From Halobacteriovoraceae bacterium (GTDB lineage Bacteria > Bdellovibrionota > Bacteriovoracia > Bacteriovoracales > Bacteriovoracaceae), in NCBI GenBank assembly GCA_963719505.1, contig CAVRCF010000005.1:640001-704000 (forward strand): a stretch of DNA of 64,000 bases. Reading direction: 5' to 3'. The translations under genes and the position numbers were made by a program. Below, in pieces: positions 1 to 64,000 of the stretch; positions within the stretch are counted from its first letter, which is position 1; each line of letters opens with the position of its first letter. The notes beneath the pieces were generated by a model. That model ran no database searches. It was not told the DNA's origin and worked only from the letters and a program-made list of their open reading frames with translations.

Positions 1-632
1 CCTTTAAAAGATTTTCGATGAATGGGTGATATCCCCAAAAGTTTTACGGCTTCTTTATGGGCCGCCGTTGGATACCCTGCATGTCTTTCTAAACCATAAC
101 CTGGGTAAAGAACTGAATATTCAGCCATTTTTTTATCGCGATACTCCTTTGCGATAATCGAGGCAAGTGCTATGACCACTGACTTTGAGTCCCCCTTTAC
201 TACAGCTTCAATTTTATTTGAAGTTTCAAACGTTTTATTTCCATCGATAAGAATAATAGATTTTTTGCATTTAAGATTCGCACTCGCCTCTTTCATACTT
301 TCAAGTGAAGCCTGTAGAATATTAATCTGGTCAATCTGTTCTGGGGATTTTTCACAGACACAAAAATCAAATTCAAATTTTTGTGTTTTTATTTTTGCAG
401 GAACCATAATTTCGATAGTGTCTAAATCGACAGCTAAACTCTCAAGAATAGACAGACGTTTTTTGGTGGAAAGTTTTTTTGAATCGGTAACTTGTAATTC
501 TTTTAAATATTCAATTGTGTGCACATCGCTGATTTTTACAGCGCAAGAATTCACGGGTCCTGCGATAGGACCTCTTCCAACTTCATCACAACCAATAATT
601 GAGGGATAACTTTTAAGACGATCTAAGTCCAT
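1..632 (-). CDS. rnhB: Ribonuclease HII (3' end runs off the window)
   Basis: Not in the ORF track. Manual minus-strand translation gives MDLDRLKSYPSIIGCDEVGRGPIAGPV (RNase HII N-terminal motif) and ...HAGYPTAAHKEAVKLLGISPIHRKSFK at the window edge. GGAG precedes the ATG, and it lies directly downstream of rplS as usual. Confidence 0.93.
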   Translation of the reverse strand, partial: MDLDRLKSYPSIIGCDEVGRGPIAGPVNSCAVKISDVHTIEYLKELQVTDSKKLSTKKRLSILESLAVDLDTIEIMVPAKIKTQKFEFDFCVCEKSPEQIDQINILQASLESMKEASANLKCKKSIILIDGNKTFETSNKIEAVVKGDSKSVVIALASIIAKEYRDKKMAEYSVLYPGYGLERHAGYPTAAHKEAVKLLGISPIHRKSFK

Positions 633-644
633 CTTTGTCTCCAT

Positions 645-676
645 AAAAAAACAAAGCCCCACATAAATGTGAGGCC
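645..676 (-). terminator. Intrinsic terminator after rplS
   Basis: Minus strand reads GGCCTCACA-TTTA-TGTGGGGCT followed by TTGTTTTTTT. Confidence 0.7.
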
Positions 677-709
677 ATGATTTTTAAACTTTTTTCAAAT
701 GAAAATGAA

Positions 710-1078
710 TTAGTTTTTTGCGCTGTAATCAGTTTCGATTCTAGCTGCTTTACCAGTTCTTTCTCTAAGGTAGAAGTGCTTAGCTCTTCTAACTTTACCT
801 CTGTTAAGAACTTTAATAGCCTCAACATTTGGTGAATGAAATGGAAATACTCTCTCAACACCAATACCGCTAGAAAGTTTTCTAACGCGAAAGTGTGAGT
901 CAGTAGTTCCTCTTCTGCCTTTCATAGCGATAACAACACCGTCGAATAATTGAATTCTAGATTTTGCACCTTCTGTGATTCTAACAGATACTGAAACAGA
1001 ATCCCCTGCTTTGAAAGCGGGAAACTTTTCAACATTTTTACTTGTGTAGTTTTTGTTAACTAAATCTACTAAGTTCAT
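710..1078 (-). CDS. rplS: 50S ribosomal protein L19
   Basis: FKAGDSVSV..RIQLFDGVVIA, VRKLSSGIGVERVFP, GKVRRAK motifs, AGGAG RBS and trmD operon context. Confidence 0.98.
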   Translation of the reverse strand: MNLVDLVNKNYTSKNVEKFPAFKAGDSVSVSVRITEGAKSRIQLFDGVVIAMKGRRGTTDSHFRVRKLSSGIGVERVFPFHSPNVEAIKVLNRGKVRRAKHFYLRERTGKAARIETDYSAKN

Positions 1079-1160
1079 TTTTCTCTCCTAAAGAGTGCCT
1101 TCCATTCGCCTTCTCAACTTTTTCCAACATGGCCAGAGGGGAGGATTATAATTTATAGAC

Positions 1161-1724
1161 TCAGAGGCTTCTGTGTAAACGGTCACAATAAATTGCAACA
1201 GCCGACCTAACTGAAAGATGATTATAACCATCTTTTGAAGCACCATAAAGTGGTTCAAGTTTGTAGTCTGCACTTTCAGTTACAGAGGCATGTAGTCCCC
1301 AACCTGTACCAAATAACAGGAGCATGGGTCGTTTGTCAACTTGAAACGCCGAGCGTAATTGCTCTGTATTTCCGTCAAACTTCTCAAAATTAGCTCCAGT
1401 AACAACAACAAAGGGTTCTACCCCTTCAATTTCTTTAATTTTATTTTTAGCTGACTCTATTGACTCTGCGAGTCTAATAAAAGATAAAGCTTCTTTTCTA
1501 TCTGGATTATAGGAATTTCCGTAGTCCGTATTCCAATGGTCTAGGATCGTTTGAACGAGTTCATGTTGTTTTTGAATGGGAGTCACAATAAAGTATCCAT
1601 CAAATCCAAAAGTTTTAGCACTTCTTGCTATGTCGTGAATATCGAGGTTTGTGACAGATGTTGTTACCGTCTCCCCTCTCTTATCAACTATGGGGTGATG
1701 AATGAGTCCAATATATTTGTTCAT
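1161..1724 (-). CDS. SPOUT-class RNA methyltransferase, TM1570/Methyltrn_RNA_4-like
   Basis: LIHHPIVDKRGETVTTSVTNLDIHDIAR, LLFGTGWGL and YNHLSVRSAVAI motifs. This family is usually next to or fused with TrmD. Confidence 0.88.
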   Translation of the reverse strand: MNKYIGLIHHPIVDKRGETVTTSVTNLDIHDIARSAKTFGFDGYFIVTPIQKQHELVQTILDHWNTDYGNSYNPDRKEALSFIRLAESIESAKNKIKEIEGVEPFVVVTGANFEKFDGNTEQLRSAFQVDKRPMLLLFGTGWGLHASVTESADYKLEPLYGASKDGYNHLSVRSAVAIYCDRLHRSL

Positions 1725-1792
1725 ATAATCCTGCTGCTTTTTAGATAGTAAATTATATGAATCGGCTTATTTTGTCATTTTTTTGTGGACTC

Positions 1793-2731
1793 CTAATGAA
1801 ATAAAACTTCTGAGCCAGCCTCAGAGGTATACATCCCATATTGAGTATGACCAACTCCCGGAACTGTAACTAATGAGTGTTTATTTTGAGGATAAAATTT
1901 ATCTAGATGTTCTTTAAAAGAGACTCCTCTTCTAAAACGGTTGGGACCTTGAACTCTAGCTTCACATGATTGTTCCACATCACCAATGTCATCTTCTCCC
2001 AACAAATAGACAACGTCCCTTTCCAAGAAATTGGTTACCATCTTTGAGAGGTCAATTTTTTTCATATAATGATTTCTTCTGTCCATTCCATACTTGTAGT
2101 CGTTATAAGCACATCTCACATTTGGAATTTCAAACTGTCCTCTATGATTTGGCACAGGTCTAAACTTATTCAAGTACGCATAGGTCCCAGGATTTGCCAC
2201 GACATACTTAAATTGGATCTGCGGATACTTATTCTCAATGACTGAACCCAAGGCATATCTCTGAGTCAGATGTCCACCTGCTGAGTGTCCTGTAATTACA
2301 ATCGACCTTAAATTTGGAAATCTCGTTTTGTTTGCCAACCTATCAACCAACATATCGATCACTTTGAAAGAAGAGGTACTACTTCTATCGATGGAATTAT
2401 TACCTATCCACCAATCAAAACCCCAAGCATTGTAAACGTACTCACCAGGCACCACACTATCGCCTCTTTCTTTAAAGTTTGGAGAAAGAATAAATGTACT
2501 TTTCTCAACTCCCAAGCGCTTGGCCATTCTTGCCACTGACTTAAAGTATGTTCCCCCGTTTCTGGTTGAACCGTGAATGGTGATAATTGCTTTTTCAATA
2601 TCACTATTGATTGAGTCGATTGCATGACTTTGAAATGCCATCAATTTATTGCCATTAAGTTCGATATAACTCGCATCTGGAACCTGAGAAAAGACAGAGA
2701 TTGAGACTAAGAGAAGAAAGATCTTAAGCAT
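1793..2731 (-). CDS. Secreted alpha/beta-hydrolase (esterase-like)
   Basis: Signal peptide, IHG oxyanion motif, GHSAGG nucleophile elbow, C-terminal VPGVGH and AGGAG RBS. Confidence 0.85.
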   Translation of the reverse strand: MLKIFLLLVSISVFSQVPDASYIELNGNKLMAFQSHAIDSINSDIEKAIITIHGSTRNGGTYFKSVARMAKRLGVEKSTFILSPNFKERGDSVVPGEYVYNAWGFDWWIGNNSIDRSSTSSFKVIDMLVDRLANKTRFPNLRSIVITGHSAGGHLTQRYALGSVIENKYPQIQFKYVVANPGTYAYLNKFRPVPNHRGQFEIPNVRCAYNDYKYGMDRRNHYMKKIDLSKMVTNFLERDVVYLLGEDDIGDVEQSCEARVQGPNRFRRGVSFKEHLDKFYPQNKHSLVTVPGVGHTQYGMYTSEAGSEVLFH

Positions 2732-2844
2732 GTTTACTCCTTAGGGGTTGAGCAGTGACTATAGCTTAAAACCATAAACGAAAGGTAAAAGTTGTAAAAA
2801 ATACTGGAGCTTTGACTCTCCAAGCCTATGTTTTTAGGATAGAT

Positions 2845-3588
2845 CTAGCTTTTCTGTAAGAGGTCAGGACGATAGGTTTTTGTTATTTCTAAAGAGGAGA
2901 TCTCCTTGAAGCGATTAATTTGTTTTGGATCTCCACTTAACAGTTCAGAAGGAATCCCTTTGCCCTCAAATTCTCTGGGCCTTGTATAAAGAGCATACTC
3001 AAGTTTATCACTGGCAAAGGATTCATCTTGAGCAGAAAGTTTATTCCCCAAAACTCCGTCAGAGAACCTCATCGCTGAATCAAGAATCACCATTGTCGCC
3101 AGCTCCCCCCCTGTCAGGATATAATTTCCAACAGAGATAAATTCATCAACATAGTTTTCTAGAAATCTCTCATCGATTCCCTCATATCGTCCGCAAATGA
3201 AAACGAGGTCCTTTTTTGAACTCTCCGAGAGGTTTTTAGCTGCAAAGTTTTTAGCAAAGTTATTATCCCAAGTTTTTCCTCTGGGGCTTGGGCAAACAAT
3301 ATGAAGGTCTTCTTTTATATCTTTGTAGCCCCCAGGCTCCACCACACCCTTTATAAGAGCTTCTTTTAGAATATCTGAACGCATGATCATTCCGACGCCT
3401 CCACCAAAAGGAGCGTCATCTACGCCTTTAAAGCCCTTTTTATTAAAGGCCGATAAATTAACTGGTAAAAGTTCAAAAGTGACACCACTACCTCTTTCAT
3501 TTCTTAAAGCACTACCGAGGACGCCGTACTCTTTAAGTGGAGCAAAATAATCCTCAAACATGGTTAATATCCAGATCTTTCTAATCAT
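2845..3588 (-). CDS. trmD: tRNA (guanine37-N1)-methyltransferase
   Basis: VDDAPFGGGVGM, SPRG, ICGRYEGIDER, YILTGGEL and YTRP motifs. Confidence 0.97.
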   Translation of the reverse strand: MIRKIWILTMFEDYFAPLKEYGVLGSALRNERGSGVTFELLPVNLSAFNKKGFKGVDDAPFGGGVGMIMRSDILKEALIKGVVEPGGYKDIKEDLHIVCPSPRGKTWDNNFAKNFAAKNLSESSKKDLVFICGRYEGIDERFLENYVDEFISVGNYILTGGELATMVILDSAMRFSDGVLGNKLSAQDESFASDKLEYALYTRPREFEGKGIPSELLSGDPKQINRFKEISSLEITKTYRPDLLQKS

Positions 3589-4112
3589 TAGAGCTCACCC
3601 GGATTATTCATCTCTATTCTTTGAGCTTCGATGTCTACAACGGGAAAAAATTGATCGACGAAAGGGAGCTCTATTTCTCCGCCTCTAGTTAAAGAAATCA
3701 CCAGAACAATTTGAGCTCCGTTATCATAAAAATTATCGACGACACCAACTTGATTCTCTCCTTCGAAAACTCTAAGAGAAATAAGATCTGACAGATAAAA
3801 CTCACCTTGATTGGGTTCATCTAGCCTTGAGCGTTCAACCCAAATAGTAAAAGGGATCAGATCCTCTACAATATTTCTATCGCTTATATTTTCTAATCTC
3901 ACGATCACTTTATTGCCAAATCTAATGGATTCAATTTTAAAGCTTTGTCCCGCTTTTGGTAGAGTGCTATTTGCACTTTGAGGCTTCAACACAAGAGGAA
4001 GATCTTTTTTCAAAGAACTTTCCTCACTATTGAAAAGATTAAAGATAAACTCACCCTTTATACCGTGAGGCTTAAAGCAAGTTCCAAGTTGAATATATTT
4101 TTCTTCTTTCAT
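3588..4112 (-). CDS. rimM: 16S rRNA processing factor RimM (start set at MKEEKY)
   Basis: KPHGIKGE, GEFYLSDLI and PRC-barrel C-terminus. Lies between khpA and trmD. Confidence 0.93.
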   Translation of the reverse strand: MKEEKYIQLGTCFKPHGIKGEFIFNLFNSEESSLKKDLPLVLKPQSANSTLPKAGQSFKIESIRFGNKVIVRLENISDRNIVEDLIPFTIWVERSRLDEPNQGEFYLSDLISLRVFEGENQVGVVDNFYDNGAQIVLVISLTRGGEIELPFVDQFFPVVDIEAQRIEMNNPGEL

Positions 4113-4121
4113 TTTTTTTCC

Positions 4122-4161
4122 AAAAAAAAACCTCAATAAAACCGAAGTTGTATTGAGGTTT
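4122..4161 (-). terminator. Intrinsic terminator/attenuator between khpA and rimM
   Basis: 11-bp perfect inverted repeat AAACCTCAATA...TATTGAGGTTT running into a T-tract on the minus strand. Confidence 0.65.
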
Positions 4162-4185
4162 ATTAAAACTATAATTTAAAACTAT

Positions 4186-4425
4186 TTATTCAATAATTTC
4201 TAATACAGATCTCTTCTTAAGCTTTGTAGAGGCAGCGTTTAGAATAGTTCTAAGTGCTCTTGCAGTCCTACCTTGCTTACCGATGACTTTTCCAAGATCG
4301 GACTTATCAACTTTAAGTTCGATAACGGTAGTTTGCTCACCTTCGATTTCATTTACTTCCACTTTATCAGGAATATCCACTAGGGCTTTTCCGACGTAAT
4401 GTATAAGTTCTTTTAATTCACTCAT
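4186..4425 (-). CDS. khpA: KH-domain RNA-binding protein KhpA
   Basis: [17 protein letters not shown] (GxxG KH loop), 79 aa, directly downstream of rpsP. Confidence 0.95.
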
Positions 4426-4536
4426 GATACCTTCTTAATAAAGCTTAATTAATATTTATCTAATATTTATAACCCAATGATCGGAAATTACAAACTTAAA
4501 AATAATTAATCTTTAAGATTTTCTTAACAGAGAGTG

Positions 4537-4788
4537 TTACGAAAGAGAAATCTTATTGCTTTTCAATAAAGATCTAACAGTGTCTGAAACCTGAGCGCCT
4601 TTACCAATCCACGATTTGATAGATTCAACATTAACTTGTGATAATGTTTTATCGTTTTCCAAAGTTGGATTATATTGACCTAATTTTTCAAGAAACTTTC
4701 CATCTCTTGCGTTTCTAGAGTTTGCAGCAACAATTGTGTAAACTGGCGCGTGTGTTCTACCACCACGGCTTAACCTAATTTTAACCAT
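4537..4788 (-). CDS. rpsP: 30S ribosomal protein S16
   Basis: MVKIRLSRGG..PVYTIV..RDGKFLEKLGQYNP..GAQVSDTV. Confidence 0.98.
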   Translation of the reverse strand: MVKIRLSRGGRTHAPVYTIVAANSRNARDGKFLEKLGQYNPTLENDKTLSQVNVESIKSWIGKGAQVSDTVRSLLKSNKISLS

Positions 4789-4897
4789 TTATATCTCCTA
4801 TAATATATATATCTGTGCAAATAAGACTGTATTTTTAATGCACTTGGTTTTTAAAGTCAACTTATTTAATCTGATAAGTCACTACTATTACGTGACC

Positions 4898-6319
4898 TTA
4901 AAAGAACTTTTTCCCAAAAGTTCCCTTCTTTTTGCCATTCTTCTTTTTTCCAGCTCCAGCTTGCTGTCTAAAGCCTGGCATTGGTGGCATGCCCGGAATG
5001 TTTGGCATTCCACCGCCTTTCATCATTCCCATCATATTAATCATCATCCCTTGCATCTGTTCAAACTTCTTAATGAATTCATTAACGTCATTCACTTTGG
5101 TTCCAGATCCTTTGGCAATTCTCTCCACTCGCGAAGGATTCAGAAGTTTATGATCGTCTTTCTCTTTGGTGGTCATGGAGCTAATGATGATTTTCATTTT
5201 TTTCATCTCATCTTCAGCAGGACTTAAATCACCAACTTGTCTGAGCATTCCACCCATACCTGGGATCATTTTTAAAATTGAACCCATTGAACCCAGTTTT
5301 GAAATTTGATCCATCTGCTTCATGAAGTCGTTGATTGAGAATTGTTTATTCTCAAGGCGCTTCATCATCTTCTCAGCTTCTTTCTCGTCCACAACATCTT
5401 GAGCCTTCTCAACAAGTGAGACAACATCACCCATATCGAGAATTCTTTTTGCTAAACGATCTGGATGAAAGGGATCGAGATCCTTCATCTTCTCGCCAGT
5501 TGAGATAAACCTTATAGGAACCTGAGTAACATAACGGATTGAAAGAGCGGCACCACCACGAGCATCAGAGTCCATCTTTGATAGAACTGCTCCCGTTAAG
5601 CCAACTTTTTCATGAAATATTTTTGCGACATTAACGGCTTCTTGACCTGTCATCGCATCTGCGACCAGTAGAACTTCTGGATCTTTTAATTCATTCTTAG
5701 CATCTACCAATTGACCCATAAGTTCTTCGTCAACTTGAAGGCGACCGGCAGTATCAATAATAACAACTTCTTTTCCAAGCTTTTTAGCTTCCGCCATCCC
5801 AGCTTTCACGATATCTTTTGGAAGCATTGAGAGATCGGAGTCAAAGTAGTCAACTTGCATATTCTTTGCGTGAACGATCAATTGATCTTTTGCTGCTGGT
5901 CTAAAATTATCGGCAGGAATGAGGTAGACATCTTTTTTCTTTTTGCTTTTTAAATAAAGAGCCAGCTTTCCAGTAAAGGTTGTTTTACCCGCACCGTTTA
6001 AACCAACAATAAGGATTGGAGTAATAGGTCTTGAAAAATCTAATTCTTGATGTTCCTCACCCATAAGCTTAGAGAGCTCATCGTGCATGATTTTTGTGAA
6101 CTGCTCACCCGGATTGACACCTTTAATAACTTTTTCACCAAGAGCTTGCTCTTTTACTTTAGCAACAAATTCTTTGACGACTTTAAAGTTAACATCAGCT
6201 TCTAGAAGGGCTGTCCTTACTTCTTTAAGTGTATCCTCGATATTTGACTCAGTAATTTTTCCTTTACCTGCAATATTCTTAAAGGCACTGGAGAATTTAT
6301 CACTTAAATTATCAAACAT
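4898..6319 (-). CDS. ffh: Signal recognition particle protein Ffh
   Basis: ALLEADV, GLNGAGKTT, DTAGR, SKMDSDARGGAALS and a Met-rich M domain. Confidence 0.98.
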   Translation of the reverse strand: MFDNLSDKFSSAFKNIAGKGKITESNIEDTLKEVRTALLEADVNFKVVKEFVAKVKEQALGEKVIKGVNPGEQFTKIMHDELSKLMGEEHQELDFSRPITPILIVGLNGAGKTTFTGKLALYLKSKKKKDVYLIPADNFRPAAKDQLIVHAKNMQVDYFDSDLSMLPKDIVKAGMAEAKKLGKEVVIIDTAGRLQVDEELMGQLVDAKNELKDPEVLLVADAMTGQEAVNVAKIFHEKVGLTGAVLSKMDSDARGGAALSIRYVTQVPIRFISTGEKMKDLDPFHPDRLAKRILDMGDVVSLVEKAQDVVDEKEAEKMMKRLENKQFSINDFMKQMDQISKLGSMGSILKMIPGMGGMLRQVGDLSPAEDEMKKMKIIISSMTTKEKDDHKLLNPSRVERIAKGSGTKVNDVNEFIKKFEQMQGMMINMMGMMKGGGMPNIPGMPPMPGFRQQAGAGKKKNGKKKGTFGKKFF

Positions 6320-6330
6320 TTTACTTCCTT

Positions 6331-6795
6331 TTATTCATTGATCCAATTTAACAAAATACTTTTACAACTCTCCACTGTCTCACAAATGTGATCAGCCGGA
6401 CTTTGCTTAAAGTAGGCATAAATATCTGGGTGATTACTCCCCCAGATTGCAGCGATCGTTTGTGCACCGTAAACTGAACCGCCATTAATATCCGTCATAG
6501 AGTCTCCGACAACATAAACGTCGTCTTTGTCAGCTTCTCCAAGCATTATTTCAAGTCCTGCCGTTGAGGGTTTGGACTCACAATCACTCGAAGTGCTGAT
6601 TCCTTTGAAGTACTCTTTGATCCCAAGGGATTCTAAAATTTCTAGCGTCGATTGTCTATCTCTGGCCGTCCAAAGATAGAGGTTTGCGCCAGCCATCTTT
6701 GTGGCTTCTAAAAGGTCGAAAACTCCTGGATAAAGACTAGGTTCTCCATCGGTGTTGACAAGAGTTCCATCGTGGTCAAAAACAATATGGTGCAT
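6331..6795 (-). CDS. HAD-superfamily hydrolase (phosphoglycolate-phosphatase-like; start set at MHHIVFD)
   Basis: FDHDGTL motif I, KP motif III and VGDSMTD motif IV. Confidence 0.85.
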   Translation of the reverse strand: MHHIVFDHDGTLVNTDGEPSLYPGVFDLLEATKMAGANLYLWTARDRQSTLEILESLGIKEYFKGISTSSDCESKPSTAGLEIMLGEADKDDVYVVGDSMTDINGGSVYGAQTIAAIWGSNHPDIYAYFKQSPADHICETVESCKSILLNWINE

Positions 6796-6843
6796 AAGAA
6801 TTCCTTTGCAAAGACAGCTCCCACAGTGTAGATAACTTTTCCT

Positions 6844-7932
6844 ATGCAAACAAGAGAATTTTCAAAAGACCTACAGCACAAAATTGATGCCCTTAAGGCC
6901 CTAAGACAGCCTATAAATATGGGCTCAGTCAGTTTTGATTCCAAACTACTTCTGGCCCCAATGGCCGGTATCTGTACTCCTCCGTTTAGATTAGTGATGG
7001 AGGATCTCGGAGCTGGTGGAACGGTATCTGAGCTGATCTCGTGTCACGGGATAAATTACGAAAATAAAAAAACTCTCGAGATGCTCAAGATAGATGACCG
7101 AGAAAGAAATATTGGTATTCAACTTTTTGGAGAAGACTCTGAGTCTTTTGCCAAAGCAGCTGTGATAGCTCAACAAAGAAATCCCAAATTCATTGATATC
7201 AATATGGGTTGCCCTGTAAAAAAGGTTGTCTCCAAAGGTGGGGGCTCGGCCATGATGAAGGATGTCGAAGCTCTTGGACCCTTTTTTAGAAAAGTAAAGA
7301 AAGCGATCAGCGTTCCTCTTACTATCAAAATAAGAACTGGCTGGGATGCCGATGATGTTAACGCCGATAAAATCGAATATATTGCAAGAGAAGAAGGCGT
7401 AGAATGGGTCGCCATTCACGGTAGAACACGAGCCCAACAATACACGGGCTTTGCTAATTGGGAATATATTGAGTGGCTCGCCCAAAATTCAATACTTCCT
7501 ACGATTGGAAACGGTGACCTCCATCAACCCCATCAAGTTTCCAAAAGATTGGCCCAAACAAACTGTGATGCTTTAATGATCGCTAGAGGCTGCCTTAGAA
7601 ATCCTTTTATCTTTTTGGAGTCACTCAAAGAAGAGTCACAAACATATCGATCTGAATTTATGGGGAGTGATTACTTTGAAGTTATCGAAAGACTTTACGA
7701 CTATACAAATCAGACCTATGAGAATGAAAGAGCGAGACTTGTTCAATTAAGAAAGCTCATCGTTTGGTTTGCAGCAGGCTTTCCCGGTGTTGCAAAGTTT
7801 CGCGGTGATATGTTTAAGTCTAAGACTCTCGAGGAGACTATGCAAAATGCACAGGAATACTTCAAAGGTCTTGGTGACTCTTATAAACGCATTAATTATG
7901 ATGAAATTTTTATGAGCTCAGGTCATGGATAG
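6844..7932 (+). CDS. dusB: tRNA-dihydrouridine synthase (DusB-like)
   Basis: LAPMAG, IDINMGCP, TIKIRTGW, IHGRTR, IGNGD and MIARG motifs. Confidence 0.9.
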   Translation: MQTREFSKDLQHKIDALKALRQPINMGSVSFDSKLLLAPMAGICTPPFRLVMEDLGAGGTVSELISCHGINYENKKTLEMLKIDDRERNIGIQLFGEDSESFAKAAVIAQQRNPKFIDINMGCPVKKVVSKGGGSAMMKDVEALGPFFRKVKKAISVPLTIKIRTGWDADDVNADKIEYIAREEGVEWVAIHGRTRAQQYTGFANWEYIEWLAQNSILPTIGNGDLHQPHQVSKRLAQTNCDALMIARGCLRNPFIFLESLKEESQTYRSEFMGSDYFEVIERLYDYTNQTYENERARLVQLRKLIVWFAAGFPGVAKFRGDMFKSKTLEETMQNAQEYFKGLGDSYKRINYDEIFMSSGHG

Positions 7933-7934
7933 AT

Positions 7935-7973
7935 AAAAATTAATCGACCAAAGTGGGGAAACCTTGGCCGATT
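7935..7973 (-). terminator. Terminator hairpin between convergent dus and the small ORF
   Basis: Minus strand AATCGGCCAAGG-loop-CTTTGGTCGATT (G-U pairs allowed) followed by AATTTTT. Confidence 0.5.
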
Positions 7974-7982
7974 GAATTTAAT

Positions 7983-8165
7983 TTACCGAACTGTATTTAG
8001 AGCTAACTTCTCACCACTGAGCTTGATCATTTTTACCTGTTGATCAGCTTTACTGGCCTGAAGTGCCCGCTTAGAGTTTTGTGTAAAATTCATATGAATT
8101 GACAAAACCGTGCTAAATAGTAGCGAGGCAAATAAGAATTGTTTAAGGTTTTTTACTAAATTCAT
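7983..8165 (-). CDS. Small (60 aa) exported or membrane-anchored hypothetical protein
   Basis: AAGGAG RBS before the ATG at 8165, N-terminal hydrophobic stretch FLFASLLFSTVLSI, and a downstream hairpin. Confidence 0.55.
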   Translation of the reverse strand: MNLVKNLKQFLFASLLFSTVLSIHMNFTQNSKRALQASKADQQVKMIKLSGEKLALNTVR

Positions 8166-8325
8166 TAGTTTCTCCTTATCGGGGTAGACCGCAAAATACC
8201 ACAAAACCAACGCCACGCAACAGAAACCTAGAAGTATGTATTTATTCCATACTCTAAATTATTGATTTCCCGTAAAAGTGTTTCAAAAAGATCAAATATT
8301 TTGAAACAAAAGTCTTGAATTCCCT

Positions 8326-8352
8326 TAATATATAAGAAAGAAAAGCCGACAA
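8326..8352 (+). promoter_or_regulatory. Possible sigma28 (FliA)-type promoter
   Basis: TAAT-N15-GCCGACAA against the consensus TAAA-N15-GCCGATAA. It abuts the AAGGAG RBS, so it could only give a very short leader. Confidence 0.4.
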
Positions 8353-8359
8353 GGAGACT

Positions 8360-10627
8360 GTGAGATATAACTTCTTAATAACTATTCTCTTAATTGGGTC
8401 CACGGCGACCAACTCTTATGCTCAAAGCTGTAAGGAGTTAGTGGATAGTGTTTTTGCAATTGAGACGAAGCTTAAAACAACGACTCTTCCAGCTTGTTCA
8501 ACAAAAGCGAATATAACTGAAGATTGCTGCTCAAAAGGTGATCCTGACTCTTGTTTAAACTTAAACCAAATTGAACTTGATTATAATAAAGCGCTAGCTG
8601 AAGTAAATATTTACGAAAGTCTATTGGCCATTGGCCAAAGCGCAGTTAACGATCACAGAACCATAAAAAGTCTCTCTCAAAAAGAGCTCGCAAGTGCTAA
8701 AGAGTTGATCGAAAAGTTTGATAAAAGCATTAAAAAACGTGATCTTGTTAATTCTGCTTTAGAAATTGATAAGGTTACATCTAAAGATGCAAAAACTCTT
8801 TGGCATGGGTATACGGCAGACAACAAAAGTGATCTCCTGGCAAACCTTACTGACAAATGTAAAACAGCGGCACTCTACCAGCCAAAAGCAGATGAGAAGA
8901 AACCTTATCGAGACTTTTGCGGGCGTCTTCCAAAACTGGAAGAAGATGAAGTCGACACTCTTTATAACTTTTACCTCTCACAACAGAGTATTGAGTCAGA
9001 GGATACTTTAAATAAAATTGGTGATATTGTCCCCCGTTTTGAAGAATACAGTAAGTATTTAGCGATCAAAGTAGACGATAAAATTGTGTCGGGGTCATTT
9101 GAAGGTACAAAGCACTATAAAGAATATATTGAACTAAAAGATTTACTTAAATCTGACAAACAACCTACTGAAGCCGAGGCGATAAAAATTTTATCCAAGG
9201 CTTCTTCACTTTCCAAAGTCTCTATCGACATGGATGATATAAAGTTTTCAGACCAAGACAGCTTTGCTGGGCGCTTCCAAAAAGATGTCGTCAGTGAACT
9301 AAAAACAAATATTCTTCAGACTGAAAGCTCTACAAGTATTCTCACCAATCAGAGTCAAATTTTAAAAAATATTAAAAACGCAGATCAGTCAATGGATTTA
9401 GAGCTTAGAGCGAAAGAGGATGTTGTAAGACAGATGCTTACAGAAAGCGACCGCTTAAGTAACGCTTGTCCAAAAAGCAAAAGCCTCCATGACTGTGCTT
9501 TAACGATTTGTGGAGAAAACTATAATCAAGAAAAAGTATCATGTTCAAATTCTTCCTTTCAAAACATTGGATCTGTTGCGATTGCGAGTCAGATTTCAAA
9601 AGTTGAACAAAGTAGAAAATTAAAAGCTGCCCATAAAAAAATAACTGATTGCGTGAGTAAACGCATTCCACAAGAAAGAGATAAGTGTATAAAAGAAGCT
9701 GATCAGTCGGACCTGAAGCTCACGTCTAACAATCTGTCGGATGCAAAACAGAGACTAGAAAAAGCAAATAATTTATTAAGTTTATACTTGAAAAAAGAAC
9801 CTTTTAATAAGCTTACTGGTTTAAAGAACTTAAATTTAGCCGCGCTTGATGAAAAAGGCTGTATTGGCGAAAAAGACAAAGAACAAAGTGAAAAGATTGA
9901 AAGCTACTGTAAAACGCCTCTGCTAGATGGACATATTACAAATGTTTTAAACCTTGAGTCCTCCGCATCCAAAATCACGTTAAAAATGAAATTTGATTTA
10001 GAGAAAGGTTATTACAAAAAACAATTTGGAGATCACAATTTTGGCTCAAATTTAAATTACGCTAATGAAGTGTGCAAAAAGCAATTCAATGAAAAACTTG
10101 CTGTGTGTGACTATATGCAGGCGGCCAATGAGACAAGAAAACAAAAACTTGTTGAAGCTCAAAATGCAGAAAAACTTAAAGTTCAAAAACAAATAACTCG
10201 AGAGGAAAATTTCTACGCCGGTTGGCAAGAAGAAAACGAGGGACCGACAGCTTTTGAATCGGGACTCACCGGTCTCGCAACTGGTGCAGCACAGGGTATG
10301 CCTCAAATTTTTGGAATGATTCAACAAAAAAGACAACACGACAGACAGATGGATTATTATCAAAGTCTCTATAATTACAGACAAAGAACATACGACTCAA
10401 ACTATACAAATTACCAACCTCAGTATTACTGGAATAACTTTCAAGATCCAATGACTTTTAATGCTGCTCCTACGGCCATGATTGATATGAGTGGTTTTAA
10501 CTACAACTTTCAAACAATTCCAAGTAGTCTATCCAATAACAATGCACAGTCCCCTGTATTCACCTCACCGGCCCCTGCAAGTATTCCAGGAACGGGATCT
10601 AATCTAGGATTTGACTTCGGCAACTAG
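8360..10627 (+). CDS. Large secreted Cys-containing helical hypothetical protein (755 aa) with a Gly-rich hydrophobic segment and Y/Q/N-rich tail
   Basis: GTG start after AAGGAG, signal peptide ending SYA, paired Cys and coiled-coil-like segments. No family recognised. Confidence 0.8.
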   Translation: MRYNFLITILLIGSTATNSYAQSCKELVDSVFAIETKLKTTTLPACSTKANITEDCCSKGDPDSCLNLNQIELDYNKALAEVNIYESLLAIGQSAVNDHRTIKSLSQKELASAKELIEKFDKSIKKRDLVNSALEIDKVTSKDAKTLWHGYTADNKSDLLANLTDKCKTAALYQPKADEKKPYRDFCGRLPKLEEDEVDTLYNFYLSQQSIESEDTLNKIGDIVPRFEEYSKYLAIKVDDKIVSGSFEGTKHYKEYIELKDLLKSDKQPTEAEAIKILSKASSLSKVSIDMDDIKFSDQDSFAGRFQKDVVSELKTNILQTESSTSILTNQSQILKNIKNADQSMDLELRAKEDVVRQMLTESDRLSNACPKSKSLHDCALTICGENYNQEKVSCSNSSFQNIGSVAIASQISKVEQSRKLKAAHKKITDCVSKRIPQERDKCIKEADQSDLKLTSNNLSDAKQRLEKANNLLSLYLKKEPFNKLTGLKNLNLAALDEKGCIGEKDKEQSEKIESYCKTPLLDGHITNVLNLESSASKITLKMKFDLEKGYYKKQFGDHNFGSNLNYANEVCKKQFNEKLAVCDYMQAANETRKQKLVEAQNAEKLKVQKQITREENFYAGWQEENEGPTAFESGLTGLATGAAQGMPQIFGMIQQKRQHDRQMDYYQSLYNYRQRTYDSNYTNYQPQYYWNNFQDPMTFNAAPTAMIDMSGFNYNFQTIPSSLSNNNAQSPVFTSPAPASIPGTGSNLGFDFGN

Positions 10628-10779
10628 ATAGCCAGAAAAAGTTGCTATTTCCCAAACCGACCAAAGTCTATTACTCAAGTACGCCATACACAAATTCAAA
10701 GACTTAGACAGTAAAACTCCTCTATTGGATAATAAAAACCAGCATTTTCTGCAGTCCCTTAAAATATTATTTAAGTTAT

Positions 10780-10806
10780 TAAAATAAGGTCTAAATTGAC
10801 CGAAAA
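10780..10806 (+). promoter_or_regulatory. sigma28-type promoter of the giant lipoprotein gene
   Basis: TAAA-N15-ACCGAAAA, 43 bp upstream of the start. Confidence 0.55.
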
Positions 10807-10849
10807 GTAAGATAGCGGGAAATGAGTCCTGCTAACTATTGGATCGATT

Positions 10850-13800
10850 TTGAAAAACTGGATTGTCTTTTCACTCTTTCTTTTATTCACCGTTACTGGG
10901 TGTATTCCAGGAACGACGACTCCTGCCAAAAGAGAAGCGGCTGGTGATAATATTTCAGACTCTCCTTTTGGTGACGATTCTGAACAGACGACTGTTACGG
11001 AAACCGCATATTGGTTTGATGGTGGAATTAAAAAGCAGACACTAACACTCGATATAACAAATTTAAAAACGACTTTTATCTTTGGTGATGATGTCAGCCT
11101 TCTTCTGTCTGAAAACAATAATAGCTCTAGAAATTACTGCGTCTATGTTGATTTTCAAGCTGGCTTTGGAACCTCTCCAAAACAGCTGAGAATGAGAGCA
11201 ATCCCCTCTTTTACATACGATCCTATCGCTGGCAAAATTAAACGCTATTATCGGATTCTCTCAAATGTCGAATCAGGTAATGAAATCTGTAATGTGGCAA
11301 CGGTTAATTCTTATTCAGGAGCCGGAGTTCCAAACTTTACGGCACCAATTCTAAGTCAGATTTCAAATAGCGTGACAAGCGTTTGTACCAATTGCCTTAA
11401 TATCATTTCATCAACGCAAGTTAGACTCTACGAGCAAAGAGATGGCGCAAATCATATCGTCACAAACGAAACCGTTGCGATGAATAAATTAAATTTCAAA
11501 ATAGATATCAATTCAAATACTGGAAATGAAACACCAAACTGTTCAACACTAAACTGTCAAAACCAAGGTTTTGATTGTTGTGTTAACGGACAATGTGTAA
11601 AAGATGCGAGAGCTAAATTTTCAAGAAGTGAATTAGCAACTCAATTTCCTCAAAGTAACGATGGAGACTCCATTAGTGATGCTCTTCAAGAATTTGATCT
11701 AGCGGAGCTTCTCAAAGGCAGTGACCCTAACTGGTATAGAGACTACCCTCAGTACTATTTTATTTGTCTAGAAAATATTCCAGGTGACGGCGGAAGTGGA
11801 AACGGAGACACCGGTGGTGGCGAGATAGACGAAGCACAAGCCAGACTCAATAGAAATATTCAAGACTACTATTGTATTGAAGAGCTGAAAGAAAATACTG
11901 AAATTGATCCTTTTCACACAGACCCAATAAGCTCAACAGGAACATATACAGTTTGTTCTCTTTCATCAACACCTGGTCAAACACCAAGCACCTATTTTAG
12001 AGATGTCATGACAAGACTCTATGAAAACTGTGGGTGTTCTGAGACTAGTTTCTCAAATATGGTTGCCAACTGTCCAAAGTATACTTATAAGGCAAACTCT
12101 GAAAATCCAAGTCTGACTTTTTCATTGTCGGATATCACAAATTATATGGTGACCAATAGTTTGAGTGACCTCAATGGAGTTACTAACCTTGGAGAGCTTA
12201 CAAAAATAAATTCAATCGAATGTGTCGCTCCACAGGTTGATCCAAATGATCTTCCCTTCCAAGACCTCGATGTTTTAGTACCTTCACGATCCGTTGCTCA
12301 CAGATTTTTTGATCAAAATTCAGATTCAAACGGTAACGATATTGAAATCACTGATGTTGCAAACCTTCCGGTTGGAGCAAGCGGGGTTCAAGAAGGCGCG
12401 GAATTTAGATACTTAGATAATGAGAGACTTTTTCCTGATAATAAAGAGTTTAATATGAACTCTCTACTGGGACAGATGAATGTCAATCTAACCGGAGCAG
12501 TCCCTGCAAAGATAGTTAATGTTGAATTTGATAAGCAATATTATATCGCCACGATTGATGGCTTCTATACCCCTTGTCCGACGTGTGCGAAAGACTCTTG
12601 GTTTCCAAGTTTCTCACCAAATCCAAACACAAACTATGGCGTTGGTCTCACAAGTATTGGTCACACAACCAAAAGAGATGCATGGGGATCAAATTCAACT
12701 TTTGGAAACTACGAAGATACAATCTTTGGTAGAGCATGTTGGCTTCCTCCAACGATGCTTCCATTTTCTCACCTATCACTGAGTTCAAAAAAATCTCAAA
12801 GACTAAACCGACTTAAAACACAAGCCGCTATGTATGTTAATGGCTATCAAAGAGATTGGTTTGGATTTAATAAAGGTGCTCTCATTGGATCCTTTGACGG
12901 TGTCAGCTGGTTTGCTATCGGTAAAGGAAGAGTGGCAAAGTCCACAACAAATAAGCTCTACTTAGCTATTAACGCACCTTTTGGTGACCTAACCTCTCCA
13001 AACGATCACCTAGTTTCAGTTCAAGAGTGGGACTTTATCACAACTGGTGCTCAGTATGATTACAATATCGATTTAAGTATTAATCACCCAAGACAAAATG
13101 AAGCCGGTCAATGTCAAAGAAGTCACCGCTGTGAGACTGATTCAGACTGTATTACTCAGCTGGGCTGGGAATATGCATGTGCCGATATCAATTCGATCAA
13201 AACATCATGGCCTAAATTCTCAGTAGAAGGTGCCAACGAAATTGCCAATGATCCAAGATCTGGCACTATCTTAAGCCTTCTCAACCAACAAGTTCTTCCA
13301 CCGGGCACAAGTTCTAGAAAATGTGTCTACCGAGGAGCGGGTTCTCCTTGTCGAACTGACTATGAGAATATTGCTGATGAAAACTTACGTAAAACACTTA
13401 CCTGTGCACCAAATTTTTACTGTGCAGATCTTGATACAAATGCGGTCTTTAATAATGAAATTGCAAGATATGGTCAACCTCTAGAGAACCTTGCTTTGCC
13501 GGCGAATCACCTTTTTGGTCAAGAAGCAAATATTCTAGGACGCCCTAAACAATATATGGCCAATGGAGTGAGTGCACTCTTTTCTTTGCCTACGGATGTT
13601 AAAACCACAATTACTGACAACTTAGAAGTCACTAACCCAGGCATTGGAACAAACGCTGGGATTTGTCGCCCGGGTAAAAAACTTCCAAAAAGAAACCTCG
13701 CTGGAATCAATGGCACACAAGACTGGAAACCGGCAGATCAACACACAACTTTTGATCCCGACTATAGAACAGACTACATCTCTCAAATTGCGGGATGTAA

Positions 13801-16486
13801 TAGTGCTTTCTTTAGCTCGATGAAAACGACAAGCTGTCCAGTCCTTGGATCAGATGGAAATTACGAATTTACAAAAGATAGCTTTATCAATACATCTGAT
13901 CTCTTTAAGGCAACTGAACTAAGCCGCTTAGCAAATAGTCAAAACTCTTGTGGTTTAGAGTCTATTAATCCAGCGGCTATTATAAACTCTTCGACAACCG
14001 CTTCTGACCTTCGAGATGATTCAGCTTTTAAACTCATCGAAGGAAGACCACTCAGTAGCTCTAGCGTAAACTTTGAGCCAACCCTCACCAGAGATGCCTG
14101 TTTTAGAAGAGCCGGTTCAGTTTGTCACACAGATCTAGACTGTTCTCCAAACTATAAACACGCTGAGCTTGTTGATATTATCAACCCAGCTTTCTTTGGT
14201 AATGAAGCTGAGAAAAAGTATTGGACTGAAAGTTTAGTTTGTGGGCAAGGCGCTGATGAACCTAGAAATGTGAATGATCCAACATTTAACACTTATAATA
14301 TTAGACGAAACCTTTGTTGTAGAGAAGTTGGAAAAGATATAACAATCTACACAGAAAAAACTCCTGGTGTTGCAGGAATTCCAAATTTTACGGAAACTCT
14401 AAACTCACGAAAACTTGCAAGTACCTTCCCTAACGATCCGGATAGATACTCTCGTTTTAGCGTCCTAGACGAAGGTGTCGATCCAGTTACAGGTGAAGCT
14501 CTTTTTACTCCGCCAAACGCATCAACTGAAAAAGATAGTAATGATGAATTAGTTGAAGTTAATAATATCCTTCAAGGTAAACAGTGGAAAGTTATCAATG
14601 AGACGGCAACGAGAACTTGTTGTGGTGGTGGCTGGATTAGAAAGTTCGCTGACGGGACAAATAACTGGCAAATTAACCGCCTCAATCTTGATGTTAATGA
14701 CTTTAAATGTTTAAACTTTAGAACTCCTCTTGTTAACACAGAAAATCCAGAATTTTTTGGATTAACACCTGGGCAAAATAGTCAAGACTCTCAAAATACA
14801 TGTCTTGATCCTGGCCTTGCTGGAGCTGGTTGTTCCCAATATGTGGGCTCTCAGGCAATGGGTGCTCTACAAAATCAAATTATAAAACCAAGACTTATAA
14901 AACCAAGGCCGAATCGTCAAAGTGGAAGAATGAAACTCCACTCTGATCCACTTGAGATGGTTGATAACGATAGTTGGAGTAATTTTCTTTGGTCATTCAA
15001 TGAAATGTCCTCTGCTGACACTAACCCTCTGACTTACCTGGATTGGAATCTGCCAAGAGACGAGGTTACTAGGAGAAACATCTCTGTTAGCCTCCCGTCT
15101 TTCATAACATGGCCAGGTGACTATGATTTATTAGGTGAAAACTTATCAGACGGCTTTATCACTCCTTCAACAATAACTACGGGTGTAACTGTCAGATTAG
15201 AAAGCCGAAATAGCGCAGGATCAATCGATGGAAACTACTACAATCAATGTGCCGAATTACCTATTCAAGGAACTGGTCCTGGGACAGATTGTTCAAGTGG
15301 TACAGGTTGGTACGGTATATGCTCACCGGATCTTCCTGACGTAACAACTTCTGCCTTTAATAATGCTTGTGCAGCAGCGGTGTCCGTACAAGGAACTGAT
15401 CCGTGCTGTTACATGTATGATAAATTCTCTAGGATTTTAAAAGTCGCTTACACGTTTGGTGTAACCAATCAAGATCAGTCATATGGTAAACATAAAAAAG
15501 ACTTTATTATCGAGTTTATAGCTCCTGGAACAGAGCTTTGGGAGTCTGTCACGGTGGACTCTTCAGTCCTTGCTAGTGACTCTGTCTCAGATGCTGCTTT
15601 TCCTGCACAAGGCTCAGTTGCAGATCACAGAAGATCCTCGCTACCTGGGAATGCGACTTATTATCTTGATAAGCTTTCGAAACTTGAACTCATAGGTATT
15701 CCTCAAATTAATTATGAGCCTTTATATTGTAATGATAATTATCAAAAGCTTGTACCTGGAATCTTTAAGGAAGCCACTACTGGTGGGCCATTAACTAATA
15801 TCAACGAATTTAACCAACACCCCGATACTTTTATAAGTAATGAGTTGGAGTACGGAAATGATAAGGCTCCATTTGGTGTATTCTTAGCTGGAGATTCGGT
15901 CATGGACTATACCAATATCAATCAGCCTTATGTTACAACCTCTCAACTGCTTGATCACGAACCAGTGTTCTCAGCTGATGAGTTCATGTGCTGTAAGCCT
16001 CTAGGGACTCAAATTGATCTCAACGTTGAGGACGGAACGGCTTGTTGCTCTGGATTTGCAGCATCTGGACAAAATAGCTCAAGTGGTGGGCTTGGAAAAT
16101 GTATGCTCGCCCCTGGAACTGACCTTCATGTCTATTTTAATAAGTTTGTATCGGGAGAAGGTATGAGTGAGGAGATCGAAAATCCTCTGACAGAGAGTGA
16201 TTTTGACGAACTTACCGGAACACCTAAACTTGAACCAACAATCATTAATAAAATGCAGGATATCGCTCGAGAGTACTGTACAAGTGGTTCGTTTACCCAA
16301 GGTGCAGCTTATGGACCATTTAACGCCGAACCAATCGGAGGCCTAGGTCAACAACAAGGATCAGGGTCGGAGTTTAGCTTTATCGACTCGATAAATGATA
16401 GCGGAACAAACAATCAAGATCCGGCTGGGTATAATCCATTCTCGGCTGGTTATAGATGGAATAATCATATATACTGCCTCGATTAA
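10850..16486 (+). CDS. Giant (1878 aa) Cys-rich lipoprotein, function unknown
   Basis: Uninterrupted 5.6-kb ORF with TTG start, lipobox-like VTG-C after a hydrophobic stretch, and recurring CxTDxDC and CC motifs. Confidence 0.85.
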   Translation: MKNWIVFSLFLLFTVTGCIPGTTTPAKREAAGDNISDSPFGDDSEQTTVTETAYWFDGGIKKQTLTLDITNLKTTFIFGDDVSLLLSENNNSSRNYCVYVDFQAGFGTSPKQLRMRAIPSFTYDPIAGKIKRYYRILSNVESGNEICNVATVNSYSGAGVPNFTAPILSQISNSVTSVCTNCLNIISSTQVRLYEQRDGANHIVTNETVAMNKLNFKIDINSNTGNETPNCSTLNCQNQGFDCCVNGQCVKDARAKFSRSELATQFPQSNDGDSISDALQEFDLAELLKGSDPNWYRDYPQYYFICLENIPGDGGSGNGDTGGGEIDEAQARLNRNIQDYYCIEELKENTEIDPFHTDPISSTGTYTVCSLSSTPGQTPSTYFRDVMTRLYENCGCSETSFSNMVANCPKYTYKANSENPSLTFSLSDITNYMVTNSLSDLNGVTNLGELTKINSIECVAPQVDPNDLPFQDLDVLVPSRSVAHRFFDQNSDSNGNDIEITDVANLPVGASGVQEGAEFRYLDNERLFPDNKEFNMNSLLGQMNVNLTGAVPAKIVNVEFDKQYYIATIDGFYTPCPTCAKDSWFPSFSPNPNTNYGVGLTSIGHTTKRDAWGSNSTFGNYEDTIFGRACWLPPTMLPFSHLSLSSKKSQRLNRLKTQAAMYVNGYQRDWFGFNKGALIGSFDGVSWFAIGKGRVAKSTTNKLYLAINAPFGDLTSPNDHLVSVQEWDFITTGAQYDYNIDLSINHPRQNEAGQCQRSHRCETDSDCITQLGWEYACADINSIKTSWPKFSVEGANEIANDPRSGTILSLLNQQVLPPGTSSRKCVYRGAGSPCRTDYENIADENLRKTLTCAPNFYCADLDTNAVFNNEIARYGQPLENLALPANHLFGQEANILGRPKQYMANGVSALFSLPTDVKTTITDNLEVTNPGIGTNAGICRPGKKLPKRNLAGINGTQDWKPADQHTTFDPDYRTDYISQIAGCNSAFFSSMKTTSCPVLGSDGNYEFTKDSFINTSDLFKATELSRLANSQNSCGLESINPAAIINSSTTASDLRDDSAFKLIEGRPLSSSSVNFEPTLTRDACFRRAGSVCHTDLDCSPNYKHAELVDIINPAFFGNEAEKKYWTESLVCGQGADEPRNVNDPTFNTYNIRRNLCCREVGKDITIYTEKTPGVAGIPNFTETLNSRKLASTFPNDPDRYSRFSVLDEGVDPVTGEALFTPPNASTEKDSNDELVEVNNILQGKQWKVINETATRTCCGGGWIRKFADGTNNWQINRLNLDVNDFKCLNFRTPLVNTENPEFFGLTPGQNSQDSQNTCLDPGLAGAGCSQYVGSQAMGALQNQIIKPRLIKPRPNRQSGRMKLHSDPLEMVDNDSWSNFLWSFNEMSSADTNPLTYLDWNLPRDEVTRRNISVSLPSFITWPGDYDLLGENLSDGFITPSTITTGVTVRLESRNSAGSIDGNYYNQCAELPIQGTGPGTDCSSGTGWYGICSPDLPDVTTSAFNNACAAAVSVQGTDPCCYMYDKFSRILKVAYTFGVTNQDQSYGKHKKDFIIEFIAPGTELWESVTVDSSVLASDSVSDAAFPAQGSVADHRRSSLPGNATYYLDKLSKLELIGIPQINYEPLYCNDNYQKLVPGIFKEATTGGPLTNINEFNQHPDTFISNELEYGNDKAPFGVFLAGDSVMDYTNINQPYVTTSQLLDHEPVFSADEFMCCKPLGTQIDLNVEDGTACCSGFAASGQNSSSGGLGKCMLAPGTDLHVYFNKFVSGEGMSEEIENPLTESDFDELTGTPKLEPTIINKMQDIAREYCTSGSFTQGAAYGPFNAEPIGGLGQQQGSGSEFSFIDSINDSGTNNQDPAGYNPFSAGYRWNNHIYCLD

Positions 16487-16498
16487 AAGGAAAATAAG

Positions 16499-16981
16499 TT
16501 GAAAGATTCAAAGTCCCCCAGCGAAAGTGAAATTCAAATGCGCCAAATGGTTATGCCTGGCGATACAAATATCCATGGAACTATTTTTGGTGGAAAGATA
16601 ATGTCTTGGATTGATATCGCCGGTGCAATGGTTGCTACCAAGCACTGCGAGAACCCTGTTGTCACTGCAAACATATCAGACATAGACTTTTTTTCACCTA
16701 TTAAGGTTGGATACCATGTCATCATTAAAGCATCAATTAATTACGCTGGTAAAAGCTCAATGGTCATAGGTGTAAAAGTTGAAAGTGAAAATCCCTACAC
16801 GGGTAAAGTCAGAAAAACAACTAAAGCCTATCTCACCTTTGTGGCATTAGATGAGTATGGAAAGCCCGTCGCAGTTCCTAAAGTCTCCCCTCAAACGGAT
16901 ACGGAAAAAAGAAGATACGAAAATGCTAAAAAAAGGAAAGAGGCTAAAATCAGTCTTAATAAAACTCTAGCAAATGATTAG
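16499..16981 (+). CDS. Acyl-CoA thioesterase (hotdog fold, YciA-like)
   Basis: PGDTNIHGTIFGGKIMSWID, VVTA, GKSSM and YLTFVALD motifs. Confidence 0.92.
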   Translation: MKDSKSPSESEIQMRQMVMPGDTNIHGTIFGGKIMSWIDIAGAMVATKHCENPVVTANISDIDFFSPIKVGYHVIIKASINYAGKSSMVIGVKVESENPYTGKVRKTTKAYLTFVALDEYGKPVAVPKVSPQTDTEKRRYENAKKRKEAKISLNKTLAND

Positions 16982-17004
16982 ATAATGGGAAGTTTTAACT
17001 TCCC

Positions 17005-20000
17005 CTATTGTTTTTTCTCATCCAAAAATTTTGAATATCTTAAAATATATCTTTTTGATAAAAGCTTAAAAATTGAGACATCTTTTTTCTTTGAGATATC
17101 GTCGTGCTTCATTTCAAAATCACTCATTGAGACCGCTTCTTTATCTGATCCTAGATCCTCCATAAACGAGCCGTCATCGCTTCCAAAATCTAGGTCCATT
17201 CCGGGAGTTGTTGCAACTGCTGGACTCGTTGGAACTTTATATCCCGTTGGCAACGAGTCTTTCTTTTCTTCTTTCTTCTCTTCTTCAGAATTCGTAGCAA
17301 TATTTTTCGTCGGAAGCCCACCAATTTGATTCCTTCCAGCATTATCAAGAAGCGTTTTCCTAATTTTAGCGACTCTTTCTTGTAAAGATCCAACACTATC
17401 AGCGATCTTTTTATCTCCGCCTTTCATCATCTTATCGTACTCTTTTCTATTTTTATCGTTCTTAGCACGGATGGCATTATTTAAACTCTCCATTTTACCT
17501 AAAGTCGCATCATCAAATGAATCACCTGTTAATTTTCCATTTGCTCCAAGAGAGTTAAAATCACTCATTAGGTTCGCTCCTTGAACATAAATAGATCCAG
17601 CACCTGAACTAGCTCCCATCTGTAAGGATGGAACAGTAAAATTAGACCTTGGGCGAGTCGGTCCACAAACAGCTGGTGAGTAACCACTTCCGTTCTTCTG
17701 AACACATGCGGTTTTGCCTTTGAATCCGTTCGGATCATTTGGATCAACAGAGGCGAGATTTAGATCAACTCCTCCTCCACCTTCTCCAAGTCCGTTCGTA
17801 TTAACTGCTGATTTTTCGAACTTCTCTTTTTCATTTTTCACAATTTCTAGGTTTTTCTTTGCTTGATCGTAGGAGTCTTTAGTCATTTTAAAAGATACCC
17901 CAGACATGGCACTCAAAGCTGCCCAAGTTATGGTTCGTCCAATTGGTGAGGTTAAACCCGTTCTTTTCATAAATTTTCCAAGCATCCCATGTAGAGTGAC
18001 TATATTACCCGTCAATTTAAGAACACTAGACCATGGACCATCTATTGCACCAGCTCCTGCAGAAACTCCTGCACCAATAAGAGTTGCTCCCAATCCTGCA
18101 TTTGCATTTGGAACAACTAAATCAACAATACCAGCTAAAATATTTTGAAAATTCTTTTTCTTAGGATCAAAAGTTTGATCCTTGTATAAATAATAGAACT
18201 CTTCTTCTATAAACTGATTAATATTTTTCAATATTTTATCAACTTTTAAATTAATTTTTACAATTTTATCAATATTATCTTGAGCACTTATATTTTTACT
18301 AAACTGGAATTGTTCGAAGGCAATTTTTCTAATTTGTGCTTCGAAGGCATTTTTGAAAAAGAACTTTGAATCCTCTAATTCCTTTAGTTTTTTATTGTCC
18401 AGTTGCGGTGTCATCATTGCATTTTTACCAAAAGCAAACAGATTACGAACTTTGATGTCTTTATTTAAAGAGGCAGTACCAGGTGCTGCTGGTACCCCCT
18501 GGATTGGCAAAGTTCCATTCTTTCCTATTTCTAAGCCTTTTGTAGGAAGCAAATCTCTAGGAACACCAATTATTGACTCTACAACAGATTTAACAATCCT
18601 ATTAATTATCGTTGATTTTGTCGTATCTGCTAGTTTACTTTGAATGACTTCATAGTAATTATCAGTCATTGATCCATCTATTGCTTGCTCAATTGGCACC
18701 GTAATACCTGGTCCGCCACAGCAACTCATACCTTTTTTGAAATATATACTCAATGCTGAAGTATATTGCTTTGCAAGGATTCCTGTTGTCGGTCCCGCAG
18801 GAACACAGAGTTCAGCTTGTTTCTCTAGAGCAACGCTACTTGCTTTCAATTTCATAACCTGCGCTCCTGTAGCAACGGAAATCGCTGAAGCCGCTATTTC
18901 ATCGGCAGTCTCAATAGCAATATCCACAGCCCCTGATCCAAGCTCAAAACCTTTACTTAAAGAATCACCAAGAAGATCATTGCCGCTTATTTTAGCGACA
19001 TCAGTTAAAAACTTGGTTGAGGAAACTAGCTCTTTTCCCTTTCTAGCAGTATCCAAAGTAACTTTTAGACCTTGTGCTTGAGCTGCAATTTCATCAGCAG
19101 CTTCATTTGCTCGGGCAGTGATAGAAGTAGCTTTTACACCAATACAAATTCCAACTAGAGCTGAGGCTGTACCAAATGTCCCAGTAGACTGCGCAGTAGC
19201 AAGTGATATGTCTGATATTATCTTGGTTTCTAATGCAGCAAACTTGGCTTGATTTGAAGCCTTTTTTGGAACTTTAATTCCCCACTCCGCTGTGCAAATA
19301 CTATTCATCGACAACATATTAGCGATCTCAATTCCGTCTGAAACACCGTAGCCAATTGAAGAAGCTAAAGCCATTCCCTTTTTAACTTTTAAAGCATCTA
19401 CCTGCCCCTCTATTATTTTAATCAAAGCCTCATAAGCCTTCATTTGTTTATCATCTTCTTTTTGTGCATGGATTTGTTCATCTGAACCATCTTTTGCCTG
19501 GCTACAAAAGCCAGATCAGTTGCTTCTTTTGCAAATTTTGAAACTTGGTATTCGAAACTAAGTCACCAACAACTAAGGATAAACCCGACAGTGCTAGCAA
19601 CAGGTATACCAACCATAGCACCAAAGCTACTGTTTACAATCTCTCCCATATGCAATTGGGTTGTACTTGTATAATCTTTGATAGTTTAACGAATTGATTA
19701 AAATGACACCTGTCAAAGCAACAATATATTGTTCAATAAATCCAGGAAGCTTTTCTAGATATTTTGTCACCCTTTTCGTTGTACCTAGCAGTAGACTTAA
19801 AACTAGTTGCCTTCAAAGCATCATTAAAATCACACCCCGGAACATAATACTCTCCATCGCTCTTGCTCATCAGTTCTACAGTCGGGCTGCAACTGTATCC
19901 TGCGCATAAACGACTCCAACCCTTGGAATCGGCATAAGGACAAAGCTCAGCATCATCACAGAAGATACAAATCCAGTTGTAAGTCTTTTCAGAGAATTTT

Positions 20001-20016
20001 TTAGAGTGTTTTTCAT
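17005..20016 (-). CDS. ~1000-aa secreted protein with Gly/Ala-rich hydrophobic segments; 5' part (about 19440-19890) broken by several frameshifts in this sequence
   Basis: The 812-aa ORF 17005..19443 has no signal peptide. An ATG at 20016 opens MKNTLKNSLKRLTTGFVSSVMMLSFVLMPIPRVGVVYAQDT (signal-peptide-like), and coding-like segments in alternating frames connect the two. Confidence 0.7.
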
Positions 20017-20151
20017 AATTATTTCCAGTGTTTGGTTTAACTCATTTTAACAATAGACGTCTTTCGCCTTAACTAAAAAGAGCCAAACCACTGATAACAC
20101 AAGGAAATCGTTGATTTAGCTCTCTACATTTTGACCACTATATTTGGCTAT

Positions 20152-20910
20152 TTAAGATTTCTTATTCTTTTTTGATTTTTTACCTTTTTTGCCACCCTTT
20201 AACTTCTTAAGGGCGAAAAGAGCTGCGAGCGCAATCCCTCCATAAATCATGAGGTCTTCAGTATCACTTCCATCATCTTTCTTTCTCTTTCTTCCTACTC
20301 CAATATCTGAAAGACCATCTGTAGGAGCGAAGACTTCATCGTCAAAATTTGCTCCTGCATTTTTCTTCCCAAGTCTGAGATCAGCAAGGTTTTGTTTCTT
20401 TTGTCTAAAGACTCTAAGAGTTGCAACAACTTTATCAAAAATACCTTGATAAGATGTAAAGAGCTCTTTAGTGACTGAGAAAGTTACAGCGACACCAAGA
20501 TCTTCTTTAACGGTTGCAAGATAACGAGTATAAAATCCAGGAACCTCAGATGCTAGGTGCAAAGAGTCTGCCCATGAATGGTTATTGATTTGCTTAAGCT
20601 TCGTATACTTCGCTTCAGATCTTTGCATCTTACCGCCTGGTAGCTGATAGGTTTTACCTTTATTAAGATAAGCTTGATACTCAGCAAGAGAGTCTTGCTC
20701 TCCACGAATCTTAGCGGCTAAAATGATAATCGCCTCTTTTCTTCTATCTTGATTTTCAGACTGACAAACCCATTCACTTCCTTCAATTGCACATTGCCAA
20801 CCTGCTGGAAGATCAAATTGAATGTACTGGTTGGAAAACGTCTTTGCGTTCACCGAAAGTGAGAAAAAGCTTAAGATAACGCTTAAAGCTATCAAATTCG
20901 ACCTAATCAT
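20152..20910 (-). CDS. Exported protein (possible PsbP/DcrB-like fold) with C-terminal TM anchor and Lys-rich tail
   Basis: Signal peptide ending VNA, FDLPAGW start of the mature domain, and C-terminal LMIYGGIALAALFAL followed by KKLKGGKKGKKSKK. Confidence 0.75.
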   Translation of the reverse strand: MIRSNLIALSVILSFFSLSVNAKTFSNQYIQFDLPAGWQCAIEGSEWVCQSENQDRRKEAIIILAAKIRGEQDSLAEYQAYLNKGKTYQLPGGKMQRSEAKYTKLKQINNHSWADSLHLASEVPGFYTRYLATVKEDLGVAVTFSVTKELFTSYQGIFDKVVATLRVFRQKKQNLADLRLGKKNAGANFDDEVFAPTDGLSDIGVGRKRKKDDGSDTEDLMIYGGIALAALFALKKLKGGKKGKKSKKNKKS

Positions 20911-21016
20911 GAAATAATCCTTGTCATAAAAAAAATAAATATTTATACCTCAATTTTAATATAGTTTGGCGAACTTACAAAGACTTAAATAATTTACCGC
21001 ACTTAAAAGATGAATA

Positions 21017-21760
21017 ATGAACAATAAAACTCAGAGATTTAATATAGTTGGACCCTGCTCAATGGAAAGCCGTGAGCAAATTGAAGAAGTCTTCAAGGTG
21101 GCACAAAATCTTGGTTTAACCTATGTTCGCGCTCAGGTTTTTAAACCGAGAACAAACCCAAATTCTTTTCAAGGTCTTGCAGATGAGGGAATCTCTATAT
21201 TAAAAGAGCTCAAGTCCTCATACCCAAAGATTAAGTATGTCTGTGAGGTTTGTTCGAATGAGCATTTTGATAAATTAAAAGATGTTGCTTCGGTGATTCA
21301 AATTGGTGCAAGAAATATGCAAAACTTTGAACTTCTAAAATATGTCTCTATGAATTTTAAAAATGATTATGTGCTTTTAAAAAGAGGTTTTTCAAATACT
21401 CAAAAAGAGTGGCTCTCCTCTGCTGATTATCTTATGAGTGGTGGAATTCCAAAAGAGAAAATTATTCTTTGTGAAAGAGGAAGTCGATCTTATACCTCTC
21501 CAACAGGAGTGAGTCTTGATTTTATAAATGCTCTTATGGCCCGCGAAGCTGGATTTAAAGTCATTATCGATTCTAGTCACGGAACTAAGGAAGCTCGTTT
21601 TGTTATTCCTCTAGCGAAAGCTGCTGTGGCCATGAACTTTGATGGTGTCATGATAGAAGCTCATCCTAATCCTTCTGAATCAGTGAGTGATAGAGATCAG
21701 GCGATTGGCCTTGATGAATTAAGTGAGTTTTTTAACGGATTAACCCAGCGCGAGCAATAA
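21017..21760 (+). CDS. DAHP synthase, class I-beta, catalytic barrel only
   Basis: GPCSME, FKPRT..SFQG, QIGARNMQNFELL, LKRG, LCERG, DSSHG and EAHPNP..SD motifs. Confidence 0.88.
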   Translation: MNNKTQRFNIVGPCSMESREQIEEVFKVAQNLGLTYVRAQVFKPRTNPNSFQGLADEGISILKELKSSYPKIKYVCEVCSNEHFDKLKDVASVIQIGARNMQNFELLKYVSMNFKNDYVLLKRGFSNTQKEWLSSADYLMSGGIPKEKIILCERGSRSYTSPTGVSLDFINALMAREAGFKVIIDSSHGTKEARFVIPLAKAAVAMNFDGVMIEAHPNPSESVSDRDQAIGLDELSEFFNGLTQREQ

Positions 21761-22919
21761 CTCCAGGCTTTAACTTTTGCTTTGAAAACTTTTTGGTGAT
21801 TTTAACAATCGACTTTGAAGCCCCAACTTTAACAACATAACCTGATGCAATCAATTGGTTTCCCTCTAAATAATCAAAAAAGTAAAAGTCTACTTTTGAT
21901 CCCTTATCGACACCCGTCTCTAAACCCATATCGACTGAGACAGCCCTTTTACTTTTTGACACTTTCGTAATCGTCCCTTCATATTGGTACTCTTTAAATT
22001 CAGCATCAAACTGCTTGAAGTTATTACTACTAGATTTTCTTCTTACCAGGTTTAGTAAGAATTCATTTCCTAAAACAGTTGAGTTTCCAGATATTCTTGA
22101 GAGCGTTTTAAATTCTACTCTCCACATTGAGCCAATCCCAATATTGATACCAAGATAGGGAGCTGTCCAACTTCTATTTATACTATTAAACTCTGGTGAA
22201 CTCGCTCGAGAAAGCTGTGGTTTTTCTTCAGGATCATCAGAGAATGCATCTTGATTAAGAGAATAAACATTTTCAACGCCAAAAAGCATAGTAAAATATT
22301 GCCAAGCAAAAGCGACTTCAATTTCGGAATAAATCTCGGATGAAAGTTTCTCTCCAGGGTTTCTATACAATACTCTTCCCGAAAAGAAATTTTGATCTTC
22401 GGTCATAAAGGTAAAGCCACCACCAGCTGATAACTCCGTGGACCCCTCGCCTATGGCCGTCGCCTCTGGCACCTCTTGAACTTCACTCACTTCAAAGTAC
22501 TCATTGTCATAGGTGGCATTTCTATAATTGACTTCGAATGAATATTGGAGCTGATTAACCATGGGAAACGAATACTTTAATTGAACAATAATAGATTCAA
22601 GACCGGAGGCAGAAAGCTTTTTTTCTTCATTATCAAAAGTACCACTGGCTTGGACGAGTCTAAAATTGGCACCAATACTTGTTTGCAGTTGGCTTGTGAA
22701 TCCGTACTTAAAATCTAGCAGAAGATCTGTTCTGAAATAACCTTCATTCTCTTCAAAGTCTTCCACTTCGCCATTATCATTTGAAAATTGAGTTGGAATA
22801 AAAAAAGTTGTATTGGCACCAAACTCGGTGCCCTTTTCATCAAGAGTCTCAGTCTTATTGATGTATGATCGCGCCACAGCACCAAAAGAGAGAGAAAATA
22901 ATAACAGAAGTTTTAGCAT
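21732..22919 (-). CDS. Exported protein, probable outer-membrane beta-barrel with a small C-terminal FlgT_C-like beta domain
   Basis: Signal peptide, alternating aromatic beta-strands, and C-terminal VSVDMGLETGVDKG..VVKVG pattern. Confidence 0.55.
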   Translation of the reverse strand: MLKLLLLFSLSFGAVARSYINKTETLDEKGTEFGANTTFFIPTQFSNDNGEVEDFEENEGYFRTDLLLDFKYGFTSQLQTSIGANFRLVQASGTFDNEEKKLSASGLESIIVQLKYSFPMVNQLQYSFEVNYRNATYDNEYFEVSEVQEVPEATAIGEGSTELSAGGGFTFMTEDQNFFSGRVLYRNPGEKLSSEIYSEIEVAFAWQYFTMLFGVENVYSLNQDAFSDDPEEKPQLSRASSPEFNSINRSWTAPYLGINIGIGSMWRVEFKTLSRISGNSTVLGNEFLLNLVRRKSSSNNFKQFDAEFKEYQYEGTITKVSKSKRAVSVDMGLETGVDKGSKVDFYFFDYLEGNQLIASGYVVKVGASKSIVKITKKFSKQKLKPGVIARAGLIR

Positions 22920-22926
22920 TCCATTA

Positions 22927-23526
22927 TTATATGGCAGTACTCTGATATTGTAAAAAGATGTCTTTTGTGTTCTTAAAAGAGATCAAATTTTCCTCTGTTG
23001 TCCAAATTCCATATTTCTTTCTAAATAATGAAATTCCAGTAATCGTCAGATCACTATTATTTTCAAACTCCACTTTAATAGCATCCATAATTTCAATGAG
23101 AGGATCTGTTTGTTTAAATGATCCTAAAGGAAGAAATTGTTTTGGATTGGCCTTGTACTTAACGTTACGTGGAATAAAAGAAGTACAGATATCACGAACA
23201 AGATCCATACAGTGCTCTAAATCCGGAGAGAACTCTGGGTTTAGATAAAGAATATTATTTTTTTTGGTTTGGAGAAAATTGACACCCGTAAAGCTCAGTT
23301 TCAGTGGGGACTCTTGACCAAAGAAAAAGCTATCTAACTCTTCTCTCAATTCATCTTTGCAGCTTTCAAGATCTTCGGCTTGAATTTCGAAAGGCGCTAA
23401 TAGAGACATGTGAGAAAAAGATGCTTTAGTGTAGTTGTGATCAAAGCGCTTTCTAAAGCCTTCAATCTTGCGGGCAAGGTTGTCGTCACTTCTGAAAGTT
23501 AAACCGACAAAGAGTTTTTCATTCAT
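22927..23526 (-). CDS. 2H-phosphoesterase / 2'-5' RNA ligase superfamily protein (start set at MNEK)
   Basis: FRKRFD..SHMSLLAPF first 2H motif and AGGAGG RBS. The second His motif is degenerate. Confidence 0.65.
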   Translation of the reverse strand: MNEKLFVGLTFRSDDNLARKIEGFRKRFDHNYTKASFSHMSLLAPFEIQAEDLESCKDELREELDSFFFGQESPLKLSFTGVNFLQTKKNNILYLNPEFSPDLEHCMDLVRDICTSFIPRNVKYKANPKQFLPLGSFKQTDPLIEIMDAIKVEFENNSDLTITGISLFRKKYGIWTTEENLISFKNTKDIFLQYQSTAI

Positions 23527-23595
23527 ACTATCCTCCTTTAGAGGCAAGCAGACATCGCTCTATACTATTGTAAAATGGAACCTTGGATTATTACA

Positions 23596-23633
23596 AGAAA
23601 AATAAATATAGGGGCAGATAGTTCCTGCCCCTA
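23596..23633 (-). terminator. Intrinsic terminator after eno
   Basis: TAGGGGCAG-N7-CTGCCCCTA followed by a T-rich tract on the minus strand. Confidence 0.75.
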
Positions 23634-23646
23634 CTTGTAATTTTAG

Positions 23647-24937
<1,291 letters not shown>

Positions 24938-25091
24938 AATATATCTCCTTAACTTAATAATTTCGAGCTAGTTTAACTTAAGCATCTATCTTACACACAG
25001 GGCGGCGCATATAGTTAATGAGTCTCTTTTCTTCATGGAAAAATCTGGTAAAGGCTTAGGCTTTAAATTGGTAAATGAGGAGAGAGAAAAC

Positions 25092-25805
25092 CTATTCTTG
25101 ATCCACTCTAACGGGCTGCACAGGCTGCTCGCTAGCACTTGAAGGCGTCCCAAAGAGATTCTTAATAACCACATCTCTCATGCTATCATCCGAGATCTCA
25201 TTCTCATTGGCACTACTGAAGGTTACTTTTACCACTTTAAAAACGTGCTGCTCTACCATGGGATTTGGCATATGCCCTTTTTCTAAAGTGTAATATCCAA
25301 CAACAAATGCTAGTTTGTTGAGATAGTCATCTTTGCTAATAGAAACTTTACTATAGTCGGCTGTGGCCTCAATATCTTTTCGATCCACTTTCATGCTAAT
25401 ACTGTCTGCACAGCCTAGAGCTTGGGTTGTCTGCTCTAGATGACAAATTCTTAATTTTGCATCTGTCTTATAAACATATTTAAAAATATTTTGTTCAACC
25501 ATGGGGTTTGGCATATGACCTTTCTCTTTGGAGATGAAACCATAACTATCAACCGTCATCCCAAGTGAGACACCAGCTTCTTTCATTTTCTGAAATCCAT
25601 CCAGTTTATGCGGATCAAGGCTTGTTATATCAAGATTAAACTTTTCGGTATCTACTGAGACTGATGGAACACAGCCTAAGCTACTTTCTTTACAGAGATT
25701 TATATTCACACGGTTGTATTTCTTTGAATTGATAATATCTTCACTATCCAAAACTTGCGCATATAAGTTGAGAGTAAATAAAGAAATTAGAATCCACTTA
25801 ATCAC
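25092..25805 (-). CDS. Exported protein with a duplicated EKGHMPNPMVEQ motif (GTG start inferred)
   Basis: Signal peptide MIKWILISLFTLNLYA begins 10 bp after the cpaF stop. The ORF-track 5' extension overlaps cpaF and is not credible. Confidence 0.7.
   Translation of the reverse strand: MIKWILISLFTLNLYAQVLDSEDIINSKKYNRVNINLCKESSLGCVPSVSVDTEKFNLDITSLDPHKLDGFQKMKEAGVSLGMTVDSYGFISKEKGHMPNPMVEQNIFKYVYKTDAKLRICHLEQTTQALGCADSISMKVDRKDIEATADYSKVSISKDDYLNKLAFVVGYYTLEKGHMPNPMVEQHVFKVVKVTFSSANENEISDDSMRDVVIKNLFGTPSSASEQPVQPVRVDQE
25248..25526 (-). repeat. Two 36-bp intragenic repeats (25248-25283 and 25491-25526) encoding identical EKGHMPNPMVEQ
   Basis: The 6 nucleotide differences are all synonymous third positions. 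Confidence 0.9.
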
Positions 25806-25815
25806 ATTATGACCT

Positions 25816-26964
25816 TTAAGCTGCCTGCTTTTTCTTATCCGCAACAATATACGGGATAGCCCACTCTGCTGGTTTGAATTTTGATTTTGGAAAGGGAAGT
25901 TTATTGGAAACAAATTCTTCAAACCATGAAGGAATATATCCGCATGGCACCATCTCTCCGATAAAGCGCCCTGTTTCAGGATCTTTACCCGTTTGAATCC
26001 ATCTAAAAATATCTTTTGTTATATATCTTCCATGCTCATCGACTCCGAGAACTTCTGATATATGAGATGTTCGTCGTCCACCATCGTGATAACGAGAACA
26101 TTGAACAATAAGTTGCAGTGATGATGCGACCATTTTTCTAATAGCATCAGCTGGAATTCTTGTCTCACCCATCAGACACAATGTCTCTAAACGAGTACAA
26201 GCATCCAGTGGTGTATTGGCGTGAACTGTACCCATACTCCCCTCATGACCAGTTCCCATGGCATTGAGAAGATCTAGAGCCTCGGGTCCACGAACCTCTC
26301 CGACAATAATTCTATCGGGACGAAGCCTAAGTGCAGATTCAACAAGGTCACGAATTGTGACACCTTTAATCCCACGAACAGGATCTTCTTTTCGCGTTTC
26401 AAATTGAACAACATGCTCAGCGTGAATTTGCAGCTCTACCGCGTCTTCTATAATAATAAGTCTTTGAGTTTTTGGCATACGAGAACCTAGAACATTGAGC
26501 ATTGTCGTTTTACCAGAGCCCGTTCCACCAGAGACGAGAGTATTTTTTCCAAGGTACATACAACAATCTAAAAATCTTGCACCATCTTGAGATAGAGATC
26601 CAAAGTCGATTAGGTCTTTCAGACCAAGCTTTTCTTCGGAGAATTTTCTAATCGCTACAGTCGTACCACTTTTGGCCATAGGAGGGATAACAACTGCTAT
26701 CCTTGAACCATCGGGTAGCCTTGCATCTAATCTTGGATTATCAGCGTCGATTACTCGCCCAACAGATTGAGCAATGGCACGCATTGAAGCCATAAGGGCT
26801 TCTTCATCTGGAAATTTATTTTCGACTTTAAAGACAAGACCTTTTTGTTCAACAAAGATTTCAAAGGGACCGTTAATCATGACCTCAGATACTTCTGGAT
26901 TTTCCAATAAATTCTTTATCGGAGCAAGCAGCGTACCAATGGCATCTTGAAAAACTGAACTCAT
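25816..26964 (-). CDS. cpaF: CpaF/TadA-family pilus assembly ATPase
   Basis: VSEVMING, DARLPDGSR, GGTGSGKTT, IEDAVEL, LRLRPDRIIVGEVRG and GHEGSMGTVHA motifs. Confidence 0.93.
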   Translation of the reverse strand: MSSVFQDAIGTLLAPIKNLLENPEVSEVMINGPFEIFVEQKGLVFKVENKFPDEEALMASMRAIAQSVGRVIDADNPRLDARLPDGSRIAVVIPPMAKSGTTVAIRKFSEEKLGLKDLIDFGSLSQDGARFLDCCMYLGKNTLVSGGTGSGKTTMLNVLGSRMPKTQRLIIIEDAVELQIHAEHVVQFETRKEDPVRGIKGVTIRDLVESALRLRPDRIIVGEVRGPEALDLLNAMGTGHEGSMGTVHANTPLDACTRLETLCLMGETRIPADAIRKMVASSLQLIVQCSRYHDGGRRTSHISEVLGVDEHGRYITKDIFRWIQTGKDPETGRFIGEMVPCGYIPSWFEEFVSNKLPFPKSKFKPAEWAIPYIVADKKKQAA

Positions 26965-26989
26965 TTGTTTCCTTTTCGTTGTTCTTTAA

Positions 26990-27445
26990 TCAATCATAGT
27001 CCCTTGGGGTCCAGTAGCTTGGTTTCTCACTCGCAACTTCCCTTGTGGGCATTATACTTTCAGGCTCTTTACTTTCCGTAGGTTTTTTAAGAACCGTGAT
27101 CAAACCTTTGTAGTGACTAGAGGGACAATAAAACTTGTACTCCCCAGCTTTTTTAAACACCGATTCACCATGGGTGATCTTTCCCTTAGTCGCTTCTAAA
27201 AAGATCTTATGATCTTCAACAACTAAGCACTCCGGTTTATCAATCGTTGAAGTGACAAATAATTTAATTTTGTCTCCTTCAAAAGCCACAATCTTCTGTG
27301 GAAAATATCCGCCCTCGGTTAAGATGACAGAAAACTCTCGATAAGGGTGTTCAAAAACTTCAGCTCTATTTTGAGCATCACTCTTCTTCATTAAACTTAT
27401 CGGTAAAACCAATAAAAATAATAAGAAAAGACATAGATTTTTCAT
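26990..27445 (-). CDS. Exported cupredoxin-domain protein
   Basis: Signal peptide, YFPQKIVAFEGDKIKL and GEYKFYCP..HYKGLITV cupredoxin C-terminal pattern. Confidence 0.7.
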   Translation of the reverse strand: MKNLCLFLLFLLVLPISLMKKSDAQNRAEVFEHPYREFSVILTEGGYFPQKIVAFEGDKIKLFVTSTIDKPECLVVEDHKIFLEATKGKITHGESVFKKAGEYKFYCPSSHYKGLITVLKKPTESKEPESIMPTREVASEKPSYWTPRDYD

Positions 27446-27483
27446 GTTTTCTCCTCAAGGTACTTTCTCATACCTGAGCTTCT

Positions 27484-27510
27484 TTATCGGAAAAACAAGA
27501 AAAAACTTTA
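27484..27510 (-). promoter_or_regulatory. sigma28-type promoter of the cupredoxin-cpaF-repeat protein operon
   Basis: Minus strand TAAA-N15-TCCGATAA, a near-perfect consensus 38 bp upstream of the ATG. Confidence 0.75.
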
Positions 27511-27837
27511 ATCTAGAGTAAACTGATCCTCTATTTTATAAACTTCAAAAGCTATTTCCTCGTAAGGGTGTGAATTCTTTAAGGCAGCGAGAGCACCTTG
27601 CATTTGGTTTTCTAAAACTAATATTTCCACCTTAAGCTCTTGCACTGTTTCTAATTTATCCTGACTACCTATAGCAGGAGAAGAGCCATGCAAGGGTTTA
27701 AACTGACCCATTCCCAATGTTTCGAAAGAGCAATGAGAGTAGTTTCCAATACACCCCGCCCCTGTTGCAAAAATAGTTTTCTTTACTAAATTGGCCGATT
27801 CTTTTGGTACGAAAAAGATAAGTTTATATTTCTTCAT
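27508..27837 (-). CDS. Stand-alone NIF3/YqfO-type PII-like domain protein
   Basis: YKLIFFVP..GAGCIGNYSHCSF..GQFKP..HPYEEIAFEV. Confidence 0.85.
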   Translation of the reverse strand: MKKYKLIFFVPKESANLVKKTIFATGAGCIGNYSHCSFETLGMGQFKPLHGSSPAIGSQDKLETVQELKVEILVLENQMQGALAALKNSHPYEEIAFEVYKIEDQFTLD

Positions 27838-27969
27838 GGCATATTTTCCTTTTACATATAGCTGTCAGTTCAAACAACTTCTTACAGATGTTAAATTTAT
27901 TTTACAACGAATAGTTTATTTCTTTAAATATAAGGACTGAAGAAATTTAAAATATTCACGGAGGAATAT

Positions 27970-28851
27970 ATGTTCAAAAAAATTATGCTCACGACGGCAA
28001 TCTCAAGTATCCTAGCAGTTCCTGCATTCACATGTACAATCGATGGTAAAGAAGGTCTCCTTCCAGAAAACAACGAATGGATCAGCACAGATGCAAAATC
28101 AATGGTTAATTCAAATCTAGATGAAGTAAAATTTAACGAAGTTATCGACAGTGTTCTTGCTGTTTATGACCCTATCGTTTCTTCAATGGGCGGAAAGCTT
28201 AAAGTTGAAAGAAACTGGGAAGACGGTACTGTCAATGCATACGCAAGTAGACGTGGCGGAACTTGGAATGTGGCAATGTTTGGAGGTCTAGCAAGACACC
28301 AAGCAATTACACCTGATGGTTTTGCACTTGTTGTCTGTCATGAATTAGGTCACCACATCGGTGGAGCACCTAAAAAGAAAAGCTGGATGTCTTCATGGGC
28401 TTCAAACGAAGGTCAGTCTGACTATTTCGCAACATTAAAATGTCTAAGAAAAACTTTTAGAAATGATAACAATATTGAGATCATGGCAAAAGTTCAGGTT
28501 CCAGCAGCAGTTGTTTCAACTTGTGCGACTCAGTTTAACAATGCTGACGACCAAGCTCTTTGTCAAAGAGGTGCAATGGCTGGAATGAGTACAGCAAGAC
28601 TTTTCCAAGAATTAAGAAAGCAACCTGAATCTCCAAAGTTTACAACACCTGACTCAAAGGTTGTTTCAAAAACTGACGATGCTCACCCAGGAACTCAATG
28701 TAGACTAGATACATATTTCGCTGGTGCGATTTGTGCTGAATTAGATGCTGATGATGTTCACCAAAGTAACGAAGACGAAGGTGTTTGTTATAGAGCAAAT
28801 GGTGACAAAACTGGTGTTAGACCACTATGTTGGTTTGCTGCTAAAAAGTAA
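27970..28851 (+). CDS. Secreted zinc metallopeptidase (HEXXH, M48-like)
   Basis: Signal peptide, VNAYA, CHELGHH, NEGQSDYF and HP...CRL; GGAGG RBS. Confidence 0.8.
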   Translation: MFKKIMLTTAISSILAVPAFTCTIDGKEGLLPENNEWISTDAKSMVNSNLDEVKFNEVIDSVLAVYDPIVSSMGGKLKVERNWEDGTVNAYASRRGGTWNVAMFGGLARHQAITPDGFALVVCHELGHHIGGAPKKKSWMSSWASNEGQSDYFATLKCLRKTFRNDNNIEIMAKVQVPAAVVSTCATQFNNADDQALCQRGAMAGMSTARLFQELRKQPESPKFTTPDSKVVSKTDDAHPGTQCRLDTYFAGAICAELDADDVHQSNEDEGVCYRANGDKTGVRPLCWFAAKK

Positions 28852-28885
28852 TTAAAAGATCAATGATAAATGAGAAAGGGAGTCA

Positions 28886-30181
28886 TCAGACTCCCTTTTT
28901 TATTTTATTTATATGAGAAACAATATTGGCCCGAGCGTACTTTAAAATTTTCTCAGGGATATCAAAATAAATAGACTTTAACATCTCTTCGATATTCATT
29001 CCTTTATCGAGCATCTCTCTAATTTGCTCCTCTCTAAATTTTCTATGTTCTAAGGTTTTCTTTAAGATCTCTGTTCCACCTAAAGCGATTCCATGGCTAG
29101 GAATAACACATTTTGGATCGAGCTCAATAACCTTTTGAAGAGTATTAAAATACTTTGTCATATCCCCTTCATCACCACCGACGACAACAGTTCCAATTCC
29201 CTGAAAAAGGTCTCCGGCCAAAAACCATTTCTTTGATCGAGGCATAATTGCAAGTTGACCTTCATCATGGCCTGGAACTTCAACGACAATGACTTCCTCA
29301 TCAAGCCAAGAACATAAAACATCACCTTCTTTAAGAAAATGGACAGTAATTCCTTCAAAGTACTCAGCATTTATTTTTGTAATCCGATTAAAAGTATCCT
29401 CAGACAAATGAATATCTAAATTAAATTTTCTCGCTATTAATGGAGCATACTTGTGGTGGTCTCCGTGATGGTGGGTAATCATTATTTTTTCAATCGTATA
29501 GTCTTTAATAGTGTAAAGAAATTTATCCAACTCCTCCTCGCTCATAGGACTTGGATCAACTAGAACTTTTTTCTCATTTCCAATTAAAAAAGCATTAGTT
29601 CTATCGGCAGGAGGAACAGTAAGAGATCTTGGCATCACTTGAATAAAATTGCGAATGGGTTCAATCCAAGGCACTTCCACATCAAAATTATAACGATCTT
29701 CAAAGGAGAGCTCCCCTTCAAAGTCTAAATCTTTATCAAGATGTTCAATAAAATATCTTACCGGTGGGACCATCAGTCTCTCACCTCTATCAAAAGACTC
29801 AAGAAGCTCAGCGGGTCTCAACCACTGAAAACTTTTTGCTTCATTGGTATCAACTTTAAAACTAGGAGAAACTTTTAATTTGATTCTATAAAAATGGGTA
29901 TTGAATCTGAGTGGATTGAATTTAGGAGATAAAGCCCTTCCGATATAATCGATTCTAGAGACGTCATCACAAAGTATATCAAAATCCAGCTCTTCCAAAG
30001 CCTCTCGTCTTGCAGCTTCAATGAGAAAGTCTTTGGCCTCTCGATCGCTTAGATCAACCTTTCCCCCAGGAAATGCTGTATAACCGGGGAAAGCTCGCAG
30101 AAAATTTTGTCGAACAATCGCAAAGACTTTGTCTTCGAAGATAAATATAAGGGAAACGGCATCTCTAACGGTATTTTTCAT
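28886..30181 (-). CDS. NUDIX hydrolase fused to a metallo-beta-lactamase-fold (LACTB2-like) domain
   Basis: FPGGKVD..AARREALEEL Nudix box, plus THHHGDH, PGHDEG, AGD and PSHG MBL motifs. Confidence 0.88.
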   Translation of the reverse strand: MKNTVRDAVSLIFIFEDKVFAIVRQNFLRAFPGYTAFPGGKVDLSDREAKDFLIEAARREALEELDFDILCDDVSRIDYIGRALSPKFNPLRFNTHFYRIKLKVSPSFKVDTNEAKSFQWLRPAELLESFDRGERLMVPPVRYFIEHLDKDLDFEGELSFEDRYNFDVEVPWIEPIRNFIQVMPRSLTVPPADRTNAFLIGNEKKVLVDPSPMSEEELDKFLYTIKDYTIEKIMITHHHGDHHKYAPLIARKFNLDIHLSEDTFNRITKINAEYFEGITVHFLKEGDVLCSWLDEEVIVVEVPGHDEGQLAIMPRSKKWFLAGDLFQGIGTVVVGGDEGDMTKYFNTLQKVIELDPKCVIPSHGIALGGTEILKKTLEHRKFREEQIREMLDKGMNIEEMLKSIYFDIPEKILKYARANIVSHINKIKKGV

Positions 30182-30195
30182 CTATGCACTATAAC

Positions 30196-31503
30196 CTATT
30201 TTTTACAAGAATAGTACGAGTGTAAGCTTGGATAACTTTGAGATATGAAGCCACATCTTTGACTTTGGCTTAGACCAACACTTGATTCAGCTTTTGTAAA
30301 TCCCATCAAAAAGAGCTCCTCTAAGGCATCTTCTAAGCTCATTTTCTTTAATTCAAAATATCTTGAATTAATCTGTTGTAAGTAAGTGTATATGAAATCA
30401 AGTTTATCTTTGGTGTCTAATTTACCTTCATCCAAAACTCGAAAAAACGCATTGGCCATAACGGCACCTATTGTATGAGTATCTTGGAAATTGACACTCT
30501 TTAAGCAGTCAATCGCACCAATTTTTCTACTGCTGAAAAATTCTCCAAGAGAATGAGAATTTAAAATCTTAGGCTCTCCATTAGCAAATTCATTTTCGCT
30601 GACATCACGATTTTTCTCTAAGCACGTCAAACCTTTCATGACTATTTTCTCATCTATAACAAATCGAGCAAAAAGATCTGCTAAACCTTCATTTAGTGAC
30701 TTCATAATATCGACAAATTCAACCTGTCTCACATTACTAGCGCCATCATAATGACTATCAAAGCACACCCTAGCTGAGTGACTGATTTGTTCATCTTGTA
30801 AGAAATTTGTCATAAAGTGAGAAAAAATATGATGGCCATACTCATGGGCCCCAACAAAAGGTATCTCCCACATTGGTATTCCAGAAAAGGGTGTAAGCCC
30901 ATAATCTGGGGTCCCCTGTGGCACGAAGATAATTTCTCTATCTTTTGAACTATAAAATGCGTTATTAATGAGTTGTTTCTCTTCTCTAACGAGGACACCA
31001 CTTTCAGATCTCTCATATATATTTCGAACTTTCGTAGAGACTCTCACTCTTACTTTTGAAATTGCTGTAGGAAGGAGATGCTTTATCTGATCAATTTTTG
31101 AAAAGCTGTAAAGAGCACTGGCCGCGGCACCTTGGTAAGATTTACTTTTTGTATAGTCATGACCACCACAAGGCTTAAAACTTCTGCCCAGTAAACTCAA
31201 AGGTGATCGATGCCTAAAACCGATGGCACTTTTAAAGACTTCTTTTTCTCCGCCTAAATGAATAGAGCTTATTAAGGAATTAATTGGGGAGATCTTTTGA
31301 TCTCGCAGTTTATAGTCGTTATAGATATTTGCTTTAAAAACTTTTTCTAGATCACAATCCTTAGGAGTTTTTTCCTGAAGAAGTGGTGTGGGTGTTCCAT
31401 CTGAAATGTCCACAACTTCAACTTCCATATCTTTTGTATTACGTACACTCACACCGCAAGAGCTCACTAAAAGAATTAGAGACAAAAAGATACATTTAAA
31501 CAT
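30196..31503 (-). CDS. Lipoprotein zinc metallopeptidase (gluzincin, M4/M36-like; start set at MFKC)
   Basis: Lipobox VSS-C, NNAFY, HEYGH and LNEGLADLF. Confidence 0.78.
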   Translation of the reverse strand: MFKCIFLSLILLVSSCGVSVRNTKDMEVEVVDISDGTPTPLLQEKTPKDCDLEKVFKANIYNDYKLRDQKISPINSLISSIHLGGEKEVFKSAIGFRHRSPLSLLGRSFKPCGGHDYTKSKSYQGAAASALYSFSKIDQIKHLLPTAISKVRVRVSTKVRNIYERSESGVLVREEKQLINNAFYSSKDREIIFVPQGTPDYGLTPFSGIPMWEIPFVGAHEYGHHIFSHFMTNFLQDEQISHSARVCFDSHYDGASNVRQVEFVDIMKSLNEGLADLFARFVIDEKIVMKGLTCLEKNRDVSENEFANGEPKILNSHSLGEFFSSRKIGAIDCLKSVNFQDTHTIGAVMANAFFRVLDEGKLDTKDKLDFIYTYLQQINSRYFELKKMSLEDALEELFLMGFTKAESSVGLSQSQRCGFISQSYPSLHSYYSCKK

Positions 31504-31563
31504 AAGAAATCTTACCAAACCCTTGATAAGACAGTGAAATTTTTGATGGTTTTGTAACAATTA

Positions 31564-31617
31564 CATAAAAAAGCCCCGACATTGTCGAGGCCTTCAAGCT
31601 TTTTAAATGTTTTTTTA
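31564..31617 (-). terminator. Flagellin 3' UTR with intrinsic terminator (copy A)
   Basis: GGCCTCGACAATGTCGGGGCTTTTTT on the minus strand, near-identical to 33426-33480. Confidence 0.8.
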
Positions 31618-32450
31618 TTAGCCAATTAGTCTTAATGCATTTTGACCTTGAGCATTTGCTTGAGCAAGCACTGAAGTACCAGCTTGATTAAGAATGTTGT
31701 TAGTCGCGTTTTCAGCAGATACTTTAGCGTAGTCTACGTCTCTGATTCGAGAGTTAGCTGCACTTAAGTTTTCAGTTGAAGTCTGTAGGTTGTTACTTGT
31801 AGAAATCAATCTGTTTTGTATTGCACCTAAGTTTGCTCGTTGACCAGAAACGTTTTCAATTGCTGCATCTAGTACCGCAAGAGACTCTTGAGCACCTTCT
31901 TTAGAGCTAACGTCTATTCAGTCAATTCCTAATGCTTCCATTGAAGAATTTGTTTTTTGAGCATCGAAAGAGATTCTATCTTGAAAATCATCATTGTTGA
32001 TACCAATTTGAAAGTCTAGTTTTCCACCTTCCATCGAGAAGTTTTGTTCCGTTAAACTCAGTAACTTGAGAGATTCTTTCAATCTCTTGTTTTAAGTTTT
32101 GATATTCCATATTTGTAAACGCTCTTTCCGTATCACCGACAGTATCTGAAGCTGATTGGATTGAAAGTTCTCTAAGTCTTGTAAGCATTGAAGATACTTC
32201 ATTCAAACCACCTTCGGCTGTTTGAATAAGAGAGATACCATCATTAGCGTTTCTGTTTGCTTGTTTAGTTGATCTGATTTGTGCTTTTAATTTTTCACTG
32301 ATTGCTAGACCAGCAGCATCGTCAGACGACTTTTGTAATTCGTGTTCCACTGGACATTTTTGCTAGTGTACTTTCTGTTTGTGCATTACTTTTTGAAAGT
32401 GATCTTTGTGCTGCAATAGACGAAACGTTTGTGTTAATACGGAAACCCAT
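31618..32450 (-). pseudogene. fliC: Flagellin copy A, disrupted in this sequence (+1 near 32333, -2 near 32030, in-frame TGA at 31918-31920)
   Basis: Aligns end to end with the intact flagellin at 33481-34314 (833 vs 834 bp). GGAGG RBS, MGFRINTNVSSIAAQR start and NALRLIG end. Confidence 0.85.
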
Positions 32451-32576
32451 ATTACCTCCATGTTTAAATCGTTCTTTCACTCCTTGAACTCTTCCTCAAA
32501 CCATAAGGGAGATGAGCATTCTGCTCGGAATAGGTTGTTAATGTCTTAGCCTGTGCGTTAATGCCAGGTTATATTC

Positions 32577-32602
32577 TTTTCGGATTAAAGGAGATTTACT
32601 TA
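32577..32602 (-). promoter_or_regulatory. sigma28-type promoter of flagellin A
   Basis: TAAG-N14-TCCGAAAA (or TTAA-N15) upstream of a flagellin gene. Confidence 0.55.
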
Positions 32603-32733
32603 ATACTAAAGAGGCAATTAATTCCTTTTTTTTCTTAAATTATTTTAATTCTCGTTATTCTCGTCACTTAGCTTCAACTATTAATAAAAATTTACTAGGA
32701 AATCCACTTATAAGGGTTTAGGATGGTTAAACT

Positions 32734-33417
32734 ATGAAGATATTCTTAATTCTCTTCATTCTCTCCTCGACCGTGACTGCAGAAACCCTCTCAATATGTC
32801 TAGAAACCAAGAGTGCTCCAATATCGGAGATCGATGGGATTCTATTTCCAAAAATCTATCAAGGACTTGTTAGATATGACTCTACCAAAAAGAAGTATTT
32901 TCCTGTTCTTATTGAAGAGATAAGTATGACAAGTTCTAAGATTGTTCACATTAAAATCAAAAAAGATATTTCATTTCATTCCAATAAATACTTTACTCCG
33001 ACGAGGTCTTTAACAACAGATGATATAATTTTCAGTTTAAACAATGCTCCAAAGGAAAAAAATTATTTTATTAAAAACATTGAATCCATTAACAAGGTCA
33101 ATGACAGGATACTGACAATCATAGGAAAGGATTCATTTCAAAATGTATACGCTGGTTTAAGTGAAGCCTCAGCAAGTATAAGATCACAGGAATATTATCA
33201 ATTTTCAAAAAAAATGCCCGATAAAAACCTTTATACACTCTACCCTATAGGAACAGGCCCGTACAAATTTTCAGGTGCAACAAAAGACTCAGTCAATTTT
33301 GTCCCTTTTAAAAACTATAGATCGAAAACAGCACTTGTTAAAAAAATCTCTTATCAATTTTTAGAATCGAAAGAGAGAAAAAGCTGTAATATCAACAAAG
33401 TTATAGCGGCTGAATAA
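32734..33417 (+). CDS. Truncated family-5 (DppA/OppA-like) solute-binding protein
   Basis: IYQGLVRYD, SFHSNKYFTPTRSLTTDDIIFSL and PIGTGPYKF motifs, but only 227 aa. Confidence 0.7.
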   Translation: MKIFLILFILSSTVTAETLSICLETKSAPISEIDGILFPKIYQGLVRYDSTKKKYFPVLIEEISMTSSKIVHIKIKKDISFHSNKYFTPTRSLTTDDIIFSLNNAPKEKNYFIKNIESINKVNDRILTIIGKDSFQNVYAGLSEASASIRSQEYYQFSKKMPDKNLYTLYPIGTGPYKFSGATKDSVNFVPFKNYRSKTALVKKISYQFLESKERKSCNINKVIAAE

Positions 33418-33425
33418 CTTCTTCT

Positions 33426-33480
33426 CATAAAAAAGCCCCGACATTGTCGAGGCCTTCAAGCTTTTTAAATGTTCTTTTTA
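33426..33480 (-). terminator. Flagellin 3' UTR with intrinsic terminator (copy B)
   Basis: Same hairpin and T-tract as 31564-31617. Confidence 0.8.
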
Positions 33481-34314
33481 TTAGCCAATTAGTCTTAATG
33501 CGTTTTGACCTTGAGCATTTGCCTGAGCAAGCACTGAAGTCCCAGCTTGATTAAGAATATTGTTTTTAGCGTTTTCAGCTGAAGCTTTAGCGTAGTCTAC
33601 GTCTCTGATTCGAGAGTTTGCTGCACTTAAGTTTTCATTTGAAGTCTGAAGGTTGTTAGATGTACTAATCAATCTATTTTGTAGTGCACCTAAGTTTGCT
33701 CTTTGACCTGAAACGTTTTCAATTGCTGAATCTAGTACCGCAAGAGACTCTTGAGCACCTTCTTTAGAGCTAACGCCTATTCCGTCAATCCCTAATCCTG
33801 CCATTGAAGAATTTGTTTTTTGAGCATCGAATGAGATTCTATCTTGAAAATCATCATTGTTGATACCAATTTGAAAGTCTAGTTTATCCCCACTTCCATC
33901 GAGAAGCTTTGTTCCGTTGTACTCAGTAACTTGTGAGATCCTCTCAATTTCTTGTTTTAAGTTTTGATATTCCATATCAGTAAACCCTCTTTCCGTATCA
34001 CCGACAGTATCTGAAGCTGATTGGATTGAAAGTTCACGAAGACGAGTAAGCATTGAAGATACTTCATCCAAACCACCTTCGGCTGTTTGAATAAGAGAGA
34101 TACCATCATTCGCGTTTCTGTCTGCTTGTTGAGTTGATCTCATATTTGCTTTTAATTTTTCACTGATTGCTAGTCCTGCAGCATCGTCTGCCGCTTTTGT
34201 AATTCGCGTTCCACTGGACAGTTTCGCTAACGTATTTTCCGTTTGAGCATTACTTTTTGAAAGTGAACGTTGAGCTGCAATAGATGAGATGTTTGTGTTG
34301 ATACGGAAACCCAT
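33481..34314 (-). CDS. fliC: Flagellin (277 aa, D0/D1 only)
   Basis: RINTN, LSSGTRI..AADDAAGLAIS, NANDGIS.IQTAEG, RANLGALQNRL and SRIRDVDYA motifs. Confidence 0.97.
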   Translation of the reverse strand: MGFRINTNISSIAAQRSLSKSNAQTENTLAKLSSGTRITKAADDAAGLAISEKLKANMRSTQQADRNANDGISLIQTAEGGLDEVSSMLTRLRELSIQSASDTVGDTERGFTDMEYQNLKQEIERISQVTEYNGTKLLDGSGDKLDFQIGINNDDFQDRISFDAQKTNSSMAGLGIDGIGVSSKEGAQESLAVLDSAIENVSGQRANLGALQNRLISTSNNLQTSNENLSAANSRIRDVDYAKASAENAKNNILNQAGTSVLAQANAQGQNALRLIG

Positions 34315-34440
34315 ATTAAATTCCTCCTTGGAACGGTAAAAGTATCATCCGGGATACTCAACTTGCTCGGCGTGAGAAATTGATAAGCTTCCTGCTCTAG
34401 TATAAATTTTGTTGTGCCATAAGTGGCGCAGACAAGTACC

Positions 34441-34467
34441 ATTTCGACAGGCTTCCAATTAACTTTA
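34441..34467 (-). promoter_or_regulatory. sigma28-type promoter of flagellin B
   Basis: TAAA-N15-GTCGAAAT, at nearly the same distance from the ATG as the copy A promoter. Confidence 0.6.
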
Positions 34468-34581
34468 CAATTAATTTTAACTTTCTTTTTTAATTGATAG
34501 GAATATTTTGCCGGTGCCGTATAATTGCAGCCACTTTGACCCTAGGGCAATCCTAACCTCATAAAATTTAGTAAAAATGAA

Positions 34582-34597
34582 TGGTATACCTATTGCA
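34582..34597 (+). promoter_or_regulatory. sigma54-type -24/-12 promoter of the subtilase gene
   Basis: TGGTAT-ACCTA-TTGCA (GG-N10-GC), 45 bp upstream of the ATG. Confidence 0.6.
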
Positions 34598-34642
34598 ACA
34601 TATCTCGTGAAGACTTAGGAATAGTCTTCGAAGGATGGATAG

Positions 34643-35986
34643 ATGAAAAGGATTTCATTACTATGCATGCTCATTGTTTTGAGTTCATGTGGTAAAAGTG
34701 TTTCTGAGATTTTCTCAGCCCCTAAGACTCAAGACTCAGCTGGGCTTATTGCCAGTTGTAGCACCAAAGCTCAAGCAAAGTCCCTGTCAGAGACTCATGG
34801 ACTATCCTACAGAGTGATAAATGAAAAAAGAGGACTCATCGAATACTATGGCATTTCAAAAGATGATCTAAAAGCCCTCATACCAAAAAGTAAGATTACA
34901 GATAATATCGTTTATGAAAGACAGCTTATCAGTAGTGAAACAACAACGGCTCTCAATATTGGCGACGATCAATACTATGGCTCACACACTCCTCAGTATA
35001 GAAACTCATCATCAGGGCGATACTTCCCTCATCTTCAACAAGTTAATGGATTAACGCTTTCAGGAAACCAAGGCGCAGGAGTAACAATTGCCATTATCGA
35101 TACAGGTGTTTACTACAACCACCCTCACCTCTCACCGAATATCGCCACTAATGAAGCTGACAGACATGGAAATCAGGGAAACTCTCAAGATGACGATGCC
35201 AATGGATATGCTGATGACTATGTCGGCTGGGACTTTTACAATGGGGATGCTTTTCCTATTGATGACAATGGTCATGGAACCCACGTCGCCGGTTTAGCGG
35301 CTGGAACTTTTGGTGGAATAGCTCCAAAGGCCAAAATTTTACCCGTTAAAGTCCTCTCAGGTGGTGGTCGAGGTGATCTGGCCACTATTGCAGCAGGAAT
35401 CCTCTACGCCCTCGATATGGGCGCTGATATCATCAACCTATCTCTGGGTGGCCCTGGAGCAGGAAGTGCAGGAAGTGACCTACAAAGCCTCCTAAGCTCC
35501 GTTAGTATGGCCCGTGACAATGGTGCCTTAATCATTGCCGCTGCTGGAAACGGAGGAGATGATGGTCTGGGAGACTGTAATGATCAGACCCCAATCTATC
35601 CAGCTAATCTTGATTCGGACAATATTCTTTCGGTTGCTAGTGTTGATGAAAATAATGTCATTGCAAATTATTCGAATTTTGGAAGAGAGACTGTTGATGT
35701 CGCTGCCCCAGGTGGATCTTCAACAAATGGCGGGCTCCTCTCAACGGGAATCCCGTTTTGTAATGGACCTTGTGATCAAAATGCACAAACGTATGCAAAC
35801 TCAACAGGGACAAGTATGGCCACCCCAATAGTATCCGGACTTGCTGCTTTAATTAAAAGCGATAATCCAAATTTTGATCATATAGATATAAAGAATATCA
35901 TTACCACAAGAGGGACCACCTTTAATGACCTTGGTCAGTATGTTAAAAGTGGTCAAGTAATCAATGTGGCAAACTCTTTAAACTAG
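34643..35986 (+). CDS. S8 subtilisin-like serine protease, lipoprotein
   Basis: Lipobox LSS-C, IAIIDTG, GHGTHVAG, AAAGN and GTSMATP. Confidence 0.95.
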   Translation: MKRISLLCMLIVLSSCGKSVSEIFSAPKTQDSAGLIASCSTKAQAKSLSETHGLSYRVINEKRGLIEYYGISKDDLKALIPKSKITDNIVYERQLISSETTTALNIGDDQYYGSHTPQYRNSSSGRYFPHLQQVNGLTLSGNQGAGVTIAIIDTGVYYNHPHLSPNIATNEADRHGNQGNSQDDDANGYADDYVGWDFYNGDAFPIDDNGHGTHVAGLAAGTFGGIAPKAKILPVKVLSGGGRGDLATIAAGILYALDMGADIINLSLGGPGAGSAGSDLQSLLSSVSMARDNGALIIAAAGNGGDDGLGDCNDQTPIYPANLDSDNILSVASVDENNVIANYSNFGRETVDVAAPGGSSTNGGLLSTGIPFCNGPCDQNAQTYANSTGTSMATPIVSGLAALIKSDNPNFDHIDIKNIITTRGTTFNDLGQYVKSGQVINVANSLN

Positions 35987-36912
35987 AGAAAGGTCTTGAG
36001 TTCTGAAATTCTTGAAACTTCTTCACCTTCAAGAGAACCATCGTCCTCTAAACATCTTTTACCATCACTGGAGCAAATATTCACTCTTTGGCAAGATCGA
36101 CTAGAGTAAATATAGTCCTGTTTTCCACGAACCAAAATCCCCTCTACTTCCATGGATTCTGTATTGAAAACAGGTGAACCTGAGTTTCCACCAAATGTAT
36201 CAAGAGAGGTAACAAAGTATTCTTTTCTTTGTGTTTTTAAAACTTCAGCGCCAGCTGCAACCTTTTTTGGTAATCCACTTGGATGCCCAATAACAGCTAA
36301 TTTATCACCGACTTTAACCTTCCCCTCTTTTCTAAGCTTTAAAGGACTAATGTCTTTGACCTTGCGATCAAGTTGAATAATGGCAAAATCTGACTTACCC
36401 GTGACCTTAGCAAAGATAACTTTCTTACAACTATAAACATGACTCGCGCTTATATCTTTGAGCTTAACTTTAGACTCGCCTTTATTAATTTGATAGTTGA
36501 AAACCCAATCATTATTCTTGCAATTATCATTCGTCTTGTTTTCAATCACACCATCACCATCTAAAAGGCAGTGACCAGCGGTAACCAGCTTATCTTCACC
36601 GATAAAGAACCCCGTGCAATTTGCAACTGTAGGTTGATCAGCAAATCTTTCATCCCGGCAAACATCTGCACCCCAAGAATCTGAAAGTAAGGTCACATCC
36701 GTGAAAGAAATAGTTTGTACGCCAGACACTCGCTTTGATGAATACGAATACTTTGCAACCATTCCTGCAACTGCTACAGAAGCTTTAAGTAACTTTTCAT
36801 TTTCAACGTCTTTAACGTCTTGTCTATTATCAATACCGTAAATAACTTTTGGCGAAGTCGCTTGCGCCGAACCTAAGAAAGCGATGGAAATCGCTAGTGA
36901 AACTTTGAACAT
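35983..36912 (-). CDS. Secreted S1 trypsin-like serine protease (start set at MFKV)
   Basis: Signal peptide, VIYG.DNR, VTAGHC, SDFAI and GGNSGSPV. Confidence 0.92.
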   Translation of the reverse strand: MFKVSLAISIAFLGSAQATSPKVIYGIDNRQDVKDVENEKLLKASVAVAGMVAKYSYSSKRVSGVQTISFTDVTLLSDSWGADVCRDERFADQPTVANCTGFFIGEDKLVTAGHCLLDGDGVIENKTNDNCKNNDWVFNYQINKGESKVKLKDISASHVYSCKKVIFAKVTGKSDFAIIQLDRKVKDISPLKLRKEGKVKVGDKLAVIGHPSGLPKKVAAGAEVLKTQRKEYFVTSLDTFGGNSGSPVFNTESMEVEGILVRGKQDYIYSSRSCQRVNICSSDGKRCLEDDGSLEGEEVSRISELKTFL

Positions 36913-37089
36913 CTTTATCCCCCGATGGCTCAAAAATCCGATTTATTGAACGCTATGACAATTAACTATGAAAAATATTCAGACACTTTTTGCTGTCTAT
37001 TACCTTTTTACACCCATCAAGCTTCTTTCTTTCTTGAAAAGGTGTCACGTGTTATAAGAACCACACTATTATTACCCTTTGGAGAAAAC

Positions 37090-38550
37090 ATGAAACAGTC
37101 TATTTTGGCGTTTACGCTTTTGAGTTCTACACTGGCCTTTGCTCAGGTGTCGCCACTGCAAGGTCATCAGTCCACAGATATTACAAAGCAAGAAGGTAAG
37201 GTGCTATGGGACTCAATGAATACTTCTTTTGAAAGTAATAGTGAATGCTACAACAGAGCTCAAGCATGGACATACGACATCAATAAACAGTTTGGCTTTG
37301 AAGGAAAAAAAATTCTTATCCATTATAGCCTTAAGTATAACCAAGAGTTAAGTTCAAAGTGGGGATTTCATATCGCTCCAGTTTACCAAACAGAAGGTGA
37401 AGATATCGTTTATGACAAAGGCTTTCAACCTTGGTTGCACGCCCCTCTTAATAAGAAAATGTGGGAAGAGAACTTTCTTGCCGCTGGAACAGACGAGCTC
37501 ATTGAAAAGAAAATAAAGCTCACTGAGAGAATTGAAAATCTTGAGGGAAGAAATTCAAGACTAAACCTTGATTCGCCAATAGAGAGAGAAGAATACTACT
37601 CAAATAGAGAAAGGATCACAGAGTATAAAGCTGAGTTAGTTGACTTTGGAATTACTGATGCTGACCTTTTAGAACAAAAGCCTAAAAAAATAGCTCAAAT
37701 AAAAAAATGGATTTCTTACTACCAAGACGAATTGGTAAGACTAAGAGGCTATCACTCACTCATCGAAAAAGTGAAAATAAAACTAAGTTATCAAAGACAG
37801 TTACTTAAAAAAGTTGAGACACAACTGGCCTATGCTGCTCATATTGAGTGTAAAAAAATAACTCATATCGAAGAGCTTGACTTCAACCTCAAAGGTGGAT
37901 GGTGTTTCATCCAGGAAGTTTCACAGTACTACTGGGGAGTTCCACAGCTTAGACAACTTAACTACGGTGTTAGTCAGATTAGAGACATCCCAGAGAGAAG
38001 CCAACTCACTTCGGCCCATAGAGCTGGAGAAGATTTTATTCAGACTGACTACGATATGAATCAAGTTTGGATTGCAAGAAAACAAGCTTTTGGCAAAGAG
38101 TACAAAGAGATCTGGAAAAAAGAATACGACTTAAAAGAAGCATCCGCTGATGCTGTATCGGATATATATGATGTCGAAAAAGATGTTTTAAAAGAGCTTT
38201 CATCAGCTGAAAAATACCTAGAGAAAGCAGTCGAAGCGGCGGAAGGTCACTCTCAGGTAAAAAATATTCTTTTAAGAATGTCTAGCCTCTTAGAGCAAAA
38301 CAAGGCCAATGCAAAATTGGTGACAAAATCAAAAGAGACAATTTACGAGATTGCCCAGAGCTTAAAAGTTGAAGACACTGAAACGAAGGTCAATGCCTTT
38401 AAAACAGCGAAGCTTAAACTTTCTGAAAGCGAAAAGAATACTGAAATAATAAAAGACTCTATCTCAACAATTAAAGATCAAGTTCGAGATATAGAAAGAG
38501 CTCAAAGACGAGCAGAAAGAGAAGAAAGAAGAAGAAATAGACGTTCATAA
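37090..38550 (+). CDS. Secreted protein-glutaminase-like (Cys-His-Asp) protein with coiled-coil insert and tail (start set at MKQS)
   Basis: GGAG RBS, signal peptide ending AFA, ECYNRAQAW, KWGFHIAP and VYD. Confidence 0.75.
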   Translation: MKQSILAFTLLSSTLAFAQVSPLQGHQSTDITKQEGKVLWDSMNTSFESNSECYNRAQAWTYDINKQFGFEGKKILIHYSLKYNQELSSKWGFHIAPVYQTEGEDIVYDKGFQPWLHAPLNKKMWEENFLAAGTDELIEKKIKLTERIENLEGRNSRLNLDSPIEREEYYSNRERITEYKAELVDFGITDADLLEQKPKKIAQIKKWISYYQDELVRLRGYHSLIEKVKIKLSYQRQLLKKVETQLAYAAHIECKKITHIEELDFNLKGGWCFIQEVSQYYWGVPQLRQLNYGVSQIRDIPERSQLTSAHRAGEDFIQTDYDMNQVWIARKQAFGKEYKEIWKKEYDLKEASADAVSDIYDVEKDVLKELSSAEKYLEKAVEAAEGHSQVKNILLRMSSLLEQNKANAKLVTKSKETIYEIAQSLKVEDTETKVNAFKTAKLKLSESEKNTEIIKDSISTIKDQVRDIERAQRRAEREERRRNRRS

Positions 38551-38574
38551 TCTTAACGTAAATTGGGGAAAGAA

Positions 38575-39510
38575 ATGAAGACAATACTACTTATCGCAAC
38601 CATGAGTGTTGGCGCAATCGCAGGTCCAGTTAGTCCGATGGATGGCTTTACAACATCGGAGCATTCAAAATCAGATCTCAATCGATTTTGGAATAAAATT
38701 AAAGCCGTAAATAAAAAAATGAAAGGTAAAGACTGTTTCAAAAGAGCAAACATCTGGTCTTACAAGCTCAATCGTGAAGATGGTGTTGTTTCTAAAAAAG
38801 TCTTTATGCACTACACGGATAAATTTAATATCGAATTGGATAATCTTGGAAGAAATGGTCTCACACGAATGGTGGGTGGTATGTTTTCCAGCAATACGGC
38901 TTGGGACTTTCATGTTGCACCAGCAGTTAATATTGAAGGGACAGACTATATCATCGATCCGAAACTAAGAAGCAAACCTGAAACCATCGAAAATTGGGTT
39001 GAGTTTCTTACTGAACGAGGTGAGAGCAGGCTCAAAATTAGAAAGAATAATCTTTTAAAAGACCTTAGAAAATATAGAAAAAGACTTAGCAGAGCTCTAA
39101 GTGAAAAAGACGATGACTTTAATAGAGTGGATAGATTAAGAGAAAAAGTCAAAGAGATAAAAGATAAGATGGACTACCTTGGTCTCAATGAAAATCCGAA
39201 TCAAAAGATCGATATCAAATGTACAAAGATTGAACATATCATGCAGTTTGATACGAACCAAAATAGTGAGTGGTGCTTTTATCAAGAAGCCTCTATGTAC
39301 TATTATGCAACTTTAGAACTGCGTTACTTAAACTACGGGAATCTTGATGTTGATATGAGACATCCCCTAACAAATCCACAATGGCAAGATGAGAGAAACT
39401 ATCAAAATGGTCGCTCTTATATTATGAGAAACTGGGATAGAGAACTTCTTGAAGAGTCTTTGGATGAATACAGACTCAACGAGAGACCTGAGAGTCTATA
39501 CGAAATTTAA
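38575..39510 (+). CDS. Secreted protein-glutaminase-like paralog (start set at MKTI)
   Basis: Signal peptide, DCFKRANIW, WDFHVAP and IIDP. Shares the I.C.KI.HI...D.N....WCF.QE.S.YY block with the upstream gene. Confidence 0.78.
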   Translation: MKTILLIATMSVGAIAGPVSPMDGFTTSEHSKSDLNRFWNKIKAVNKKMKGKDCFKRANIWSYKLNREDGVVSKKVFMHYTDKFNIELDNLGRNGLTRMVGGMFSSNTAWDFHVAPAVNIEGTDYIIDPKLRSKPETIENWVEFLTERGESRLKIRKNNLLKDLRKYRKRLSRALSEKDDDFNRVDRLREKVKEIKDKMDYLGLNENPNQKIDIKCTKIEHIMQFDTNQNSEWCFYQEASMYYYATLELRYLNYGNLDVDMRHPLTNPQWQDERNYQNGRSYIMRNWDRELLEESLDEYRLNERPESLYEI

Positions 39511-39517
39511 TAAGCGA

Positions 39518-39545
39518 AAGCCTCGATAGTATCGGGGCTTTTTTT
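39518..39545 (+). terminator. Intrinsic terminator after the glutaminase-like pair
   Basis: AAGCCTCGAT-AGT-ATCGGGGCTT followed by a T-run. Confidence 0.8.
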
Positions 39546-39704
39546 GTGTCGTATGACAACGTTATGTAATGATAGGACTTCTTACTGTCGAAATGGTTGA
39601 TCAGGTTTTAGCAGTTATATCCACTTCGCCAATGCAAAGTGTTTACCAATACCTATTGAGATTTAGTAAGGGACATATTAAATAAATTGAGAGATTGTAT
39701 GGTT

Positions 39705-40862
39705 ATGCACATAGTAATTTTATTTATCACTTTATTAAGCACACTTTCCTGTACTACTCCATCAAAACTTGATCTCACTTATCATCCTAAAAAGAAAATA
39801 ACTAAGCCTGAAAATTTAAATTCAGAATCTATAGATAAAGATCTCTCTTATTTAATGTACGCATTGAGAAATGCATACTCTGGATATTTTTATAAAAATA
39901 AATTAAGTATAGATAAAGGTATCAATAGACTTCAAAACTCACTTTTAAGCATTAAGTCGATTGACCCTTCATCGCTTTGTAAGTTAATGGCAAATTCATT
40001 CAAAAATGTACGAGATATGCACTTAACATTTAAGTTGGGGGGACACCGCTGTTTAAAAGTTGATACCCCTGGAAGTGTTGGCGAAAGGAAGTATCATTCT
40101 GATAATAAGGCTTATGTTGTAAAGGTAGAAAGATACAAGAAATACAAAGTCTTAATTATTGCCGTTTCTCGATTTTATTCACCAAGTTCTACAGTTTGGG
40201 AGGGAATGTTAGAGTTAATAGATCAAAAGATAAATAATGTAGATATAGTAGTGTTAGATGTTCGTGGAAATGGTGGAGGAGATGATGCAATGGGATACCA
40301 ATTAGCAAAAGCTTTAACTGGCGTGTCTAACATCGTTACACCTTATGGAAACTTGTATAAAGTCGTTACAACGGCAGGCCTACAAAGTCGTTGGAACTTG
40401 TTCTCTCACTTATATCATAACGCTCAGTCCTCAAAGGAAAAGCAATTCTTTAAAAGCTATATTGAAAAAGATAAAGAACTATTTGCTAATAGTAAAAGTC
40501 AAACAGAGATGCTGAATAAGATTATTGATCCGATTAGATTTTCTAAATCAATAAAGCCAACCTATATACTTCAAGATAGAGAATGTGCTTCTTCCTGTGA
40601 AAGCTCTGTCGATTTTTTTGAATATATAAAAGGAGTTATAAAAGTTGGAGAAAATACAGCTGGATATGTACACTTTGGCAATCTTGGCTTTGTTCTTTTA
40701 CCTGAAAGTACAATTCAAGTAAATATACCTTCGACTTTTAATAGTTATAGAGATGGAAGGTTCATTGAAGGAGTAGGAATAAAACCTGATATCAAGGTTG
40801 AGAAAGGAAGTGATGCTTATAACAAAGCTCTAAATCATTTTGAAAATAGAATCTCTATATAA
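39705..40862 (+). CDS. S41-family peptidase, lipoprotein (start approximate)
   Basis: Lipobox TLS-C, RDMHL, LDVRGNGGG, CASSCE, VGENTAG and EGVGIKPD. Confidence 0.85.
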   Translation: MHIVILFITLLSTLSCTTPSKLDLTYHPKKKITKPENLNSESIDKDLSYLMYALRNAYSGYFYKNKLSIDKGINRLQNSLLSIKSIDPSSLCKLMANSFKNVRDMHLTFKLGGHRCLKVDTPGSVGERKYHSDNKAYVVKVERYKKYKVLIIAVSRFYSPSSTVWEGMLELIDQKINNVDIVVLDVRGNGGGDDAMGYQLAKALTGVSNIVTPYGNLYKVVTTAGLQSRWNLFSHLYHNAQSSKEKQFFKSYIEKDKELFANSKSQTEMLNKIIDPIRFSKSIKPTYILQDRECASSCESSVDFFEYIKGVIKVGENTAGYVHFGNLGFVLLPESTIQVNIPSTFNSYRDGRFIEGVGIKPDIKVEKGSDAYNKALNHFENRISI

Positions 40863-40929
40863 AGTAAGAACTACAGCACTACAAGAATTAAACTCAGTTA
40901 AAATATTTGGCATTCTTTAAAATGTTTTT

Positions 40930-43227
40930 CTAAAAAAATGCCAACTGGTCCCCAAGAGCGATTGAGTCAAAAGACTTATTCATCGTGAACAAAACTTGAT
41001 CGGCCAGTGGCTTTATCTGTTTATCAATATAGTATTCGTAATCAATACTGGATGGGTTATTTTGAATAGGCTCAGGTCCGTTGACTGTCATCTTATAAGA
41101 GACCTCTTTTAGTCTATAGGGTCCCTTGTGATCAATTAACAGAGCAGCTTTTACATGGGGGGGAATATTTTTGTCATATTCTTTTGGATCCTTTGAAAGC
41201 CTTTTGGTTATGACTAACAAATCATCAAATTTTCCGCTTTTGAGGTCTTCAACGTATTCTTTGATAAATGTCTCCAAAGACTGTCCCATAAAATAAAATT
41301 CAAAAAGTTTATATTGAAAGTTTTTAGCAAGATCTGTCCAGTCACTTCTAACAAATTCCATTCCTGTAAACTCGAGTTCTCCTTTATGAAGTCCTACATA
41401 CCTTTTTTTAGCTCCTAGATTCGATCCACGAGCTTGAGAAAAGAAAACTTTTGAATAGATTTTTTCAAGCTCAAGTTCCAATTTTGATTCAACGGAAAAT
41501 TCTTCTTTAATAAGTCTTTTGAGAAAATCGTTGGCCTTAAAAGCGATATCTTTGGCAAATTTTTCATCTTTATCACCAAGCTTTATGAAAAGAGAATCTG
41601 TATCTCCATAGATCACTTCGAGATCTCTATTTTCAAAAAATTCAATTGTTTGCTTCAAAAGCCAATGCCCACTCTCTGTAATGGCCTTGGGTAAATCAGC
41701 GTGATAAAAGCGACAACGAATAGAGCCCATCAATCCATAGAAGCTATTCATAAGAATTTTTATCGCTAAGTTAAGAGGCTTATTCTGTAGCGCCTTTGCC
41801 TTTTCCCTTTTTTCCATCAAACCTGTGATGATAGCGGGGAGAATATTCTCTGTCTGGGAAAACTTTATCCCTACTGGAGTTCTCACACTATTGGTCTGGG
41901 CCATATATCTGGCCAGTGGATCGATGGAGAAAGTTTGAATGATGGAAGGATAAAGACTCTTGAAATCAAAAACAGCGATGTTGTCATGAACTCCAATTTT
42001 GGGCTCTATTACCATTCCACCCGAACCTTGCTCATCTCTATCGAGATCCGAGGAATTTGAAGCGACAAAGCCTCTGCGGTGAAGCTTTGGCAAATAAACA
42101 AAATCAAGCGCAGCTGTCGATATTCCAAGCCTTCCAAGGAGAAGTCCTGAAACCTCTACTCTATTGACCAAAAATTGGATCATACCAACTTTATGATAAA
42201 CTCTAGTAACAAGCTTGCAGTCGAGAATATTATAATGGGCCAAACTCACTTTATCTTCTTTAAATCTCCTCTCAATCTCCAGAACCTTTCCTGCATCACT
42301 GGCGATATCCTTACTTTCTCCAAGGAGTTCAGAAGCTACTGTCTCTAGCTTAAAGTTTTTAAATTGGTAAAAAGCAGATCTAAATGTTGGAGGACCATCA
42401 ATAACCACACGACCATAGATATGGGCAAAAAAACCAGCCCCTTTCTTCTCTTCTATCTTTATATCGGAGCGATCTCGTCCTAAACTCAATTTTATCCCAA
42501 GACGCAAACATTTATCTTCCAAAAACTTAAGGTCAAATCCAATAACATGCCATCCAATAATGATATCGGGGTTAATTTCATTGAATTCTTTGATAAAATT
42601 TAGAAGAAGCGTTTTTTCATCCGCGTAGAACGAGAGGTTTTCACTTACTGACTCGTTCACATCCGATAGCATATAAACAAATTCTTTCTCTATTGGTCCA
42701 GAGAAGTGAACTCCTATTGAGTAAAGAGAACCATCGACACCTGTTTCTATATCTAACGAACATATGAGAAAATTCGGAGTGGTTTGAGCAGGCTTGATCT
42801 GGGGATTGAGATAAACTGTCGTATCTCCTTCTTTTACCCCAGTCCCTTGGATGCTGAGTCCTCCAAAAATAAATCTCTCCATGAGAAATCTATCCGTGGG
42901 CCAGACGTCATTTTCAAAGGTTCGTATTCCTTTTTCCGCTAACTCTTTTCTCAGACTATAAAAGTCGTTTGAACTTTTGCAATAGAGAGCGCTGACGCTC
43001 AATCCTTCAAGGGATGTCAAATTGACTTGTTTCATTTCAAATTTTGTTTGAAAGTTTTGTGCAAGTTTTTCAGCCTCAGCGAATAGAACAAATTTCTCTG
43101 TATCGAATTTTAAAATGACGGGGCCACTCGAAGAATGACACACGTATTGTAGAGGATAGCGATCACCATCTTTCCAATGAGAAGTAAGAATAAAAGCTGT
43201 ATTTTGATCCATACTTGTTTCTATCAC
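40930..43227 (-). CDS. polB: DNA polymerase II (family B)
   Basis: SLDIET exonuclease motif, DFKSLYPSII, KILMNSFYG, YGDTDS and KKRY. The start may be the ATG at 43212. Confidence 0.95.
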   Translation of the reverse strand: MIETSMDQNTAFILTSHWKDGDRYPLQYVCHSSSGPVILKFDTEKFVLFAEAEKLAQNFQTKFEMKQVNLTSLEGLSVSALYCKSSNDFYSLRKELAEKGIRTFENDVWPTDRFLMERFIFGGLSIQGTGVKEGDTTVYLNPQIKPAQTTPNFLICSLDIETGVDGSLYSIGVHFSGPIEKEFVYMLSDVNESVSENLSFYADEKTLLLNFIKEFNEINPDIIIGWHVIGFDLKFLEDKCLRLGIKLSLGRDRSDIKIEEKKGAGFFAHIYGRVVIDGPPTFRSAFYQFKNFKLETVASELLGESKDIASDAGKVLEIERRFKEDKVSLAHYNILDCKLVTRVYHKVGMIQFLVNRVEVSGLLLGRLGISTAALDFVYLPKLHRRGFVASNSSDLDRDEQGSGGMVIEPKIGVHDNIAVFDFKSLYPSIIQTFSIDPLARYMAQTNSVRTPVGIKFSQTENILPAIITGLMEKREKAKALQNKPLNLAIKILMNSFYGLMGSIRCRFYHADLPKAITESGHWLLKQTIEFFENRDLEVIYGDTDSLFIKLGDKDEKFAKDIAFKANDFLKRLIKEEFSVESKLELELEKIYSKVFFSQARGSNLGAKKRYVGLHKGELEFTGMEFVRSDWTDLAKNFQYKLFEFYFMGQSLETFIKEYVEDLKSGKFDDLLVITKRLSKDPKEYDKNIPPHVKAALLIDHKGPYRLKEVSYKMTVNGPEPIQNNPSSIDYEYYIDKQIKPLADQVLFTMNKSFDSIALGDQLAFF

Positions 43228-43238
43228 AGTGAAATGAG

Positions 43239-43907
43239 TCAGTGAACTACCAACTCAAAAACTTTTTGGCCGGAATCAATAAATTTTCTCTCAAAAGGAG
43301 TAAATGCATCCTCTTCAATCTCAACCTGAGTCAACGTAGAACTTCTTGAATAGTACTGCGCAGTAAACTGTATTTCTTCAAGATAAAGGAGCCAGTTTGA
43401 TCTAAGCACTATTGAAGACTTTATATTAAACAAAAATATCGCCACAGGATTCGCTTGAAATCTTCTTTTAACATGATGTTTTTTTGGATAAGGATTAGGG
43501 TATAAAAGGTAGATCCTCTCTATTTTAAACTTATCTTGATCTTTAAAAATAAGAGGAATGAGATCGAGAAGCTCTCCACGAATGAGAAGAACATTTTTTG
43601 GTAGTTGCTCTTTAAAGTCATTTTTCCTATCCAGTCGAGAAAGAGATCGGTCAATTCCAACAATCTTGGAATCGGGATAAATCTTAGATAACTTAAACGA
43701 GCTTTCACCAACCCCGCAGCCGAGATCAAACACAACATTATGACCAGAGATAAAGTCTAGAATTTCACTCCAACATTCTCGAGAGAACTGCGCACATGGG
43801 CGTCCGTAGTTTTCAAGCGAATATTTATCTAAATACTCTGCAAGCTTTTCATGAATTCCATTTTGATTTGATAGAACTTCGTTTGAATTTCCTTGATTAA
43901 CACTCAT
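43239..43907 (-). CDS. trmB: tRNA (guanine46-N7)-methyltransferase TrmB-like
   Basis: DLGCGVG SAM motif, LYPNPYPKKHHVKRR, LRSNW and TPFERK. Confidence 0.8.
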   Translation of the reverse strand: MSVNQGNSNEVLSNQNGIHEKLAEYLDKYSLENYGRPCAQFSRECWSEILDFISGHNVVFDLGCGVGESSFKLSKIYPDSKIVGIDRSLSRLDRKNDFKEQLPKNVLLIRGELLDLIPLIFKDQDKFKIERIYLLYPNPYPKKHHVKRRFQANPVAIFLFNIKSSIVLRSNWLLYLEEIQFTAQYYSRSSTLTQVEIEEDAFTPFERKFIDSGQKVFELVVH

Positions 43908-43930
43908 AATAAATTGTACATTAATGACTT

Positions 43931-45136
43931 ATGCAGACAAGTCTTAACGATAAAATCACATTTATTATGCTCATAGGCAGTTCACTTCACCGCTACGGGG
44001 CCAGTGCAGATAGAGTTGAGAAAGCGTTAACTCTTATTGCATTAAAGCTCAATATTGAATCTCAGTACTTCGCTTTTCCAACGGGTATCTTTGCAAGCTT
44101 TAAAGAAGAAGGTCACGAGCAAACACGTATGGATAGATTGGATCCAGGAAAGATCAACCTGTCGAAACTTCTCTATGTCGATGAGATCGTGGATCAGGTT
44201 CTATGGAATGAGATTAAAATAACTGAGGGCACACAAAAAATAAGAAAGATCACAAGCAAGCTTCCTCTTTACAATAATTATTTAGTGACCCTCTCCTATG
44301 GACTTTTAGGTTTCGCTATCGCTATGTTTTTAAAAGGTACTCTTTTAGATGCGGGTCTCTCTCTCATTTTGGCCTCGGTTTTGGGCTTTTTCACAGAAAC
44401 AGTTAAAGAAGAGAGAATTGACTCAATCGTTGAGGGAATCGTCTCTTTTTTTGTAGCGCTTACCACTTTATACCTGGGCTCTATTTATCATATTAATATA
44501 AATATAGTGATTCTCTCTTCCATCATCATGTTAGTGCCTGGCCTTATGTTGACATTGGCCATTGGAGAACTTGCCTCTCAAAACCTAACGGCAGGGACAG
44601 CCAGAATAATGGGCTCTTTGGTGATCCTTCTCAAAATCTCTTTTGGGGTCTATCTCGCTTATCAAGTCTCTCGCTACTTTAATCTGAAGATTCTAGTGGG
44701 AACGATAGCAACTCCAAGCCTATCAGTAATGATAGTCTCTTTAACCCTTGCTGGAATTGGATTATCTTTGTCATTTCAAGCGAGAGTTCAAGAGTTTTTC
44801 TGGATTATCCTTGCGGCATTTTTAAGCTATTTTAGCTCTCAGTTCTTTCTGGATCTTTTTGGACACACTGCGGGTTATCTTTGTTCAGGAGCTTTTATTG
44901 GCTCGTTGAGTAATCTCTATTCTAGAGTCATGAACAGACCTGCTCTTATCTTTTTACTTCCGGCCATTATTTTGTTGGTTCCTGGAAGTATTGGGTTTAA
45001 AGGACTGAACTTACTTTTTGACAGAAACGTCCTCGAGGGCTTTAACTCTATTTTTAATATGGTAACGATTGGAATCTCTTTAGTCAGTGGAACTTACTTT
45101 GGAGCCCTCTTAATAAAACCAAGACGCTCAATCTAA
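43931..45136 (+). CDS. ThrE-family threonine/serine exporter (fused two-domain form)
   Basis: LHRYGASADRVE, two LVPG motifs and about 10 hydrophobic segments. Confidence 0.88.
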   Translation: MQTSLNDKITFIMLIGSSLHRYGASADRVEKALTLIALKLNIESQYFAFPTGIFASFKEEGHEQTRMDRLDPGKINLSKLLYVDEIVDQVLWNEIKITEGTQKIRKITSKLPLYNNYLVTLSYGLLGFAIAMFLKGTLLDAGLSLILASVLGFFTETVKEERIDSIVEGIVSFFVALTTLYLGSIYHININIVILSSIIMLVPGLMLTLAIGELASQNLTAGTARIMGSLVILLKISFGVYLAYQVSRYFNLKILVGTIATPSLSVMIVSLTLAGIGLSLSFQARVQEFFWIILAAFLSYFSSQFFLDLFGHTAGYLCSGAFIGSLSNLYSRVMNRPALIFLLPAIILLVPGSIGFKGLNLLFDRNVLEGFNSIFNMVTIGISLVSGTYFGALLIKPRRSI

Positions 45137-45150
45137 CAAAAGCCTAGGCT

Positions 45151-48064
<2,914 letters not shown>

Positions 48065-48088
48065 AGGCCCTTGAACTTTCAAGGACCT
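48065..48088. terminator. Hairpin between convergent fadH and the small ORF
   Basis: AGGCCCTTGAA-CT-TTCAAGGACCT inverted repeat. Confidence 0.5.
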
Positions 48089-48103
48089 TAACTTAAATGC
48101 TAA

Positions 48104-48325
48104 TTATTCAGCAGCTTGTTCTGTAGCTTCTGGAGAAGCTTCTTCAGTTGGAGCTTCAGCAGCAGGCTTTGCAGCAGCTTTAGAAACTTTGATAAATCCA
48201 CCTTCAGCTAGGATTGTAGACTTCTCATCTCCGTTGATCCACTTGTTGTTTTTGTTTTTAACACCAAAACGACCACTTCTTTTTTTGTAAACTGTGTTTT
48301 TTCCGATTTTCTTTACTAATTCCAT
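48104..48325 (-). CDS. Small basic hypothetical protein with Ala/Glu/Pro-rich tail
   Basis: AAGGAG RBS and codon usage resembling the ribosomal protein genes here. Confidence 0.75.
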   Translation of the reverse strand: MELVKKIGKNTVYKKRSGRFGVKNKNNKWINGDEKSTILAEGGFIKVSKAAAKPAAEAPTEEASPEATEQAAE

Positions 48326-48392
48326 TGAATTCTCCTTACTCTAAAATTAATTTCTTGAGTTCGATAAATATGACTTAAATTAAAATTATTGT

Positions 48393-49295
48393 CTAGTTTT
48401 TAATGGGAAGGATTAAATAAAAAGTAGTTCCAATCCCCTTCGTGCTTACCACCTCTACGGATCCACCGAGCTTTTCCATATTCTGCTTCACAATCTCAAG
48501 TCCCATACCTCTTCCGGACACGATTGACGGCTGTTTTTTAGTACTCACAAAAGGAAGATAGAGAACTTGTGATTGATCCTGGACACTTACTGAATGATGC
48601 TTTTGCGCTGCTTGCAGAAGGCTTCCAAAATCAACTCCCTCTCCGTCATCATCAACAGAGATTTTTAGGGACTTAAAATCTTTAGTGATAGTCAGACAAA
48701 GTTTATTGATCTTATTTTTACCAATATTTTTTCTTTGGCTTTGCTCTAGAGCACCATGATCACAGGCATTAATCAGAATGTGAACGATTGATGAATCAAT
48801 CAATTGAAGTTGTTGTGGCTCAAGCATTATTTCTACCGTGTTGAAACTCAGAGAAATCTCTTTCTTCAGCTGTTGGCCACAGATCGTGACAAGATTTTTC
48901 CACTTGGGTAAAAGTGAGGATATACACTTTTTCTCTGGAATAAAGTTTCTTCCATTAGGTCCTTCTCTATTCTCTAACCATATTTTGAGTCTTTCATTGA
49001 AGTTTACAACAGTTTGATAAATTTTAGGGCTTAGGAGTGACTTCTCATTATTTAAAAGAAGAAGGCTCTCTGCTTCATGGGCAAAGAGTGAAAGATCACT
49101 TTGCTCCAAAGCCATGGAAGAACCTTTAATAGTGTGAATAATTCTAAAAACCTGATGAAACTTCCGCTGATCTAAATCAAATTTATCAATGTTTTCAAGA
49201 ATAGAATCTAGCTTTACTAAAGACTGAGAAACCTCTTCTAAAAAACATTCATAGAGAGAATCATTTTGGTAAATGACTAATTTTTTTTCACCCAT
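48393..49295 (-). CDS. Minimal CheA-like kinase (Hpt + HATPase, no CheW domain)
   Basis: FRIIHTIKGSS (Hpt His), HILINACDHG, DDDGEG, STK..SGRGMGL and GTTF. Confidence 0.82.
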   Translation of the reverse strand: MGEKKLVIYQNDSLYECFLEEVSQSLVKLDSILENIDKFDLDQRKFHQVFRIIHTIKGSSMALEQSDLSLFAHEAESLLLLNNEKSLLSPKIYQTVVNFNERLKIWLENREGPNGRNFIPEKKCISSLLPKWKNLVTICGQQLKKEISLSFNTVEIMLEPQQLQLIDSSIVHILINACDHGALEQSQRKNIGKNKINKLCLTITKDFKSLKISVDDDGEGVDFGSLLQAAQKHHSVSVQDQSQVLYLPFVSTKKQPSIVSGRGMGLEIVKQNMEKLGGSVEVVSTKGIGTTFYLILPIKN

Positions 49296-49328
49296 TTTTC
49301 TTAAATCCTCTTTTAAGCCTTTGATTTC

Positions 49329-49355
49329 TTATCGGTTTAGAACCTCTTAAATTTA
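49329..49355 (-). promoter_or_regulatory. sigma28-type promoter of the cheA-like gene
   Basis: Minus strand TAAA-N15-ACCGATAA. Confidence 0.75.
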
Positions 49356-49364
49356 AGTCCGATC

Positions 49365-49391
49365 TAAACTTATGCCTGAATTTTCCGATAA
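49365..49391 (+). promoter_or_regulatory. sigma28-type promoter of the cheY-like gene
   Basis: TAAA-N15-TCCGATAA. Confidence 0.75.
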
Positions 49392-49460
49392 GTCCTATAT
49401 CCGAGTAAAACATATTTTTAGGGCGTGTTTTATCTCATCACCGCAAAAGGAGTTCTTACA

Positions 49461-49859
49461 ATGGCTTTTGATCTAAAAAAGAAAATTCTTATTGTAGATG
49501 ACACCCCAACGATCAGAAGAGTTGTTAGTCAAATGCTCCATAGTAAAGGCTGTACGAATGTGGTTGAAGCTGAAGACGGGCAACAGGCTTGGATGATTTT
49601 AGAAAATTGTTTTCAAGAAGGTGAACCTATAGAATTTGTCATGTCTGATTGGAAGATGCCAAATCTATGTGGCCTCAGCCTGATAAAAAAAATGAAGAAT
49701 GATTCTAGGTTTTCTATGATTCCCTTTCTCATGGTCTCTGCAGAAGGTAATAAAGAAAGTGTATTAGAAGCCCATCAGGCCGGCATTACTGACTTTGTTG
49801 TAAAGCCCTTTAGTACCGACGTTCTCGATGAAAAAATAAATGAAATCTTTGCAGCATAA
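49461..49859 (+). CDS. cheY: CheY-like single-domain response regulator (start set at MAFD)
   Basis: ILIVDD, SDWKMP, FLMVSAE and VVKPF; AGGAG RBS. Confidence 0.85.
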   Translation: MAFDLKKKILIVDDTPTIRRVVSQMLHSKGCTNVVEAEDGQQAWMILENCFQEGEPIEFVMSDWKMPNLCGLSLIKKMKNDSRFSMIPFLMVSAEGNKESVLEAHQAGITDFVVKPFSTDVLDEKINEIFAA

Positions 49860-49862
49860 CTG

Positions 49863-50561
49863 TTAAAAATTATCAATAAGATCGGCGTACTGTGAATCAT
49901 CAACAAATATATTTCTATTTCCCTGAATAGTCTCAATGAGATCATTTCGTCTCATCTCCTCAGCATCAACTGGATCAATTTCATTCCAAATTCTTAAGAC
50001 TATCTCTTCCTCTTTTTCAATATGACCATTGTAGCGAAGAGCAAAATAAAACAAAGCTCTTGCTACATTTCCCTTATGCTCAGCTGGCGGCTCGAAAGAT
50101 TGCTCGCCCAAAAGTGGATTGTACCCAACTTTTGATGGTGCACAGTCAGTCATTGGGCTGCTTCTATCTAAATTTGTAAAAGTATGATTGGCCCGCCTAT
50201 TATTTGCCTGAGCATCAGTTGGAAACAAATGATGCAAATCAGACTTTTGAACGACCGATCCTCTTTTAGGAAACTTGCTTTGAGGCCAGGTATGCTCAAT
50301 GTTTATGACAGCCCCGTTTGGCATTGCTTGTGGCCCCACTCTTTTTCTAATAATATTGTGACAGTAAACGTCCCTTACATAAAAGCCGTTAGAGTCTTTT
50401 TCAAGATAGATGTTTTGCAAAAGGTGGCGTTTGGCCTCTCTCCAATCTCTTACAGGTATATGCTTGTCTAATACTAATTCTCGCATTTGATCTCGAAGTT
50501 CGTTGCAAAATCCAATACTTGAATAGATAATAGCTATAATTATTAGGGCTGTGGCTCTCAA
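49863..50561 (-). CDS. Secreted endonuclease I family (His-Me finger) nuclease (TTG start inferred)
   Basis: NIEHTWPQS, SDLHHLFP...ANNRR, KGNVARALFY.ALRY and QGNRN. GAGG precedes the TTG, which opens a signal-like stretch. Confidence 0.88.
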   Translation of the reverse strand: MRATALIIIAIIYSSIGFCNELRDQMRELVLDKHIPVRDWREAKRHLLQNIYLEKDSNGFYVRDVYCHNIIRKRVGPQAMPNGAVINIEHTWPQSKFPKRGSVVQKSDLHHLFPTDAQANNRRANHTFTNLDRSSPMTDCAPSKVGYNPLLGEQSFEPPAEHKGNVARALFYFALRYNGHIEKEEEIVLRIWNEIDPVDAEEMRRNDLIETIQGNRNIFVDDSQYADLIDNF

Positions 50562-50781
50562 CTGACCTTCCTCTTTTAAAGTTTCACCATAGATACAACT
50601 CGTTGTGTCGAAAGAAAAGAAGAATATTTCCAGTGAGTATGATTTACAAACATAAAAACAAGCACTTAGCTTCATAGTCAGAATCTATGGAAACATAGAA
50701 AGAGAATATTTCATAAATCTCAGAAGTTCTGCGAAAATCTTTACAGAGAGTTAACAATTTCTAAAAGCAATAGGAGGCTTA

Positions 50782-51093
50782 ATGAATACACTATCAGAAG
50801 ATAACTTAGCACAAGTAGTGGCCGATAATAAAAATGTCATTGTTCAATACGGAGCTAGCTGGTGCGGCATGTGCAGACTTATTAAGCCCAAGTTTGAGCG
50901 CTTATCCCAAGAAAATGAAGGGATCACGTTTATTTATGTTGATGCTGAAGAGTTTCCGGCTTCAAGAGAATTGGCAAACATTGAGAACCTTCCAACTTTT
51001 GCGGGTTTCAAGGATGGAAAATTAGTGAAGCAAGTTACGAGCAGTAAAGAAGAAAAAATTATGGAGGTCATTAATGAGATTGCCGATCATTAA
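50782..51093 (+). CDS. Thioredoxin family protein
   Basis: WCGMC active site, LPTF cis-Pro motif and AGGAGG RBS. Confidence 0.92.
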   Translation: MNTLSEDNLAQVVADNKNVIVQYGASWCGMCRLIKPKFERLSQENEGITFIYVDAEEFPASRELANIENLPTFAGFKDGKLVKQVTSSKEEKIMEVINEIADH

Positions 51094-51334
51094 AACTCTT
51101 GTCGAGTTCATTGAAAAAAATGATGAAGACTACCTGATTGAAACTGAAGAAGTTCTTGAAGCTTTAGCAGGATCAAAAGGGATAAAAGACGAAGAAATTG
51201 AAGTCATAGCTGAGATTTTATCTAATATCTCTGGGGCAAGAGAAGTTAATAAAAAATTAAAATCTGGCAGTGATAAAAAAGATGCTTTAAATGAGTTTAT
51301 GCAACGAGTACTAGGATCGATAGACAAAAAATGA
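51074..51334 (+). CDS. Small acidic helical protein (DUF6952-like)
   Basis: MRLPIIK.L..FIE.NDEDY..ET.EVLE...ALN.FM.RVLGSID. Family recalled from memory; overlaps the thioredoxin gene. Confidence 0.65.
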   Translation: MRLPIIKTLVEFIEKNDEDYLIETEEVLEALAGSKGIKDEEIEVIAEILSNISGAREVNKKLKSGSDKKDALNEFMQRVLGSIDKK

Positions 51335-51852
51335 AAACTTTATTTTCTCTACTCTTTTTAATAATAACGATGGGATGTTCAAGCGTGAGTTATAAAAAAA
51401 CAGCAAAAGATGTTGACCTACAAAAATTTATGGGAACTTGGAATGTTCAAGCTGGGCGATTTACTTTTCTCGAGCGCGATGTTCATAACGGCAAAGAAAT
51501 TTACACGTGGAATGAAAAAGAGCAGAGAATTGATATTGAGTTTACTTACAATAAAGGCTCACTTGATGGAGACGTGAAATCTGTTCCTCAAAAAGGCTGG
51601 GTTCACAATAAAAAAACGAATGCCCACTGGAAGGTATCCCCTTTTTGGCCTTTAAAATTCGACTACCTCATCATCTACCTTAGTGAAGACAAAAATTGGA
51701 CGGCAATAGGTGTTCCAAGTCAGAGCTACCTATGGGTGATGAGTAGAGAGAAAAATCCAACGAGAGAAAAAGTTGATGAGGTCTTAGAGACTGTTAAGAA
51801 ATTAGGTTACGACACAAGCTCAATTGAATATGTAGAGCACAGTAAAAACTAA
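51331..51852 (+). CDS. Bacterial lipocalin (Blc-like) lipoprotein
   Basis: Lipobox TMG-C, VDLQKFMGTW (SCR1), FWP..DY and YLWVMSR (SCR3). Confidence 0.9.
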   Translation: MKTLFSLLFLIITMGCSSVSYKKTAKDVDLQKFMGTWNVQAGRFTFLERDVHNGKEIYTWNEKEQRIDIEFTYNKGSLDGDVKSVPQKGWVHNKKTNAHWKVSPFWPLKFDYLIIYLSEDKNWTAIGVPSQSYLWVMSREKNPTREKVDEVLETVKKLGYDTSSIEYVEHSKN

Positions 51853-52230
51853 TTTTAAACACCAACCTACTGTTCTAGGCCAATTCGATCTGACTAAAGA
51901 CTTAATAAGATCATCAGATGAATCATGAATGAGTTTAGAATGGATAGGAACATTGACAAAAAAGGTCCAAGCCCAAATAAAGAGAAGTGTTAAGAAGCTC
52001 AGAACAAACCAAATATTCTTGTAAAGCGTAAGAGTTAAAACTAATCCGCTGAATAATTCGATAACCATAACAGGCATCACAACAAAAGTGACAGCACTCA
52101 TGTGAAACTGTTGAAAATCATCATATTTCTTTTTGTCAACGAAGCGAAAGCTTGGATAATGAACCACTTGTATTGTCCAAATAAGCCCAACAAGAAAAAT
52201 ATTTGAATAAAGATATAAAGTCTCAGTCAT
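51820..52230 (-). CDS. Small integral membrane protein, last gene of the photolyase operon
   Basis: GLIWTIQVVHYPSF, 3-4 hydrophobic segments and VPIH..L..NWPRT. Confidence 0.7.
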   Translation of the reverse strand: MTETLYLYSNIFLVGLIWTIQVVHYPSFRFVDKKKYDDFQQFHMSAVTFVVMPVMVIELFSGLVLTLTLYKNIWFVLSFLTLLFIWAWTFFVNVPIHSKLIHDSSDDLIKSLVRSNWPRTVGWCLKLVFTVLYIFN

Positions 52231-53311
52231 TTCTGATGGCCTCCCATGGGTCTTTGATACCAGGATTATACTTATTTAAGTAACTTAATTGGGGGTCGTA
52301 GTTTTTCATCTGTTTGACGATATTAAAAAACCTTGGTCCTCTTGAGTCAGTCCCCCAGCCAGACAAATAAAGCCAATTCCCCCAATTAGAGTATAAGTCA
52401 TAATCAATTAAAAAGAGTTGAAAAAACCAAGCCCCATACCTCCAATCAAGATCGGTACAATTTATAAGGTAGCTGGCATATATTTGACGAGATCTATTTG
52501 ACAAAGTTCCTTCATTCATAAGTTCCTTATTCATCGCCTCGATTAAAGGGTTTGCGTTCATGGCCTCTAAATATTTACTTAGATCTATTTTATCAAGATG
52601 AAAATCTCCTCCATCGAGACCTCTCGATCGAAAGAAATCACAACCGTGTTCAACGTAAAGCCAATAGAAATACTCTCTCCAAAGAAGTTCGACTTTTATC
52701 CAATACGTGGACTTATTACTCCCATTTACTTTTTCATATTGATTGACGGCTTTAACTATTTCAAAAGGATGTAATTGTCCAAGGTTGAGATACTTTGAGA
52801 AACCTGTCGAGAAATGATGTCCATGGAGTTTGTTTCGTGTCTCAAAGTATTGTGAAGCATATTTATGACTGAAATAATTTTCAAGATAACTTGTGGCTTC
52901 AGTTTTTTTTGAGCTAAATGTATCATTAAATGAAAAAGCTATAGGCTCAGCTTTTTTACGAAAAAATGAAAATGACATTTTAGGCTTAGTCTCTTTTTCA
53001 AATTCTGCATTTAATAAATAATTAAGATGTCTATGACCAGTTTTTATATTTCTAGAGGCCTCATAAAAACCCTCAAGGGATTCTCCAGCTTCGTACTCTT
53101 TATCCCAACTACCTACGACCTCAATACCGCTTGCATCGCTAAAATGTCTAAACTGATCACGCTTGTATTTATCAAAGAGAAAATGATTATCCTCAAGGCC
53201 TATAAAAGGCTGTCCCTGAAGATGAACCTCATCTCTAAAGAGTTTTACGTCGCCATTTTCTAAAATTGGGTTGATGCTAAAACGCAAAGCGTTTCTAACG
53301 ATGGTTACCAT
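52223..53311 (-). CDS. CRY-DASH-like cryptochrome/photolyase with a shortened N-terminal domain
   Basis: YFETRN, STGFSKYL..G, NKSTYW..ELLWREYF, SNRSRQ..ASYL, DWR.GA and LIDYD..SNWGNW. Confidence 0.8.
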   Translation of the reverse strand: MVTIVRNALRFSINPILENGDVKLFRDEVHLQGQPFIGLEDNHFLFDKYKRDQFRHFSDASGIEVVGSWDKEYEAGESLEGFYEASRNIKTGHRHLNYLLNAEFEKETKPKMSFSFFRKKAEPIAFSFNDTFSSKKTEATSYLENYFSHKYASQYFETRNKLHGHHFSTGFSKYLNLGQLHPFEIVKAVNQYEKVNGSNKSTYWIKVELLWREYFYWLYVEHGCDFFRSRGLDGGDFHLDKIDLSKYLEAMNANPLIEAMNKELMNEGTLSNRSRQIYASYLINCTDLDWRYGAWFFQLFLIDYDLYSNWGNWLYLSGWGTDSRGPRFFNIVKQMKNYDPQLSYLNKYNPGIKDPWEAIRND

Positions 53312-54740
53312 GATTCCTCTTTCGTGCATGTTTGTCTAAAATGGAACGTGAGTTTCTCTTCGAGGCTTTAGAGTCCTTAGTACCCCAAAGGATATCCCTG
53401 GCTTCTTTATTAGAAAGCTCTGCATCGACAATTCGCTTTGGATAATTTTTTCCAACTTTAAAATCATACATTATCTGATCCATCTCACTCATTAACCACG
53501 GCTCGTGAATAAACTTTACTGGAAGATGAGCAAGTTGTGGCACCCATTTTTTTATAAACTCTCCCTCTTTGTCTTTCTCTTTAGACTGCTTAACTGGATT
53601 GTAGACCCGAAGTGTATTAATTCCCGTGGTGCCAGCTTGCATTTGAAATTGAGAAAAATGAATTCCTGGCTCATAGTCTAAAAATTGACGGGCCAAAAAG
53701 CCGGCTCCTGCCTGCCATGGTTGCCACAAAGAATGAGTGAGAAAAGATACCACTAATGCTCTTAGCCTAAAATTGAGATAGCCTGTCTCGACGACACATC
53801 TCATTGCCGCATCAACCAGTGGATATCCAGTCTGCCCCTCTTTCCACGCCTTAATTTTTTTCTTATCTTTTTTCTGTCGAACACCATTAAAAGCCGAATT
53901 TAGATTTTCAAATTCAATGCGAGGCTCAGATTCAAGTTTTTGAATAAAGTGGCAATGCCATTTCAAGCGCGCCATAAACTGGTCAAGAGAACGCTTGTTC
54001 TTTACATTCTTCCCGGCCTGCTCACAGGCTTGATAGATCTGTCTAATAGAGATATTTCCCCAAGAAAGATAGGCCGACATCTTTGAGCTAAAATATTGAC
54101 TCTTTTCAGGGTAGGATAAAGAGCCCCAATAGCTTTCAACCTTTTTTTCAAGAAATTCACTTAGCATCACTTTAGCGAGGTGCTCTCCACCGGTTATCAT
54201 CTTCGCTTTTGGAGTTTGAACTTGATCTAAAATATCTTTTGGCAAATGAAACCTCTCAGCGACTTCAAAGACTTGCATCTGAGATAGATCTTGTTCCTGT
54301 ATCTGAGGAGCTTTGACGTATTGAATCCAGTTTTGGTCCCAGCCTGCTCTTTGACTAAGACCTCTTATAACTCCATAAGGAGAGAATTCATGCCAAGGAA
54401 TTTTTTCCTTTTTAAAAAGTTGGGCCACTTCCCTATCTCTTTTATAAGTTAAATCATTTCCGGTCTCCGCATGGGAGAAGACAGTGATGTCACCAAATCG
54501 GGCTGCAAGCTGTGTAAAGACCTCGAGTGCTTCTGCATAAAAAAGATGAACCTTGACTCCTCTTTTTTCTAAATCGAGAATTGATTCATAAACAAAACGC
54601 CAATGCCTAATATCAAAGTCGTAGTTAAAAGAGACTGATGGTTCAAAAATATAAATAAAGACAAAAGGTTTCGAGGACGCTTTAGCAAGAGGAAGATGAT
54701 CACTTAGTCGCAAATCTCTTTTTAGCCAGACTATATTCAA
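53295..54740 (-). CDS. Cryptochrome/deoxyribodipyrimidine photolyase family protein (TTG start)
   Basis: IVWLKRDLRLSDH, S.MSAYLSWG.IS.RQ, W.EGQTGYPLVDAAMR, FLDYEPGIH and RVYNP.KQ. Confidence 0.9.
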   Translation of the reverse strand: MNIVWLKRDLRLSDHLPLAKASSKPFVFIYIFEPSVSFNYDFDIRHWRFVYESILDLEKRGVKVHLFYAEALEVFTQLAARFGDITVFSHAETGNDLTYKRDREVAQLFKKEKIPWHEFSPYGVIRGLSQRAGWDQNWIQYVKAPQIQEQDLSQMQVFEVAERFHLPKDILDQVQTPKAKMITGGEHLAKVMLSEFLEKKVESYWGSLSYPEKSQYFSSKMSAYLSWGNISIRQIYQACEQAGKNVKNKRSLDQFMARLKWHCHFIQKLESEPRIEFENLNSAFNGVRQKKDKKKIKAWKEGQTGYPLVDAAMRCVVETGYLNFRLRALVVSFLTHSLWQPWQAGAGFLARQFLDYEPGIHFSQFQMQAGTTGINTLRVYNPVKQSKEKDKEGEFIKKWVPQLAHLPVKFIHEPWLMSEMDQIMYDFKVGKNYPKRIVDAELSNKEARDILWGTKDSKASKRNSRSILDKHARKRNHGNHR

Positions 54741-56201
54741 GACGTTTTATCCTTAATAAAAGACTTTGCGGCTTTAAAGATTCGGTCTTTTTTTTCACTA
54801 TCCATTTTATCCAGTGGCACTTATCATCATATTCATTCGCGGCTGTTTTTTGAAAAAGTTTTTTCTGCGATCAATAAAGAGCCAATAAAGACCGTCTACT
54901 GTATCGCACCAATCGCCTTTGGGATAATGACTCATTTTTCTTATATAATTTGAGCCCGAAATATAAGGTTTCGTTGCAAATATTCCACCGTCACTAAACT
55001 GCCCCATACCAAAGACATTTGGGCCCATGACCCAATCACTTGAATCGACGTACATCTCCATAAACCATTTATAGACCTCTTGAGGATCTATCTCACTCAT
55101 GAGCATAATATTTGATATGACCATCAATCTTTCAATATGATGACCGTATCCATACTCCTGGGCTTTTTTAATAGCATCATCCAGCGGAGGAATTCCTGTC
55201 GTCCCCTCGTACCAATCTTTTGTGAGCTTACCTTTGTGCTCAAAAAAGTTTCTTTTCTGTTGCTCCTCATCAAAATTGTCATATATTCCTCTGACAAATT
55301 CCCTCCACCCCAAAACTTGACGGATAAATCCCTCTTTTGCGTTCAAGGGAACATCTGCTTCTTTTACTTTTTCGATAACTTCTTCAGGTGTAATAAAACC
55401 GATATTCATAAAAGGGCTTAGAAGTGAATGGTATAGAAATGGATCACGAGTATCAATGGCGTCTTGGTAATCACCAAAAAGTTCAAAGCGCTCATCAAGA
55501 AAACGATTAAACCAATAAAGAGCTGACCTTCTGGAGACAGGAATCCAGAAGTTTTCACAGCTTCCAGGGTGATCACTGAAAAACTTATCGACCAGAGATT
55601 TCACTTCATCAACATGATCATCTTTAATATTTTTAATCGGATTTGTAATGACCTTTGTATTTTTTGGTATTTTTTTTCTATTCTCAGAGTCGTAAGAGTA
55701 CTTGCCGCCAACAGGATTGCCATCCTCCTCCATTAGAACATCAAACCTTTTTCTATTTTGTTCATAAAAAGTTTTCATAAAAGGCTTTTTGGAACCTTTT
55801 AAATATTCTCGGAAGTTTTCTTTTGAAACCATAAACATTGGACTGGCTTCGATAAATAATTCAATGTCATTATCTTGGCAAAACGTCTCTACTTTTTGGT
55901 GAAAAAAGTGATCTGCAATCTCAAAGGTTTTAATCTTTTTGGTTTTTAATTTTTTTGTTGTTTTCAAAAGACAGTCAAAAAACTGTTCATTTTCTTGCAA
56001 TTTGAAGTAATGAACTTTCTTGTCTCTGTCTGTAAGCTCATCTTTAAAGTGGCGCATACTAGCGAGAAAGAAAATTATTTTATGCTTGTGATATTTGTAA
56101 TGAGTACACAAAGAGACATCTTCACACATAAAGACATGACTATCATCATCATAGTATTTTGTAGGGAATAATTGGTTGCCAAGGATCAGTCTTAAAGTCA
56201 T
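54737..56201 (-). CDS. Prokaryotic (6-4) photolyase-type protein (PhrB/CryB, FeS-BCP clade); +1 frameshift near 54816 truncates the last ~25 aa in this sequence
   Basis: LILGNQLF, HKHKI..F..SMRHF, GGKYSYDSENRK, EGFIRQVLGWREF, HHIERLM and TKPYISGSNYI. The shifted frame continues LDKMDSEKKDRIFKAAKSFIKDKTS-stop, overlapping the next TTG (TTGA). Confidence 0.9.
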
Positions 56202-56266
56202 GACTAATCCTAGCAATTTAGGAGTTCTTTTCCTATTTTAGATTATTACACAAAGCCTAGACTTTC

Positions 56267-58120
56267 TTATTGAAAGGTTTCTACGCTATCAACCGGTTTG
56301 TCAGTATTACCATCATAAGAGTGGCCACCGAGGATACCAAGCTTAGAGTTCCAATTAACCACTTGAGAGAATCCCTTTGACTCTCCAAGATAACGCCCAG
56401 TGTGGTACCATCTATTTTTGGTAAAGCTATATTCGTAGATGTGGCGAACATATTCATATTCCCACTGTCCAAGCTTAAGCATACCGCCAAAAACAAAAGC
56501 GGAGTCCGACAGATTACCAGCCGCTGGTGCGAAGGTTGCAAAGGGAAGAGGAGCTAATTGAGTAAAGACTTTTAACAGGGGATCAAATTCAACAAATTCA
56601 TCTAAAAGAGCGAAATGACTTCCCCCCTCACTTATTCCTCCCACAAAATAGACTTTTCCATCTTTTGCAAAACCTGAGAACGCTCTTCTTTTACTAGGCA
56701 TTTTCTCTTTTAATGTTTTAAAGGAATTAGTCAGGATATCATAGACGTCAACTTCATCGTGGAAAACGCCATCAATATCGTCTTCAAACTTTGGAGTACT
56801 ATCCCAGCCACCCAAAAGGTAGACTTTTGTTCCAATTTGAACAGATAGATTGGAAGATCTTTTTCTTGGCATTGTTCCTATCTCTTCCCATTTATTATTT
56901 TTTATATCGTATCTTTCAACGATATCTAATGACTTCCAAGCCGGACTGGTTGACCCCTCGTAGGCAAAGCCACCAAAAGCGTAAATAAAGTTTCCGTAAG
57001 CGGCAACTTGAAACCCATGACATGGATTAATTCTTGGGGCTAAGTTTTCCCAGGTCTGAGTTTTTGTATTAAAAGCGGTCATTCTTCCTGTAAAAGACTC
57101 TGGTGGGTATGTATGCTCTGCTCCTTGGTGTCCTCCTACCACATAGATTTTTCCATTGTGATAAATAGAACCAAATGAAGATCGAGGAGTTCCCGGCATT
57201 TTTGGAAGATCATTTTGCTTATACTTTAAGACACCTGTCATTCTTGGCGCGTAAAAACTAACACCAGGTTTTGAGATTAACTTAACCTCTTGCTCTTTTT
57301 GTTTTTTCCAAGATGCTTCTGATTGTTTATAAATAGAAAAGATCCCATTTTCTAACCTGTCAGTTGTATAGATCAGATTATTATAGTGATCAAAAGCTGG
57401 CGAAAAGTCTCTATCAAGGTGTGACGTTACTTTTATTGTCGTCTTTTCAATCACATCATAAATATGGATATCCCAGTTTGTATCAATCTTTTTTGTAAAG
57501 GCTATATATCTTTCATCTTTACTAAGGCTAGGAGACATTCCTTCAGAGACAACAATCTCTTTGTCAGTATTGAGATCAAAAAGAACAATCTCTTTTAGTT
57601 TATTTGTATTTCTTTGATAGACAATTTTTTCACCCGATTCAAAAGGAGTTGGAAAGTATCCATTTCCAAGCTTTTCAAGAACTGTTTCAGGTGCTTTATA
57701 GATAAGATACCCATTTTGAATACTTGGTCGAATAGATCGTCGAGAAAGTTCTAAATCAATTTTTACTATCTTATTCACTCCCCCAATATTCTTTGAGTAA
57801 AAAAGAAGATTTGCATTGTCAGAAAATTTAGGTTGTAAAACAAATCCCGGGACAGACCACTTCTCTTTGATTGAGTTTTGTCTATTTTCAACAATCACTT
57901 CCAGAGACTTTTGATCACTCCCTTTTACATAAGTTAAAAAGGTTCCATCATTTGATATATCTGGGTACAAGTTCCAGTCGCTACCGCTTGTGAGGAGGCC
58001 ATAGCTAGAATTATCTTTTGAAAGCCCCACATGTTTTGCTCCAGCTCCTTCTACTAAGAAGACCATTTCACTGGCGATCAAATTAAATGAAATTAAAGAA
58101 AGAAATAGTAATATACGCAT
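56267..58120 (-). CDS. Secreted two-propeller protein: TolB-like/PD40 repeats plus Kelch repeats
   Basis: Signal peptide; PDISNDG, SPSLSKD and SPAFD repeats; then IYVVGG, IYAFGG, VYLLGG, VYFVGG, FVFGG and ILGG Kelch repeats. Confidence 0.85.
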   Translation of the reverse strand: MRILLFLSLISFNLIASEMVFLVEGAGAKHVGLSKDNSSYGLLTSGSDWNLYPDISNDGTFLTYVKGSDQKSLEVIVENRQNSIKEKWSVPGFVLQPKFSDNANLLFYSKNIGGVNKIVKIDLELSRRSIRPSIQNGYLIYKAPETVLEKLGNGYFPTPFESGEKIVYQRNTNKLKEIVLFDLNTDKEIVVSEGMSPSLSKDERYIAFTKKIDTNWDIHIYDVIEKTTIKVTSHLDRDFSPAFDHYNNLIYTTDRLENGIFSIYKQSEASWKKQKEQEVKLISKPGVSFYAPRMTGVLKYKQNDLPKMPGTPRSSFGSIYHNGKIYVVGGHQGAEHTYPPESFTGRMTAFNTKTQTWENLAPRINPCHGFQVAAYGNFIYAFGGFAYEGSTSPAWKSLDIVERYDIKNNKWEEIGTMPRKRSSNLSVQIGTKVYLLGGWDSTPKFEDDIDGVFHDEVDVYDILTNSFKTLKEKMPSKRRAFSGFAKDGKVYFVGGISEGGSHFALLDEFVEFDPLLKVFTQLAPLPFATFAPAAGNLSDSAFVFGGMLKLGQWEYEYVRHIYEYSFTKNRWYHTGRYLGESKGFSQVVNWNSKLGILGGHSYDGNTDKPVDSVETFQ

Positions 58121-58179
58121 ATAAATCCTTGTAGAGTGTTTATACGCTATTACACATTAAGTTTGTTTGATATGTCAAA

Positions 58180-58989
58180 CTAGTAAATGGACCACTTATT
58201 ATTAAGGTATGTTTTTAACTCTGTATGTTCTTCAGTTGTAAGCACCCGGTCGAAAATTAAGATTTCTAGCAGATCATAGTTTGCCCTATAGGACTTGGGA
58301 CCTGAGGAGTGATTAAAGCAGCCGATATTCTCCCAGTTTGACTGGGGTGTTTGATACTGTGCAGATAGAAGAGTTAATGAAGATCCAAAATTTGTCGATC
58401 CATTGTTTCCTGCGAAAGCATTATAGGGAGAATTATTTAAAGCGACTCGTCCTTGGTCTGAGCCAGTTCCATCAAAACTTACCAAGTAGCCTTTATTCGT
58501 CGAGACGAATAGATATTGACCGTTCAAACTTGAGCCCAAAAGTCCATGGATCCCATCACTGGCCGTTAGAGTATTATCGACGACCATAATAATTGTCTGA
58601 CCGCTAAAAGGCGAAAGGTCTAAACAATTCCCATTGCTCGTTGACTGGGCTTGACCATTAAATTGGAGAACTCCTCCACTCAAAGTTGGCCTGTCCTGTC
58701 CCGATGCAGTCGCGTGGTTATCATTTCCACTTTTATCTTGAACACAAGAGACTCTTTCTGTGTTTTCAGCTTGAGAATTACAATTTATATTGGTGTGGAT
58801 GGTACTGGCATCGCTGGTGTCAAGCCAAACACTGAGCCCAGTTAAATCAGTTGGTGAAAAACCTTCTGGCCCAGGTTGTGTCTGTGGATCTTCAGATGGA
58901 CTTTGAACTACGAGATCATTTGATTCAGTCCCTATTTGACCGCATCCAATAAAGATAAAAATGAAAATCATTGATATCATTTTCATCAT
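58180..58989 (-). CDS. Lipoprotein with a ConA/LamG-like domain
   Basis: Lipobox FIG-C, GLSVWLD.SD...DKSGN.NHA and EILIFDRVLT..E...YL..KW. Confidence 0.75.
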   Translation of the reverse strand: MMKMISMIFIFIFIGCGQIGTESNDLVVQSPSEDPQTQPGPEGFSPTDLTGLSVWLDTSDASTIHTNINCNSQAENTERVSCVQDKSGNDNHATASGQDRPTLSGGVLQFNGQAQSTSNGNCLDLSPFSGQTIIMVVDNTLTASDGIHGLLGSSLNGQYLFVSTNKGYLVSFDGTGSDQGRVALNNSPYNAFAGNNGSTNFGSSLTLLSAQYQTPQSNWENIGCFNHSSGPKSYRANYDLLEILIFDRVLTTEEHTELKTYLNNKWSIY

Positions 58990-59765
58990 AGTGAAAGATC
59001 CATAAAGTCATCCATAACGACAATCAATTCACTTGAAGGATTATGGGAAGTTGCTATTAATCCTACGTCGAAAACACCTGCCACGGACGCGTTGTCATAA
59101 ACGCCTCCAGAATGTGCTGTCCAGTCGTCGGAAATATTCTCTTTATAAAAACAGGTAATATTATTTCCTTCTTTTTTCATTCGCAAATACTTTGGCATTG
59201 AGTTCGTTCCATCTTGCCTATTGCCATTTATATTCGCATCCGCATTGACGGAATATTGAAGTGCTACACGATTTGCGATTGTTTGCGCGCACATGACATA
59301 ACCGCCAGCCCCTAAGTCATTAGTGTCATTGGCCATGTAAAAACCAAATTTTGCCCAGCCGTTAGGTGATGTATTAAATGAGACAATCTGAACACTAAAA
59401 TCAAAGTCCCCAGTTAAGTCTCTTTTGTAAAAACCGTTGAACTGGTGAGTTGTCGACCAAACGTCAGCCCCTCTTGAGGTTATCGTAAGCTGTCCTCCAC
59501 CAATAGCAAAGCTTGTCTCGCAATCATCAGTGGTTGAGCCCGAATTATCGGCATCCCAGTTATCTCTGTCCACGCATTCCCAATTTGCCACCGAGTCTTC
59601 ATCGAAACTATCAGTATGACCAACTGGAACATCAGGAGCTTCAGGCGTATCGACAAGCTCTGTGTAAGGGTCGCCTCCGACAAGAGAGTCCGAAGTCCCC
59701 ATGGTGTTCTGACCACAAGAGATCAATATCAGACTTAGAAATATGGATAAGATCATTTTATTCAT
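58986..59765 (-). CDS. Lipoprotein with a DUF1349/ConA-like beta-sandwich (start set at MNKM)
   Basis: Lipobox LIS-C, GADVW...F...L.GDFDF.V, WAK.G, YLRM.K.GN and VGL.ATSH. Confidence 0.72.
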   Translation of the reverse strand: MNKMILSIFLSLILISCGQNTMGTSDSLVGGDPYTELVDTPEAPDVPVGHTDSFDEDSVANWECVDRDNWDADNSGSTTDDCETSFAIGGGQLTITSRGADVWSTTHQFNGFYKRDLTGDFDFSVQIVSFNTSPNGWAKFGFYMANDTNDLGAGGYVMCAQTIANRVALQYSVNADANINGNRQDGTNSMPKYLRMKKEGNNITCFYKENISDDWTAHSGGVYDNASVAGVFDVGLIATSHNPSSELIVVMDDFMDLSL

Positions 59766-59804
59766 AAGCTTATTATAATCCAAATAATCAGGTTCTCATT
59801 CGAC

Positions 59805-59831
59805 TTATCGGTAACTTACTGTAATCTCTTA
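59805..59831 (-). promoter_or_regulatory. sigma28-type promoter of the lectin-like lipoprotein pair
   Basis: Minus strand TAAG-N15-ACCGATAA. Confidence 0.65.
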
Positions 59832-59847
59832 AGGTTTACTTAAGGTT
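59828..59847. promoter_or_regulatory. PmrA/BasR-like direct-repeat operator
   Basis: CTTAAGGTTTACTTAAGGTT matches CTTAAnnTTnnCTTAAnnTT. Confidence 0.5.
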
Positions 59848-59951
59848 ATTTCTTTAGTTTACTTAAGTTTGCCAAAAATATCTGTCAAAGTGCTTTTGTT
59901 CCCCATTTAATTAGTTAATTCAAAGGGTTAAACTAGAACGAGGAGAGAAAT

Positions 59952-60629
59952 ATGAAAGTTATTAGTTATATTTTATTTATAGTATCGTTAAGTGCAAATG
60001 CCTATGTTGGTGTCGAACTCTCCTCTCCCCAGGCGCGCTTTGAGGAAAATGAAGCGGGAACTCCCAGGCCATTTATCAATGCCCCAACAATTGACTGGAA
60101 ACTTTTCTATCAATCAAACACCCAGTCTCGTTTCACCTGGGGAGCAAGTTACTACTCTCAATCGATTGATCTCTCCGAGGGAAATAATGGAATCAGGTTT
60201 AATGAAACAGACTTTAGGCGCTCACAGATTGAAGGCTACATAGCCGTGGGAAGTAAAGAAGGGTGGTTTGCGCGCTTTGGTGCCCACTACACGACCACAC
60301 CCTATTTCTTTGAAGAACCAACGGCAGATCCCAATAGAAATATCGTCACCGGCGAGTCAGTCTCAAGAATTGATCCCTTCATTCTTGGAGGAGTCTATTA
60401 CAAAACGGGTTTTGGTGGCGGTGAAATTATGGTTAAGTTTATGTCATTATCCGAAGTTGAAGTCGACGACCAAAGTCTAAAAGGAACTGGCTCTGAGGTC
60501 TATATTTCTTTGTTTCTCAATAAAACGCAAAACTTTGGGTTGTTCTTTCGCTATACGAATGAATTTGCCAAAGGCGACTACGACTTCATCTATGATGTTA
60601 GAAGCTTTGGTATTGTGGCGAGAATTTAA
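59952..60629 (+). CDS. Probable small outer-membrane beta-barrel protein
   Basis: AGGAG RBS, signal peptide ending ANA and alternating Gly/aromatic beta-strands. Confidence 0.65.
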   Translation: MKVISYILFIVSLSANAYVGVELSSPQARFEENEAGTPRPFINAPTIDWKLFYQSNTQSRFTWGASYYSQSIDLSEGNNGIRFNETDFRRSQIEGYIAVGSKEGWFARFGAHYTTTPYFFEEPTADPNRNIVTGESVSRIDPFILGGVYYKTGFGGGEIMVKFMSLSEVEVDDQSLKGTGSEVYISLFLNKTQNFGLFFRYTNEFAKGDYDFIYDVRSFGIVARI

Positions 60630-61183
60630 ATTTCATAAACGATATCTAAGCGAAGCTGTAACTTGTTCTCACGAATATTAACTGGTAGTGGCTCAAAAGA
60701 GCTTATCGTTTGAAAAAGAGTTCTCGTGTGCTCTATAAAGAGTTTATCTCCAACCTTTTTAGTGACGACTAAACCGGCAATCTGTCCGCTACTTTTTATT
60801 TCAAACTCAACCTCAACCACACCTTCAAGCTTTAGCTTTTTGGCCACAAAAGGATAAGACTTACTTTGTTCGATTTTTCTTTTTACTGAGGATATATAAA
60901 GATCTTTTTCATCCATCGATCCGTTTTCTAATTGATTAACTTGTGCTGCTGCTTGGGATACATCAACATCACTTTTTGTCTTCTTGGGTGACTCTCCATT
61001 GTCAGAAACCTTTTTTTGAGCTTTTATATACACCCTTGTCAGTCGAATGACTGAGCGCTTCGAATCGACATGAGAAAAAGTCTTATTTAGGAAGCTTTCT
61101 TTTGAAAGAGTAAACAGGACTATGATATGAATAACTGACACTAAGCTCAAAAGAATGAATTTTTTTACAGGTTTATTCATCAC
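60626..61183 (-). CDS. tonB: TonB-family energy transducer (short)
   Basis: N-terminal TM with the SxxxH motif (SVIH) and C-terminal YP..AK.L.LEGVVEVEFEI..SG. Confidence 0.8.
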   Translation of the reverse strand: MMNKPVKKFILLSLVSVIHIIVLFTLSKESFLNKTFSHVDSKRSVIRLTRVYIKAQKKVSDNGESPKKTKSDVDVSQAAAQVNQLENGSMDEKDLYISSVKRKIEQSKSYPFVAKKLKLEGVVEVEFEIKSSGQIAGLVVTKKVGDKLFIEHTRTLFQTISSFEPLPVNIRENKLQLRLDIVYEI

Positions 61184-61194
61184 AGAAGTATAAT

Positions 61195-62007
61195 ATGGAA
61201 AAGTTAAAAGATAAAATTTATGAAGTCATCTTTGAAGCCGACACATACTGGGGGCGATTTTTTGATGTCGCACTTATTGTTTCAGTCATGGTATCTGTGG
61301 TTTTTGTTATGTTGGAATCTGTCAAAGAGCTCAACAACCAATACTCTGAAGTTTTCAAAATCATTGAAGTCATCTTTACTCTCCTTTTTACCGCTGAGCT
61401 TATTTTTCGACTATACTGCGTAAAATCCAAAAAAGACTATATATTTAGCTTTTATGGTGTTGTCGATTTATTGGCCATTCTTCCTCTTTATCTAACTTCC
61501 ATTTTCCCCTTTCTCGGTAGCTTTGGGATTATAAGGGCGCTTAGAATTCTGAGAATCTTTCGCATCCTAAAACTACAGCGATATATAAATGCTGGAAATG
61601 GTCTCACTATTGCTCTTCGTGAAAGTCGTTACAAAATCATAGTGTTCTTGGGGTTTACTGTTACGACGGTTTTTATCATTGGAGCCCTGATGTATATTGT
61701 CGAAATGGGCCAGGGTGGATTTACAAGTATACCAAAGTCAATCTACTGGGCCGTGGTAACCATTACGACAGTGGGCTATGGAGACATGGTTCCTCAAACA
61801 GTGCTTGGAAAGTTTTTATCAGCTTTTTTGATGGTACTAGGATACGGCGTTTTGGCCATTCCCACCGGTCTAGTTTCAGCCGAAATTGTCAATCAACGGA
61901 TGAAGGATTACGAAGAAGAAGAGATTTCTTGTCACGGCTGCAATAAACGGATGCATCAAAAAAACTCTTCGTTTTGTTCCCGGTGCGGAGGACAACTTAG
62001 TGGATAA
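61195..62007 (+). CDS. Voltage-gated K+ channel-type ion transporter with C-terminal zinc ribbon
   Basis: S4 RALRILRIFRILKL, TTVGYGD selectivity filter and CHGC...CSRCG. Confidence 0.92.
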   Translation: MEKLKDKIYEVIFEADTYWGRFFDVALIVSVMVSVVFVMLESVKELNNQYSEVFKIIEVIFTLLFTAELIFRLYCVKSKKDYIFSFYGVVDLLAILPLYLTSIFPFLGSFGIIRALRILRIFRILKLQRYINAGNGLTIALRESRYKIIVFLGFTVTTVFIIGALMYIVEMGQGGFTSIPKSIYWAVVTITTVGYGDMVPQTVLGKFLSAFLMVLGYGVLAIPTGLVSAEIVNQRMKDYEEEEISCHGCNKRMHQKNSSFCSRCGGQLSG

Positions 62008-63403
62008 TATTTTTGAAAATACTTATCATCAACTCTCATCCAATTTCTATTCAAACTCTACCCCTGCTTCTTTTAGTGCGCCAAAACTCATCGCGTTTAA
62101 CAAAGAACTTGCTTTGGAGTTGGGAATGGAAAATATTGTCCTTTTAGAAGAAAAGAGGCTTGCAAAAATATTTACAGGACAAGAAATTCTTCCTGGTGGA
62201 GCTTATATTTCTCAAGCCTACAGTGGGCATCAATTTGGACACTTTAATCCTCAACTTGGTGATGGCAGGGCGATTATGATGGGAGAAACCAAAGCCCGTC
62301 CCAAAAAGGATATTCAACTAAAAGGAAGTGGACCAACCGCTTTTTCTAGAAGAGGTGACGGATTCTCAGAGCTTGGACCAGTTCTTCGCGAGTACCTCGT
62401 TAGTGAGTACATGCATAGGGCAAACATTCCAACAACGAGAGCACTGGCCGCTTGCACGACTGGAGACCCTGTTTATAGGCAGATGGTTGCACCGGGCGGA
62501 GTCTTCACAAGAGTGGCAAGCTCTCACATAAGGATTGGAACCTTTGAGTATTTTGCTTCAAGAAACTTGATCGAGGAACTTCGCACTCTCCTCGCCTACA
62601 CAATAAAAAGACATTACCCGGAACTTTTAGACGGAAATCCCAAAACTCAAATCCTAGATTTTTTAAAAGCTGTGTCCGTAAACCAATCTCATATGATTTC
62701 AAAATGGATGCAGGTTGGATTTATTCATGGAGTAATGAATACTGATAACATGTCCATCTGTGGTGAGACCCTAGACTTTGGTCCCTGTGCATTCATGGAT
62801 CATTTTCAAAATGACAAAGTCTTCAGCTTTATTGATCGTCATGGTCGCTATCGATACAATAATCAAATTCAAATCGGAATTTGGAATCTCTACCAGCTTG
62901 CCAACTCCCTAATACCTTTGATGGACTCTCCTTCAGCTGTCGAACAGATGGAACTGAACCTTATAGAAATTCAAAAATTCTATCATCAAGAATTTCAAAA
63001 AAAGATGCTAGAAAAATACGGACTAAAAAACGTTGAAAACTTTGATCAACTTCACCATTCATTTCTCAATATATTAGAGTCAAATAACTTAGACTTCACG
63101 AACTCCTATAGATTATTGTTAGAGGATCCAAAGTCCCTTCACAAACTTACAGGAAGTGAGCAATTCTTTGATTTGTGGCCAATTAACTCTATAGATCAGG
63201 AGATGATGGACAGGGCCAATCCCACTATAATCCCCAGAAACCATCTTATAGAGAAAGCAATAAAAGAGGCTTATGAGGGTGATTTTACGTATTTTCATAA
63301 GTGTTTAGATATTTTTAGTCACACTAATAGCTCCACTCCATCAGAGTTTCTGTCGCCTCCAAAGCCAACTGAAGTCATAACGAATACCTTTTGTGGCACC
63401 TAA
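62000..63403 (+). CDS. selO: Protein adenylyltransferase SelO/YdiU
   Basis: YSGHQFG..QLGDGRA, QLKGSG.T.FSR.GDG, RIGTFE, HGVMNTDN, DFGP and C-terminal TFCGT. Confidence 0.95.
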   Translation: MDNIFENTYHQLSSNFYSNSTPASFSAPKLIAFNKELALELGMENIVLLEEKRLAKIFTGQEILPGGAYISQAYSGHQFGHFNPQLGDGRAIMMGETKARPKKDIQLKGSGPTAFSRRGDGFSELGPVLREYLVSEYMHRANIPTTRALAACTTGDPVYRQMVAPGGVFTRVASSHIRIGTFEYFASRNLIEELRTLLAYTIKRHYPELLDGNPKTQILDFLKAVSVNQSHMISKWMQVGFIHGVMNTDNMSICGETLDFGPCAFMDHFQNDKVFSFIDRHGRYRYNNQIQIGIWNLYQLANSLIPLMDSPSAVEQMELNLIEIQKFYHQEFQKKMLEKYGLKNVENFDQLHHSFLNILESNNLDFTNSYRLLLEDPKSLHKLTGSEQFFDLWPINSIDQEMMDRANPTIIPRNHLIEKAIKEAYEGDFTYFHKCLDIFSHTNSSTPSEFLSPPKPTEVITNTFCGT

Positions 63404-63512
63404 ATTTAGCTTGTTACGCTCATTAAATGAATAAGTTTCACTCTTTAACGCGTCGAGTCTACTGAATACTTTTATCTTTGATATACCTTTTTCTTATCCT
63501 AAGGAGAACAAT

Positions 63513-64000
63513 ATGAAAGTACTTACGACTATAATATTTTGCTCACTTCTACTCGCTTGCGGGAAAAATAATAATTCTGGTAACTCAAAAAGCGTATACT
63601 CTCAAGCTATAGAATCATCTGAAATTTCACGATCTGGCTACCAGGCCAATAATGGTTTCATGCAATATGCCTACCTTCTTATGTCACTCGATTCCCGATC
63701 TCCCATAAGAGATTTTTATCTTACGTCATCACGAAATCCAAACTTAGATCAACAGGTTAAAGCTTCAGGGACAATTATGTTTGGTCGATTTAAAAGAGCG
63801 ACTCTCTCGCAAATGGATCACTTGAAAAGAGATCTTGAAGGCTTAAGTCCTAATCAAAGACTCGATGAAATTGAGAGAATATCCAACAAGGCCATAGATC
63901 AAAACTTTTTCTATATTGAAAATAGCTTTGAGATCTTTAATGCTGAAAACGGGACTATTGAAATTGTCTTTCTTTTAGAAAATAATTCTAAAGTTGTAGG
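63513..64000 (+). CDS. Lipoprotein, hypothetical (runs off the window)
   Basis: Not in the ORF track. AAGGAG RBS, then MKVLTTIIFCSLLLACGKNNNSG (lipobox LLA-C). Confidence 0.7.
   Translation, partial: MKVLTTIIFCSLLLACGKNNNSGNSKSVYSQAIESSEISRSGYQANNGFMQYAYLLMSLDSRSPIRDFYLTSSRNPNLDQQVKASGTIMFGRFKRATLSQMDHLKRDLEGLSPNQRLDEIERISNKAIDQNFFYIENSFEIFNAENGTIEIVFLLENNSKVV

Follow-up and report, generated by a model that had tools for sequence, protein, structure and literature searches.

A Bacteriovoracaceae-specific gene pair with FliA-type promoter motifs, a candidate for attack-phase envelope biology, and two neighbouring exported proteins

In Bdellovibrio bacteriovorus, FliA-type promoters mark attack-phase genes, and the attack-phase consensus TTAAG-N16-CCGATA is carried by 92 of the 140 attack-phase promoters counted in one report (PMC3627812). 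FliA is described there as controlling many non-flagellar attack-phase genes (PMC3627812), and a further report demonstrated the FliA dependence of such promoters by reporters (PMC5430801). In the present study, we analysed a 12.5-kb block within the window, that is, the whole stretch of 64,000 nucleotides. To our knowledge, little is known about prey recognition and entry by marine and freshwater Bacteriovoracaceae (Halobacteriovorax, Bacteriovorax). A preliminary description had read the block, at 8360-20910, as four exported proteins of no recognisable family that together may form a surface apparatus for prey contact. Our main reading, with a probability of about 0.5, is that it consists of three unrelated pieces, namely a P1-P2 attack-phase envelope module, P4, and P5. 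The features are listed below.

8325..8351, + strand: FliA-type promoter-like site of P1, TTAAt-N16-CCGAcA, with its end 8 nt upstream of the GTG start
8360..10627, + strand: P1 (ORF call), secreted protein of 755 aa with 17 Cys and a GTG start, the fast-evolving partner of P2
10779..10805, + strand: FliA-type promoter-like site of P2, TTAAa-N16-CCGAaA, with its end 44 nt upstream of the TTG start
10850..16486, + strand: P2 (ORF call), lipoprotein of 1878 aa with a TTG start
12251..13036, + strand: LecA/PA-IL-like beta-sandwich domain with large insertions, P2 residues ~468-729, located with VIA-align
16499..16981, + strand: YciA-like hotdog acyl-CoA thioesterase (Pfam 4HBT)
16987..17004, no strand: GC-rich, terminator-like hairpin in the gap where the thioesterase and P4 genes converge
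17005..19443, - strand: open part of P4, 812 aa, exported, 836 codons from stop to stop
19444..20016, - strand: N-terminal region of P4, with a signal-peptide start at 20016 in frame with the main ORF
20152..20910, - strand: P5, 252 aa; a signal peptide is followed by a PsbP/Mog1/DcrB-like domain, a C-terminal TM helix and a tail rich in Lys
21732..22919, - strand: g395, 395 aa, of an unknown family and outside the block, the conserved upstream neighbour of P5

The four exported ORFs were all present, and the thioesterase lay within the block as described (4HBT ORF), but the four did not behave as one co-conserved system. In direct searches of 41 relatives, P5 was found in 37 and P2 in 22, the latter in its own family only, while P1 and P4 were each found in 5. 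Across 80 P2 loci, P4 was no more than 10 kb away in 1 and P5 in none, and the relative genome G013 has P1-P2 on one contig and P5-P4 on another. The preliminary description had itself held that a lack of co-conservation would speak against a common system, and for the block as a whole such a lack was the result. A single surface apparatus of all four proteins, with P4 as the membrane-inserting subunit and P5 as the anchor, would agree with the adjacency of the genes in the window, the export signals on all four, the Gly/Ala-rich hydrophobic segments of P4 and the P5-P4 tandem that also occurs in G013. However, the unequal ranges and the P2 loci speak against it, no sigma-28 motif was found upstream of P4 or P5 in the window, and the fold of P5 is a common one, its conserved neighbours being other genes. 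Synteny thus already largely refutes such an apparatus, which we consider extremely improbable. The proposal survives in part, not for the four proteins as a unit but for P1-P2, a conserved pair with FliA-type promoters and a lectin-like domain in P2. The original claim is trimmed accordingly, P4 and P5 being bystanders to P1-P2. The lack of a recognisable family held for P1, P2 and P4, none of which matched Pfam or NCBIfam; P5 also had no sequence-family match, but its fold was recognised by Foldseek as PsbP/Mog1/DcrB-like.

P4 had been described as a convergent protein of ~1000 aa. It is not one open frame in the window, where the longest ORF encodes 812 aa, and the reading frame changes 7 times from 19887 to 19490, within the first ~190 codons. 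Intact homologs span 982-1017 aa. A frameshift-aware alignment, with frame changes allowed, showed 147 of 215 residues of the N-terminal stretch to be identical to the homolog P0271, and the scrambled stretch was 68% identical to the homolog, compared with 58% for the remainder of the gene. In the same assembly, which has a completeness of 83.5% and only 5 contigs, the enolase gene, fliA and one flagellin gene appear split as well. Because the scrambled stretch keeps its identity and other genes read as split, the 7 frame changes are probably assembly errors, and P4 is probably intact in the organism. The scrambled P4 warns against taking broken genes of the same genome as real. The described Gly/Ala hydrophobic stretches were present and were conserved in two homologs. 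P4 also contains a CCGGPG motif, and its basic C-terminal end is conserved. With 7 Cys (0.9%), P4 is not Cys-rich. A search of 5.8 billion clusters yielded only 2 homologs of P4 (one of 987 aa at 58% identity, the other of 982 aa at 39%). Pfam, NCBIfam and Atlas gave no lead, including the family and Atlas searches for a likeness to translocators or pore-formers, and the Atlas model was poor (pLDDT 0.39). P4 is a rare, fast-evolving exported protein in a variable region adjoining P5.

The range of P5 was much wider, as its 37 relatives included 13 of 16 outside Bacteriovoracaceae. Its C-terminal anchoring, part of the preliminary description, was confirmed by the hydrophobic helix and the Lys-rich tail, with a signal peptide at the front. 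P5 also has a conserved Cys40-Cys49 pair and the motif SEVPGFYTRYLATVK. We found 1449 homologs, and the names listed for them were nearly all "hypothetical protein", apart from two JGI entries as "LPXTG-motif cell wall-anchored protein". The AF2 model (pLDDT 81.8) has the alpha-beta-alpha sandwich of the PsbP/Mog1/DcrB-like superfamily. Foldseek gave PsbP 2xb3 at E 1.6e-7 (TM 0.67 by target) and 35 PDB matches in total at E ≤ 0.001, including Mog1, DcrB, LpqN, Tsi3 and EagT6/SciW. There was no PsbP, DcrB or DUF1795 match in Pfam, where the sole match at E ≤ 10 was unrelated (0.038), and a P5 profile found no match in the PDB. In 16 of 20 family loci, g395 adjoined P5 in a trio of LigT, g395 and P5. 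In the window's genus, a DAHP-synthase-family gene is inserted between g395 and P5. P5 is a phylum-wide, C-tail-anchored periplasmic protein of another conserved gene trio. P4-like ORFs occurred near P5 in 3 of 20 loci from other family genomes, so there may be a loose link between P5 and P4.

P1 and P2 showed a different pattern. The P2 core was found in 63 of 67 genomes of Bacteriovoracaceae, as assigned by record titles, mostly with 2 copies per genome, and in 0 of 233 genomes from other families of the phylum. The P2 family is rare, with 369 representatives matching at E ≤ 1e-3 among 1.84 billion proteins. Directly upstream of P2, a P1-type ORF was present at 62 of 68 loci, the P1 slot being defined as a same-strand ORF of at least 300 aa that ends no more than 700 nt upstream of a complete P2 (most were 640-880 aa). 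The gene order Ffh-HAD-Dus-P1-P2-thioesterase was conserved as well, with Dus at 62 and the thioesterase at 51 of 80 loci. These results demonstrated that P1-P2 is a conserved two-gene module specific to Bacteriovoracaceae. The thioesterase matched Pfam 4HBT at E 5.6e-19 (68.7 bits against a cut-off of 20.6 bits) and NCBIfam YciA at 77 bits, under the 162-bit cut-off. It begins 13 nt after P2, is probably co-transcribed with it and has no signal peptide; znuABC sits between the two in some loci. This cytoplasmic enzyme would be a syntenic passenger of P1-P2.

The sigma-28-like promoters that had been described before P1 and P2 were borne out and strengthened. Both sites have 9 of 11 bases of TTAAG-N16-CCGATA with exact spacing, the consensus coming from B. 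bacteriovorus, which belongs to another family than Bacteriovoracaceae. A relaxed motif was found upstream of P2 orthologs at 35 of 56 loci and in the 250 nt that precede the P1-slot ORF at 28 of 56 (21 and 28 loci, respectively, were without the motif as defined), against a background expectation of 0.03 per 300 nt. At the control neighbours it was nearly absent, with 0 of 54 loci for Ffh, 0 of 12 for HAD, 0 of 57 for Dus and 1 of 51 for the thioesterase. The P1 site, ending so close to the start codon, implies an mRNA with no leader or a very short one, unless the site overlaps the ribosome-binding site by chance. These motifs suggest that P1-P2 is expressed in the attack phase; each gene would be transcribed from its own FliA-type promoter in the free-swimming attack-phase cell.

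The same promoters could also mean that P1-P2 are ordinary late sigma-28 genes, associated with the flagellum (its sheath or the base of the sheath) and unrelated to prey. Sigma-28-type promoters are classically flagellar, the window's flagellin genes (33481-34314) carry such sites, and a membranous sheath could house an outer-membrane lipoprotein. The flagellin genes of this genome have sites of the type TAAAG-N15-TCGAwA (read visually in 4 of the 8 upstream regions), and their -10 element TCGA is unlike the CCGA at P1 and P2; a fliA gene, reading as split, is present in the assembly. However, P2 was not found in the 233 genomes of other families of the phylum, some of which also have sheathed flagella, and P1-P2 adjoin Ffh and Dus and no flagellar cluster. 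The many non-flagellar attack-phase genes reported under FliA in B. bacteriovorus (PMC3627812) speak against it as well. A flagellar role is therefore improbable.

P1 has an N-terminal signal peptide and a C-terminal tail rich in Q/N/Y/G/S/P, and gave no functional lead over its entire length. Among the P1-slot ORFs (median 681 aa and 13 Cys), 58 of 63 had an N-terminal hydrophobic signal and 49 of 63 were linked by iterative HMM. As shown by their alignment, C167, C187, C501 and C517 are invariant, and conservation reaches at least 90% for C24, C431, C572 and C583, at a mean column identity of only 17%. P1 has six or so conserved Cys pairs.

P2 carries 57 Cys, one lipidated and 56 others, corresponding to 3.0% compared with a median of 0.9% for the window's ORFs. 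Its lipobox in the window (...FTVTGC) ends at Cys18, which is invariant across 45 orthologs with the lipobox consensus L-x-S-C, as in a lipoprotein. The protein has an N-terminal domain, followed by a conserved multi-domain core (~440-1345) and, at ~1590-1878, by a C-terminal domain that is conserved too. In an alignment of 78 sequences, 23 Cys of the core were invariant, and core identity among homologs was 38-70%, a strong conservation. Pfam (0 families at E ≤ 0.01) and NCBIfam gave no match for P2. The AF2 model of the core was confident (pLDDT 86.7, pTM 0.85), with no Foldseek match in the PDB at E ≤ 0.001 and no PDB match by sequence, and residues 1-440 and 730-1878 gave no functional lead. 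From its sequence, P2 is predicted to be ~200 kDa and could hold up to 28 disulfides. P2 is thus a confidently modelled protein of that size that matches no solved structure except through one lectin-like domain.

The high and conserved Cys content of both P1 and P2 would also suit a structural role, in which disulfide cross-links build an envelope layer that gives the non-growing attack-phase cell rigidity and does not serve prey recognition. P2 being a lipoprotein, a promoter type of the non-replicative phase and the strong conservation of the P2 core all fit such a layer. The chlamydial Cys-rich outer-membrane complex likewise belongs to elementary bodies, the non-replicating infectious form of a two-phase life cycle. 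However, no likeness to OmcA or OmcB was found in sequence or fold by the family searches with P1 and P2 or by the PDB sequence and Foldseek searches with the P2 core. The paired, evenly spaced Cys suggest intramolecular over intermolecular bonds, and the lectin-like domain would be left unexplained. We regard a purely structural layer as possible and rather unlikely.

The lectin-like domain of P2 was found by VIA-align, which matched it to the LecA-like 3zyb_A (Z 8.1, rmsd 2.6, 113 of 121 residues aligned), PllA 5odu_A (Z 7.7) and EclA 6ygq_A (Z 7.4), the next unrelated match having a Z of only 3.8. A repeat search gave 2vxj_B at Z 8.2, followed by Z 2.9. The domain thus has a LecA-type beta-sandwich fold (Z 8.1-8.2, rmsd 2.6-2.7), at a Z of about 8 that VIA-align calls possibly "a common arrangement", and the Pfam scan of P2 found no PA-IL at E ≤ 0.01. 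Many of the polar and aromatic positions that are invariant in the core fall within residues ~468-729. Because of this lectin-like domain, a glycan ligand is suggested for P2, and the modelled domain fits the idea of an adhesin or scaffold.

The boldest version would make P1-P2 the prey-recognition and attachment device of Bacteriovoracaceae, in which the LecA-like module of P2 grips prey sugars and the diverging P1 tunes prey choice, with a second locus in parallel. Such a second conserved locus exists and contains a P2 paralog and an unrelated Cys-rich protein of ~1050 aa. Nevertheless, a P2 core so strongly conserved would be more in keeping with a structural component or an enzyme than with an adhesin of prey range, and we hold this version to be unlikely. 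An enzymatic role would make P2 a large enzyme of the periplasm or cell surface, perhaps with glycans or cell walls as substrates, with the conserved core catalytic and P1 as regulator or chaperone. The core has many invariant Asp, Glu, His and Arg, the model is compact, confident and without the character of structural repeats, and glycan-active enzymes are often accompanied by a carbohydrate-binding-like module. Against this, no likeness to a catalytic fold or family was found, although the structure search barely covered model residues 295-906; we give an enzyme little credence.

Taken together, we infer that P1-P2 acts in the envelope during the attack phase and may bind glycans. P2 would presumably be Lol-sorted to the outer membrane, P1 and P2 would fold oxidatively into a structure of the envelope or the surface, and the lectin-like module might bind a glycan, most likely on prey. 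Near-universal in its family, with promoter motifs, a large and confidently modelled lipoprotein and a lectin-like domain that suggests a glycan ligand, P1-P2 is a concrete candidate for attack-phase envelope biology.

We compared the block with known systems. P5 shares its fold with PsbP, Mog1, DcrB and LpqN (Foldseek E 1.6e-7 to 8e-4, probability 1.0), many of whose relatives are periplasmic or lipoprotein scaffolds, but it differs in having no sequence-family match, a C-terminal TM anchor, the Lys-rich tail, the conserved disulfide and SEVPGFYTRYLATVK. Chlamydial OmcB and the lipoprotein OmcA are very different in size from P1 and P2, and are alike by analogy as Cys-rich envelope proteins of which one is a lipoprotein. 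The galactophilic lectins LecA, PllA and EclA are small and soluble, LecA being a tetramer, whereas the P2 domain is embedded in an 1878-aa lipoprotein, with 10-16% identity and ~145 residues of insertions; its beta-sandwich was nevertheless matched over nearly the whole lectin. B. bacteriovorus is a predator of a different family, no P1 or P2 homolog was detected in the 233 other-family genomes, and the likeness here is in the promoter motif. The P1 and P2 sites nevertheless have the same promoter architecture as its FliA regulon, which, as described by Karunker et al. (2013, PMC3627812), includes cell-surface and many uncharacterised proteins.

Five ORFs were found within region 8360-20910 of the window, and four of them encode the exported proteins designated P1, P2, P4 and P5:

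8360-10627, forward strand: P1, 755 aa; carries a signal peptide and 17 Cys
10850-16486, forward strand: P2, 1878 aa, with a signal peptide ending in a lipobox Cys (residue 18) and 57 Cys
16499-16981, forward strand: hotdog thioesterase, 160 aa (Pfam 4HBT, E 5.6e-19)
17005-19443, reverse strand: P4, longest ORF, 812 aa
20152-20910, reverse strand: P5, 252 aa

The four exported proteins had no family in Pfam or NCBIfam, in agreement with the preliminary description of exported proteins of no recognisable family accompanied by a thioesterase. The Cys content of P2 was 3.0%, compared with a median of 0.9% over the window ORFs. PDB sequence searches using a P2-core profile (residues 440-1345), the single P5 sequence or a P5 profile gave no meaningful match, and the ESM Atlas held no usable match for P2. 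A literature search of limited scope found nothing on the P2 lipoprotein family, the best-matching paper dealing with Bd0675.

Co-conservation of the block was examined by direct searches in 41 related genomes. P5 had a match in 37/41 genomes, including 13/16 outside the family (Bacteriovoracaceae by record titles), and P2 in 22/41, with 21/24 in the family and 0/16 outside; P1 was matched in 5/41, each time directly upstream of P2, and P4 in 5/41, with two strong matches. We also collected 80 public loci that contain P2 orthologs; every record title reads Bacteriovoracaceae, Halobacteriovoraceae or similar. Within 10 kb of P2, P4 was present in 1 of these loci and P5 in 0; Dus was located upstream of P2 in 62/80 and the thioesterase downstream in 51/80. 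One of the relatives (G013) has P1-P2 as a pair on one contig and P5-P4 as a pair on another. Because the genome ranges differ and P4 and P5 are so seldom near P2, the block as a whole was not co-conserved, and the earlier proposal that all four exported proteins form one apparatus was not supported. A three-gene insertion between P2 and the thioesterase was seen in one subclade (loci L069, L077-L081, L083, L095, L097 and L102) and was identified by Pfam in L079 as znuABC, a zinc ABC transporter, indicating that the adjacency of P2 and the thioesterase is synteny, not function.

P4 had been described as a protein of ~1000 aa. Such a length is biologically reasonable, but no open frame of this size exists in the window; intact P4 homologs are 982-1017 aa long. 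A good signal-peptide start at 20016 was in frame with the 812-aa ORF, with stops in between. Frame-aware alignment with P0271, the closest intact P4 homolog (987 aa), required the frame to change 7 times in the stretch from 19887 to 19490. With frame changes allowed, the scrambled stretch of P4 was identical to P0271 at 147/215 positions (68%) and the remainder of P4 at 58%; the P4 coding information is thus intact except for the indels. Further genes of the same assembly (G000) were read as split:

23647-24937, reverse strand: enolase, read as two ORFs of 353 and 104 aa; the match to the C-terminal TIM barrel is cut short
31991-32438, reverse strand: flagellin, its family match falling in two different frames
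G000:C3:303559-304238: fliA (sigma-28), its family match falling in two different frames

Since enolase is an essential gene, its split suggests that the assembly, which has 5 contigs and a marker completeness of just 83.5%, contains indel errors; the flagellin and fliA splits are likely to be frameshifts of the same origin. Judged from the intact coding information, the other split genes and the low completeness, the 7 P4 indels are probably assembly errors. A GTPase-like gene of the same genome (contig C2, 119217-120913; translation-factor type by eye) also appeared split.

The structural neighbours of an intact P4 homolog in the ESM Atlas were all below TM 0.35. When 20 family P5 loci were searched with a P4 profile, P4-like ORFs were found near P5 in 3/20, with differing orientations; the direct search underestimates the range of P4. 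P4 therefore evolves fast and occupies a variable position. In the sister genome, P4 is immediately preceded by an ORF of 102 aa (L031:20406-20714, reverse strand) that ended with a P5-like TM helix and a Lys-rich tail, and the full P5 gene was present near the end of another contig; this arrangement reflects a rearrangement or else a join made in assembly.

P5 had two conserved neighbours of its own: one gene is 2'-5' RNA ligase-like, and the other, an unknown of 395 aa, adjoined P5 in 16/20 family loci. This trio was conserved across the family:

21732-23547, reverse strand, with P5 at 20152-20910: 2'-5' RNA ligase-like gene and 395-aa unknown

In the window's genus, an inserted DAHP-synthase-family gene (21017-21760, forward strand) separates P5 from the 395-aa gene. 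The P5 model, built from a 60-sequence alignment (pLDDT 81.8), matched the folds of PsbP, Mog1, DcrB, LpqN, Tsi3 and EagT6/SciW, with a best E of 1.6e-7. A GlyGly-CTERM or sortase-like sorting signal was considered for the P5 tail and dropped, with no NCBIfam match.

The P2-core profile detected 63/67 same-family genomes, mostly with two copies each, and 0/233 genomes from other families of the phylum Bdellovibrionota. Among 1.84 billion proteins, just 369 representatives matched the P2 core, in two score groups. In 62 of the 68 loci with complete P2 ORFs, a same-strand ORF of at least 300 aa ended at most 700 nt upstream of P2. These P1-slot ORFs were mostly 640-880 aa long, and an N-terminal hydrophobic signal was present in 58/63. 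P1 was detected by tblastn in 10/80 loci only, and iterated profiles united 49/63 P1-slot ORFs. In the alignment of 45 members, mean column identity was just 17%, C167, C187, C501 and C517 were invariant, and C24, C431, C572 and C583 were at least 90% conserved. The synteny, conserved Cys and N-terminal signals show that P1 is genuine, a secreted protein that diverges rapidly and has its Cys in pairs. A rival explanation of a Cys-rich pair of this kind is a purely structural cross-linked layer, comparable with the chlamydial OmcA/OmcB complex. Complex prediction for P2 19-430 (a guessed domain choice) and P1 22-605, using 45-row alignments each, gave no answer (score 0.00).

The preliminary description also placed sigma-28-like promoters before P1 and P2, and both sites were confirmed:

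8325-8351, forward strand: site before P1, TTAAt-N16-CCGAcA
10779-10805, forward strand: site before P2, TTAAa-N16-CCGAaA

For B. bacteriovorus, mapping gave the attack-phase consensus TTAAG-N16-CCGATA, carried by 92/140 attack-phase promoters (PMC3627812). Such promoters are reported to be FliA-dependent in reporter assays, and a fliA deletion is described as not obtainable (PMC5430801). Across 56 orthologous loci, a relaxed pattern (T[ACT]AA-N14-17-CCGA[TAC][AT], at most 250 nt upstream) recurred upstream of P2 in 35/56 and of P1 in 28/56, with a background of 0.03 per 300 nt; for control genes at the same loci the counts were 0/54 (Ffh), 0/12 (HAD), 0/57 (Dus) and 1/51 (thioesterase). The P4 and P5 upstream regions in the window had no sigma-28-type site. 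In many loci (L031-L108) just 7-11 nt separated the end of the -10 box of the P1 ortholog from the predicted start codon, which suggests that P1 transcripts are leaderless or very short-leader. With a strict pattern of the E. coli type (TAAA-N14-16-GCCGATAA), the sole window match was at 3429 inside a gene, and this pattern was rejected as too strict for this lineage.

P1-P2 might alternatively be a flagellar accessory. By eye, TAAAG-N15-TCGAwA sites were seen in 4/8 upstream regions of the flagellin genes of G000, with the caveat that their -10 core (TCGA) is one base off that of the P1 and P2 sites (CCGA). Other intergenic sigma-28-like sites were observed in the window:

27485-27511, reverse strand: upstream of a cupredoxin-like gene (26990-27445)
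49330-49356, reverse strand: upstream of a truncated CheA-like gene (48393-49295)
59806-59832, reverse strand: upstream of a 265-aa unknown (58986-59783)

The flagellin genes adjoin a cluster of likely secreted hydrolases (34643-40862), made up of two peptidases of families S8 (subtilase) and S41, a trypsin-like protease and two proteins with glutamine-deamidase-like domains.

The second P2 copy had its own conserved locus, with the same gene order in 10/10 loci examined: the P2 paralog, a ~266-aa gap, an opposite-strand protein of 500-790 aa and a ~1050-aa protein with ~20 Cys. In G000, where this gap holds an undecaprenyl-diphosphatase-like (UppP-like) ORF, the locus contains:

G000:C2:98441-115206: P2 paralog (1684 aa, 53 Cys); undecaprenyl-diphosphatase-like gene; membrane protein on the other strand (776 aa); Cys-rich Q-rich protein (1022 aa) with a sigma-28-like site; HExxH lipoprotein (878 aa)

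Homology between the P1 family and the ~1050-aa Cys-rich family was unsupported by hhalign (probability 0.4%), and the sole BLASTP match between block proteins and second-locus neighbours was that of P2 to its paralog.

The evidence supports P1-P2 as a family-specific two-gene envelope module under attack-phase-type promoters, and our confidence in a genuine, conserved module with FliA-type promoters is roughly 0.8. In the reading that we favour, P1-P2 would form an oxidatively folded, outer-membrane-anchored structure of the attack-phase cell, and a glycan-binding module of this structure would act in prey contact, a mechanism in which our confidence is fairly low. A further rival explanation is that P1-P2 is an enzyme. 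The P2 core model (residues 440-1345, 78-sequence alignment) reached pLDDT 86.7 and pTM 0.85, and no PDB structure matched it in Foldseek at E<=0.001. VIA-align, which probed only model residues ~29-294 well and for which a Z near 8 can mean a common arrangement, aligned model residues 29-290 (P2 residues ~468-729, a lectin-like domain) with LecA/PA-IL at Z 8.1 and rmsd 2.6 over 113/121 residues. The same stretch matched PllA (Z 7.7) and EclA (Z 7.4), followed by the next match at Z 3.8, and a repeat search agreed with this likeness to the LecA-type lectins.
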